Below are positions 1 to 64,000 of a stretch of DNA of 64,000 nt, piece by piece (within the stretch, counting starts at the first letter, position 1; every line of letters starts with the position of its first letter). Made by a program: the position numbers and the translations under genes. Origin of the DNA: Octopus sinensis (taxonomy: Eukaryota); NCBI RefSeq assembly GCF_006345805.1, contig NW_021833008.1:31156-95155 (forward strand). Reading direction: 5' to 3'. The notes under the pieces are model-generated. The model was not told the origin of the DNA and did no database searches. It was given only the letters and a program-made list of their open reading frames with translations.

Positions 1-3000
1 CTGTAAAAAGCTGCAGAAAAGACATGGGAGGTAGCAGTCACTAGTGATAAGTCTATTCAGATTGGTGTAAGATATGGGCGCTACGGGTTACCTCTGATGG
101 TGGAAGGGACCCCCGTGTCTCATTGGTTAACTACTGCCCACCTCAAGCTGGGCAGCCCCCGGTTAATAAGGTACTGACCCATCACAGGCCGCCTGCTTCA
201 TTGGGTGCTTGGAGCTAAGAGTTTGACTTGAAAAATGGCCTGCAACCTCTGCATCAGGCAAACAACTGAAAGACAAGAAACTACCAGTCCTGCAGTTAGC
301 AAGCTGGAATGTCAGGACCATGTGCCCTGGCATATCTAATGACCTACTCAGGGTGAAAACACACGAAAGACGGCCATCATTGACCGTGAACTAAAGAGAC
401 TTAACATATACATTGCTGAACTGCAGGAGACAAGACTCCCCTGAAATGGCAAACACAAAGAACAGGATTTCACTTTTTTTGGCAGGGAAGCGATCCAGAA
501 GAACCTCGTCAGCATGGTGTTGGCTTTGCAGTGAGAAACTCATTACTCTCCTCAACAGAACCACCATCAGGAGGCACTGAGCGTATCCTCTCACTGCGCT
601 TCCCAACCTCTTTTGGCTCAGTACATCTACTGAGCATCTATGCTCCCACTCTCTACAGCTCAGAGGAGACCAAGAACCAGTTCTACAAAGATCTCAACTG
701 TGTCATTAGAAATATACCAACCAATAAAAACAGCTACCTTCTAGGAGATTTTAGTGCTTACGTGGGATCTGACCATGATTCATGGCCCATTTGTGTTGGA
801 CACTTTGGTATTGGCAACATGAATGACAATGGTAGAGACTACTTGAATTTTGCACATACCATAACCTGTGCATCACCAACACATTCTTTGCCAACAAGCC
901 ATCCCACAAGGCATCTTGGAGACATCCAAGATCTCACAACTGGCATCAGTTGGATCTCATCATTACATGAAGATCCTTTCTGAATTCTGTTCAACTGACC
1001 CGTAGTTACCACAGTGCAGATTATGACACAAATCATTCACTAATAAGAAGCAGGGTGAGGATTCTGCCTAAAAATGTCCATCGCTCCAAGAAAATGGGCC
1101 AACCATGCATTAACACTGCCAGAACCTCAGACTCTACACTGCAAAAATGTTTTGCTGTTTCTATCAAGGTTGCCCTCAGTAGCTGCCCAACCTCCTCTGC
1201 TGAAAGTAGGTGGAATTATATCAGGGAAGCTGTGTATACCACGTCAATAGATACTTTCAGCATGAGAGAAAGGCAAAACCCAGATTGGTTCAGTGCTGGG
1301 CTCTCAGAGCTGGAACCAGTTATTGAAGCAAATCGCACAGCTCTGATGCAATACAAGAGTGATTCTTCTACAAAGACACTCAAAGAACTCAAAAAGGCAA
1401 GAAGTAAAACCCAACTGACTGCCAGACGCTGTGCAAATAGGTATTGGCAGGAAATGTGTCAGAGTATCCAGTCAGCTGCTGACAGTAGTGACACCCGTGG
1501 GATGTATGCTGGTTTGAAGAAGTCCCTCGGTCCATCTGCAACCAAGTCAGACCCTCTGAAATCAATTACTGGAGATCTCATCAAGGACCAAATCAAGCAA
1601 ATGGATAGATGGGTAGAGTACTACCAGGATCTCTACTCACGGGAGACCACAGTAGCTGAGGCTGCAATTGAGGGTGTCAAGATCTTGCCAGTCATGTGTG
1701 AACTTGACAATCTGTCATCTATTGCAGAGCTCAACAAGGTTATTGACTTCCTAGCCAGTAACAAGGCTCTGGGAAAAGATGGCATCCACTCATAGATATT
1801 CAAAGCTGGCAAAAACACTGTCCTGCTTCAGCACCTTCATGAGCTTCTGTGTCAGTGCTGGGAAGATGATACAGTCGCTCAGGATATGCGGGATGCTAAC
1901 ATCATTATGCTTTAGAAAAACAAAGGTGACCGTGGTGATTGTAACAATTACCATGGAATATCACTTCTAAGCACTGTTGGAAAGACCTTTGCTCACGTTA
2001 TCCTGTCCAGGCTACAACTGCTTACTTCTCAAATTTATCCAGAATCACAGTGTGGCTTTAGAAGAAGCAGATCAACTATTGACATGATATTCTCCATATG
2101 CCAACTTCAGGAGAAGTCCAGAGATCAGAGAATGCCATTATATATGGCCGTCATTGACCTGACAAAGGCCGTTGGCTTGGTAAGTAGAAAAGGCCTCTTC
2201 ATCGTGCTCCAAAAAATCAGATGTCCACCAAAACTGAAGATCATTAAATCTTTCCATGATGATATGCAAGGCACCATACAGCACAATGGTTCATCATTAG
2301 CCTCCTTCCAAATAAAAAACGGGGTAAAGCAAGGTTGTGTCCTTGCTCCTACATTATTTGTCATTGTCTTCTCGCTGCTGCTGTCACATGCCTTTGAGAC
2401 ATCATGATGGAGTGTTTCTGCACAGTAGAAGTGACAGGAAACTGTTCAATCTCTCGCATCTGCATACCAAGACCAAAATCAGAAGTGTCCTGATCAAGGA
2501 GATACTATTTGCTGATGCTGCTGCTCTGGTATCACACACAGAAAAAGCCTTGCAAAGGCTCATCAACTGTTTTGAGCAAGCATGTAGTGACTTTGGCTTA
2601 GTTATCAGTCTCAAGAAGACCGACATCATGGGTCAGGCTACATCAGACATCCCAAACATATATTGGAGACCACAGACTACAGGAGGTGGAGAAGTTTACC
2701 TATCTTGGCTCTACCATTACCTATAACCTATCCCTTGATGCTGAGCTCAATATACGCATTGGCAAGGCAACTGCTTGATGGCCCAACTCTCCAAATGGGC
2801 ATGGGACAACAATAAGCTGACCAAGACCACAAAAATAAAGATTTACCAGGCATGTGTACTTAGCACTCTACTATATGGAAATGAGACTTGGACACCATAC
2901 ACATGCCAAGAGCATCGCCTAAATATCTTTCACCTGCGCTGCCTCCGGAAAATCCTCGGCATCAAATGGCAGAATCATGTCCCCAACAAAGATGTCCTGA

Positions 3001-3030
3001 AGCAAGCAGGAATACCAAGCATGTTTACAC
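1..3030 (+). mobile_element. Degenerate RTE (BovB-like) LINE: 5' UTR, APE endonuclease and RT, 3'-truncated, many frameshifts/stops
   Basis: SWNVRTM-like start near 300; ORF pieces 531-983 (SIYAPTL, LGDFSAYVG), 1055-1795, 2084-2407 (IDLTKA, GVKQGCVLAPTLF), 2337-2726 (LFADAAAL), 2775-3164 (STLLYGNETWT). Confidence 0.9.
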
Positions 3031-3242
3031 ACCTCACATATATACTACATGCACAATTTTATAAACTTAATTCACAGTATACTCCCTCTTTCTCCCTCAC
3101 TTTTTACCTTACCCTCTTTTTCTCTCTCCTTTTCCTTTCACTCTTCACCTTTCCTTTCAACTAATCACATGAAAGCATTACAGCCGGGCTAAGTAATAGA
3201 GTAAAAAAAAATTTCATTAAAAAAAAAATTTACACATTTAGC

Positions 3243-3307
3243 CCAGTCATACTATCCAACTGATGCCAGCATGGACAACAGACGTTAAATGATGATGATG
3301 ATGATGA
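3243..3307 (+). mobile_element. Short RTE/SINE 3' tail fragment ending in (GAT)n
   Basis: ccagcatggacaacagacgttaaatgatgatg matches the tail shared by many copies in the window. Confidence 0.7.
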
Positions 3308-3619
3308 TACACACACACACACACACACATATATATATGAAAATACACACACACACACACACATATATATGAAAATACACACACACAAGTAAGCACATTA
3401 ATGGAAAATACAAAATGGAAAACATAGTGCTCAGATACCTAAGACAGAATTATATACTTTTATTAAAGCTGAAAAATCTTCACAAAACTGTTTCACGGTT
3501 TCACATTTCTGTTTGTTGGACAGTTGTGATGATTACTGAATTAAAATCATGATGGCACATGTAACTTAATATGATATAATAAAATTCAGTTTAGTCAATT
3601 AATAACTGTGATGGTCTTT

Positions 3620-4110
3620 TTGTGTGCCTTAGGCTCAATTGCTGGAGACTGATGGTTATGTGAAGCTGCTGTAGACTAATTAAACCCTGACTGGATAAGG
3701 TTGATGCAGGAAGGCCATATGTATGACAGCAGGATTATGTTCCTTGTATCTGCAGAAGGAGTCAGAAGTGGTTTTTGGAAAATTCCTGTGACTTCACAAG
3801 CTCCAGTTTCAGGTCTCCCAATTTCCCCAATTGTAATCTCAGGGATTACTATGCATGGTACGTGATTGAGAAAGAGACCAACTGCTCTGCCTGCAACACC
3901 AAAGCTAAGCTGGTAGCCAAGATCAAAGAAGTTATCCAGAGCTATTTTGGGGCAGTGATGGAAGCTAGAGGTGACTACTTTGAGTAAATTATTATCTCCC
4001 AGTCATAATGTAGTCGATATTCTTCTTAATATTTTTAAATACTTAATTTTTGGATGGGATTTTGAGTTTTCTTTTTGTTTCATGCAAACTGTCAAATTTA
4101 GCCCAGACAC
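3620..4110 (+). mobile_element. Tc1/mariner-superfamily transposase C-terminal remnant
   Basis: ORF 3775-3987 SPNFPNCNLRDYYAWYVIEKETN resembles the WPPNSPDxNPxDYxxW motif; a QQDxxP-like sequence lies upstream. Confidence 0.7.
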
Positions 4111-4142
4111 TGTGTGTGTGTGTGCATGCGTGCGTGTGTGTG

Positions 4143-4360
4143 TGATGATTATGATGATCATTTAACATCGATTTTCCATGCTGGCATTGGTTGGATGGTT
4201 GGGTATGATCCAGCATATTGCAGCGCTGTGCCAAGTTCCAGTGTTAATTTTGGTATGATTTCTACAGTTGGATATTACAATGTGTATCGTGCACTTCTTT
4301 CATGCCACCAGCACTGGTGTGGTCACCAAGTGACTTGCAAGACAAGAGAACAACAAGGAA
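4143..4360 (-). mobile_element. RTE/SINE 3' tail fragment
   Basis: Reverse-complement tail: catttaacatcgattttccatgctggcat. Confidence 0.65.
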
Positions 4361-4899
4361 AAAAGCAAAAGAAAAAGCTCCTGCTACTAAGTGGTGGGGG
4401 AGAGTATTTGAGATGGAGTAGTTGCTTTACACCAGGTGTTGAAAGGCTAGAGTATGATAGAGGGATAAGCACAGGTGTCTTACTATAGTGGAGGTATATG
4501 GCTACGCAACATAACATAGAGGTAGATGGGAGCAGTTGGGGATGTGGTAAAAGAAGATAGTGATGCAGTGTGAAGACAAATTCTTAAGGTACAAGAAGGT
4601 GAGCATAAGATATATGTAGACAGTAGGTCTTGGAAGGGGAGGGGAGAATGGATAAGTTCGTAAAAGTATAATGGGGAAGTAATGTATTGTTAGAGATGGA
4701 GGCAGAGGTGAATGTAGTGAGTGATAGACAAAGGTGGAGATGGGGTTTGGGGGGAATATCATTAAGGTGGGAGAAATAGAAGTAGCTCAGAAAGGATAGA
4801 TCAGTGATGGAGGAATGGGTCATAGGGAATAAGATGTGAAGATTGCTTGATGGGGTAGAATGAGTTGCAAGTACAAACAGAATACTTTTGGGACATCAT

Positions 4900-6060
4900 C
4901 TGTACTCTGGTGGGTTGGTCTTCTGAGGCATAGTGAATAGTCAATTTTCTCAGTCCTTTGTTGTTTCCTGAAAGTGGTTCAACATCTTGAGGTAAGCCTT
5001 CACTACTACATTCCATGTCTTCCTGGTCCTTCTTCTTCCTCAAGTTACCTCTGTTTTGAGTAACTGGCACTTCTTTATGCAACTGTCCTCTTCCATACAC
5101 ATTACATAACCAAACCAGCTCAGTTATTTCTCTTGCACACTATATCTGATTTCTCTTAGGCTTCATTTTTCACTCATTAACTCAGTACTTTGTTGTACAT
5201 GTACACTGACATTACACATCCAATGGAGCCTACTAGCTTTATTCCTCCCTAGTCTTCACATATCTTCTGCATTTACAATTTTCTTTCACTCAGAGAGAGA
5301 AAAGTTTTGTAGTAAACAATGGTAATAGCTCTATGAACTTAATCATCCTATTCTTATTCTATCCACTATACTATCATAACACTGTCCTTCATTGCTAATT
5401 ATGTCACCTAGGTAGCAGAAACTATCTACTGCCTCCAGAGAGCCTCCAGTGCATTCAAGACATCTTGTGTGTTGGTGTTCATTGCTCCCATGTATCTTCC
5501 AAATGCAAAATCTATTTTCTCCATTAGCCTTCTTGTGATTCAGTTACACTTCTTGTATGTCCATAGCTTACACTGTATACACTGTATGGAATTGCTGGTT
5601 ATAATTTTCTACATATAGCAAAGTGTAAATGTCATTTACTTGAACAGAATAAAGACCTGTCCTGTTTTCTTACTAGAATTTTGGTTTTCACTAATTTAAC
5701 TTTAAGGCCTTTTGATTTTAGGTTAAGCTTCCACACCTGGAATTTCTTTTCTAATTCTACTTCAGATTCTGCTTTGAGAATAAATTCATCAGCTTATAGT
5801 AGTTTCCAGGGGCAGCCAGTCTTAAAATTCTCTTTTATGGCCTGGAGGACAATGATGAATAGGAAGGGAGTGTGAACTAATCCCTGGTGGACCCCTACTT
5901 GTACTGTAAATTCATCACTAAACTCATGCCTAACTTTCATTTACTGTATAGCTTTCACAAGCTTCTTCTAAAACCACCAAATCATAGAGCAAAGGACTCT
6001 GCCAAGTTTTCTCCAGGTCAACAAATGCCAAGTACAATGATTTACTCTTAACTAAATACT
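4900..6060 (-). mobile_element. Degenerate RTE LINE RT/3' fragment
   Basis: Antisense of YADEFILKAE (aattcatcagcttata ~5785), VHQG (ccctggtggacc) and AFVDLEK-like segments. Confidence 0.75.
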
Positions 6061-6111
6061 TCTCCTGCATCGCATCTAGTTTAATTCTGTTTTTGATTAA
6101 CTGGGCTGTAA

Positions 6112-6227
<116 letters not shown>

Positions 6228-6239
6228 ATCTGGTCCAGT

Positions 6240-6960
6240 AATTTGGAATTACTTTAGGTATTCCTTTTATCTTTGTAACAACTGACTTCAATGCTGCAAC
6301 ACCAGTTTTTGGCTATGATACCTTGTGTAGCCTGATTAATTATACAGGTGACTAGGCTGTAACCTACTCTGCCAGATATTTTAAGTATCTCAACTGTAAT
6401 TTCTGATGGACCAGAAGCTCCCACAGTCATATCCTTTATTGCCTTGTCTATCACAATACTGTCAGCTAGGATGGCTGGTCCCTCTGTAAGATCAACATTG
6501 AGGAAACTTTCTCCTCTGCATTTTCCACATTTAATAGCCTTTTAGAGTAGCACTTCCATGCATCTCTCTTTTCAGAAACACTAAGAGCAAGCATGTCATT
6601 TCCCAGCTATGCACACATCTCTCCCACATCTTGATTCTCATTTTTACACTCTTACAATCCAGAGTATCTTATGCCTCTCATACTCATGCTGTAAGACACT
6701 GGCAAACCTCTTACTTTCTGCTTCTGCCCTTTCTAAATAAATTTATTGCTTAGCTTCCCTTCCAACAACTTGACAGGTCTTTGCTACCACTATTTTCCCA
6801 CTCTTCCCAAGATTGTCACTTTGTTTTTATGGCCCTATCTACCTCACTGTTCTACCACTTAGTCACATTTGGTCCTGCTGAAACTTCGCTTCATTTCGGG
6901 ATTTGCTCTGTTTCCTTGTCTCATAATAATTTCATCTGTTCTGAATTTTACACATTTCTA
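6240..6960 (-). mobile_element. Degenerate RTE LINE fragment (pre-RT region)
   Basis: ORF 6254-6454 GASGPSEITVEILKISGRVGYSLVTCIINQ matches the intact copy at 17033-19006. Confidence 0.8.
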
Positions 6961-6965
6961 ACACC

Positions 6966-7079
6966 TGTGTGTGTGTGTGTGGTGTGTGTGTGTGTGTGTG
7001 TGTGTGTGTGGTGTTTGTGTGTATGTATCTGTCTGTCTGTCTGCATGTATTTCTATCTGTGTGCATATATGTATGTATT

Positions 7080-7121
<42 letters not shown>

Positions 7122-7160
7122 CATGTGTGTATTTATGTATATGTATGTGTAATATGTATA
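6966..7160. repeat. (GT)n/(GTAT)n microsatellite
   Basis: Directly visible. Confidence 0.9.
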
Positions 7161-8189
7161 TATTTGTATATCATCAACTTTTAACATCCATGGGTCTGAC
7201 AGTTTGCCAGGATCTGGTATGCCAGAGGACTGTACCATGCTCTATTGTCTGCTTTAGCATGGTTTCTACTGGTTGATGCCCTTCATAACACTAACCACTT
7301 TATGCAATGTTCTGGGTGCTTTTTACATTGCACCAGCCCCACAGGAAACACTAAGTAACTTGACAAAGACCCCGGAGGAGAAATACTGAGGGAAGTGGCT
7401 TTGTGCCAGTCAATGAGAGCTTAAAAAGTTTAATCATGTAATAAATATAGGTGTCTTGCTGAAGAAGAGATATATCGATAACCCTATTGGAAAAGAAAGG
7501 AATTAAAGAGTGAGACAGTTAGACAGAAGGATAAAGAGAGAGACAGGGAGTATGATTGAGAGAGAGAGAGAGAGTTAGGGAGAAAGATAGAGAAAGAGAG
7601 AGAGCGAGAGAAATGATGGTAGACATGTGTTGGGACATACCTGCAAGGTACAATGGGGGGTAAATATAACTTAAGTGGTACAGTGAATCGGCAGTGGGTA
7701 ATAGAAGGGCAAATTTCATACCAGTGTGAGGAGAGAAGGTTAGAGATGGGATACAGGTGATCATATTAAGTGAACATGGGAGATATAGGAGTGGCTCAGG
7801 ATGGGGTGGCATGAAGACTATGGTAGATATGTGAAGGCGTTAAGAGTGATGACAGAAAATAAAGTGTTAAGGATGGAGTGTAGCAAAGAGGAGAGAGAGC
7901 AATGGCTAAAGGCAATAAAAGGCGGTGATTGGTGAAAACATTGAGAAATGGAAGTGGTTCCAGGAGAAAGATGAAGAAGATAACCAAAAGGGAGGGGATG
8001 AATGTGCCTGAGAGTAGAACTTGCTCTCAGGTGATTACAGCAGCTGAGTAATACAAAAGATAGAGAAGCCAAGGCTAGGGAAATGATTGATGAAGGGGAG
8101 AGAATGGAGTTGGGGCAGAGCTCCACATATCCAAGCTTTACAAATGTGGTTTCAGGATATCAGTTCTACTGTGGTGATGGCCTTCTTGA

Positions 8190-9040
8190 GTACAAAAACC
8201 ATCAATCATCTTGGTCCTTTGTCATCTTTGTAAGACTGAGCATCTTGAGATCAGCCTTCAATACATCATTCCATGTCTTTCTCGGTCTTCCTCTTCCACA
8301 AGTTTCATCCACTTTAAGTGCTCAGTACTTCTTTATGCAACTGTCCTCGTCATAAGCATCCCATGACCAAATCAATGCAGTCTTCTCTCTTGCACACTAT
8401 ATGTAATTCCTCTTACACATAACTTTCCACTCAATAGATTACCACTTTCTTGTATATGCACACTGGTATTGCACATGCAATGGAGCATACTAGCTTTATT
8501 CCTCTCCAGACTTGCATGTCTCACTATAGCATTGCCATTCATTTCTCTCAGAGAGAGAGAGAGTTTTTTGTTGCCAACAGAGATAAAAGCTCTCTGATTT
8601 CTTCCATCCTCTTCTTATTCCATCAACTACACTTTCAGAACATCTTCCTCCACTGCTAATCAGTCACTTAGATAGCAGAAATTATCTTCTACCTCTAGGG
8701 AGCCTTTGGGCATGTCAATAAATCAATTTCCCATGTATCTGTAGACCTCATGGCTCCTATGCATTTTCTATGTAGAAACACTTCTCTCTCCATTAACCTT
8801 CCTGTGATTCCACTGCATCTCTTGTTTATCCATTGCTTTCACTGGGTATACTGTATGGAATTCCTGCCTAAACCTTTCCTTCATATTGAGTATAGCCATT
8901 TACCTGAAATGAGTAGAGTCTTATCTATATTCTTATTTTCTAGAACCTTGGTCTTTCCTAAATTAACTTTAAGGTTACTCAGTTCCAGGGTTTTCTTTCA
9001 CACCAGGAATTCTTTTCCAACTTTGCTACAGATTCTGTTA
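8190..9040 (-). mobile_element. Degenerate RTE LINE 3' fragment
   Basis: Antisense of GRGRPRKTW (ttccatgtctttctcggtcttcctcttccac) and of the Cys-rich finger region. Confidence 0.75.
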
Positions 9041-9439
9041 TGAGAGCAAGGACATCAGCATACTGTAATTCTGAAGTGAAGCTAGTCTTAGATTTCCCTT
9101 GTAAAATGGGGCCTCGCTTCTGTTCCAACATAGCTCTAAAGGTTTTTAACTCTTATTTCTTACAATATAGGTGCTACCTGGCACCCTCAGTCACAATAGG
9201 TGACAATCAAATTTTTGCTTTACGGTTTTATATTGTGTATAGCTACCTTTTATAATTTGTACATTAGTATTTTGCTGAATCAGCCATAAATTCATAACCT
9301 GCCAACAGATGGCAGTGCACAGTTTGTGTATAAAGTGAGAGCTAGCAATGGCCTTCACAAGGCAGAGTGCTGAGTGATATAGATGTGATTACTTCACAAG
9401 TTGTGAAATATGTTTTTTTGTAATCATGTGTATGCTGTA

Positions 9440-10010
9440 GTCTGCAATTTTGCCATGGACAATAACAAAGAGCCAATGGGATATTTTGTGTTAAACTTGG
9501 TAAGCCTGTTTCAGAGACATTGAGCATGCTTCTGCAAGCTTATGGTGATGATGCAAAGGGTTGTATACAATGTTTCTTGTGGTATGGGCACTTCAAAAGT
9601 AGAAGAACTTCCCTGGAAGATGATGAGTGATCTGGAAGATCTTCCACAAGTGTCACCTCCAAAAAAGTGCTATTGTGCATTGATAATTTGTTCCCCAAGA
9701 CCAGATGGTCAGTTGAGAGTTCTACCATGATGTTTTGAAGCATTTGATGGAGGACATTCAGTGGAAGTGACCATATCTGTGGAGCATGAAGAACTGGATT
9801 CTTTATGCCAACAATGCACACAGTCACTGAACTCTCCTCGCACATGAGTTTCTCATAAAGCAATATGGTATCTCTTCTGCACCTGCCCTATTTGCCAGAT
9901 TTAGCTCCAGATTCCCACCTCTTCCCCAAGATGAAAATGCAGCTCAAAGGTCGCTGTTTTAACACTGTTGTTGAGATTCAAAGTGAATCACAGAAAGTCC
10001 TCAACTCACA
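9440..10010 (+). mobile_element. Internally deleted mariner transposase remnant
   Basis: N-terminal HTH-like FCVKLGKxxSETLSMLLQAYGDD joined to C-terminal HLPYLPDLAPDSHLFPKMKMQLKGRCF (HPPYSPDLAP motif). Confidence 0.8.
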
Positions 10011-10317
10011 GAAAACTACTTACACACATACACACACACACACATTCTCTTGTTTTATATGTATACATATTTCTTATTTGATGTATTTAATATATTTGAT
10101 GTGTCCAATTTGTTTATCCCCATAATTGATTCTATACCTGCTTAACCGGATCCCTCTTATAGCCTTTCTTTACATTGTGAAATGATCCCCTGTAAAGACA
10201 TCAGAGTCTAAGTCTGAATCTTTTGAGCACTGTTAAGTGTTTTCTCTATGGAGAATATCTGGATCTCATCTGTGAACTATATAAATACACACACACACAC
10301 ATATATATATATATATG

Positions 10318-12748
10318 AGGAAACCAGGCTACTGGAGTTCTGTGATGCATGTAAACTTTTAATCTGCAACGCTCACTTCAGGAAGCCAGACAACCACCTT
10401 ATAACCTATCAATGAGGGGACTCTGCTAGCCAGATTGATTTCATCCTCACTAGACAACGGGACGCAGGGTTGCTCTTAAATACAAAGATCCTCCCAGGTG
10501 AAGAATGTACACCCCAGCATAGGCTAATCATTAGTGACTTTATGCTCAAGGCCAGAAGGATACCAAGAAGTAGACCAATCCAAAAAAGAAGGATTTGGAA
10601 GCTAAAGAACCCTTCACATGGTCAGAGATTTAGAGACATCCTCATCAAGAAAGTTGAGGAGAGGGAGGAGGAGCTACAAACATCGGACATAGAAGGTAGC
10701 TGGAAATTCCTACAGGACAGCTTGCTGAGTGCTACAGACCAAGTGTGTGATTGGTGCAAGTCCATCTCATCAGAGGGTCATAGTCTATCTCATCAGAGAG
10801 AGAGTCTGCTTAGATGAGTTGCAGTTCAGTTTTGTGCTGGGTAGAAGCACCACTGATGCTATATTCCTGGTTCGACAACTGCAGGAGAAATACCTAGCTA
10901 AAGATAAACCCCTATACTTAGCTTTTGTGGACTTGGAGAAAGCCTTTGACAGGGTGCCCCAATCCCTTATCTGGTGGGCGATGCGGAAACTGGAGATTGA
11001 CGAATGGTTAATAAGGGCTGTATTAGGATTGTCAATGAGTATAGTGAAGAATTCTGGGTAAAAGTAGGGGTCCACCAAGGTTCAGCCCTCAGTCCCCTTT
11101 TAATCATCATAGTCCTTCAGGCAATAACAGAGGAATTCAAGACGGGTTGCCCCTGGGAGCTCCTCTATGCTGATGACCTGGCCCTCACAACAGAATCACT
11201 ACCGGAACTAGAAAAGAAATTTTGTGTGTAGAAGCTAAGTTTGGAAACAAAAGGCCTTAGAATCAATGCAGCAAAGACCAAAGTTCTAGTAAGTAGGAAG
11301 GCGAACACATCATACACCGCCTCAGGTGGCCCTGCTTGATCTGTAGAAAAGGTGTAGGTAGAAACTCCATAAGATGTACCCAATGTAAGCTATGGACACA
11401 TAAGAGGTGCAACAACATCAAAGGAAAATTTATCGAGAAGATAGCTTTCGTGTGCAGCAGATGCACAGGCCAATAGACCCCACAGATACTTAGAAAACAG
11501 ATTTGATCACACTCCAGGAGGAGAAACTAGAAGTAGTTGATAGTTTTCTGCTACCTAGGTGACCAAGTTAGTTGTGGGGGTGGATGCTCAGAGAGTATTA
11601 CCACTAGAATAAGAATAGCCTGGCCAAAGTTTAGAAATCTTCTTCCCCTACTGGCGACAGAGGGTCTCTCGCTCAGAGTGAAAGGTAGATTATACGACGC
11701 ATGTATGGGAACTGCAATGCTACATGGCAGTGAAACGTGGGCCGTGACTGCGGAGGATATGCGTAGGCTCGAAAGAAATGAAGCTACCATGATCCACTGG
11801 ATGTGTAATGTCAGTGTGCATGCACGACAGTGTAAGTGCCCTGAGAGAAATGTTGAACATAAGAAGCATCGGATGTGGCATGCAGGAGAAGCATTTCTGT
11901 TGGTATGGTCATGTACTACAGATGGGTGCGGAGAGATGTGTGAGGAAGTGCCACCCCCAAACTGTTGAAGGAATCCAGGGTAGAGGTAGACCCAGGAAGA
12001 CACGGGATGAGGTGGTCAAGCATGACCTTCGAACGTTGGGCCTCACAGAGGCCATGACAATAGACCGAGACCTCTGGAGATATGCTGTGACTGAGAAGAC
12101 CCGACAAATGAAGTGAGTTCATGGCTCACAGGATGGCCTGCTGTGCTTGAGGAGACCTATTGAGTCAAATACATCAACATCAAAATAAAAAATCAAATGG
12201 ATATTGTAGTTGTGATACCCATGGCGGTGGCATGTTGGGCCTCACAGAGGCAATGACGAAAGACCGCGACCCCTGAGATATGCTGTGACTGCGAAAACCC
12301 AACAAATAAAGGTAGTTTATGGTTCGCAGGATGGCCTACTATGCTTACCTTGTGCTTGAGGAGACCTATTGAGTTAAGTACATCTACATCAAAATAAAAA
12401 TCAATGGAAATTGTAGAAGTGATACCTGTACTAGTAGCATGTAAAAAGCACCATCCGAACGTGGCCGATGCCAGCGCCGCCTTGACTGGCGTCCGTGCTG
12501 GTGACACGTAAAAAGCACCAACCAATCATGGCAGTCTACCGTCCTCCCCTGGTCTCTATGCCAGTGGCATGTAAAAAGCACCCACTACACTCACTGAGTG
12601 GTTGGCGTTAGGAAGAGCATCCAGCTGTAGAAACACTGCCAGATGAGACTGGAGCCAGATGCAGCCTCCTGGCTTCCCAGACCCCAGTTGAACCCTCCGA
12701 CCCATGCTAGCATGGAAATTGGATGTTAAACGATGATGATGATGTATG
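10318..12748 (+). mobile_element. Degenerate RTE LINE (endonuclease end to 3' tail) with internal deletion near 10790
   Basis: ORFs 10470-10817, 10729-11061 ([13 protein letters not shown]), 11004-11231 (LLYADD), 11537-11968, 11808-12116; (GAT)n tail at 12732-12744. Confidence 0.9.
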
Positions 12749-13214
12749 TATATCCATGTAACTCCTCTGCAACAAGACATGGCATATCCATGTAATTCCT
12801 ACAACAGTAATACACCTATATCTGTCCCCTCTGTACTTTAAATCTCACAACTGCTACAAAGCTACACTCTCCCAGTTGGTAGGGTATTTTGTGTTGCAAG
12901 GTACTTGTTGACCCTGTTAATGCTGTTGCCATGTAAAAAGCACTGGTGCTGGTGCCACATAAAATCACCAATACAATCTGTAAAGTGGTTGGCATCAGAA
13001 AAGCCATCAAGCTGCAGAAACCATACCAAAACAGACAGTGAACATTGTTGTGGCTTCTAGCTTTGTCAGTTCCTGTCAAACTTTCCAACATATGCCAGCA
13101 TGGAAAACAGATGTTATTATGATGATGATGATGATGATATACTTAGATGTACATAAATATAAACATACACCACAGTAATTATCTTCTCTTTCTCTTATAA
13201 GCAAGGTTTTGTGT

Positions 13215-13510
13215 CATTCTGGATTGACTTCCCAGCAACATTGCTGAGAAGCTTCTTCTGGAGTCTCAGTATAGTTTCAGAAGTGGCAGAGTGATATTGG
13301 ATAGGATTTTTGTTTTGCATCCTGTCAGGCAACTTCAAGAGAAATGCATTGAACAGAAGCTGGACTTGTATGAAGTCTCTGTTGATCTGAAGAAGACTTT
13401 TGATCCTGTAAATAGAAGTGCTTTATGGAATGTTCTGAATCTTCAGTGTCCTGTTAAGTGTGTTCCTCTGCTTAGATGTTTTCATGATAGAATTGAGAGT
13501 ATGTGTTGAA
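13215..13510 (+). mobile_element. RTE (BovB-like) RT fragment
   Basis: LLESQYSFRSGR then VRQLQEKCIEQKLDLYEVSVDLKKTFD. Confidence 0.75.
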
Positions 13511-13533
13511 ATGGTGTTAAACAAAGCCATATA

Positions 13534-14203
13534 TCTCTATATATAAAACTGAAATGTTTTTGGACCGCTTGGATCGCTTTCAAGGCCACTACAACCCATC
13601 GGATTGACACCAAAATTTACAGGGACATGTAAAATGAGGTGACGATGCCCGTGGGCTACCTTAGAAATCCCTATATGAAAAGGTGTCGTTGCTAGGGCCA
13701 AAAATCCACTTTGACAAGTCCACTCCCATTCTTTTACATATCTGTCTTCCTCACTCACGCTATTTCCTCCATTCCCCTCTAACTCCCCTTCAGTTTCCCT
13801 TTATAAGTTCGTCAAACGGCGTTCTTTATCTCACTGTCTGCATTCATAGAGAGAATTATCATTGCCACCAACAACACACAATCATGAGAACAAATATTAT
13901 GAATCAGATATTCCTTGCGTTCATTTATATATGTGTGTTCTATATATAAATATGTATATATAATGTATATATACAAAGTGTATATATCTGTATTTATGTA
14001 TATTAAACTTTTTAATACTTTTTCATAGTTATATTTATTTTTAAACAAATTATAAATATAATTTAATAATTTTTATTGTAAATTTAAATAATTTAAATTT
14101 TTCAATTTTATATTTTATATATTTTCTATATTATATTTTTATTTTTATGTTTTTGGTTTTTCAGTTTCATTTGCCTATTAGTGGTTTTATCTCTAATTTA
14201 ATG

Positions 14204-14235
<32 letters not shown>

Positions 14236-15467
14236 TTGTATATATAATGCGTGCACACACACACACACACATATATACATATATATATATAATGTGTGCA
14301 TTATGTGGTCGGTCGATTCAGCTGAAAATATGCACACCTATGTTAAAAGTGCTGGCAAGTTTGCATGACAACTATTTTTTTCCTCAAATGAAAGGCGTGA
14401 CCTCTAGGACAAAATTCCTCATCTTATAAATTGTGGCCCCAGTAGACCCGAATGAAATCGGGTTATATTAACCAAAATGTGAAAAGGGGTTTAAATGGGG
14501 CTGGAAGGGGATTAAAATTTAAAGGAGCGGGTGTTTAGCAATTCTCTGTTACATCAAGCTAAAAAATTTGCGCCAGCCTTTTAATCGTCAATGTGTTGCC
14601 GTCCATGATGAAGAAGTTTTGAATGCTTGCCATCGTGAGTCTACTGTCGTGAGAAAGAATCACTTCAAAACTTGGTGTTTATGAATTTTCTTTTACATCA
14701 AGTTCAAAATTTTACGCCAGCCGTTAAACTGTCAATACATTGCTGTCCATCGTTAAGAAATGCCAGCCATGGTGACTCTACTATCCTCAGATTCTATCCC
14801 TTCAAACTTTGGTTTCCAATATTTTATTATTTTTATTCAGCTAGCAAGTTCGTCTGTCCTTTTTAAATGTTAGCGTTTTGCTGTCTGCCTTGAAGCAGAC
14901 CTTTCCGTTGCCACTGCCTGATATTTATGATTGATCTTTCTAAATATTTTATTTCTCAACTTACTCAAGATCTTTTGTTGTTTATAAATGGGAGAGAGAT
15001 AGATAAAGATAGAGAGTAAGAGAAAGCGAGGGAGAGTCCGAGAGAAGGGAAGAGTAAGAGAGTGGGGAAAGTGAGAGAGAAAGGAGAGAGAAACAAAGAG
15101 GGAGAATCATCATCATCATCATCATCATCATCGTTTAACGTCCATTTTCTGTGCTAGCACGGGTTGGACAGTTTGACTGGGGTCTGGAAAGCCAGGAGGC
15201 TGCACCAGGCTCCAGTCTGATCTGGCAGTGTTTCTACAGGTGGATGACCTTCCTAACGCCAACCACTCTGTGAGTGTAGTGGGTGCTTTTTTCGTGCCGC
15301 CGGCACTGGTTCCAGGGGGGCTCGCAGCGGCAACGATCGGTTGGTGCCAGTCAAGGTGGCGCTGCAATCGGCCACGTTCGGATGGTGCTTTTTATGTGCT
15401 GAAAGGAAGCAACAGAAAGTAACAACCACACTCTTACCCGCGCGTAGACCGGGTCACCTTCAGCTAG
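13534..15467 (+). mobile_element. Complete non-autonomous Helitron (family H1) carrying an inverted RTE/SINE tail
   Basis: 5' A|TCTCTATATATAAAACTG; 3' hairpin acccgcgcgtagaccgggt followed by caccttcagCTAG|T; no TSD; same family as the units of the 43737-59940 array. Confidence 0.85.
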
Positions 15468-15760
15468 TCTATATATATAAAACTGAGAATGTATGTCTGT
15501 CTGTCTGTGTGAATCACTAAAACTTGAGAACTACACGACCAATTTCATTCAATTTTATACATGCGTTACTTGGGGTCCATGTAGTGTCATGGGCAAAAAA
15601 AAGTTTTTAAGTTCATGCCTAGGGCGAGCCCACAGCAATATCATATCTTCTCCACTATTTCAGTATTACGTGTTAAAAGTGAAACAAAAACATCTCTATT
15701 GTAATGTCAGATGCTTTCAGTTTAATATTGAAACTATTAAAGTGAAACTATTATATAACT
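15468..15760 (+). mobile_element. 5' part of a second non-autonomous Helitron-like family (H2), abutting the H1 CTAG end
   Basis: TCTATATATATAAAACTGAGAATG plus (TGTC)n; matches the starts at 33666 and 35233. Confidence 0.75.
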
Positions 15761-15761
15761 T

Positions 15762-16743
15762 GACAGAGTGTACTTTGAGAGAAAAGTTGGACCTAAGAAG
15801 CATCAGTTGTGGTGTGCAAGAGAGAGGTTTGCGCTGGTATGGTCATGTGATGAGAATGGATGAAGGTAGTTGTGTGAAAAAGTGCCACACCCTAGCAGTT
15901 GAGGGAACCTGTGGAAGAGGTAGACCCAGGAAAACCTGGGACGAGGTGGTGAAGCACGACCTTTGAACTTTAGGTCTCACCGAGGAAATGACTAGAGACC
16001 GAGACCATTGGAATTATGCTGTGCGTGAAAAGACCCGGCAGGATAAGTGAGGCCATAATCCCGTGGCCTCTACCTAGGATGTAGCCAGCCCACTTATGCG
16101 TTCCTTTCCTTCTTGGGACACAAAACTCCACTTGTGAAGACCTGTTGAGGCAAGTGAAAATCAAAATTGTAATCTATCAACATCAGTGGAATTTGTAGCT
16201 GTGATACCAGTGCCGGTGGCACGTAAGAGAACAATCGGAACGTGGCTGTAGCCAGTGCCGCCCTGAATGGCTTCCGTGCCAGTGGCATGTAAAAAGCACC
16301 ATCTGATCGTGGCTGTTTGCCAGCCTCGTCTGGCACCTGTACCGGTGGCTTGTAAAAAGCACCCACTACACTCACGGAGTGGTTGGCGTTAGGAAGGGCA
16401 TCCAGCTGTAGAAACACTGCCAGATGAGACTGGAGCCAGATGCAGCCTCCTGGCTTCCCAGACCCCAGTTGAACCCTCCGACCCACGCTAGCATGGAAAT
16501 TGGATGTTAAACGATGATGATGATGTATGGCAGTCTACCGTCCTCCCCTGGTCTCTATGCCAGTGGCATGAAAAAAGCACCCACTACACTCACTGAGTGG
16601 TTGGCGTTAGGAAGGGCATCCAGCTGTAGAAACACTGCCAGATCAGACTGGGCCTGGTGCAGCCTTCTGGCTTCCCAGACCCCAGTTGAACCGTCCAACC
16701 CATGCTAACATGGAAAGCGGACGTTAAACGATGATGATGATGA
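15762..16743 (+). mobile_element. RTE LINE 3' fragment with 3' UTR and a doubled tail
   Basis: TLREKLDLRSISCGVQERGLRWYGHV...[17 protein letters not shown]; (GAT)n tails at ~16512 and ~16730. Confidence 0.9.
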
Positions 16744-16875
16744 CGAACCATTAAGAGTGGACATCTATTTTGCTAGAAGATCCGCTATGGTCTTATATGC
16801 TACACCGCTGGTTTTCAATTCATATTAATCAAATTAATATTCAATTTTTCACCCTTATTATTTTAAATTCAAATT

Positions 16876-16909
<34 letters not shown>

Positions 16910-16987
16910 GATGTATACATATAGATGTATATATATAGATGTATATATATAGATGTGTATATATAGATGTGTATGTATATGGCTGTA

Positions 16988-17031
<44 letters not shown>

Positions 17032-17032
17032 A

Positions 17033-19006
17033 GTGTATCAGACTGCCAGAAGGGAAGCTAGGAGACAGGTCTATCTAGCCAGAGGGGAAGCAGATAAAAG
17101 AAAATTTGCCAATGTCCTGCGCCGTGAGGATGAAAGACTTGAGGTATTTCGTGTTGCAAGACAGTGTGTGAGAGAGAATCGAGATGTGGTAGGAGAGAAA
17201 TGTGTTCGCATGGAGGATGGTTCACTTGCGCTAAATGAGGATGCAAAGAGAGAAGCTTGGAGACGCCACTATGAAAGGTTGCTGAATGAGGAAAATGAAT
17301 GGGATAAAGAGAGTCTGCCGAATGTTGACCCAACAGAGGGACCAGCTATCCGAGTTGATAGTTCCGTGGTAGCTAAGGCAATTAGAAGCATGAAGACAGG
17401 GAAAGCCCCAGGCCCATCAGGAATTACTGCAGAGATGCTCAAAATATCTGGTAGTGTCGGCTATAGCATAGTCACCCGTATAGTTAACCAGGTGATACAC
17501 GAAGGAGTCATACCCAATGACTGGTGTAGCAGCATAATAGTCAACTGCTACAAAGGTAAAGGCGACGCCCTAGATACAAATAACTACAGGGGCATCAAGC
17601 TGTTGGATCAGGTAATGAAGGTTACGGAGAGGGTTATAGCCCAGTTAATTAGAGAGAGAGTTAGCTTAGATGATATGCAGTTTGGGTTCGTGCCAGGGAA
17701 AAGTACTACTGATGCTATATTCCTGGTAAGACAGCTGCAGGAGAAATACCTAGCCAAAGGTAAGCCCTTGTACCTGGCTTTTGTTGACTTAGAGAAAGCC
17801 TTTGACAGGGTCCCCCGATCCCTTATCTGGTGGTCAATGAGGAAACTAGGGATAGATGAATGGTTAGTGAGAGCTGTGCGAGCCATGTACAGAGACACAG
17901 CTAGTAAGGTGAGGGTTGGCAACGAGTACAGTGAAGAATTCCGGGTAGAGGTTGGGGTCCACCAAGGTTCAGTCCTCAGCCCCCTCCTATTTATCATAGT
18001 CCTCCAGGCAATAATGGAAGAATTTAAGACAGGATGCCCCTGGGAGCTCCTATATGCTGATGACCTTGCTCTAATTGCTGAGTCACTATCAGAACTGGAG
18101 GAGAAATTTCAGGTGTGGAAACAAGGATTAGAATCGAAGGGCCTTAGAATCAACCTAGCCAAAACCAAAGTCCTAATAAGTAGGAAGGTGGACCAACCAC
18201 AAACGACTTCAGGTAGATGGCCCTGCTCGATCTGTAAAAAAGGTGTAGGTAGAAACTCTATAAGGTGCACCAAATGTAAGCTATGGACACATAAGAGGTG
18301 CAGCAATGTCAAAGTAAGGCTAACTAAGAAAATAGTTTTTGTCTGTGGCAGATGCTCAGGAGAAATAAACACTGGAAATGTGCAGAGACCAACTTCTACC
18401 ACGTTCCAGGGAGACAAACTAGAAGTAGTTGATAGCTTCCGCTACCTAGGAGACCAAGTCAGTAGCGGGGGTGGGTGTGCTGAAAGTGTAACTGCTAGAG
18501 TAAGAATAGCCTGGGCAAAGTTTAGAGAGCTCTTACCCCTGCTGGTGACAAAAGGCCTCTCGCTAAGAGTAAAAGGCAGACTATATGATGCGTGTGTACG
18601 TACAGCTATGCTACATGGTAGTGAAACATGGGCCGTGACAGCTGAGGATATGCGTAAGCTTGCAAGAAATGAAGCCAGTATGCTCCGATGGATGTGTAAT
18701 GTCAGCGTTCATAATCGTCAGAGTGTAAGTACTTTGAGAGAAAAGTTGAACCTAAGAAGTGTCAGTTGTGGTGTGCAAGAGAGACGGCTGCGCTGGTATG
18801 GTCATGTGACGAGAATGGCTGAAGATAGTTGTGTGCAAAAGTGCTACACCCTAGCAGTTGAGGGAACCTGTGGAAGAGGTAGACCCAGGAAAACCTGGGA
18901 CGAGGTGGTGAAGCACGACCTTCGAACTTTAGGTCTCACCAAGGAAATGACTGAAGACCGAGTCCTATGGAAGTGTGCTGTGCATGAGAGGACCCGGCAG
19001 GACTAG
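17033..19006 (+). CDS. RTE-clade LINE ORF, 5'-truncated but uninterrupted (657 aa): RT plus Cys/His finger plus C-terminal domain
   Basis: [56 protein letters not shown] motifs; no stops; starts directly after a (TA)n tract. Confidence 0.95.
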
Positions 19007-21580
19007 TCAGGCCATATCCCGTGGCCCCTACCTGGGACGTAGTCGATCCACCTGTGCATACCTTCCTTCTTGTGACACTTGTGAAGACCTGCTGAGGCAA
19101 GTGAAAATCAATCAAAATAGATGAACATCAATGGAATTTGTATCTTTGTGGTACCAGTGCCTGTGGCACACAAGAAAACCATCCGAACGTGGCCGTAGCC
19201 AGTACCGCATCGACTGGCCTCCGTGCTGTGGGAACATGGTGGCACATAAAAACACCATCCGAAGACCCGGCAAGACTAGTCAGGTCATAACCCGTGGGCC
19301 CTACCTGGGACGTAGTCAGTCCACCTGTACATACCTTCCTTCTTGTGACACTTGTGAAGACCTGCTGAGGCAAGTGAAAATCAAATCAAATCAAAACAAA
19401 TCAAAATAGATGAACATCAATGGAATTTGTATCCTTGTGGTACCAGCGCCGGTGGCACACAAGAATCCATCCGAACGTGGCCGTAGTCAGTACCACTTGT
19501 GGTACCAGTGCCGTGGCACACAAGAATCCATCCGAACGTGGCCGTAGTCAGTACCGCATCACTCGCCATCGTGCTGTGGGCACATAACAAACACCATCCG
19601 GTCGTGGCCGTTCACCAGCCTCATCTAGCACCTGTGTCGGTGGCACATAAAAAGTAGTCAGTACCGCTTGTGGTACCAGTGCCGGTGGCACACAAGAATC
19701 CATCCGAACATGGCCGTAGTCAGTACCGCATCACTGGCCATCATGCTGTGGGCACATAACAAACACCATCCGGTCGTGGCCGTTCGCCAGCCTCATCTAG
19801 CACCTGTGTCGGTGGCACATAAAAACACCTTCCGAAGACCCGGCAAGACTAGTCAGGCCATAAACCATGGTCCCTACCTGGGACGTAGTCAGTCCACCTG
19901 TGCATACCTTCCTCCTTGTGATACTTGTGAAGGCCTGTTGAGGCAAGTGAAAATCAAAATCAAATCAAAATCAAAACAAATCAAAATAGATGAACATCAA
20001 TGGAATTTGTATCTTTGTGGTACCAGTGCCGGTGGCACACAAGAGAAGACCATCCGAAAGTGGCCGTAGCCAGTACCGCATCGACTGGCCTCCGTGCTGT
20101 GGGCACATGACAAACACCATCCGATCGTGGCCGTTCGCCAGCCTCATCTAGCACCTGTGTCGGTGGCACATAAAAACACCATCCGAAGACCCGGCAAGAC
20201 TAGTCAGGCCATAACCCATGGCCCCTACCTGGGACGTAGTCAGTCCACCTGTGCATACCTTCCTTCTTGTGACACTTGTGAAGACCTGTTGAGGCAAGTG
20301 AAAATCAAATCAAAACAAATCAAAATAGATGAACATCAATGGAATCTGTATCTTTGTGGTACCAGTGCCGGTGGCACACACTTTGTGGTACCAGTGCCGG
20401 TGGCACACAAGAGAACCATCCGAACGTAGCCAGTTCCACATCGACCGGCCTCCGTGCTGTGGGCACGTAACAAACACCATCCGATCATGGCCGTTCGCCA
20501 GCCTCATCTAGCACCTGTGTCGGTGGCACATAAAAACACCTTCCGAAGACCCGGCAAGACTAGTCAGTCCACCTGTGCATATCTTCCTTCTTTTGACACT
20601 TGTGAAGACCGGTTGAGGCAAGTGAAAATCAAATCAAATCAAAATAGACAAAATAGATGAACATCAATGGAATTTGTATCTTGTGGTACCAGTGCCTGTG
20701 GCACACAAGAAATCCATCAGTGCCGTAGTCAGTGCGGTGGGCACATGACAAACACCATCCGATCGTGGCCGTTCGCCAGCCTCATCTAGCACCTGTGTCG
20801 GTGGCACATAAAAACACCATCCGAAGACCCGGCAAGACTAGTCAGGCCATAACCCATGGCCCCTACCTGGGACGTAGTCAGTCCACCTGTGCATACCTTC
20901 CTTCTTGTGACACTTGTGAAGACCTGTTGAGGCAAGTGAAAATCAAATCAAAACAAATCAAAATAGATGAACATCAATGGAATTTGTATCTTTGTGGTAC
21001 CAGTGCCGGTGGCACGTGGCACATAAGAAAACCATCCGAACGTGGCCGTAGCCAGTACCGCCCGCATCGACTGGCCTCCATGCTGTGGGCACGTAACAAG
21101 CACCATCCGATCGAGGCCGTTTGCCAGCCTCATCTGGCACCTGTGTCGGTGGCACATAAAAAACACCATCCGAGCGTGGCCGTCTGCCAGCCTCGTCTGG
21201 CACCTGTGTCGGTGGCACATAAAAACACCATCCGAGCGTGGCCGTCTGCCAGCCTCGTCTGGCACCTGTGTCGGTGGCACATAAAAAACACCATCCGAGC
21301 GTGGCTGTCTGCCAGCCTCGTCTGGCACCTGTGTCGGTGGCACATAAAAACACCATCCGAGCGTGGCCGTTTGCCAGCCTCGTCTGGCACCTGTGTCGGT
21401 GGCATAAAATCACCCACTACACTCTCGGAGTGGTTGGCGTTAGGAAGGGCATCCAGCTGTAGAAACACTGCCAGATCTGACTGGACTGGTGCAGCTTTCG
21501 GGCTCCCCAGACCCCAGTTGAACCGTCCAACCCATGCTAGCATGGAAAGCGGACGTTAAATGATGATGATGATGATGATG
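18990..21580 (+). repeat. Tandemly amplified 3' UTR of the RTE copy, ending in a ~62-bp minisatellite and (GAT)n tail
   Basis: Module gaagacccggcaagactagtcagg recurs at 19261, 19834, 20185, 20545, 20823; ccatccgagcgtggc recurs at 21166, 21228, 21291, 21353. Confidence 0.9.
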
Positions 21581-21615
21581 ATATATATATATATACATGT
21601 ATATATATATATATT

Positions 21616-21655
<40 letters not shown>

Positions 21656-21656
<1 letters not shown>

Positions 21657-22041
21657 CTCTCTCTATATAAACGGCAGTTTGTCTGTGCGTGTTTCTGTGT
21701 GTCTGTTTTCTCGTACCCTCACCCTGACCACGGCTTTCAACCGATTCTGATGAAACTTGACACACACATAGCCCAATGTCATAATTCAAAACTAACGCAG
21801 CGAAAATTTTGAAAAGTTCCCCCAGTTCTGAAAAAAATCGATAAATTCGACATGGGGTCGAGAATAAAAAAAAACAACCACAGACTGTCTAGGGGACGCA
21901 ACTCAACCTTTTATTACTCTCAAAAAAAAAATTTACCATCATTTTTTTTCCATTTTTTGCTATTTTTTGGCTATAACTCTCTAAAAATGCTTTATAGTTA
22001 TTTCCCTTACAAACCTGAGCAACGCCGGGCGATACTGCTAG
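21656..22041 (+). mobile_element. Short non-autonomous Helitron (family H3)
   Basis: A|TCTCTCTCTATATAAACGG ... cctgagcaacgccggg hairpin, cgatactgCTAG|T. Confidence 0.85.
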
Positions 22042-22214
22042 TATATATATATAGATGTGTATTTATACATGTATATGTATTGCTGTATATGTATACATCT
22101 ATATGTATAGCTGTATATGTATAGATGTATTTCTATAGATATAGATGTACATGTAATATATACACATATATACATGCATACATATACACACACACACACA
22201 GAGGCACACATACA

Positions 22215-22520
22215 TAGGTGCAGGTGTGGCTGTGTGGTAACAAACTTGGTTCCAAAACACATGGTCCTCAGTCTCAGTCCCACTGTGTGGTTACTTAGCA
22301 TGTGTCTTCTGCTATAGCCTCAGACCAACCAAAGCCTTGTCAGTGGATTTTGTAGACAGAAACTGAATAAATCAATTGTATATATATATATGTATGTATA
22401 TATGTAAGTCTATGTGTGTGTCTTTGTGTTTCTCCCTCATCACTGCTTCACAACTGGTGTTCGTTTATTTATATCCCCATAACTTACTGGTTTCTTAAGA
22501 AGAAACTGATAGAATAAGTA
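22215..22520 (+). mobile_element. tRNA-derived SINE with CORE-like central segment
   Basis: gtggctgtgtggtaac A-box-like head, cagtcccactg, central gtgtcttctgctatagcctcagaccaaccaaagccttg; related copies at 23245, 38747, 63185. Confidence 0.7.
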
Positions 22521-22627
22521 CCAGGCTTATCAAAATAAAAAAAAAGCACAAGGCAGTGTCTCTTATTTTTGTTTGGCCACTCAGTTGTATCTATCAATTT
22601 ATCTTTTGTGTGTGTGTGTATATACAT

Positions 22628-22659
<32 letters not shown>

Positions 22660-22683
22660 TATATATATATATATAAGCACATA

Positions 22684-23071
22684 TCTCTCTCTATATAAAC
22701 GGCAGTTTGTCTGTGCGTGTTTCTGTGTGTCTGTTTTCTCGTACCCTCACCCTGACCACGGCTTTCAACCGATTCTGATGAAACTTGACACACACATAGC
22801 CCAATGTCATAATTCAAAACTAACGCAGCGAAAATTTTGAAAAGTTCCCCCAGTTCTGAAAAAAATCGATAAATTCGACATGGGGTCGAGAATAAAAAAA
22901 AACAAACCACAGACTGTCTAGGGGACGCAACTCAACCTTTTATTACTCTCAAAAAAAAAATTTACCATCATTTTTTTTCCATTTTTTTGCTATTTTTTGG
23001 CTATAACTCTCTAAAAATGCTTTATAGTTATTTCCCTTACAAACCTGAGCAACGCCGGGCGATACTGCTAG
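22684..23071 (+). mobile_element. Duplicate copy of the short Helitron H3
   Basis: Near-identical to 21656-22041 with the same termini. Confidence 0.85.
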
Positions 23072-23244
23072 TATATATATATATAGATGTGTATTTATAC
23101 ATGTATATGTTTGCTGTATATGTATACATCTATATGTATAGCTGTATATGTATAGATGTATTTCTATAGATATAGATGTACATGTAATATATACACATAT
23201 TACATGCATACATATACACAACACACACACAGAGGCACACATAC

Positions 23245-23560
23245 ATAGGTGCAGGTGTGGCTGTGTGGTAACAAACTTGGTTCCAAAACACATGGTCCTC
23301 AGTCTCAGTCCCACTGTGTGGTTACTTAGCATGTGTCTTCTGCTATAGCCTCAGACCAACCAAAGCCTTGTCAGTGGATTTTGTAGACAGAAACTGAAAT
23401 AATCAATTGTATATATATATATGTATGTATATATGTAAGTCTATGTGTGTGTCTTTGTGTTTCTCCCTCATCACTGCTTCACAACTGGTGTTCGTTTATT
23501 TATATCCCCATAACTTACTGGTTTCTTAAGAAGAAACTGATAGAATAAGTACCAGGCTTA
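23245..23560 (+). mobile_element. tRNA-derived SINE (duplicate of 22215-22520)
   Basis: Near-identical sequence at an offset of ~1031 bp. Confidence 0.7.
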
Positions 23561-23949
23561 TCAAAATAAAAAAAAAGCACAAGGCAGTGTCTCTTATTTT
23601 TGTTTGGCCACTCAGTTGTATCTATCAATTTATCTTTTGTGTGTGTGTGTATATACATACACACACACACCACACACACACACACATATATATTATATAT
23701 ATATATATATTGATATGCATTTCGTAGACAGGAACTGAAGCAAATCAATCGTATATATATGTATGTATATATGTAAGTGTATATGTGTCTTTGTCTCTGT
23801 GTTTTGCCCTCATCACTGCTTCACAACTGCTGTTCATTTATTTACATCCTCATAACTTACTGGTTTCACAAGAAGAAATTAATAGAATAATATAATATTT
23901 TTTTTTGCCCACTCAATTGTATCTATCAATTATCTTTGTATGTATGTGT

Positions 23950-24131
<182 letters not shown>

Positions 24132-25433
24132 CACCCTAATGTGGGCCTGAACTCCCAAATTTTAGTTATTTCTTTTATGTTCCAAAACTAGGTCAAAAGT
24201 ACTGAATGGATCTTTATGAAATTTGAAAATTATATTCTATGCATAAGGGCCATAACCCCCATGACAATTCATATATTTTTGCTGTTGATGAAATTTTAAC
24301 CATAGATATTAGATACTAATGAAGTAATATTTATAAAATTTCATCATCTTATAAGTTAGAAAGACCATTCCATGGGGACTTAACATCACAATTTTGTCAT
24401 TTTATCTAAGCAAAAATGAATACAGTTGTGCTCTTGGAAGCTGTAGGGTTACTCAAGCATAAAAGATGAGCATTATTTGTAATTCAATGGTACAACAGTG
24501 CAACAGTTTGCTTTGACATACACTTACATTGTGATTTCTGCAATGTGGTGCATAAATTGTCAAGTAAATGAGAGGCATCTTTGCCTCCACTGATTCAGTT
24601 GCAAAGTGTTGAGTAAAGTTATTTGATTGCAGACCTCCTTTCAGTCTTTTTATTATCACTGGGTCACACATAGTCCCCAGATTGTACCATTGATTTCAAG
24701 GCCTTCCCAGGTGAGTGACTGATTATTCAAAGACATTTATAGATTGTAAATTTACACTGTCCAGTTACATATCAGTATAGTGGTCATTTGCAAACTCCAG
24801 GGGTGACACTTTCAATTCTCCTTAGGCCTCACGTCACACAGTTGTTAATGTTGATTTCAGTTGGGTCACGTCCTTCCAATTGCTATACATTCGTAATGTA
24901 TCTTACGGCTGTGCCTGTCACCTAGATGGTGAGGAATCCTACATTGGGAGTGGTAACGACTAAGGTAGGGTAGCTGACTGCTTATTGTGATCATTCATCT
25001 TTTCGTTTCCTGTAGCTTTGCTCTTTTTTACAAACCCAGTGAACATATATTTCTTAATTCAAAGAAATTCAAACAATAGATATAAGACCCAAGTTAAAAA
25101 GATTCTCAACAATTCAACTTCTCTGGTTGACATTAAGATGCCCACCCCCAACAGGGGCCTTAACTCTCACATTTTAGAGCTCCATGACCATCATGTTTCA
25201 GGAGCAAAATCCTTTTAACAGGTTCAATAAGACTGGAATTTTGGAATATGCGCATAAAAATCTGTAGTATGGGATACATGTGACACGATTACAATTTTTT
25301 AGGGTGTGTAAAGAGGGAAATAACCCTCATCTGCAATTTTGATAAAATTCGAAACATAGGTATTCCAGTTCATTACAGAAAATATAACAGAAAAGTCTAA
25401 TTCTTCAATTGAATGTAACACGGGCAACGCTAG

Positions 25434-25466
<33 letters not shown>

Positions 25467-25589
25467 CAACTTCATTTGCCTTGTATTTTCTTTGGTGTTC
25501 TCGATGGATTTTGAGAAGTGCTTACATGGATTCTATATGGGATACTGAACAATGGGGATGATGTTGCTGCCAAAAAAAAGGCATCCTTA

Positions 25590-26400
25590 TATGTAAATTC
25601 TTGTATAGTGATGACTTTCATATTTATCTTGATGCTCACTCCCAGAATGATAGGCAGCATCTTATGGACTCCTTTTCAACAGCATGCAATGCATTGAGCC
25701 TAACAACCAGCCTACAAAAGACAGTCATAATATACCAATCTGCACAAGGTAAAGCCTACTCTTGTGTTTATCTATATGGACAGAAATTGTTGCTTGTGGA
25801 AAAATTTTTGTATTTAGACAGTACTGTGAAAATGACGAATATTCTTGATAATGAAATTTCCCTCCATATCAAGAAAGCCTGTGATGCATTTGGAAAATTT
25901 GTTAGAAGTTTAGGGTCTTGGTATGGAATTTCAGTTGTGACAAAATCAAAAGTCTGCAATACTTGTAATGTTGTTTTTATTGCGATCGTCTTGTCAGATC
26001 TTTGTTATTTACTAGAAACATATGAATAGGCTGTCATCTACTAAATGCTCAGTAACAAACATAAGTGACAAATTCCTTGAATTCAATAAGCCTAGTTTCT
26101 AGCTATAGTTTCTAGTAGTTGAAGATTATGATGCAGTGGTTATATGGTCAAGATGGAAGACGGTTGGATTCCTTAGCAATTTATATGTTGTAAGTTTGGT
26201 CAGGGTAAAAGACCAGCACACAATCTTAAATGAAATAAGAACTGCATCAAGAATATATTGGAAAAGATTAAAATGTTGGAAAATGGAAGAGACATCATTC
26301 TAGATCATTCATTATAGATAAAATCAGTGCATCATCACTGGAAGGAATTTGAATGAAATTGTACTGAGCATGAAAATCTCAAGAGAGATGTTCATAAGGG
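25590..26400 (+). mobile_element. Old RTE (BovB-like) RT C-terminal fragment
   Basis: ORF 25601-26029 YSDDF..AHSQNDRQHLMDSFSTACNALSL..SLQKT, KFLYLDST, IKKACDAFGK. Confidence 0.75.
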
Positions 26401-26995
26401 TCTTGATGTTAATCTGCCTGAGAATGTTGGTTTAACATGTAACAAATGTGGTTGTTTCTAAGACAGACATACCATAGAAGTCACCAGAGAAGCCACACAC
26501 ACACAGAGGAACATTATTAACTATACATTGTGCAGCATCTCTTCTTGCAGTGAATGTGGAAAAGAATGTGCATCAGGAGACAGAGTGAAATGCCATGACA
26601 ATTCACCAAAGCAATACTATAACACCATCATTGGTGCCCATCATTGTGATATATCAAAAGCCACATCAATGTTGCTTATGTTCAAAAGAACTATCAAGTA
26701 GTGGCATTATTTGAAATGAAGTTGCAACTATTATATATTTGTGTGTGTGAGAGAGAGAGAGAGAGAGATAGAAGAAAAAATATTACTATACTGCTGAGTA
26801 TTGTGCCTTATTTTATGAAAATTACAAAATGGTTTTTACCTTCAAAAGAGAAATGCAAGTTGTACATATATGTGTTCATATACAAGCACATATGTCATTA
26901 TAGTATATTCTACATATACTCAGTACTATATACTGTGTATTGGTATGTATGTATGTATGTATGTATGTTGTGCTGCTGGACTTGGTGTTCTGGAT

Positions 26996-27044
26996 ATGGT
27001 GCTGAGGAGGGAGCAGTAACTTCCTGAAGTATGTATACACCCAT
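26996..27044 (+). ncRNA. Decayed minimal type I hammerhead-ribozyme motif
   Basis: atggtg-CTGAGGA-gggag cagtaa cttcct-GAAG-T ATGT A-TA-cacccat: stems I and II pair; core deviates at A15.1. Confidence 0.55.
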
Positions 27045-27689
27045 TACCTGTTTTTCCGTCTTCGTTTGCATTGTTTACATGAATATGTTCATGTGAAAAG
27101 TGTTGTAACTTTCAGTACTGGCTCTAGAGTCTGACTTGTTGAAAATCTGTGTTTATTTCTCACAAAAAGCTTTTCATATCCTCTCTTAATTATTGTCTGG
27201 ATGGTGTTTGTATTTTCTTTCTAAAGTTGGGATCCTTCATTTGCTTGCAATGTGCCCACCCTTCCAGCCCCACTATCTATACCCACTCTACTCATTCCCA
27301 TCCCCAACACCTATACCCTTTCACCACCCACTATACCTACACCCTTTACTCGTTCTGAAAACCTATCTTCTGTACCAGAATCTCTCTTAACAACCCTTCT
27401 GTTGCTCTTCCCTCCTTTTTTCTCTCTCAGTAGTGTCTCACCTCTGTTACTGTAATATGAATGCTATAGCTTGTATGCTTTGCACCAAAATGTAACTGAA
27501 GAGAACCTATCAATTAACTAATCAACTAATAAATTTTGATTTATCTTAGTATTAAGTAGGATTGTAAAGCACACTCACCTCCAGTAGATGCAGCAAATGT
27601 GACATGAATGAATAATGGTTGATTAACTGTGAGGACAACTGACATGTGTGTTACTGGCAAATGCTTGTTGAAAGTTTCTTTTTAGATGC

Positions 27690-28575
27690 TGTATGCTGTC
27701 ACCCATCCCTGTTCCCTCCTACCTCCGATTTCACTTCCTTACAGTTGGCACTGTCACTGTAGGCACATTGAAAGGTAGGTCTGGTGAGATAGTTGAGATG
27801 TCTCAGTGGAAGTGTGCCAATATGTGTTGTATTCAAGAAGAAGGGTGGAGGGGAGCTTCATCCAGGTTCCTCACAGGCAAAGAACATAAGTATAAAATCT
27901 TCTAGGAAGACAATAATGGTGGGGTAGGTGGTGTTAGCATACTTTTATTTAATAAATTGGTGGATAAGGTAATTGAGGTACTCAGACTGTGAGAGAGGAT
28001 ATTTAAGCTTAGATTAGTTACACAAGGTAGTACAGCAACAATTATTTCCACCTGTGCTCCTCAACCATATCTACCAAATGAACAAGAGGATCGATTTTGC
28101 AGACTGCTTCAAGGACAAATGCCAGTGACCTTATTTTCATGACTGGTGACTTCAGTGGACATGTTGGACAGCATCCAGTTGGCTTCGGTGGTGTACATGG
28201 TGTACCTTCTGGGGTGAGAAATCTACCCCTTATCATAGGTTAGTCATTAGTGACCTCAGACTTCAGGCTAGAAGAATTCCAAGAAGCAGACCAGTCTAGA
28301 AAAGAAGGATTTGGAAGCTTAAGGATCAGTGATTTAAAGACACTTTAAATGAAGCATTTGATGAAGAAAGGTTACAGAAATGTAACCTAGAGGACAACTT
28401 GGAGTTTCTACAGGTTAATTTAGTGAGAGCCACTGATCAAATTTGTGCCTGGTGCAAAGTCCCAACTAGATGTAGGGACATGGTTGTAGGACAGTGTAGT
28501 AGACAGGGCCATTCGACAAAGAAACAGGCCTGGAAGAATTGGAAGAGTAGTGGCATCAGAGAACTATATTAGATA
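27690..28575 (+). mobile_element. Old RTE LINE 5' (endonuclease) fragment
   Basis: VGTVTVGTLKGRSGEIVEM...CCIQE..WRGASSRFLTGKEHKYKIF. Confidence 0.75.
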
Positions 28576-28679
28576 GACTGAAAGGAATTAAATTTTGTTC
28601 GATTATTATTGTAAAAATATTGATTTCTATATTTGTTATTTGATAATTATAAGTTACGATATGTATATATATTTCATCA

Positions 28680-31325
28680 TTATCATGATCATCATCGTTT
28701 AACGTCCGCTTTCCATGCTAGCATGGGTTGGATGATTTGACTGAGGACTGGTGGACCAGATGGATGCACGAGGCTCGAATCTGATCTGGCAGAATTTCTA
28801 CAGCTGGATGCTCTTCCTAACGCCAACCACTCCAAGAGTGTAGTGGGTGTTTTTATGTGCCACAAGCAAGAGGGCCAGTCAGGCAGTACTGGCAACGGCC
28901 ATGCTCAAATGGTGTTTTTACATACCACCTGCACAGGAGCCAGTCCAGTGTCACTGGCAATGACATTGCTCGAATGTTCTTTTATGTGCCACTGGCACAA
29001 GTGCCAGTAAGGTGACGCTGGTAACGATCACGCTCAAATGGTACTTTTTACATGCCCCTTGCATGGAAGTCAGTTAGCTACTCTGGCAATGATCATGCTC
29101 GGATGGGGCTCTTAGCGCTCCACTAGCATGGATGCCAGTTATCGAATTTGATTTTGATTTCACTTGCCTCAACAGGTCTTCGCAAGCAGAGATTAGTGTT
29201 CAGAGAAGGAAAAGGTACGCAGAAGTGGGCTGGTTACACCCCTGGCACAGGCAAACGAGGTTATGGTCTCATTTGGCTTGCCGGGTCTTCTCAAGCACAG
29301 CATATTTCCTAAGGTCTTGGTCACTAGTCATTGCCTCGGTGAAGCCTAAAGTTCAAAGGTCGTGCTTCACCACTTCACCCCAGGTCTTCCTAGGTCTGCC
29401 TCTTCCACAGGTTCACTCAACAACGAGGGTGTGGCACTTTTTCACACAGCTATCATCATCCATTCACGCCACATGACTATACCAGCACAGTTGTCTCTCT
29501 TGCACTTTAGATCTGATGCTTCTTAGGTCCAACTTTTCTCTCAAGATACTTAAACTCTGTCAAGTATGCACACTGACATTACACATCCATCAGAGCATAC
29601 TGGCTTCATTCTTCGCGAGCTTACTCATGTCCTCAGCAGTCACGGCCCATGTTTCACTGCCATGTAGCATGGCTGTCTGTACACATGCGTCATACTGTCT
29701 ACCTTTTACTCTGAATGTAAGAGCTCTCTGAACTTTGCCCAGGCTATTCTTTTTCTAGCAGCTACACTTTCAGCGCACCCTCCTCCGCAACTGACTTGGT
29801 CACCTAGGTAATGGAAGCTATCAACTACTAGTTTTTCTCCCTGGAACATGGTGGAAGTTGTTCTCTGCACATTTTCAGTGTTTATTGCTCCTGAGCATCT
29901 GCCACATACAAAAACTATCTTCCCAGTTAGCCTTCCTTTGATATTGCTGCACCTCTTATGTGTCCATAGTTTACACTGGGTTCATCTTATAGAGTATCTA
30001 CCTATGCCTTTTCTACAGATCGAGCAAAGCCATCTACCTGAAGGGATTTGTGATTTGTCTGCCCCCCCTTATTAGGAATTTTGGTTTTAGCTAGGTTGAC
30101 TCTAGTTTTGATAGTGACTCAGCAATTAGGGCAAGGTCATCAGCATAGGGGAGCTCCCAGGGGCATCCTGTCTTGAATTCGTCTGTTATTGCCTGGAGGA
30201 CTATGATAAATAGGAGGAGACTGAGGACTGAACCTTGGTGGGCCTGTACCTTTATCTGGAATTCGTCACTGTATTCATTGCCAACCCTCACCTTACTGAC
30301 AGCGTCCCTGTACTTAGATTGCACAGCTCTTACTAACCATTCATCTATCCCTAGTTTCCTCATTGGCCACCAGATAAGGGATCAGGAAAACCCTGTTAAA
30401 GGCTTTCTCCATGTCAACGAAAGGCAGGTACAGAGGTTTATCTTTGGCTAAGTATTTCTCCTGCAGCTGTCTCACCACAAATATAGCATCAGAGGTGCTT
30501 TTTCCTGGCATGAACCCAAACTGTGACCCTCTCTGTGACCTTCATTACCTGATCCAACAGCTTGATATCTCTGTAATTATTTGTATCTAAAGCATCACCT
30601 TTACCTTTGTAGCAGTTGACTATAGTGCTGCTACACCAGTCATTGGGTATGACTCCTTCATGTATTACCTGGTTAACTATACAGGTGGCTAGGCTATAGC
30701 CAACACTGCCAGATATTTTGAGCATTTCTGCAGTGATTCCTGATGGGCCGGTGGGTTTTCCCTGTCTTCATACTCTTAATTGCTTTATCTACCAATGTAC
30801 TGTCAACTCGGATTGCTGGTCCCTCTGTTGGGTTGACATTCGGCAAACTCTATTTCTCTCATTCATTTTCTTTATTGAGCAACCTTTCATAGTGGCGTCT
30901 CTTTGCAGCCTAGTTTAGTGCAAGTGAACCATTATCCATGCAGACACATTTCTCTCCTACCACTTCACGATTCTGTCTCACACACTGTCTTGCAACACGA
31001 AATATCTCAAGTCGTTGGTCCTTACGGTGCAGAACATTGGCAAATTTTTCCTTATCCGCTTCCCCTCTAGCTAAATAAATCTGTCTCCTAGCTTCCCAGT
31101 CTGATACAATTCCCTGTTACCACCATTCTTCTAGTCCTTCCTTCCAAGCCTGTTTCTTTTGTCTAACAGCCCTGTCAACAACATTGTTCCACCACCATGT
31201 TATTTTGGATCAAGAGGGAACTTTGCACCAGCCACAGATCTGGTCAGTGGCCCTCAGCAGGTCCCATAGAAACCTCCAGTTGTCTTCTGTGAAGCTATAT
31301 CCCCTTCTATTTCGTCAAAGGCTTC
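28680..31325 (-). mobile_element. Degenerate RTE LINE with internal deletions, 3' UTR and (GAT)n tail
   Basis: Minus ORFs 30091-30363 (LPYADD) and 30489-30725 (NYRDIKLL); tail at 28680-28720. Confidence 0.9.
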
Positions 31326-31498
31326 AAGTAATATGTCTTATTTTTATTATTGTCATTATCTTGTGAATGATAATCTTAACGTATTACATAAATTTACATT
31401 GGGAAATAGTTTTGTAAGACAAAATCTTATTGAATGGGTAGGAATTTTTATTTGTTATGTAATATTGCATTTAAGTAAATACTTTTAATAATAATAGG

Positions 31499-31707
31499 AA
31501 CTTTGAATAATTCTATTAATGAGTGTAACATTAAATCTATATATAAATTTATTATATAAGTTTAACTAATTTCATCATCAACATCATTATCGTTTAACAT
31601 CCGTTTTAAACGATGATGATGATGATGATGATGAAATTAGTTAAACTTATATAATAAATTTATATATAGATTTAATGTTACACTCATTAATAGAATTATT
31701 CAAAGTT
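31499..31707. repeat. Perfect inverted repeat with 82-bp arms (31499-31580 / 31626-31707)
   Basis: Arms checked base by base as exact reverse complements; spacer contains LINE/SINE-tail sequence in both orientations. Confidence 0.95.
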
Positions 31708-31788
31708 TGTGTGTATATATTTGAACCATTTTTCTATTTTTAATTATTGTAGTTATAGTTTGTAGTAGTATTATGTATATAAGTTAGA

Positions 31789-33480
31789 ATGAAGTTTTTT
31801 AGTATATATTACATAATTAGAATAAGATTTCCCACTGATATTGACGTTAGAGAAGCGAACGAAGTTGACTCTCAACATAAAATCTCGGACATAACCTTCA
31901 CTGCCACTGACATCATAGCAGCAATAAATGAGGTCAAATACTACTCTGCTGTAGGCCCTGATAGATTCCCCGCTAGTCTCCTGAAGGAATGTAGACACCA
32001 ACTTGCAGTCCCTCTGACCAACCTCTGGAGAAATTCGTTAGATGCAGGTTATATACCGAAACAGTTTCTATCCCAGTCAATCATCCCGGTTTTCAAACAG
32101 GGAAACAGATCCCTCGCACTCAACTATCGTCCAATCTCACTCACCTCTCACATCATCAAAGTGTTTGAAAGAGTGTTAAGATCAAGGATGGCTGACTTCC
32201 TGGAGACCCAGAAACTCCTAAATGCAAATCAGCATGGCTTTCGCTGTGGCAGGGACTGTCTAACACAGCTCTTACACCACATTGAAGATGTACTCAAAGC
32301 CTTGGGAACAGGTTCGAACTCTGATGTCATATATCTTGACTTCAGTAAAGCGTTCGACAGGGTAGACCATAATATCCTACTCTCAAAATTGGCAAATGTT
32401 GGAATCCGTGGAAAAGTTCTACACTGGATCAAGTATTTCCTGGCGAATAGAACACGACATGTTGTAGTTGATGGAGTCCACTCAAGCCCAGCAAAAGTCA
32501 CCAGCGGTGTCCCCCAGGGAACTGTCTTGGGTCCGCTACTCTTCATAATCTACATAAACGACCTTTCCAGTGTCGTACATTACTGCAAAGTGAAAATATT
32601 TGCTGATGACACCAAGCTCCAGCAAATCGTCAATGAAGAAGCAGACCGAACTCAACTCCAGTCTGATCTATATGCTGTGAGTCAATGGGCAGACAGAAAC
32701 AAAATGCAACTGAACGAGGGAAAATTTGAGCTGATGCATTTTGGAAGAAATTCCTCACTAAAACAGCCATACTCTCTTCCTTCAGGGGAACCGCTCACAG
32801 CCTCTAACAACATCAGAGACCTAGGTGTAATTGTTGATGACGATCTCAGTTGGAGTGCACACATCAACAAGAAGGTCGATATAGCTCGTAGGATGAGTTC
32901 CTGGATCTTAAGAACTTTCCGGTCCAGAGAACAAGGTGTCATCATACCACTCTTCTCCTTTGTACGGCCACACCTCGAATACTGCTGCCCACTGTGGTCT
33001 CCCCATACAAGACAAAACATCTCGAGGATTGAATCACCCCAGAGAGCACTCACTAAACGAATTGAAGGCATGGCTGCTCTCGATTATTGGGATCGCCTTA
33101 AAGCCTTGAAACTCTACTCTCTCCAGCGTCGCCGTGAGCGGTACATCATTTGTACGATGTGGAGAATATACCGCCAACTTTGCCCAAACGACCTGAACAT
33201 TAGCTTCAAGGTTCATCCAAGACTGGGACCACGAGCCATACGTCCCCTGCCCAATTCAAGATCACACCATACATATACACTACAACATAATTTCTTTTCC
33301 TCAACAGGCCCTGCCCTATTTAACATTGTCCCGAAAGAGATCAAAGAGGAACAGGATCCCATCAACTGTAAACGGAGTCTGGATAGATTCCTTCAAGGAA
33401 TACCAGATAAGCCACCCATAATTGGATACAACTCACCCAACAAAAACTCACTACTTGAATGGACCATAAGCAAAACTTGA
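31789..33480 (+). CDS. CR1-type LINE ORF2, 5'-truncated, uninterrupted RT to C-terminus (563 aa; the first ~15 residues are probably flank)
   Basis: NYRPISLTS, NQHGFR, YLDFSKAFDRV, SGVPQGTVLGPLLF, IFADDTK, RDLGV, LEYCCPLWSP, LYSLQRRRER. Confidence 0.92.
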   Translation: MKFFSIYYIIRIRFPTDIDVREANEVDSQHKISDITFTATDIIAAINEVKYYSAVGPDRFPASLLKECRHQLAVPLTNLWRNSLDAGYIPKQFLSQSIIPVFKQGNRSLALNYRPISLTSHIIKVFERVLRSRMADFLETQKLLNANQHGFRCGRDCLTQLLHHIEDVLKALGTGSNSDVIYLDFSKAFDRVDHNILLSKLANVGIRGKVLHWIKYFLANRTRHVVVDGVHSSPAKVTSGVPQGTVLGPLLFIIYINDLSSVVHYCKVKIFADDTKLQQIVNEEADRTQLQSDLYAVSQWADRNKMQLNEGKFELMHFGRNSSLKQPYSLPSGEPLTASNNIRDLGVIVDDDLSWSAHINKKVDIARRMSSWILRTFRSREQGVIIPLFSFVRPHLEYCCPLWSPHTRQNISRIESPQRALTKRIEGMAALDYWDRLKALKLYSLQRRRERYIICTMWRIYRQLCPNDLNISFKVHPRLGPRAIRPLPNSRSHHTYTLQHNFFSSTGPALFNIVPKEIKEEQDPINCKRSLDRFLQGIPDKPPIIGYNSPNKNSLLEWTISKT

Positions 33481-33590
33481 CTTAAACAGGATTCAAATAA
33501 TCCTATCAGGTGGTGCTATTAAGTTAGACATGGCCTGGACCAATCATTGGTCGAAACACATCTAAGTTTATCTAAGTTTAAGTTTATATA
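33481..33590 (+). other. CR1 3' UTR with terminal stem-loop and short (TCTAAGTTTA) tandem tail
   Basis: gaccaat-c-attggtc hairpin followed by tctaagtttatctaagtttaagttta. Confidence 0.7.
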
Positions 33591-33665
33591 AATAATTTAA
33601 TGGATATAGATTAAATTATTGTATTTTAGCTTCACTTAATGTATATTATGTATTTTATATATATA

Positions 33666-36600
33666 TCTCTATATATATAAAACTGAGAATGTGTGTCTGT
33701 CTGTCTGTGTGTTTCCCTAAAACTTGAGAACTACACAACCAATTTCATTCAAATTTTACACATGCTTTACTTAGAGTCTGGGGAGTATCATCAGCAAAAA
33801 ATATTTTTTACTTCATGCCTAGGGTGAGCCCACAGTAATATCATATCTTCTCCACTACGATTCCCTAAAACTTGAGAACTACACAACCAATTTCATTCAA
33901 ATTTTACACATGCCTTACTTAGGGTCCATGTAGTTTCATGGACAAAAAAAATGTTCAACTTCTTGCCTAGAGCAAGCCCATAGCTATATCATATCTTGTC
34001 CACTATTTCAGTATTATGTGTTAAAAGTGAAACAAAAACATTTCTCTATTTTATGTCAGATGCTTTCACTTTAACAATAAAAATAATAATAACAATTGAA
34101 TTATATGTAGTAAGTAGTAATTAAAATCAAACTAAAGTATAATATAATTGTAACATAACAAAAGTAAAAATAGCAATTGGTATAAAATTGCATCAATGAC
34201 TTGAACTTCAATAAGTGGCTTCACATGAATGGGAATAAATTGAAAATAAAATTAGCGTGCAGAAATGGAATAGTCCAGATGGACTATTATACATAAAGGA
34301 CTATAGCTTCAACTGCATACAATTGTTATTATTATTACTGTTTAACTATTGTTATCACGTTTGTTGGTTCCTCGTAAGGGAAACGTTGTTGTGCTGCATT
34401 TGTTAAATAATTGTAAACTGTAACCTTCCCCCTTTGGGAGAAGGAGCTTTGGTTATTGTTTAAAAATTGAATTGTATCCCTGTTTGGGGAAATTGACAAT
34501 ATTTTCACCGTTTACACGGAAGCATTATTGTTAGAATGCCGTCAATAGAAGAAAGTCCAAAAATGAATTTCACTGAAGCCGTCGGCAGGTGCAAACTCAT
34601 TAAAATTAAAATGGAAGAAATACAAGCCTATTTCGGAATGATTACTGACAAAGACGGTGAATCTAGGATAACACCAACAAACAAAATAAAAAATTAAATT
34701 AAAGAAAAGACTATTGTCTATAAAATATACAATGTAGAGAAAAAAAAAAGATTTGAACACCTGGAGGAAAGCACCATCGAAAAGTGTCTTGGTGCGACTA
34801 TGAAAGATATAACTTTGTATTTTGTATTTTAAGTGTAGATGTATATATATATAGATGTACATGTAATATGTACACATATATACATGCACTAGTACTATGA
34901 CCCAGCAATGACAGGTCATAATGCTTGTATATATGTATATATTGTTTTAATTATTTTGTTTTAATTACTTTTAATTTTCGTTATTTTTTCTTCTATAAGC
35001 TAAAATATATTTTCATAGATGAAATAAATATTTCTATCTATTTATTCTAGTTTTATTTACACCATGTTTTTAATGATATAAATATATTATAAACACTTAG
35101 TCCTTTGTATTAAGTTTAAAGATTTAATAATCAGAATATATTCGATAAGATATTTCGTGTTTTTGTTTTAAGATATATTGTTGAATTTTGTTGGATTTTT
35201 TTATTAGAAAATTACATATTTTTATATATATATCTCTATATATATAAAACTGAGAATGTGTGTCTGTCTGTCTGTGTGTTTCCCTAAAACTTGAGAACTA
35301 CACAACCAATTTCATTCAAATTTTACACATGCTTTACTTAGAGTCTGGGGAGTATCATCAGCAAAAAATATTTTTTACTTCATGCCTAGGGTGAGCCCAC
35401 AGTAATATCATATCTTCTCCACTACGATTCCCTAAAACTTGAGAACTACACAACCAATTTCATTCAAATTTTACACATGCCTTACTTAGGGTCCATGTAG
35501 TTTCATGGACAAAAAAAATGTTCAACTTCTTGCCTAGAGCAAGCCCATAGCTATATCATATCTTGTCCACTATTTCAGTATTATGTGTTAAAAGTGAAAC
35601 AAAAACATTTCTCTATTTTATGTCAGATGCTTTCACTTTAACAATAAAAATAATAATAACAATTGAATTATATGTAGTAAGTAGTAATTAAAATCAAACT
35701 AAAGTATAATATAATTGTAACATAACAAAAGTAAAAATAGCAATTGGTATAAAATTGCATCAATGACTTGAACTTCAATAAGTGGCTTCACATGAATGGG
35801 AATAAATTGAAAATAAAATTAGCGTGCAGAAATGGAATAGTCCAGATGGACTATTATACATAAAGGACTATAGCTTCAACTGCATACAATTGTTATTATT
35901 ATTACTGTTTAACTATTGTTATCACGTTTGTTGGTTCCTCGTAAGGGAAACGTTGTTGTGCTGCATTTGTTAAATAATTGTAAACTGTAACCTTCCCCCT
36001 TTGGGAGAAGGAGCTTTGGTTATTGTTTAAAAATTGAATTGTATCCCTGTTTGGGGAAATTGACAATATTTTCACCGTTTACACGGAAGCATTATTGTTA
36101 GAATGCCGTCAATAGAAGAAAGTCCAAAAATGAATTTCACTGAAGCCGTCGGCAGGTGCAAACTCATTAAAATTAAAATGGAAGAAATACAAGCCTATTT
36201 CGGAATGATTACTGACAAAGACGGTGAATCTAGGATAACACCAACAAACAAAATAAAAAATTAAATTAAAGAAAAGACTATTGTCTATAAAATATACAAT
36301 GTAGAGAAAAAAAAAAGATTTGAACACCTGGAGGAAAGCACCATCGAAAAGTGTCTTGGTGCGACTATGAAAGATATAACTTTGTATTTTGTATTTTAAG
36401 TGTAGATGTATATATATATAGATGTACATGTAATATGTACACATATATACATGCACTAGTACTATGACCCAGCAATGACAGGTCATAATGCTTGTATATA
36501 TGTATATATTGTTTTAATTATTTTGTTTTAATTACTTTTAATTTTCGTTATTTTTTCTTCTATAAGCTAAAATATATTTTCATAGATGAAATAAATATTT

Positions 36601-36798
36601 CTATCTATTTATTCTAGTTTTATTTACACCATGTTTTTAATGATATAAATATATTATAAACACTTAGTCCTTTGTATTAAGTTTAAAGATTTAATAATCA
36701 GAATATATTCGATAAGATATTTCGTGTTTTTGTTTTAAGATATATTGTTGAATTTTGTTGGATTTTTTTATTAGAAAATTACATATTTTTATATATAT
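33666..36798 (+). repeat. Direct tandem duplication of a 1567-bp unit beginning at a Helitron H2 5' end
   Basis: Starts at 33666 and 35233; identical ORFs 34542-34919 and 36109-36486 (offset 1567). Confidence 0.92.
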
Positions 36799-38180
36799 CA
36801 TCATCATCATCATCGTTTAGCGTCCGCTTTCCATGCTGGCATGGGTTGGATGGTGCAGCTGGGGTCTGGGAAGCCAGAAGGCTGCACCAGGCCCAGTCTG
36901 ATCTGGCAATGTTTCTATGGCTGGATGCCCTTCCTAACGCCAACCACTCCATGAGTGTAGTGGGTGCTTTTTACGTGCCACCTGCACAGGTGCCAGACAA
37001 GTCTGGCCAACGGCCACGGTCGGATGATGCTTTTTACGTGCCACCTGCACGGAGGCCAGGCCAGGCTGGCAACGGCCACGATTGGATGGTGCTTTTTACG
37101 TGCCACCGGCACGGAAGCCAGTCAGGGCAGCACTGGCAACGGCCACGTTCAGATGGTTCTCTTATGTGCCACCAGCACTGATATCACAGCAACAGTTTCC
37201 ATTCATGTTGATCAATTTTGATTTTTGATTTTTTCCATTTTTGATTTTTTGACTTTCACTTGCCTCAACAGGTCTTCACAAGTAGGGTTTCGTGTCCCAA
37301 GAAGGAAAGGTATGCATAAGTGGACTGAGGCCATGGATGATGGTCTCACTTGTCCTGCCGGGTCTTCTCACGCACAGCATACTTCCAAAGGTCTCGGTCT
37401 CTAGTCATTTCCTCGGTGAGACCTAAAGTTCGAAGGTCGTGCCTCACCACCTCATCCAGGTTTTCCTGGGTCTGCCTGTTCCACAGATTCCCTCAAGAGC
37501 TAGGGTGTGACACTTTTTCACACAACTATCTTCATCCATTCTCGCCACATGGCCATACCAGCGCAAACGTCTCTCTTGCACACCGCAACTGATGCTTCTT
37601 AGGTCCAACTTCTCTCTCAAGGTATTTACACTCTGTCGAGGATGAACACTGACATTACACATCCATTGGAGCATACTGGCTTCATTTCTTGCGAGCTTAC
37701 GCATATCCTCAGCAGTCACGGCCCATGTTTCACTGTCATGTAGCATGGCTGTTTGTACACAAGCATCATACAGTCTATCTTTTACTCTGAGCGAGAGGCC
37801 TTTTGTCCCTAGCAGAGGTAAGAGCTCTCTGAACTTTACCCAAGCTATTCTTACTCTAGCAGTTACACTTTCAACACACCCGCCCCCGCTACTGACTTGG
37901 TCACCTAGGTAACGGAAGCTATCAACTATTTCTAGTTTTTCTCCCTGGAAAGTGACGGAAGTTGGTCTCGGAGCATTTTCAGTGTTTATTGCTCCTGAGC
38001 ATCTTCCACATACAAGACGTTGCTGCACCTCTTGTGTGTCCATAGCTTACACTTGGTGCATCTTATAGAGTTTCTACCTACGCCTTTCCTACAGATCAAG
38101 CAAGGCCATCTACCTGAAGGCGTTTGTGACTTGTCTACCTTCCTACTTATTAGGACTTTGGTTTTAGCTAGGTTGACTAG
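36798..38180 (-). mobile_element. RTE LINE 3' fragment with UTR and tail
   Basis: Minus ORFs 37444-38043 and 37986-38222 match the intact RTE C-terminus; (CAT)n at 36798. Confidence 0.9.
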
Positions 38181-38249
38181 GTTGATATATTTATATTTTC
38201 TTATAAGGTAATATCCATACATTTATTTAATTATTTTATCGTTTTTATC

Positions 38250-38335
38250 TTGCACCTGATGAGTGACTATATTTAAATTGAATTGATTTTACTGTTATCA
38301 ATTTGAAAATATAGCCACAAGACACGTGTAGTCTA
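38250..38335 (+). ncRNA. Decayed minimal type I hammerhead-ribozyme motif with long stem II
   Basis: CTGATGA (38256-38262), stem II gtgactatattt...aaatatagccac, AAGA in place of GAAA, C ACGT G, TA. Confidence 0.55.
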
Positions 38336-38506
38336 TTTACTAATTTTACACTATTATTTCATACTTTATTTAGTTCTAGTTAAATGTTTTATTGTATCTT
38401 TAATTTTTTTCTATATGGTATAATTTAAGTATATCATTGTTGAATTGCTACATGGTGGTTCTTCTCTAATTTATATACATGTATACACACACACACACAC
38501 ACACAA

Positions 38507-38551
<45 letters not shown>

Positions 38552-38557
38552 CACATA

Positions 38558-38744
38558 TGAAAGGGTGCTGAAAAGTTTCTGGATTTGAGTAGAAAAGGAT
38601 TAGTTAATTATAATTTCATTCAATATATTCCTCTCCCAGATTCACACACTTATTGCAGTGGTCCTTCAATTTTTCTAAGCTCTGTAAAAAAAACTCAGAA
38701 GGCTGTGATACTCTCAAAGCCAAGAACTTTTCAGCACCCCCTCA
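38558..38744. mobile_element. Mariner-type MITE (~187 bp)
   Basis: TIRs tgaaagggtgctgaaaagtttctgg / ccaagaacttttcagcaccccctca; TA at left. Confidence 0.75.
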
Positions 38745-38746
38745 TG

Positions 38747-38990
38747 TACAGGTGTGGTTGTGCAGCTGAGAAGCTTGCTTCCCAGTCATATGTTTTAGAG
38801 TTTAGCGCCCTCATATGGCACCTTGAGAAAGTGACTTCTTTTATAACCTGTTTCACCAAAGCCTTGTGAGTAGATTTGGTAGATGGAATCTGAAAGAAAC
38901 CTGTTGTATTTGTGTGTGTGCATGTACCCTTGTGTAGACCTTACATGATGGTTGTAAAATACATTATCATCATACAAGGAAGGTTTTTTT
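38747..38990 (+). mobile_element. Old tRNA-derived SINE
   Basis: Similar to 22215-22520 (agaagcttgcttccc, ggcaccttg, ccaaagccttgtgagtagatttggtag). Confidence 0.65.
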
Positions 38991-39178
38991 TATGTCTTTA
39001 ATCTTCTATGAAAATATATCTAGCTATGGAAAAATATACCTTGCTTGGAAACAGCCGAAGTTGTTGACATGGTAACATGAAGGTCATCCTACCATAGAAA
39101 ATATGCCTCAACAAATTCCATCTAATCTATGTATGCAATCATGTAAAAGTGGATATTAAATGCTGCTTCTGCTATATA

Positions 39179-40406
39179 CAAGGGTTGGTTGAACAGTTCA
39201 TAGGGTGACCAAGATACTCTTATGGAATGTGACCAAACGACTTTTATTTTTCAACATAGTCTCCTTTACAGTGTACACATTTCTTCCATTGGTGAAGAAG
39301 ATTTCATCCTGTTGGTCAAAAATGTTGCCAACAGTAGATATCACATCATTATCACTGCAATACTGATTCCTAACCAAGTAGTTTTTCATGTTGGGGGACA
39401 GATTATAGTCAGAAGAGTCCAAATCAGAAGAATGAGGAAATTGATCAATCAGTATCAATCAGTTCATAGTTACAATCACACAGAGCAGCCATTGAAACCA
39501 AGGACATGTGTATTGGAGCATTGTCCTGACAAAACAAACCCCATTTTGTCAGTTTTCTGAATGGCTTTCGCAACTGCCTCAGCAAGTTTGCATATTACTC
39601 TCCATTGATGGTGTAACCCTTTTGAAGATAGTCAATAAACACAATGTCCATCGCCTTCCCTGAAATGAAATAACCATAGTCTTCTCTGATGCAGGTGAGG
39701 AGGAGTGTTTCCTCTGCATAAATTGTCTCTGTCTCTCACTCAAAGTGATGAGCCCAACACTCATCGTGGGTTTGGAAATGTGCAAGGAACTGAGCTAGAT
39801 CCATCAAACAATGTCAGATTTTCCCATGATGTGATCAGCCTGATTTGCTTTTGATCAGGTGTCAGAAGACAAAACATTCACCAAGAACAAACCTTCATCA
39901 TGCTAAATTCATTGTGCAGAATATTTTCAACTCTCTCACAGGATATGCTAACATCATTGGCTATTTATCATTGTCTGTATCCCTCACCATGTGGTGAACA
40001 TGATCAATGTTTTTCTTCAGTGGTGGCAGTTTCAGGATGTCCAGACCTTGGGTCATCTTCATTTATTCTCTGTTCCCATTCTAAATTCAGATGCCCTTTT
40101 TTGCACTATTGATAAAGGTGGAGCGTCACCCTAATGTAGGAACCATGTTGGCATGAATGTCCTTGGTGGTGAGGGGTATAAAACATTTTTCTGCAGATAC
40201 TTGATAACATTAGGGTGCTAAATTTTATCTATTTTCAAGAGAAGTCACTACTAGTTACTTTTGAAGTCTTCTTTGAACATTGAGATGTCAGTCTAGCAAG
40301 AAAGAACACAGTTATGAATAAGAAGTGTTGGAATTAATGCATGCAGGATTTCATGGCTCTAGCATCACTCCTTCACAGTCAGCCTATGAACTTTTCAGCC
40401 CACTTG
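39179..40406 (-). mobile_element. Full-length degenerate mariner element (1228 bp)
   Basis: TA-flanked imperfect TIRs (caagggttggttgaacagttcatagg / cctatgaacttttcagcccacttg); minus ORF 39198-39458 FPHSSDLDSSDYNLSPNMK (HPPYSPDLAPSDY). Confidence 0.85.
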
Positions 40407-41195
40407 TAATTCATTACTTTCTCTAATAATTTCTAGAATCTAAAATCATATTCCTTTAAATACTTGACATAAGTTGTCTTGTGATTCTATTCTTTGCTTT
40501 GCTGCTATTTCAATTTTTTTGTGGTAATGCTAACCTGTAATTCATTACTTTCTCTAATAACTTCTAGAATTGTATCCGGTTTAGATACTTGTCATAATTC
40601 TCTTGTTTCTATCACTCTTTGCTTCCCTGTTTCGATTTTCTTGTGGTGAAGCTAGCCATCTCTTCCATTTTCTTATTGCCCTTTGCTGCTATTTTGATTT
40701 TCTTGTGACTACTTCCAGCTGTAGATTATACAAAGAACCCTTTTACACATGGTATCTTTCAAACCTCAACTTGCTCTGCTATTTGGCACCATCATATCAT
40801 GACGCGAAATATCCAGCCACTAAATTAAGAAACATCTCTAGTTTTTTAATCATTCATCATTCTTTTTATTCATTTAACATTTACTACTAACATGTTAACA
40901 TTCTTCAGTTAAAATAACTTTGTGATCTGTAATTTACTACTTTTTCTAATATTTTCTAGAATCTAGAATCGTATCCCTTTAAATACTTGTCATAATTCTC
41001 ATGTGTTGCTATCATTCTCAGTTTCACTGCTATTTCGATTTTTTTGTGGCAAATCTAACCTGTAATTTGTTACTCTCTCTAATAACTTCTAAAATCATAT
41101 CTCTTTAAATGCTTACCATAATTCTCATGTGTCTCTATCATTCTTTGCTTCAGTGTTTCAATTTTCTTGTGGAAAAGCTAGCCGTTTCTTCCATT
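40405..41195. repeat. Degenerate ~130-bp unit repeated four times in two blocks
   Basis: tgtaattcattactttctctaataa-ttctagaat-like motif at ~40405, 40537, 40930, 41060. Confidence 0.6.
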
Positions 41196-41304
41196 TCTTG
41201 TTTGTGATGCACCCACCCTTTCCTTCCCCCACCACCTATACCGGAAATCCCTTCTCTCATAACGGAAATCCTGGAAGTGTCGGGGCAGCAGGGAACTGTA
41301 TCTT

Positions 41305-43712
41305 ATAGCCAGAAGGGAAGCTAGGAGACAGGTATATCTAGCCAAGAGGGAAGAAGAAAAGAAGAAGTTTGCCTATGTTCAGTGTCATGAGGACCAAAGA
41401 ACTGAAGTATTTTGGATTGCAAGACAGTGTGTGAGAGAAAATTCTGTTGTCATAGGGGAGAAATGTGTCTGCATGGATGATGAGCACTTATTTTTAATGA
41501 GTCTGCAAATAAAGTGCTGAATGTTGAAAATGAATGGCACGAGGAGAGTCTACCGAATGTCAACCCAACTGAGAGACCAGCTACCTGAATCAACAGTACC
41601 TTAGAAGACAAAGCAATTAAGGCTATGAAGACAGGGAAAACCCCTGGCCCATCAGGAATCACTGCTGAGATGCTTAAAATATCTGGCAGTGTTGGTTATT
41701 GTCGAGTCACCCGTATTGTAAATCAGGTAGTTCATGAAGAAGTCCTACCTAATAACTGGTGTGGCTGCACCATAGTCAACTGCTACAAAGGTAAAGGTGA
41801 TGCCTTAGATAGAAATAATTTCAGAAGTATTAAATTGTTGGATCAGGTGATGAAAGTTACAGAGAGTCGTAGCCCAATTAATTAGGGAGAGATTTAGTTG
41901 AGATGCAGTTTGGGTTTGTGCCATGTAGAAGCACCACTGATGCTATATTTCTGGTAAGGCAACTGCAGGAGAAATACCTAGCCAAAGATAAACTTCTGTA
42001 ATTGGCTTTTGTTGACCTGGAGAAAACTTTTAACAGAGTCCTCCAATCCCTTATCTGGTGGTCAATGTGGAAACTAGGGATAGACAAGTGGTTGGTAAGA
42101 GCCATACAAGCCTTGTACAGGGACACTACCAGTAAGGTGTGGGCAGGCAAATAATTCAGGGTACAAGTAAAGGTTCACCAAGGGTCAGTGCTCTGTCCTG
42201 CATTATTCATCATAGTCCTCCAGACAATACAGAGGAATTTTAGACAGGCTGCCCCTGGGAGCTCCTCTATGCTGATGACCTTTCTCTTATAGTTGAATCA
42301 CTACTTGAACTAAAGATGAAGTTCTAGATTTTGAAGCAAAATCTAGATTCAAAAGGCCTTAGAGTTAACCTAGTGAAAACCAAAGTCACAGGTAGTAGGA
42401 AGGCAGAGAAATCACAAATCCCTACAGTTAGATGATCCTGCTCAACCTGTAGAAAAGGTGTAGTTAGAAACTCCATCAGATGCACCCAGTGTAAGCTTTA
42501 GACTCTTAAAGGGGCAGCAGCATCAGAGGAAGGTTAACAAGGAAACTAACTTTTGTATGTCGAAGGTGCACAGGTACAATTAATGCTGAAAATGTGCAGA
42601 AAATAAACTCCATCAACTGCCAGATGGGCATGGTAGAGGTAGTAGATAGCTTCCATTATCTAGGTGACCAACTTAGTAGTGGAGGTGAATGTTTCAAGAG
42701 CATGACTGTCAGAATAAGATTGGGTTAGGCAAAGTTCAGAGAGCTCCTACCCTTGCTGGCAATGAAGGGCCTTTCTCTCAGAGTGAAAAGCAGATTGTTT
42801 GATGCGTGTGTGTGAACAGATTTGTTGCATGACAGTGAAACATGAGCTTTGACAGCTGAGGATATGTGTAGGCTTGAAAGAAATGAAGCCAGTATATTTC
42901 ATTGGATGTGCAATGTCAGTGTGCATGTTTGACAGAGTGTAAACATCTTGAGAGAAAAGTTAGGCAAAAGAGGAATGAGGTGTGAAAGAGAGACGACTGT
43001 GCTGGTATGGTCATATGATGCGTATGGATGAGGACAGCTGTGTAAAGAAGTGCCAATCTGTAACTGTGGAGGGAACCTGTGGTAGAGGTAGACTCAGGAA
43101 GACATGGAGTGAGGTGGTGAAGCATGATCTTCAAACTTTGAGCCTTGCAGAGACAATGACTGGTGACCAAAACCTTTGGTGATGTACTCTGCTTGAGAGA
43201 ACCCATCAAGCTAAGTGTGCCTGTGTTGGTGGCACATAAAGAACATCTTTTGAACATTAGGCCTGACAGAGGCAAAGTGGCTGAGTTCCTTTCAAGCATT
43301 GGGCCTAACAAAGGCTAAGTGGCTGAGTTCCTCTCAAGAATTGGGCCTCACAGAGGCAAGTTGGCTGAGGTCTTTTCGAGCATTGAGCCTCATGGTGGCA
43401 ATGTGGCTGAATTCCTTTCAAGTATTGGGCCCGACGGAGGCAAGTTGGCTGAGTTTCTTTCAAGTGTTGGGCCTCATGGAGACAATAACCAAGACCTTTG
43501 GCATTATATTGTGCTTGAGAAGATCCATCAAGCCAAACAAAAGTGCAGTTGTGGCAGGTACCGTTGTTACGCAAACTGGTACCGATGTCGGTGGCACGTA
43601 AAAACACCTTTTACCCTCTTGGAGTGGTTGGTGTGAGGAAAGGCATCCAGTCATAGAAAACCATGCCACATGAGACTGGAGTCTGGTGCAGCCTTCCAGA
43701 TGTTAAATGATG
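41305..43712 (+). mobile_element. Degenerate RTE LINE with 42-bp repeats in the 3' UTR
   Basis: ORFs 41625-41885 and 42982-43182; repeats gggcctcacagaggcaagttggctgag... at 43270-43480; tail to ~43712. Confidence 0.88.
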
Positions 43713-43736
43713 TTATAATATATATATATATATAGA

Positions 43737-46514
43737 CTAGCTGAAGGTGACCCACTCTACGCGCAGGTAAGAGTGTGGTTGTTACTTTCTGTTGCTTCCT
43801 TTCAGCATGTAAAAAGCACCATCTGAACGTGGCGGATTGCAGCGCCGCCTTGACTGTCTTCTGTGCTGGTGGCACATAAAAAGCACCAACCGATCGTGGC
43901 CGCTGTCAACCCCCCTGGCACCTGTGCCGGCGGCACGAAAAAAGCACCCACTATGCTCACAGAGTGGTTGGCGTTTGGAAGGGCATCCACCTGTAGAAAC
44001 ACTGCCAGATCAGACTGGAGCCTGGTACCACCTCCTGGCTTCCCAGACCCCTGTCAAACTGTCCAACCCGTGCTAGCACGGAAAACGGACGTTAAACGAT
44101 GATGATGATCATGATGATTCTCCCTCTTTGTTTCTTTCTCCTTTCTCTCTCACTTTCCCACTCTCTTACTCTTCCTTTCTCTCGGACTCTCCCTCGCTTT
44201 CTCTTACTCTCTATCTTTATCTATCTCTCTCCCATTTATAAACAACAAAAGATCTTGAGTAAGTTGAGAAATAAAATATTTAGAAAGATCAATCATAAAT
44301 ATCAGGCAGTTACAAAGGAAAGGTCTGCTTCAAGACAGACAGCAATACACTAACATTTAAAAGGGACAGACGAACTTGCGAGCTGAATAAAAATAATAAA
44401 ATATTGGAAACCAAAGTTTGAAGGGATAGACTTTGAAGATAGTAGAGTCACCATGGCTGGCATTTCTTAACGACGGACAGCAACGTATTGACAGTTCAAC
44501 GGCTGGCGTAAAATTTTGAACTTGATGTAAAAGAAAATCCCTAAAAACTAAGTTTTGAATTGATTCTTTCTCACGACAGTAGACTCACGATGGCAAGCAT
44601 TCAAAACTTCTTCATCATGGACAGCAACACATTGACGATTAAAAGGCTGGTGCAAATTTTTTTAGCTTGATGTAACAGAGAATTGCTAAACACCCGCTCC
44701 TTTAAATTTTAATCCCCTTCCAGCCCCCTTTTCACATTTTGGTTAATATAACCCGATTTCATTTGGGTCTACTGGGGTCACATTTTATAAGATGAGGACT
44801 CAACCAAGTTTCCCGAGTTCTGGTCATAGACCATAGAACAGTCAAGCAAGTTTCCCGAGTTCTGGTCATAGACCATAGAACACTTAGCTAAAATCTAGTT
44901 TCTACCTAGTCTGAACCGATCAATCCGCCGCAGTCTTCATCCACACAGAGCTTACTCTACCATGTTCCAGTTCCAGCGACAGACAACCAGACCAGCCAGT
45001 CATGTTCCTGCTCCAGCCAATGACGACGCTAACATACACCAGCAACGCCACCGACGCCTTCATCTCAACGTCCCCTTTCTCTGCTGTCGCCATCACCATC
45101 GTCGTCCTTCACCTTCACGTCATCTCCATCTCCGTCGCCTTCATCTCCAGCAACACTAATATGTACATAGCACTCATTCAGGTTTAGCTTTCACGCTGTT
45201 AGGATCTTCTATACCAAGTAACGTGGCACAGCATTGAAGCCACAACCGCTACACGACATGTGTTCAACTGGCATCTGCACTTGTGATCCGAACATCCTGT
45301 TACAGAACGAACTGCTATTATGTACTTTACTAGGAACTGGTAAATTAACTCCATCTTGTCTGAAATACCCTTAGAGACTTTTCCTATGCGCTGTATTTTG
45401 TTTTGCCCGCATACACCTTGTTTGTACTTCTGTCGCACACACGAACACACATAGTTAAATGCTATCTCTGTCACATTCATACGCCACACATGCCTTTCTC
45501 GCTTGTTTTCCATGCTCAATGTGCCCTTGTAAATACAACTCATCTCTGTAAGACCCTAGATCGGTCACACATACATAGAGAAAGTTGTTTGTCTCTTACA
45601 ACGCGCCAGCATGCCACACTTTTGTTCCTGCACGACCGAGGTATATAATAACTCAAGCACTGGCTGGCAGCCTCAGCCTTACTGCATTAATCACTGGCAT
45701 ATTCAATACTGTACGCTGTATTTCAGCCTAACAAGCCCTATTGCACTCATGCACCTCTGTTCTGCACGTGTACTCCCTTGTTTTGCAACACGTGTGCGTC
45801 AGCTCAATTCTTCTCCCGACTCAAAGCACGTCGGATGTTCACATGCACTGCTCTCATGTTTACGCATAATTTCCCCTGTTAGAACCCTGTTGGTCACGTA
45901 ATTAACAGAGAAAATTATCTGTCTCGCACCCAAGTTGCACCCAAAAAGTGTAAAGAAGCAATCAGTTCCCTTTACGTAACTATCAAAAAGTATTAAAAAG
46001 TTTCATACACATAAATACAGATATATACACTTTGTATATATACATTATATATACATATTTATATATAGAACACACACACACACACATATATAAATGCTCG
46101 TTGGTGTGTTCTGTTTGTATTTGGTCGATGGGCGCGTTGACAGGTAGACAATAGAATGCGGTGGCGATGGCGATGGAATATTTGTTTCTCTGTATGAATG
46201 CAGAGAGATACATGAGTAAAAGTTATGGGAAGCTAAGAGATAGAGTGAGTGAAAATGTTCTTACATTAAATAACGGGAGTGGAATTGTCAAAGTTATAAA
46301 TGAAGGGGAGTTAGAGGGGGAATGGAGGAAATATTGTGAGTGAGGAAGATGGCCCCTAGCAACCACACCTTTAAGATAGGGGTTTCTAAGGTAGCCCACG
46401 GGCATCGTTACCTCATTCTACATGTCCCTGTAAATTTTGGAGCGAATCGGACGGGACGTAGTGGCATTGAAAGCGAACCAAGCGGTAAAAACGCATTTCA
46501 GTTTTATATATAGA
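43737..46514 (-). mobile_element. Helitron H1 array unit 1 (2778 bp) with unique internal segment
   Basis: CTAG at 43737-43740 with hairpin; 5' TC at 46513-46514. Confidence 0.85.
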
Positions 46515-48575
46515 CTAGCTGAAGGTGACCCGCTCTACGCGCGGGTAAGAGTGTGGTTGTTACTTTCTGTTGCTTCCTTTCAGCACGTAAAAAGCACCAT
46601 CCGAAAGTGGCGGATTGCAGTGCCGCCTTGACTGTCTTCTGTGCTGGTGGCACGTAAAAAGCACCAACCGATCGTGGCCCTTGCCAGCCCCCCTGGCACC
46701 TGTGCAGGCGGCACTAAAAAGCACCCACTACGCTCACAGAGTGGTTGGCGTTTGGAAGGGCATCCACCTGTCGAAACACTGCCAGATCAGACTGGAGCCT
46801 GGTACAGACTCCTGGCTTCCCAGACCCCTGTCAAACTGTCCAACCCGTGCTAGCACGGAAAACGGACGTTAAACGATGATGATGATCATGATGATTCTCC
46901 CTCTTTGTTTCTTTCTCCTTTCTCTCTCACTTTCCCACTCTCTTACTCTTCCTTTCTCTCGGACTCTCCCTCGCTTTCTCTTACTCTCTATCTTTATGTA
47001 TCTCTCTCCCATTTATAAACAACAAAAGATCTTGAGTAAGTTGAGAAATAAAATATTTAGAAAGATCAATCATAAATATCAGGCAGTTACAAAGGAAAGG
47101 TCTGCTTCAAGACAGACAGCAAAACACTAACATTTAAAAGGGACAGACGAACTTGCGAGCTGAATAAAAATAATAAAATATTGGAAACCAAAGTTTGAAG
47201 GGATAGAATTTGAGGATAGTAGAGTCACCATGGCTGGCATTTCTTAACGACGGACAGCAACGTATTGACAGTTCAACGGCTGGTGTAAAATTTTGAACTT
47301 GATGTAAAAGAAAATCCATAAAAACCAAGTTTTGAATTGATTCTTTCTCACGACAGTAGACTCACGATGGCAAGCATTCAAAACTTCTTCATCATGGACG
47401 GCAACACATTGACGATTAAAATGCTGGCGCAAATTTTTTAGCTTGATGTAACAGAGAATTGCTAAACACCCGCTCCTTTAAATTTTAATCCCCTTCCAGC
47501 CCCATTTATACCCCTTTTCACCTTTTGGTTAATATAACCCGATTTCATTTGGGTCTACTGGGGCCACATTTTATAAGATGAGGACTCAACCAAGTTTCCC
47601 AAGTTCTGGTAATAGACCATAGAACACTCAACCAAGTTTCCCGATTTCTGGTCATAGACCATAGAACAGTCAAGCAAGTTTCCCGATTTCTGGTCATAGA
47701 CCATAGAACACTCGACCAAGTTTCCCGAGTTCTGGTCATAGACCATAGAACACTAAAGTAAGTTTCCCGAGTTCTGGTCATTTGCAGAATAAATAGAGAC
47801 GGCGGAGGTGGCAGACGTCGTTGCAATGTAAACATGATTTGTTATAAGAGAAAGATTGTCCAGATTGTGTGTTGGTGGTGTTGGTGGTGGCTATGATAAT
47901 TATCATTAGGAAAAAGAGTGAGTGAGTGAGGAAGACATACATAAGTTGTGGCGATGATAATTGTAGACCCCTTTTCACATTTTGATGAAGAGAACCCGAT
48001 TTCATTCGGGTGTACTGGGGCTACATATAGGTGTGTGTGTGTGTGTGTGTGCACGCTGTAGAAATTAAATTAGAGATAAAACCACTAATAGGGAAATGAA
48101 ACAGTAAAAAACCAAAAACAAAAACATAAAAATAAAAATATAATATTAGATATATGAATATATGTGTGTGTTGACAGGTAGACAATAGAATGCGATGGCG
48201 ATGTAATATTTGTTACTGTCCATGAACACTGATAGATACATGAGTAAAATGTATAGGAAGGTAAGAGATAGAGTGAGTGAAAATGTTCTTGGAAGAGAGT
48301 AAATAGCGAGTGATTTTGAGGAAGACTTTACATTAAATAATGGTAGTTGCATTGTCTCTTGAAGAGGAGTGAGAGAGTACTGGAGGAAATAGGGTCAGTG
48401 AGGGAGATGGCCCCTAGCAACCACACCTTTTAAGATAGGGATTTGTAAGGTAGCCCACGCGCATCGTCACCTCATTCTACATGTCCCTGTAAATTTTGGA
48501 GCGAATCGGACGGGATGTAGTGGCATTGAAAGCGAACCAAGCAGTAAAAACGCATTTCAGTTTTATATATAGAGA
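46515..48575 (-). mobile_element. Helitron H1 array unit 2 (2061 bp)
   Basis: Exact ga|ctag junctions at both ends. Confidence 0.88.
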
Positions 48576-50096
48576 CTAGCTGAAGGTGACCCGCTCTACG
48601 CGCGGGTAAGAGTGTGGTTGTTACTTTCTGTTGCTTCCTTTCAGCACGTAAAAAGCACCATCCGAACGTGGCGATTGCAGCGCCGCCTTGACTGGCTTCT
48701 GTGCTGGTGGCACGTAAAAAGCACCAACCGATCGTGGCCGCTGCCAGCCCCCCTGGCACCTGTGCAGGCGGCACGAAAAAAGCACCCACTACGCTCACAG
48801 AGTGGTTGGCGTTAGGAAGGGCATCCACCTGTCGAAACACTGCCAGATCAGACTGGAGCCTGGTGCAGCCTCCTGGCTTCCCAGACCCCTGTCAAACTGT
48901 CCAACCCGTGCTAGCACGGAAAACGGACGTTAAACGATGATGATGATGATGATGATTCTCCCTCTTTGTTTCTTTCTCCTTTCTCTCTCACTTTCCCACT
49001 CTCTTACTCTTCCTTTCTCTCGGACTCTCCCTCGCTTTCTCTTACTCTCTATCTTTATGTATCTCTCTCCCATTTATAAACAACAAAAGATCTTGAGTAA
49101 GTTGAGAAATAAAATATTTAGAAAGATCAATCATAAATATCAGCAGTTACAAAGGAAAGGTTTGCTTCAAGACAGACAGCAAAACACTAACATTTAAAAG
49201 GGACAGACGAACTTGCGAGCTGAATAAAAATAATAAAATATTGGAAACCAAAGTTTGAAGGGATAGACTTTGAAGATAGTAGAGTCACCATGGCTGGCAT
49301 TTCTTAACGACGGACAGCAACGTATTGACAGTTCAACGGCTGGCGTAAAATTTTGAACTTAATGTAAAAGAAAATCCCTAAAAACCAAGTTTTGACTAGA
49401 TTCTTCCTCACGACAGTAGACTCACGATGGCAAGCATTCAAAACTTCTTCATCATGGACGGCAACACATTGACGATTAAAAGGCTGGAGGAAATTTTTTA
49501 GCTTGATGTAACAGAGAATTGCTAAACACCCGCTCCTTTAAATTTTAATCCCCTTCCAGCCCCATTTATACCCCTTTTCACCTTTTGGTTAATATAACCT
49601 GATTTCATTTGGGTGTACTGGGGCCACATTTTATAAGATGAGGACTCAACCAAGTTTCCCAAGTTCTGGTCATAGACCATAGAACACTCAACCAAGTTTC
49701 CCGATTTCTGGTCATAGACCATAGAACAGTCAAGCAAGTTTCCCGAGTTCTGGTCATAGACCATAGAACACTCGACCAAGTTTCCCGAGTTCTGGTCATA
49801 GACCATAGAACACTAAACCAAGTTTCCCGAGTTCTGGTCATTTGCAGAATAAATAGAGACGGCGGAGGTGGCAGACGTCGTTGCAATGTAAACATGATTT
49901 GTTATAAGAGAAAGATTGTCCAGATTGTGTGTTGGTGGTGTTGGTGGTGGCGATGATAATTATCATTAGGAAAAAGAGTGAGTGAGTGAGGAAGACATAC
50001 ATAAGTTGTGGCGATGATAATTGTAGACCCCTTTTCACATTTTGATGAAGAGAACCCGATTTCATTCGGGTGTACTGGGGCTACATATAGGTGTGT

Positions 50097-50139
<43 letters not shown>

Positions 50140-50673
50140 ACGCTGTAGAAATTAAATTAGAGATAAAACCACTAATAGGGAAATGAAACAGTAAAAAAAC
50201 CAAAAACAAAAACATAAAAATAAAAATATAATATTAGATATATGTATATATGTGTGTGTGTGTGTGTTGACAGGTAGACAATAGAATGCGATGGCGATGT
50301 AATATTTGTTACTGTCCATGAACGCTGATAGATACATGAGTAAAATGTATAGGAAGGTAAGAGATAAGAGTGAGTGAAAATGTTCTTGGAAGAGAGTAAA
50401 TCGCGACAGAGTGATTTGAGGAAGACTTTACATTAAATAACGGTAGTTGCATTGTCAAATGAAGAGGAGTGACAGAGTACTGGAGGAAATAGGGTGAGGT
50501 AGGAAGATGGCCCCTAGCAACCACACCTTTTAAGATAGGGATTTGTAAGGTAGCCCACGCGCATCGTCACCTCATTCTACATGTCCCTGTAAATTTTGGA
50601 GCGAATCGGACGGGATGTAGTGGCATTGAAAGCGAACCAAGCGGTAAAAACGCATTTCAGTTTTATATATAGA
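48576..50673 (-). mobile_element. Helitron H1 array unit 3 (2098 bp)
   Basis: Exact ga|ctag junctions; near-identical to unit 2. Confidence 0.88.
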
Positions 50674-50734
50674 CTAGCTGAAGGTGACCCGCTCTACGCG
50701 CGGGTAAGAGTGTGGTATATATATAAATGTATAC

Positions 50735-50784
<50 letters not shown>

Positions 50785-53700
50785 GTAAATACAGATATAT
50801 GCACTTTGTATATATAAAGATTATTATATATACATATTTATATATAGATACACAAACACATATATAAATTAACCCAATAAATATCTGATTCATAATATTT
50901 GTTGTCATGATTGAGTGGTGGTTGTGGCGATGATAATTCTCTCTATGAATGCAGACAGACGTGGAGAGTGAGAGTGTGTGAAAGCGCTGTGGAAGGCAGG
51001 GAGGGGGATAACGGACGCTGTGAAACGACGTTATAAAGAGAAAGTGAATGTAAGGGAGGTAGACGCTGTGAAACGACGTTATAGATAGAAAGTGAAAGGA
51101 AGGGAGAAAAGTGAGTGAGTGATGGAGGAAGACAGATACATAAAAGAATGAGAGTGTTGGATGTTTTGTTTGTTGGACCAATGTATTAAAGTAGTATTGT
51201 TTTATTGTTTTAAAACGAAAGAGGCAATGTGTTTGTTTCAAAAATTAAAAAATCTGTTATAGTGAATGAAATTAGAATTCACACTCAGCTCAGTTTTGTA
51301 GAAAGAGTATCACGATGTGAACTCATGAGTTGGGAGTTTGACTGAGAGAGTTTATATGGTGACACATGCCAGTCCTTTCGACACCACCTAAACAATGGAA
51401 TAGTGTATAAAATGTAATTAACAACTCATTCACTTTATGAATGTCTTATGTTAGCGAAGAAACAATAACTTGACAAAACCGTTTAATGGAGACGTAGAAG
51501 GAATCGGAAAATGAGGAATAAAGATAATGAGTTGGATCAAATGTTTGCAAACATCTGAACCCAATGTTCTTTATGAACCATCTTCTTTTTAATGTCTTTA
51601 TTTTCAAGAATGAAGAGATAATGAAGAGGTGCAAAATAAAAAATCAAGCAAAATTTCATGACTTACAATCAGTTTTCTTTTGTCAGAGCCTCCTGATAAA
51701 CCACGTTCCTTGTGCGCTCATGATTGCCAAGAATGAAGAGTTTATGTGGATTTCCAACTCGAGAACAGGTACGTACAATTGACCATGACTGAAAACCGGT
51801 TGTGACAGGTTAATGCCTACAATGTCCAGTGATTGTCCCTGTGACTTGTTGATTGTCATCGCGAAGCATAGTTTTATTGGAAATTGAAAGCGTTTAAACT
51901 GAATGGGAACATCAGAGGGTGAAATACTCATTTTATGTATCATTTTGATTGTTCCTACAAATGGTCCACTCAAAATTTCAGCAGTTATAACATGGCTTTG
52001 AATCCTCCTAATAACCATTCGGGTTCCATTGCATATTCAGGCGTTTCCATATTTCTGAGCACCATGATTGGAGCACCAACTTTCAAACACAAATGATGAG
52101 GTGGAAGTCCCGGAGGTGTTAGCTTGTTGAGTAGCTCGGGTGGATATTTGACTGCATCATTCTCATATTTATTTGTATCGATGGACATGAAAGAAACTAT
52201 CTCACCAGGATTCATATCAAGTACTTGTTTATTTGTAGCATGAGCTGTGTATTATGAGGCGATAGAATAGCTCTTGCTCTTAGCCAATCGAGATCCTGGA
52301 AGTTGGTTTCGACGTCAGGTAAAACGGCTCTTATAAGTTCTTCTACATTTGGAACGAAATTCCCAAAAGGCAACCGAATATGCTCATCATCAACGAAAGG
52401 CAAAACTCCATCACCAAGATCTAATAGGTGTTTTGCGAAAGCCTCAGACTCCACATCACCATGTAGGTGGACTGTCATGTTTGTTTGAAGATGGCGACTG
52501 ATAACACTGTGCCACACAAAAGAATGCTTTATACATGCATTAACCTCATCAGCTCTAGCCTGCTCGGACAACAGGAAGAGTTTGTCGAAAATCTCCTGCC
52601 ATGAGAAACGTAGCTCCACCCATTATTTTTGTATTGTGACGCAAATCTTGGAGAGTTCTGTCAAGAGCCTCAAACATGGCCTTATTACTCATTGTAGCCT
52701 CATCCCAAATAAAAAGACTGCATTCACGAAGAAGTCTTGCTCTTGAGGAACTACGATCTATATTACATATAGGATTATCTTTCTTTCCAATGTCCATGGG
52801 CAATTTGAATGCACTATGTGCCGTACGGCCGCCTTGAAGCAGTGTCGCTGCAATACCACTTGAGGTACATGCAATGGCAAATCGACGTTCAGCGCGCAGC
52901 TTTGCGAGAATCAAATTGATAACGAAAGTTTTACCAGTACCACCTGGAGCATTCAAAAAGAAAAGCTTTCCTTGGTTCAATCTAACGCTGTCAATATTTC
53001 ATTATAAATCTCTCTTTGTTCAGGCAAAAGTCTTGGTTCATCTCGCGTAATTGTTTCCGTCAATTCGGCAATGTTGTAGTTGTTTTTGACATGTATTCAA
53101 CATCCAAAGGCGCTTCATGATGGACAGGTGTTGGCAGATGGAATTCACTTAAACCGCGTATAACATAGCGTCTGATGTGTCTGTCCATGTCGATTAATGC
53201 CTCATTATAAACATCGTCGTTGCCATCACGTTGCGCTAAATTAGCCTGTATGTCCTTTGATAGGCTCTGTCTGAACGATTCCAAAGGTTAAGAGGGTTGC
53301 TGGGATTACAGTGGATTAATATGCTACAAAACAATCGACGCATTTGCCATGGCAGTTTACAATTTGAGGCCTCTGCTAATGTCCTGTGTAAGTGGTCGTC
53401 ATTGAGAAGAAGTCCGCGCCTCAAACATGTTTTCCTGTAAGTGGCGCAGATGATACCATCAACCGTGCGAAGATCAGCAAAAGACTTCGGTCCAGTAACT
53501 ACATGAAGTAGCATTCTCAAAAAGATTTCCTGTTTGGTAGGATGGATATTATACACACGCCAAATGACGTTCTTCCTAGAAACACCGGGCCAATTGTCAA
53601 GTTCTGTTCCATGTGACCTGCGCTTCCAATTATTGTTGTTGTATGTGTAATATTCCGGTACTTCAGGGTAAATGAGAGTAGCAGCAAACTCATCAACTGA

Positions 53701-54938
53701 ACACAATTTAAAAAATGCTGTAAGCGTAGTCCCTTTTGGATTTTCAATGACTTGACGTGCATTTTTCTCTGTGAAGTAAACCAGCTGTCTCTTCTGTAAA
53801 TGAACATTCAGGTGGAAAACTGATGGTGAGCTTAGATGAATCTCGTATCAAAAATGCGCCACGCTGCTTAATTGGAGGATACATACCTACCCCAAACGAA
53901 TTGTTTAATTTCGTCATGTCTAAGGTCTTCATCACTGAACACAAACACGGCCATATCATCGCCCTTATTAATGTACTTGCAGAGGTATTGTATGCATCTC
54001 ACCGAACTGCAGTACTCAACATTAATGTGTGCATTAAATGTTTTGGAAAGCAAAGGGTTGAATGGAACGATCCAGGTATTATCAACATCGAATGTTTTTA
54101 GCCGTTGTTTAATTGTAGCTGTGCGGCGACCCAAACCTGGGTCACATATATGAAAGAGAGGACGGGAAAATGAAATTTTTGCAATGTAAACATGATTTGT
54201 TTAAGAGAAAGATTGTCATGATTGTGTGTTGGCGGTGGCGATGATAATTATCATTAGGAAAAACATAAGTTGTGGCGATGATAATTCTAGACCCCTTTTC
54301 ACATTTTGATGAAGAGAACCCGATTTCATTCGGGTCTACTGGGGCCACATATAGGGTGTGTGTGTTGTGTGTGTGTGTGTGTGTGTGTGTGTGCACACTG
54401 TAGAAATTAAATTAGAGATCAAACCACTAACAGGGAAATGAAACAGTAAAAAAACAAAAACATAAAAATATAATATTAGATATATGTATATATATGTGTG
54501 TGTGTGTGTGTGTGTGGTGACAGTTGACAGGTAGAAAATGGCGATGGCGATGGGGATGGCGATGTAATATTTGTTACTGTCCATGAACGCTGATAGATAC
54601 ATGAGTAAAATGTATAGGAAGGTAGAGATAAGAGTGAGTGAAATGTTCTTGGAAGAGAGTAAAGAGCGACAGAGCGATTTGAGGAAGACTTTACATTAAA
54701 TAACGGTAGTTGCATTGTCAAATGAAGAGGAGTGACAGAGTACTGGAGGAAATAGGGTGAGGTAGGAAGATGGCCCCTAGCAACCACACCTTTTAAGATA
54801 GGGATTTGTAAGGTAGCCCACGCGCATCGTCACCTCATTCTACATGTCCCTGTAAATTTTGGAGCGAATCGGACGAGATGTAGTGGCATTGAAAGCGAAC
54901 CAAGCGGTAAAAACGCATTTCAGTTTTATATATAGAGA
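50674..54938 (-). mobile_element. Helitron H1 array unit 4 (4265 bp) containing a RepHel remnant
   Basis: Same termini as its neighbours; internal Rep/helicase coding. Confidence 0.88.
51670..54134 (-). pseudogene. Helitron RepHel pseudogene (C-terminal Rep plus PIF1-like SF1 helicase), frameshifted, N-terminus missing
   Basis: VPFNPLL..HINVEYC..QYLCKYINKG; FFLNAPGGTGKTF (Walker A); IWDEATM (Walker B); GDFRQTLPVV; QFPIKLCFAMTINKSQGQSL; FSHGQLYV. Confidence 0.93.
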
Positions 54939-56144
54939 CTAGCTGAAGGTGACCCGCTCTACGCGCGGGTAAGAGTGTGGTTGTTACTTTCTGTTGCTTC
55001 CTTTCAGCACGTAAAAAGCACCATCAGAACGTGGCCGATTGCAGCACCGCCTTGACTTGCTTCTGTGCCGGTGGCACGTAAAAAGCACCAACCGATCGTT
55101 GCCACTGCAAGCCCCCCTGGCACCAGTGCCGGCGGCACGAAAAAAGCACCAACTACACTCACAGAGTGGTTGGCGTTAGGAAGGTCATCCACCTGTAGAA
55201 ACACTGCCAGATCAGACTGGAGCCTGGTGCAGCCTTCTGGCTTCCGAGACCCCGGTTACACTGCGCAACCCGTGCTAGCACGGAAAATGGACGTTAAACG
55301 ATGATGATGCTGATGATTCTCCGTATTTGTTTCTCTCTCCTTTCTCTCTCACTTTCCCACTCTCTTACTTTTATTTTCTCTCGGACTCTCCCTCGCTTTC
55401 TCTTACTCTCTATCTTTATCTATCTCTCTCCCATTTATAAACAACAGAAGATCTTGAGTAAGTTGAGAAATAAAATATTTAGAAAGATCAATCAGAAATA
55501 TGAGGCAGTGGCAATGGAAAGGTCTGCTTCAAGGCAGACAGCAAAACGCTAACATTTAAAAGGGACAGACGAACTTGCGAGCTGAATAAAAATAATAAAA
55601 TATTGGAAACCAAAGTTTGAAGGGATAGAATCTGAGGATAGTAGAGTCACCATGGCTGGCATTTGTTGACGACGGACAGCAACGTATTGACAGTTTAACG
55701 GCTGGCGTAAAATTTTGAACTTGATGTAAAAGAAAATTCGTAAACACCAAGTTTTGAAGTGATTCTTTCTCACGACAGTAGACTCACCATGGCAAGCATT
55801 CAAAACTTCTTTATCATGGACGGCAACACATTGACGATTAAAAGGCTGGCGCAAATTTTTTAGCTTGATGTAACAGAGAATTCCTAAACACCCACTCCTT
55901 GAAATTTCAATCCCCTTCCAGCCCCATTTAGACCCCTTTTCACATTTTGGTTAATATAACCCGATTTCATTCGAGTCTACTGGGGCCACATTTTATAAGA
56001 TGAGGAATTTTGTCCTAGAGGTGACGCCTTTCATTTGAGGAACAAAATAGTTGTCATGCAAACTTGTCAGCACCTTTAACATAGGTGTGCATATTTTCAG
56101 CTGAATCGACCGACTACGTAATGCACACAATATATATATATGTG

Positions 56145-56176
<32 letters not shown>

Positions 56177-58338
56177 CACGCATTATATATACAAATGTAT
56201 ACAAATGAGATATATATCTGTATAAATTAAATTAGAGATAAAACCACTAATAGGCAAATCAAACAGTGAAAAACAAAAACAAAAACATAAAAAAAGAAAA
56301 TATAACATAGAAAATATATCTATATATATAAACTCTAGTTGTGTGAGTGTCTGTCCCCTTCGATTTAGATTCCTAACTCCTCCCACATTTTGCGGTGCAG
56401 TTTAACCAAATTCGGGTATCTTATAGTCGTGATCCATATCGAGCCCGTCTGACTATTAGCGCGCGTCAACGATGAGTCTAACGATTTTAAAAATAATTTA
56501 ACATAATTTTTTATTCCATTTTAATGCATAAAATGCATCGTATGTCGATGGCGGCGGAGTTGGCGTCCACGCTCACAGCTGCACCTGTTTGCTTCTCCCC
56601 CTTCCTCCCTCGTGAAGCTGTGGGGAAGGGAGTGTAAAGAAATCAACGTCGTAATGCGTTGTGAAGGAAACCAGCGTTCTTTTAGAACGACTTCATGGCT
56701 TGAAGACACCAAAACAGAAATGGCTAAGAAAGCCCGAATTTATAAGGGAAGTAACTCTCTAAAAATGCTTATATAGTTATTTCCCTTACAAACCCGAGCA
56801 ACGCCGGGCGATACTGCTAGTCTATATATATAAAACTGTAGTTGTGTGAGTGTCTGTCCCCTTCGATTTTGATTCCTAACTACTCCCACATTTTGCGGTG
56901 TAGTTTAACCAAATTCGGGTATCTTATAGTCGTGATTCATATCGAGCCCGTCTGGCTATTAGCGCGCGTCTACGATGAGTCTACGATTTTAAAAATAATT
57001 TAACATCATTTTTTATTCCATTTTAATGCATAATTTTTCGTGTGTCGATGGCAGCAGAGTTGGCGTCCATGGTCACACCTGCACCTGTGTTGCTTCCCTC
57101 CCTTCTTCCCTCCCTCGTGAAGCTGTGGGGAAGGGAGTGTAAGGAAATCAACGTCGTAAAGCGTTGTCAAGGAGACCAGCGTTCTTTTAGAACAACGACT
57201 TCATGGCTTGAAGACACTGAGTCAACGATTAAAAAAAAATTACCATCACTTTTTATTCCATTTTTAATGCATTTTTTTGCTATAACTCTCTAAAAATGCT
57301 TATATAGTTATTTCCCTTACAAACCCGAGCAACGCGGGCGATACTGCTAGTCTTTATATATAAAAGTAAGGTTGTGTGTCTGTCTCATACGATTTAGATT
57401 CCTAACCACTCCCACATTTTGCGGTGCAGTGTAACCAAAACCGGGTATCTTATAGTCGTGATTCATATCGAGCCCTTCTAGGTATTAGCGCGCGTCTACG
57501 ATGAGTCTACGATTTAAAAAAAAATTTACTATCATTTTTTATTCCATTTTAATGCATTTTTTGCTATTATATAAGGGAAGTAACTCTCTAAAAATGTCTA
57601 CGATGAGTCAACGATTAAAAAAAAATTACTATCATTTTTTATTCCATTTTTAATGCATTTTTTGCTATTTGTTTTGCTATAACTCACTAAAAATGCTTAT
57701 ATAGTTATTTCCCTTACAAACCCGAGCAACGCCGGGCGATACTGCTAGTAAAATATAAAATTGAAAACTTTAAATTATTTAAATTGAAAATAAAAATTAT
57801 TAAATTATATTTATAATTTGTTTAAAAATATATATAACTATGAAAAAGTATAATATACATAAATACAGATATATACACTTTGTATATATACATTATATAT
57901 ACATATTTATATATAGAACACACACACACACACAGATATAAATGAATGCAAGAATATCTGATTCATAATATTTGTTCTCATGCTCGTGTGTTGTTTGTTG
58001 GTGACAGACATATACTTAAAAGAACGCCGCCGAAGTGATAGGAAGGTAGGAAACAGAGTCAGTGAAAAAGAAAGGAAATAGCGATAGTGACAGATACTTT
58101 AAATAACCGTAGTGGACTTCTGAAAGTTATGTAAGAGAGGGAAAGGAGGAAATAGGGTGAGTGAGGAAGATGGCCCCTAGCAACCACACCTTTTAAGATA
58201 GGGATTTCTAAGGTAGCCCACGCGCATCGTCACCTCATTCTACATGTCCCTGTAAATTTTGGAGCGAATCGGACGGGATGTAGTGGCATTGAAAGCGAAC
58301 CAAGCGGTAAAAACGCATTTCAGTTTTATATATAGAGA
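54939..58338 (-). mobile_element. Helitron H1 array unit 5, interrupted by the 56319-57748 trimer; same subtype as 13534-15467
   Basis: Termini as above; internal sequence collinear with the reverse complement of 13534-15467. Confidence 0.85.
56319..57748 (+). mobile_element. Head-to-tail trimer of short Helitrons (H3-type 3' ends): 56319-56820, 56821-57350, 57351-57748
   Basis: Each begins TC and ends cccgagcaacgc(c)gggcgatactgCTAG; inserted between A and T with no TSD. Confidence 0.9.
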
Positions 58339-59931
58339 CTAGCTGAAGGTGACCTGCTCTACGCGCGGGTAAGAGTGTGGTTGTTACTTTCTGTTGCTTC
58401 CTTTCAGCACGTAAAAAGCACCATCCGAACGTGGCGGATTGCAGCGCCGCCTTGACTGGCTTCTGTGCCAGTGGCACGTAAAAAGCACCAACCGATCGTG
58501 GCCGCTGCAAAACACTAACATTTAAAAGGGACAGACGAACTTGCGAGCTGAATAAAAATAATAAAATATTGGAAACCAAAGTTTGAAGGGATAGACTTTG
58601 AAGATAGTAGAGTCACCATGGCTGGCATTTCTTAACGACGGACAGCAACGTATTGACAGTTTGACGGCTGGCGTAAAATTTTGAACTTGATGTAAAAGAA
58701 AATCCCTAAAAACCAAGTTTTGACTTGATTCTTTCTCACGACAGTAGACTCACCATGGCAAGCATTCAAAACTTCTTCATCATGGACGGCAACACATTGA
58801 CGATTAAAAGGCTGGAGGAAATTTTTTAGCTTGATGTAACAGAGAATTGCTAAACACCCGCTCCTTTAAATTTAATCCCCTTCCAGCCCCATTTATACCC
58901 CTTTTCACCTTTTGGTTAATATAACCCGATTTCATTTGGGTCTACTGGGGCCACATTTTATAAGATGAGGACTCAACCAAATTTCCCAAGTTCTGGTCAT
59001 AGACAATAGAACAGTCAAGCAAGTTTCCCGATTTCTGGTCATAGACCATAGAACAGTCAAGCAAGTTTCCCGATTTCTGGTCATAGACCATAGAACAGTC
59101 AACCAAGTTTCCCGAGTTCTGGTCATTTGCAGAATAAATAGAGACGCGGAGGGGCAGACGTCGTTGCAATGTAAACATGATTTGTTATAAGAGAAAGATT
59201 GCCCAGATTGTGTGTTGGTGGTGTTGGTGGTGGCGATGATAATTATCATTAGGAAAAGAGTGAGTGAGTGAGGAAGACATACATAAGTTGTGGCGATGAT
59301 AATTGTAGACCCCTTTTCACATTTTGATGAAGAGAACCCGATTTCATTCGGGTGTACTGGGGCCACATATAGGTGTGTGTGTGTGTGTGTGCACGCTGTA
59401 GAAATTAAATTAGAGATAAAACCACTAATAGGGAAATGAAACAGTAAAAAACCAAAAACAAAACATAAAAATAAAAATATATATTAGATATATGTATATA
59501 TGTGTGTGTATGTGTGTGTGTGTGTGTTGACAGGTAGACAATAGAATGCGATGGCGATGGGGATGGCGATGTAATATTTGTTACTGTCCATGAACGCTGA
59601 TAGATACATGAGTAAAATGTATAGGAAGGTAAGAGATAGAGTGAGTGAAAATGTTCTTGGAAGAGAGTAAATAGCGACAAAGTGATTTGAGGAAGACTTT
59701 ACATTAAATAACGGTAGTTGCATTGTCAAGTGAAGAGGAGTGACAGAGTACTGGAGGAAATAGAGTGAGGTAGGAAGATGGCCCCTAGAAACCACACCTT
59801 TTAAGATAGGGATTTCTAAGGTAGCCCACGCGCATCGTCACCTCATTCTACATGCCCCTGTAAATTTTGGAGCGAATCGGACGGGATGTAGTGGTATTGA
59901 AAACGAACCAAGCGGTAAAAACGCAATTTCA

Positions 59932-59940
<9 letters not shown>
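58339..59940 (-). mobile_element. Helitron H1 array unit 6, with internal deletion near 58508; 5' end merges into (TA)n
   Basis: ga|ctag junction at 58338/58339; cagttttatat at 59930-59940. Confidence 0.82.
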
Positions 59941-59981
<41 letters not shown>

Positions 59982-60083
59982 AAAAAAGGAGATGTCGAAC
60001 ACGAGTGGTGATATATAAAAAAGGAAATGAAGAAAATGCTGACAATAATTGAAGTAATTTAAGTAATTTAATTAGGTGAAAGT

Positions 60084-60130
60084 TCTTTTTACCGGTTGCG
60101 CATTTGTTATGCTTATCAAAATATAAAAGA
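60084..60130 (-). ncRNA. Non-canonical minimal hammerhead-like motif in the left (inverted) pLTR
   Basis: Exact reverse complement of the motif at 62906-62952. Confidence 0.5.
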
Positions 60131-60815
60131 GAGATTAGAGTCTGTCTCTTATATGTAAAAAATAGAGGCTCCAGAGTTGTTTTGGATTTGCTTGGTTTCG
60201 CGCCTAAAATTTTGATTGGTCATTATGAAGGGGTCACGTGAATGTTTGAATGAAGTTGGTGTTGGGGTAAGAAAAAAGGCTCCAGAGAAGTTAAAATTTG
60301 GCTAGTGTCCCGCCTAAAATTTGTTATTGGCCATAATAAAGAGGTCACGTGAATGTTTAGAATTTTCGAAAATAGTGTCGTTGAAAATTCTTATTGTTCA
60401 GGCTGGTCAGTAGACGTCATGTGGATATTTTAAATAGCTTTTTAGCGCGTAGTTAGGGAGTGTATTTTCCGCTTGACTGGATAAGTAAGTTCGTTTAGAA
60501 CAGGGAGAGCTATATGTATGTATGTGTTGGCGTAAGTGGGAGCTGTTTTCGTTCCCATTGCCGTCCCTGATTTCTGTCTGTAGAATTTGTTGTTGAAGGT
60601 GAAGAAATTATTCTCTAAGATGAATTTGAGTCCTTCTAAAATAAATTCCTTTTTGATGCGGTGTGGGAGTTCGTTGGAGTAATTATCCAGCCAGAATTGG
60701 ATAGCTTCTATTCCTAGGTTGTGGGGGATGTTGGAGTAAAGATTGACTACATCGAATGTTACTAGCAGGGTTTGGTCAGCAAGAAGTGTATTGGGGAGGT
60801 GGTTGAGCATATCTA

Positions 60816-62198
60816 GATGTAGTCAATCTTTACTCCAACATCCCCCACAACCTAGGAATAGAAGCTATCCAATTCTGGCTGGATAATTACTCCAACGAAC
60901 TCCCACACCGCATCAAAAAGGAATTTATTTTAGAAGGACTCAATTCATCTTAGAGAATAATTTCTTCACCTTCAACAACAAATTCTACAGACAGAAATCA
61001 GGGACGGCAATGGGAACGAAAACAGCTCCCACTTACGCCAACTTAGTCATGGGATACCTGGAAATCACCCTCTATAATAACGTTCTTAACCAATTTGGCA
61101 CCACTCTCCACACACACATAGAGAAGAACTGGAAGAGATATCTTGATGACTGCTTCATCCTTTGGCCCGAAACCGTCGAGAAGCTTAACGAATTTCACAC
61201 TCTTATAAATGGGCTCAACACAAACATTATTTTCACAATGGAATACAGCCCTCAACAAATTCCCTTCCTCGACATCCTCATTAAAATTCACAACAAAAAA
61301 ATAGAAACAGACATATACTACAAGCCCACAGACTCCAAGCAATACCTCCCTTTCAGTTCATGCCACCCTAGACACGTTAAAATAACATTCCCTACAACTT
61401 AGCCAAGAGAATTTGCACTATAGTCTCCAATAAAAACACCCGTCTCTTACGTCTACAAGAACTCAAGGGCACATTAACAAGCAGGGATTACCCCACGTCA
61501 CTAATTGACAATGGGATCCAACGCGCCCTAAAACTCAGCATGCAGGAACTTAGACGCCCTAAACCTGTTAATCGAAACCCCATACTCTACCATACATCTC
61601 TACACACAACCCCCTCAACAATGAAGCTTTTGACACCATCCTCCAGAACATTCCTGTATTACAAAAGGACCATAGAATGAACCAAATCCTCCTAACACAC
61701 GAAATCATAAAGAGCAAAAGGCAACCCAAATCATTGAAAACCATCCTAACAAATGCCAAAGTACTGCCAACCACAACAACTAAACCCACAGTAAACAAAT
61801 GCAATAGACCCAACTGTGGTATATGCATCAACCTAATAGAAGGTCCGGAATTCCTTTTTAAACAAGGACAACGTTTCACAGTAAAACACAACTTCACATG
61901 CGCATCAGAAAACCTAGTATATGTCTTAACTTGCTCGGGCTGTAATGAACACTACATAGGCCAAACAAAAAATAGCCTCCGCCAACGCATGACTGTCCAC
62001 AGATCCCAAATAAAAATACAGGAATATAGAAAAATAGCATTTAGTGCACATATTGATACCTGTGCCGCACAACTCCATCCCAATTTTAGAATCTTTCCCC
62101 TCTACAAATTTAAAGACAATGCCACTCATACCCAGCGAATAACCATGGAATCCCACCTTATTAATAAATACAGACCACTTCTAAACACATGCCCCTAA
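60816..62198 (+). pseudogene. Penelope RT plus GIY-YIG endonuclease, split by a few frameshifts
   Basis: ORF pieces 61010-61402 and 61677-62198; 1-nt deletion near 60940 relative to the inverted copy. Confidence 0.88.
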
Positions 62199-62905
62199 CA
62201 CGAACCCACAACAAACACACTTACACCTGCACACACCCTACACACACCTTTACCCAGATATTAATACCATGACACACACAAATATATGGTTCCACACATA
62301 CACATAATTGAATACGGGTGCAAAACATCCAACACTATTTTTTGGAAATGGCTGTAAATATTGACTTCACACAAATACGTTGCTTCCTGATACAGGCACA
62401 AGGCCAGCAGAACTATAAATATTGAAAATTGTACCCACACACACACACATATATACACGCGCGTTCGCCCCAACATAAATATAAACACACACACGCGCGC
62501 GCGCGCACACACATACATACATACAGCTCTCCCTGTTCTAAACGAACTTACTTATCCAGTCAAGCGGAAAATACACTCCCTAACTACGCGCTAAAAAGCT
62601 ATTTAAAATATCCACATGACGTCTACTGACCAGCCTGAACAATAAGAATTTTCAACGACACTATTTTCGAAAATTCTAAACATTCACGTGACCTCTTTAT
62701 TATGGCCAATAACAAATTTTAGGCGGGACACTAGCCAAATTTTAACTTCTCTGGAGCCTTTTTTCTTACCCCAACACCAACTTCCATTCAAATATTCACG
62801 TGACCCCTTCATAATGACCAATCAAAATTTTAGGCGCGAAACCAAGCAATCCAAAACAACTCTGGAGCCTCTTTTTTTCACATATAAGAGACAGACTCTA
62901 ATCTC

Positions 62906-62952
62906 TCTTTTATATTTTGATAAGCATAACAAATGCGCAACCGGTAAAAAGA
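62906..62952 (+). ncRNA. Non-canonical minimal hammerhead-like motif in the right pLTR
   Basis: TTGATAA-gcat aacaa atgc-GCAA-CCGG-TA; tctttt/aaaaga possible stem I. Confidence 0.5.
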
Positions 62953-63019
62953 ACTTTCACCTAATTAAATTACTTAAATTACTTCAATTATTTGTCAGCA
63001 TTTTCTTCATTTCCTTTTT

Positions 63020-63051
<32 letters not shown>

Positions 63052-63057
63052 ATAAAT

Positions 63058-63185
63058 CATTATCATCTTCATTTAACATCCATCGTCCATGCTGGCATGG
63101 GTTGGATAGTTTGACCAGGGCTGGTAAGCTGAGGCACTGCACCAGACTCCAGTCTGATTTGGTATGGTTTCTGCAGCTGGATGCC
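63058..63185 (-). mobile_element. RTE/SINE 3' tail fragment
   Basis: catttaacatccatcgtccatgctggcatgggttgg. Confidence 0.7.
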
Positions 63186-63535
63186 CTGGTGGTAAGAATT
63201 TTGCTTCCCGGTCACATGGTTCCAGGTTCAGTCCCACTGTGTGTCACATTGGGCGAATGTCTTCTAGTATGGTTTCAACAACCAAGGCATTGTGAGTTGA
63301 TCTGGTATACAGAAATTGAAAGAAAGCCATCCCATATATGTCTTTGTGTCTGTGTTTGTCCCCCCCCCACTTGACAACCAATGTTGGTGCATTAATTTCC
63401 CTGTAACTTAGCAGTTCAGCAAAGTAACTGATAAAATAAGTACCAGACTTAAAGCAATAGATAATGAGATCAATTCATTCAACTGAAATTCTTCAAAGTG
63501 GTGCCCCAGCATGGCTATAATCTAATGATTGAAAG
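63185..63535 (+). mobile_element. tRNA-derived SINE
   Basis: ggtggtaagaattttgcttccc...ggttcagtcccactg (A/B-box-like), CORE-like middle, gtggtgccccagcatggc 3' part. Confidence 0.72.
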
Positions 63536-63799
63536 AAAGGATAAATTTCTTTATTAGACAACGCAGGGCTGAACACAGGGGGGACAATACAATGTAGAAT
63601 TTTTCTTTTCAAAACCGATCAAGAGGGATCGAAAACAGTTTGAGATGCATACACAAAAAGATAACAAGGTAATGTCTTAGTAGAAATTCCCAAAAGGGGG
63701 AGAAAATATAACACTGACTAGGATTATACATGGAAAGAAGAGCCAATGAAAAAAATCCACGGTAACCTCAAAAAAAATAGGTTCATGCTCAAAGTGTGC

Positions 63800-64000
63800 C
63801 CATCATTCATGTGTACCATCTTTGCATCGGAGCATGCTGGCTTCATTCCTTGCGAGCTTACGCATGTCCTCAGCAGTCACAGCCCATGTTTCACTGCCAT
63901 GTAGCATGGCTGTTCGTACACATGCGTTGTACAGTCTACCTTTTACTCTGAGTGAGAGGCCCTTTGTCACCAGCTGAGGTAAAAGCTCTCTGAAGTTAGC
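63800..64000 (-). mobile_element. RTE LINE fragment running off the window
   Basis: Antisense of [44 protein letters not shown]. Confidence 0.85.

What the first reader, a model, noticed from the sequence alone, without database searches (positions are those of the whole stretch)
43737..59940. 16-kb heterogeneous head-to-tail Helitron train: candidate self-targeting landing-pad system
Seen: six minus-strand units (2778, 2061, 2098, 4265, 3400 including a nested insert, and ~1600 bp) joined by five exact CTAG|TC junctions (46514/5, 48575/6, 50673/4, 54938/9, 58338/9). All share the 5' end and the 3' hairpin acccgc-gcgtaga-gcgggt, but internal content differs: unique cargo in unit 1, RepHel in unit 4, a different subtype in unit 5. 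Established: rolling-circle replication of one donor gives homogeneous concatemers; Helitrons insert at A|T. Inference: heterogeneity points to sequential insertion of different family members at the A|TC 5' junction of the resident element, which each insertion regenerates, perhaps with local duplication for units 2/3/6. Prediction: a polarised age gradient with the newest unit at the right end. The same junction type occurs in the trimer at 56319 and the dimer at 15467.
Basis: partly seen in the sequence, partly recalled or inferred. Interest (0 to 1): 0.8.

Follow-up and report, generated by a model that had tools for sequence, protein, structure and literature searches.

The report
Mixed head-to-tail Helitron array in octopus
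Six different copies of a rolling-circle transposon (Helitron) sit joined exactly end-to-start in an octopus genome; the array is real and truly mixed, but such arrays and the proposed way of building them are already described, and here local duplication and recombination contributed as much as new insertions.

Summary
Six minus-strand Helitron units (2778, 2061, 2098, 4265, 3400 and about 1606 bp) are joined by five exact CTAG|TC junctions at the stated coordinates, and all carry the same 3' hairpin. The host is an Octopus species.

The array is truly heterogeneous:
- U4's body is star-like with dispersed autonomous-type copies (1.8-2.1% apart).
- U5's tail groups with copies elsewhere, not with its neighbours.

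It is not six independent arrivals:
- The tails of U1, U2, U3 and U6 form a tight local clade (K2P 0.018-0.034) and share a 42-bp minisatellite seen nowhere else.
- The heads of U2, U3, U4 and U6 form a local clade.
- U3's head is a significant U4/U2 mosaic.

The predicted age gradient is not demonstrable (trend p=0.10).

Exact junctions recur nearby, including one between two different Helitron families and a nested trimer that was heterogeneous when it formed. Transposase-mediated end-to-start joining is therefore real in this genome.

Head-to-tail Helitron arrays (bat, maize, Arabidopsis) and the model of insertion at host A | 5' T of a resident element (Du et al. 2008) are already published. 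This is a new member of a known kind, of moderate interest. A genome-wide census, which I could not run, is needed to test the landing-pad idea.

The parts
43737..46514 (-). U1 (2778 bp). It has a mosaic A/B-type head, about 1.1 kb of unique internal sequence (44885-45976), two 42-bp minisatellite repeats (about 44780-44884) and an A-type tail. Its 3' hairpin carries two transitions. Its CTAG is followed by TCTATATATATATATAT, which is either host (TA)n or a stub of another 5' end.
46515..48575 (-). U2 (2061 bp). A chimera of a B-type head (about 790 bp), a 42-bp minisatellite (about 47590-47790) and an A-type tail (about 1070 bp). The 5' end is TCTC.
48576..50673 (-). U3 (2098 bp). Same chimera type as U2 (95.9% identical over the full length). 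The first ~250 bp of its head is nearly identical to U4, and the rest to U2. The 5' end is TC. A SINE-like captured segment lies at about 48644-48954.
50674..54938 (-). U4 (4265 bp). A deletion derivative of the autonomous-type (B) element. It has a B head, a truncated RepHel and a B tail that shares only the last ~40 bp with the other units.
51686..54200 (-). RepHel remnant inside U4. It carries the Pif1 helicase and 2B domain, is broken by several frameshifts, and lacks the N-terminal Rep (Helitron_like_N) part.
54939..58338 (-). U5 (3400 bp). An A-type element, about 1970 bp without its insert, with the same architecture as the solo-like copy at 13534-15467. Its tail belongs to a lineage outside the U1/U2/U3/U6 clade.
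56319..57748 (+). Nested trimer of a second Helitron family, in the opposite orientation. Units are Fa 56319-56820, Fb 56821-57350 and Fc 57351-57748. Flanks are host A|TC and CTAG|T, with exact CTAG|TC junctions between units. The units differ structurally (Fc is a short form) and by K2P 0.11-0.24.
58339..59944 (-). U6 (about 1606 bp). The same B-head + minisatellite + A-tail chimera as U2 and U3, with a ~460-bp deletion in the tail. Its 5' terminus is replaced by or merged into (TA)n at about 59940-59990.
13534..15467 (+). W13. A family-1 A-type Helitron with host A|TCTC at its 5' end. Its CTAG is joined exactly to the 5' end of a different Helitron family (F3, from 15468).
15468..15760 (+). 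5' part of a family-3 Helitron-like element (TCTATATATATAAAACTGAGAATG...). Solo copies of this family have host A|TCTC 5' ends at 33666 and 35233.

Best explanation
The region is a compound cluster of six non-autonomous copies of one Octopus Helitron family, all in the same orientation. It was built in two ways.

(1) At least three different family members were joined precisely 3' end to 5' end by the Helitron transposase: a tail lineage carrying a 42-bp minisatellite, the A-type U5, and the autonomous-derived U4. The simplest route is canonical insertion between the host A and the first T of a resident element's 5' TC. Chemically this equals joining an incoming CTAG-3'OH to a resident 5' end nicked by RepHel, which is the same reaction that closes Helitron circles. 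Mobilising a pre-formed heteromultimer by terminator read-through is an equivalent source.

(2) Inside the array, unequal recombination or duplication and gene conversion between the shared heads and tails produced the near-identical U2/U3 pair. These processes also spread one head type and one tail type over several units and made mosaics.

Later decay added a nested trimer of a second family, deletions, frameshifts and (TA)n expansion.

Shown: the exact junctions; at least three lineages; the local clades; the U3 mosaic; junctions between different families elsewhere.

Inferred: the joining chemistry, the order of events, and the share of transposition versus recombination.
For: Junctions and termini.

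The host is Octopus and the family is a RepHel Helitron.

Independent lineages:
- U5's tail is K2P 0.051-0.071 from the U1/U2/U3/U6 tails but 0.045 from W13. Thirteen sites group U5 with W13 and L1A.
- U4's body differs by 49-57 of 2748 sites from four dispersed copies, in a star-like pattern with 19 private changes.

Local origin:
- The U1/U2/U3/U6 tails are K2P 0.018-0.034 apart. They share a 42-bp minisatellite found in no other copy across the 333 kb sampled.
- Six exclusive sites unite the B heads of U2, U3, U4 and U6 against four external heads.
- U3's head is a mosaic. U3 vs U4 shows 1/243 then 7/216 differences; U3 vs U2 shows 10/243 then 1/216 (Fisher p = 0.029 and 0.012).

Transposase-type joining is general here:
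- W13|F3 links two families that share only about 18 nt of 5' terminus.
- The nested trimer's units differ by K2P 0.106-0.238 and in structure, although their host unit is at most about 0.045 old.
- L001 carries an exact A|B heterodimer.
- Solo copies show canonical A|TC...CTAG|T insertion (L003, L007).

Literature:
- Helitron circles have the same precise junction, and about 11.7% of events read through the terminator (PMC4778049).
- Heterologous head-to-tail maize Helitrons were explained by consecutive insertion (PMC2267711).
Against: - Only about ten other loci (roughly 270 kb) of the genome could be sampled. The 'local clades' could therefore be dispersed subfamilies that happen to be missing from the sample. 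One apparent array-specific variant (T at head position 43) did turn out to occur in L008 and L009.
- The B-head + minisatellite + A-tail chimera might be a mobile subfamily rather than a local recombinant.
- The order of events is unresolved.
- The host A at the array's 5' edge is hidden by (TA)n.
- No occupancy polymorphism or read-level support was available.
Confidence: 0.5

Rival explanations
1. Pure landing-pad model. Six separate transposition events each inserted a different family member at the host-A|TC 5' junction of the array, so age decreases from U1 to U6.
For: - Heterologous exact junctions occur here and elsewhere.
- Private substitution rates fall from U1 to U6: 1.18%, 0.59%, 0.78%, 0.69% (U4 body) and 0.33%.
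- In the W13|F3 pair the 3' partner looks older. F3 is 87-88% identical to its relatives, against 91-92% (tail K2P 0.045) for W13.
Against: - The trend is not significant (p = 0.10; homogeneity p = 0.35).
- Head private counts do not follow it: U2 10, U3 1, U4 15, U6 5.
- U2 and U3 are 95.9% identical over their full length.
- The U3 head mosaic and the local head and tail clades need exchange within the array.
- Informative splits among U1/U2/U3/U6 conflict rather than forming a ladder.
Confidence: 0.15
2. A heterogeneous multimer formed elsewhere and was mobilised as one composite unit by terminator read-through. It landed in a (TA)n tract and then underwent local duplication.
For: - Read-through of an intact terminator occurs in about 11.7% of Helraiser events, and circles are active donors (PMC4778049).
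- The [A-type][B-type] order of U5|U4 is the same as in the L001 heterodimer.
- (TA)n or TA-rich sequence lies on both sides of the array.
Against: - No second locus with the same multi-unit order and the same subtypes was found.
- L001's A and B copies are not specially close to U5 and U4. The A tails are 0.050-0.057 apart, and the B body is no closer than other dispersed copies.
- The model only moves the origin of the heterogeneity to another place.
Confidence: 0.2
3. A single rolling-circle concatemer, or satellite-like amplification of one donor, whose units later diverged by indels and nested insertions.
For: - The junction is exactly the circle junction.
- U2/U3, and partly U1 and U6, are close relatives.
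- Homogeneous tandem Helitron arrays are reported in bats and plants.
Against: - U5's tail and U4's body have their nearest relatives outside the array.
- There are two head types and two tail types.
- The trimer and the W13|F3 pair show that heterogeneous joining occurs without any common donor.
Confidence: 0.05
4. An assembly artefact: reads from dispersed Helitron copies were wrongly chained through their shared termini.
For: The units share 250-1100 bp of similar sequence at their ends, which can mislead assemblers. No read data were available.
Against: - The same junction type occurs in an independent public assembly of O. vulgaris (L001).
- It also occurs in a 1.4-kb trimer short enough to be covered by single reads.
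- The units differ by 2-10%, enough for long-read assemblers to tell them apart.
Confidence: 0.03

Closest known systems
Heterologous head-to-tail Helitron pair in maize (Du et al. 2008, BMC Genomics, PMC2267711)
   Same: Both have an exact CTAG|TC (G/T) junction with no host A between two Helitrons of different content. [quoted passage not shown]
   Different: Here there are six units rather than two, in an animal (Octopus). There is clear additional local duplication and gene conversion, plus a nested second-family trimer. No presence/absence polymorphism data exist here, whereas the maize pair had PCR evidence across lines.
Tandem Helitron arrays attributed to rolling-circle replication (Myotis: Pritham & Feschotte 2007; plants), as cited in PMC5876387, PMC2267711 and bioRxiv 10.1101/2024.11.21.624632
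   Same: [quoted passage not shown]
   Different: Those arrays are interpreted as repeats of one element. This array contains at least three lineages, two head types and two tail types.
Helraiser transposon circles and terminator read-through (Grabundzija et al. 2016, 2018; PMC4778049, PMC5876387)
   Same: The junction sequence (CTAG joined directly to TC) is the one made by RepHel when it closes a circle. Read-through explains composite elements.
   Different: Circles are episomal and contain a single element. Here the junctions are chromosomal and join different elements. No experiment has shown RepHel joining one element's 3' end to another element's 5' end.
Chimeric or composite Helitrons formed by end bypass (Thomas et al. 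2014, PMC4224331)
   Same: [quoted passage not shown]
   Different: In the bat cases host DNA lies between the two ends. Here the mosaics combine sequences of neighbouring array units.
Helitron/Helentron-derived satellite-like arrays (oyster Cg170 carriers, Drosophila DINE-1-related repeats; PMC7492417, PMC4067079)
   Same: Tandem repetition associated with rolling-circle elements in a mollusc or an insect.
   Different: Those arrays are short internal monomers repeated inside or beside Helentrons, not whole elements joined terminus to terminus.

Membership tests
Helitron (canonical RepHel rolling-circle transposon) | 5' terminus TC | tested here: met
   All readable 5' ends start TC or TCTC. 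U6's 5' end is unreadable.
Helitron (canonical RepHel rolling-circle transposon) | 3' terminus CTRR | tested here: met
   CTAG ends all six units, W13, the trimer and the L001/L003 copies.
Helitron (canonical RepHel rolling-circle transposon) | Short hairpin about 10-15 nt upstream of the 3' end | tested here: met
   A 6-bp stem with a 7-nt loop lies 13 nt from the end (-6.7 kcal/mol, DNA parameters). Family 2 has its own hairpin.
Helitron (canonical RepHel rolling-circle transposon) | Insertion between host A and T without target-site duplication | tested here: met
   Solo L003 reads A|TCTC...CTAG|T. Solo L007 does the same. The nested trimer reads A|TC...CTAG|T, and U5 is colinear with W13 across the insertion site. 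W13's 5' side is preceded by host A.
Helitron (canonical RepHel rolling-circle transposon) | An autonomous member encodes Rep (HUH, two tyrosines) fused to a Pif1-like helicase | tested here: met
   L001:9095-11893 carries Helitron_like_N (E = 9e-58) and PIF1 (E = 8e-57). In the window only a truncated, frameshifted remnant remains in U4.
Helitron (canonical RepHel rolling-circle transposon) | Mobility through a circular single-strand intermediate | not testable with these tools
   Needs a transposition or eccDNA assay.
Homogeneous rolling-circle concatemer (tandem array of one donor) | All units derive from one element and are each other's closest relatives along their whole length | tested here: not met
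   U5's tail and U4's body group with copies outside the array. There are two head types and two tail types.
Homogeneous rolling-circle concatemer (tandem array of one donor) | Exact 3'-end to 5'-end junction identical to the circle junction | tested here: met
   Five CTAG|TC junctions. Circle junction as in PMC4778049.
Heterologous head-to-tail Helitrons by consecutive insertion (Du et al. 2008 model) | G|T junction with no host nucleotide between elements of different content or lineage | tested here: met
   U6|U5, U5|U4 and U4|U3 join different subtypes. W13|F3 joins different families.
Heterologous head-to-tail Helitrons by consecutive insertion (Du et al. 2008 model) | Independent insertion shown by presence/absence among individuals or species, with the 3' unit occurring alone | not testable with these tools
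   No other haplotypes or orthologous loci could be fetched. The junction-ORF look-up found nothing.
Heterologous head-to-tail Helitrons by consecutive insertion (Du et al. 2008 model) | The 5' unit is younger than the 3' unit (polar age gradient) | tested here: inconclusive
   Private-substitution trend has a negative slope, p = 0.10. Head data disagree.
Helitron-derived satellite DNA | Long arrays of near-identical short monomers | tested here: not met
   Six units of 1.6-4.3 kb with different architectures.

The most novel reading that the evidence does not exclude
Octopus Helitron transposases use the 5' terminus (LTS) of any resident Helitron with a compatible ~18-nt end as a preferred integration site. 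They join an incoming element's CTAG-3' end to the resident's nicked 5' TC, a circle-closure reaction carried out in trans. Arrays therefore grow directionally and even mix different families. This self-targeting safe-haven strategy would seed composite elements and satellite-like arrays.
Probability: 0.3. Interest if true: 0.6.

Novelty: new member of a known kind. Interest (0 to 1): 0.35.

Why it matters
If Helitrons preferentially join onto the 5' ends of resident Helitrons, several things would follow:
- Helitrons would cluster in the same orientation.
- Composite and chimeric elements, and with them gene capture, would have a ready source.
- Some tandem repeats could be traced to this process.
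- It would be a way for a DNA transposon to spread without hitting genes.

This octopus locus, with its neighbours (a nested heterogeneous trimer and a junction between two families), is a clear animal example. It shows that exact end-to-start joining of unlike elements happens repeatedly. It also shows that recombination inside such arrays quickly blurs the record, so single-locus age gradients are unreliable.

The finding is a good seed for a genome-wide census, not a new mechanism in itself.

Tried and rejected
1. I looked up ORFs that span a junction to find the same locus in other assemblies. No exact product is on record. The homology search returned only four O. vulgaris proteins, and their loci L004-L007 carry no family-1 termini. 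L007 did yield a solo family-2 copy.
2. A metagenome scan for the 3' terminus found 0 hits. No tool gives direct access to the Octopus genome, so genome-wide junction statistics could not be computed.
3. I first took T at head position 43 to be array-specific. I rejected this once L008 and L009 showed the same base.
4. I tested whether the 42-bp minisatellite just outside the array (43214-43507) is the source of the 42-bp minisatellite inside U1/U2/U3/U6. The sequences are unrelated.
5. U1's unique 1.1 kb has no Pfam hit and no match in any fetched locus. Its origin is unresolved.
6. Rfam found no RNA families in the window.
7. Pritham & Feschotte 2007 and Du et al. 2009 are not held in the library. 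They are cited only through papers that describe them.
8. The TC versus TCTC 5' variants might mark junction-embedded copies (3 of 7, against 0 of 5 solo copies). The numbers are too few to conclude.
Full report
**What is there**

The window has 40% G+C and is eukaryotic. The coding remnant in unit 4 is 95% identical to an Octopus vulgaris protein, and its next hits are O. sinensis proteins. Its DNA differs by only 1.8-2.1% from four O. vulgaris loci. The host is therefore an Octopus; the species was not pinned down.

On the + strand they read GA|CTAG, which is CTAG|TC on the element (minus) strand, at 46514/5, 48575/6, 50673/4, 54938/9 and 58338/9. Unit lengths are 2778, 2061, 2098, 4265, 3400 and about 1606 bp. 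Every unit ends with the hairpin ACCCGC-GCGTAGA-GCGGGT, 13 nt before CTAG.

Solo copies of the same family at other loci show the canonical Helitron signature, host A|TCTC...CTAG|T with no duplication (L003). A fuller relative encodes Helitron_like_N plus PIF1 (L001:9095-11893). Membership in the Helitrons is therefore well supported.

**Corrections to the description**

- U1 and U3 begin TC-TATATAT. U2, U4 and U5, like all solo copies sampled, begin TCTC-TATATAT.
- U6's 5' terminus disappears into a (TA)n run.
- U4's 'RepHel' is a frameshifted remnant. It lacks the N-terminal Rep domain and about 4.3 kb present in L001's 8.6-kb copy.
- The insert in U5 is a plus-strand trimer of a second, ~0.4-0.5-kb Helitron family. 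Its own exact junctions are at 56820/1 and 57350/1, and its canonical flanks are A|TC and CTAG|T.
- At 15467 a family-1 element is joined to the 5' end of a third family. Solo 5' ends of that family (A|TCTC) lie at 33666 and 35233.

**Anatomy of the units**

The family has two head types and two tail types.

| Part | Size | Found in |
|---|---|---|
| B head | ~790 bp | Autonomous-type elements; U2, U3, U4, U6 |
| A head | - | U5, W13, L001's 3.6-kb elements, parts of U1 |
| A tail | ~1070 bp, with an embedded SINE-like segment | U1, U2, U3, U5, U6 (U6 has a 460-bp deletion) |
| B tail | shares only the last ~40 bp with the A tail | U4 |

- U2, U3 and U6 are therefore B-head/A-tail chimeras with a 42-bp minisatellite at the joint.
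- U1 has an A/B/A mosaic head, 1.1 kb of unique sequence, two minisatellite repeats and an A tail.
- U5 is a plain A-type element plus the nested trimer.
- U4 is a deleted B-type element.

**Are the units each other's closest relatives?**

I fetched ten other Octopus loci (about 270 kb) through proteins predicted from Helitron sequence.

*Tails.* U1, U2, U3 and U6 are K2P 0.018-0.034 apart. U5 is 0.051-0.071 from them, but 0.045 from W13 and 0.050-0.057 from the L001 copies. Thirteen sites group U5 with the outside copies. The 42-bp minisatellite occurs only in U1, U2, U3 and U6.

*B heads.* Six exclusive sites unite U2, U3, U4 and U6 against four external heads.

*U4's body.* It is star-like with dispersed copies, at 49-57 differences per 2748 sites and 19 private changes.

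*U3's head.* It is a mosaic:

| Comparison | Differences, columns <260 | Differences, columns >480 | Fisher p |
|---|---|---|---|
| U3 vs U4 | 1/243 | 7/216 | 0.029 |
| U3 vs U2 | 10/243 | 1/216 | 0.012 |

The array therefore contains at least three lineages that arrived separately: the minisatellite-tail lineage, U5 and U4. It also shows local duplication (U2/U3 are 95.9% identical over their full length) and gene conversion or recombination between units. Neither 'six independent insertions' nor 'one concatemer plus indels' fits.

**Is heterogeneous joining a real process?**

Yes, and the neighbours show this more clearly than the train does.

1. W13|F3 joins two families that share only about 18 nt at the 5' terminus. 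Homologous recombination or concatemerisation of one donor cannot produce this.
2. The nested trimer's units differ by K2P 0.106, 0.136 and 0.238. One of them is a structurally short form like the solo copy in L007. Their host, U5, is at most about 0.045 from its nearest relative, so units that were identical at insertion could have diverged by at most about 0.09. The trimer was therefore heterogeneous when it formed or when it landed.
3. L001 carries an exact A|B heterodimer, present three times because of a 12-16-kb segmental duplication.

In 333.5 kb examined, exact CTRR|TCT.TATATA junctions occur at four independent places, alongside several solo copies. With random A|T targeting in a 2.8-Gb genome this would be essentially impossible. 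The sample is small and partly ascertained through gene models that span Helitrons.

**Mechanism**

The junction is chemically the same as the one RepHel makes when it closes a circle. Circles are active donors, and about 11.7% of Helraiser events read through an intact terminator (PMC4778049).

Two routes give exact heterologous junctions:
- canonical insertion between the host A and the 5' T of a resident element, already proposed by Du et al. 2008 for a maize pair (PMC2267711);
- mobilisation of a composite by read-through.

A variant I consider plausible but untested is joining of an incoming 3' end to a resident 5' end that RepHel has nicked.

Once units with 250-1100 bp of shared sequence lie in tandem, unequal exchange and conversion follow. 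That is what the U2/U3 pair, the local clades and the U3 mosaic show.

**The predicted age gradient**

Private-substitution rates:

| Unit | Private substitutions | Rate |
|---|---|---|
| U1 (tail) | 12/1021 | 1.18% |
| U2 (tail) | 6/1021 | 0.59% |
| U3 (tail) | 8/1021 | 0.78% |
| U4 (body) | 19/2748 | 0.69% |
| U6 (tail) | 2/598 | 0.33% |

The rates fall in the predicted direction. The trend is not significant (p = 0.10) and homogeneity is not rejected (p = 0.35). Head data give a different order (U2 10, U3 1, U4 15, U6 5), as expected if conversion has reset parts of the units. Informative splits among U1/U2/U3/U6 conflict rather than forming a ladder. The gradient is therefore neither confirmed nor refuted.

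**Comparison with what is known**

- Perfect head-to-tail Helitron junctions and tandem arrays are reported from Myotis, maize, Arabidopsis and other genomes, and are usually ascribed to rolling-circle replication.
- A heterologous maize pair with the same G/T junction was explained by consecutive insertion, including the host-A|resident-T model.
- Chimeric Helitrons made from the ends of two copies are known from bats.
- The recent O. vulgaris repeat annotation lists Helitrons, but it mentions tandem repeats only for their detection with TRF and says nothing about tandem Helitron arrays.

This is a new and rather rich example of a known kind, not a new kind.

**Limits**

- No tool gave access to the whole Octopus genome, to reads or to other haplotypes.
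- The local clades rest on comparison with three or four independent outside lineages per segment.
- An assembly artefact is unlikely, because the same junctions occur in an independent assembly and in a 1.4-kb trimer, but it was not tested.

Noticed in passing
window 33666-34089 and 35233-35656: Two copies of a third Helitron-like family (5' end A|TCTCTATATATATAAAACTGAGAATG) lie 1567 bp apart and match the query equally. This suggests a local segmental duplication. Each copy contains an internal 148-bp tandem duplication.
   Followed up: partly
window 21924-22041 and 22953-23071: Two family-2 Helitron 3' ends with near-identical upstream sequence lie about 1030 bp apart. Each CTAG is followed by (TA)n. 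This is another local duplication that involves a Helitron end.
   Followed up: partly
window 12436-12744, 16219-16746, 20049-21582, 28676-28948, 36797-37163, 63056-63187; also inside the Helitron tails (e.g. 48644-48954): A ~300-bp dispersed repeat, apparently SINE-like, is embedded in the A-type Helitron tail and also occurs on its own many times in the window. At 19483-21404 it forms 63/125/172/351-bp tandem arrays. The Helitron probably captured it.
   Followed up: partly
window 43214-43507: A 42-bp minisatellite (about 7 copies) lies about 230 bp beyond the 3' edge of the array. It has the same period as the minisatellite inside U1/U2/U3/U6, but the sequences are unrelated.
   Followed up: yes
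window 15790-16060 and 60442-60810: A LINE-type reverse-transcriptase C-terminal fragment lies just after the family-3 5' part (my reading of the translated sequence, not tool-tested). A weak RVT_1 fragment lies just beyond the 5' edge of the array.
   Followed up: no
L001 (O. vulgaris OX597842.1) 1494-37530: An exact [3.6-kb A-type][8.6-kb B-type] Helitron heterodimer is repeated three times within 12-16-kb segmental repeats separated by (TA)n/(TG)n-rich spacers. The annotated 970-aa 'gene' (P0001) spans 17.5 kb across Helitron copies and is probably an annotation artefact.
   Followed up: partly
window ~59940-59990; L008 ~9186-9200; L009 ~9234-9248: In three of the family-1 5' ends sampled, the terminal TCTC is replaced by a long (TA)n run that continues into the element's own TATATAT. 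The 5' terminus seems prone to microsatellite expansion, which erases the insertion boundary.
   Followed up: no
window 46514, 50673, 15468 versus solo copies: 5' ends embedded in junctions sometimes lack one TC (U1, U3, F3 start TC-TATAT), whereas all five readable solo 5' ends carry TCTC. This could reflect alternative nick positions at junctions. The numbers (3/7 against 0/5) are too few to judge.
   Followed up: partly
L002 (O. sinensis) 16014-16070 and L010 (O. vulgaris) 18234-18290: Two older B-type copies end CTAA and share the same 3' flank (TGTTATTATATTACCGATAAT) and 78 substitutions. They are probably an orthologous insertion that predates the split of the two species.
   Followed up: no
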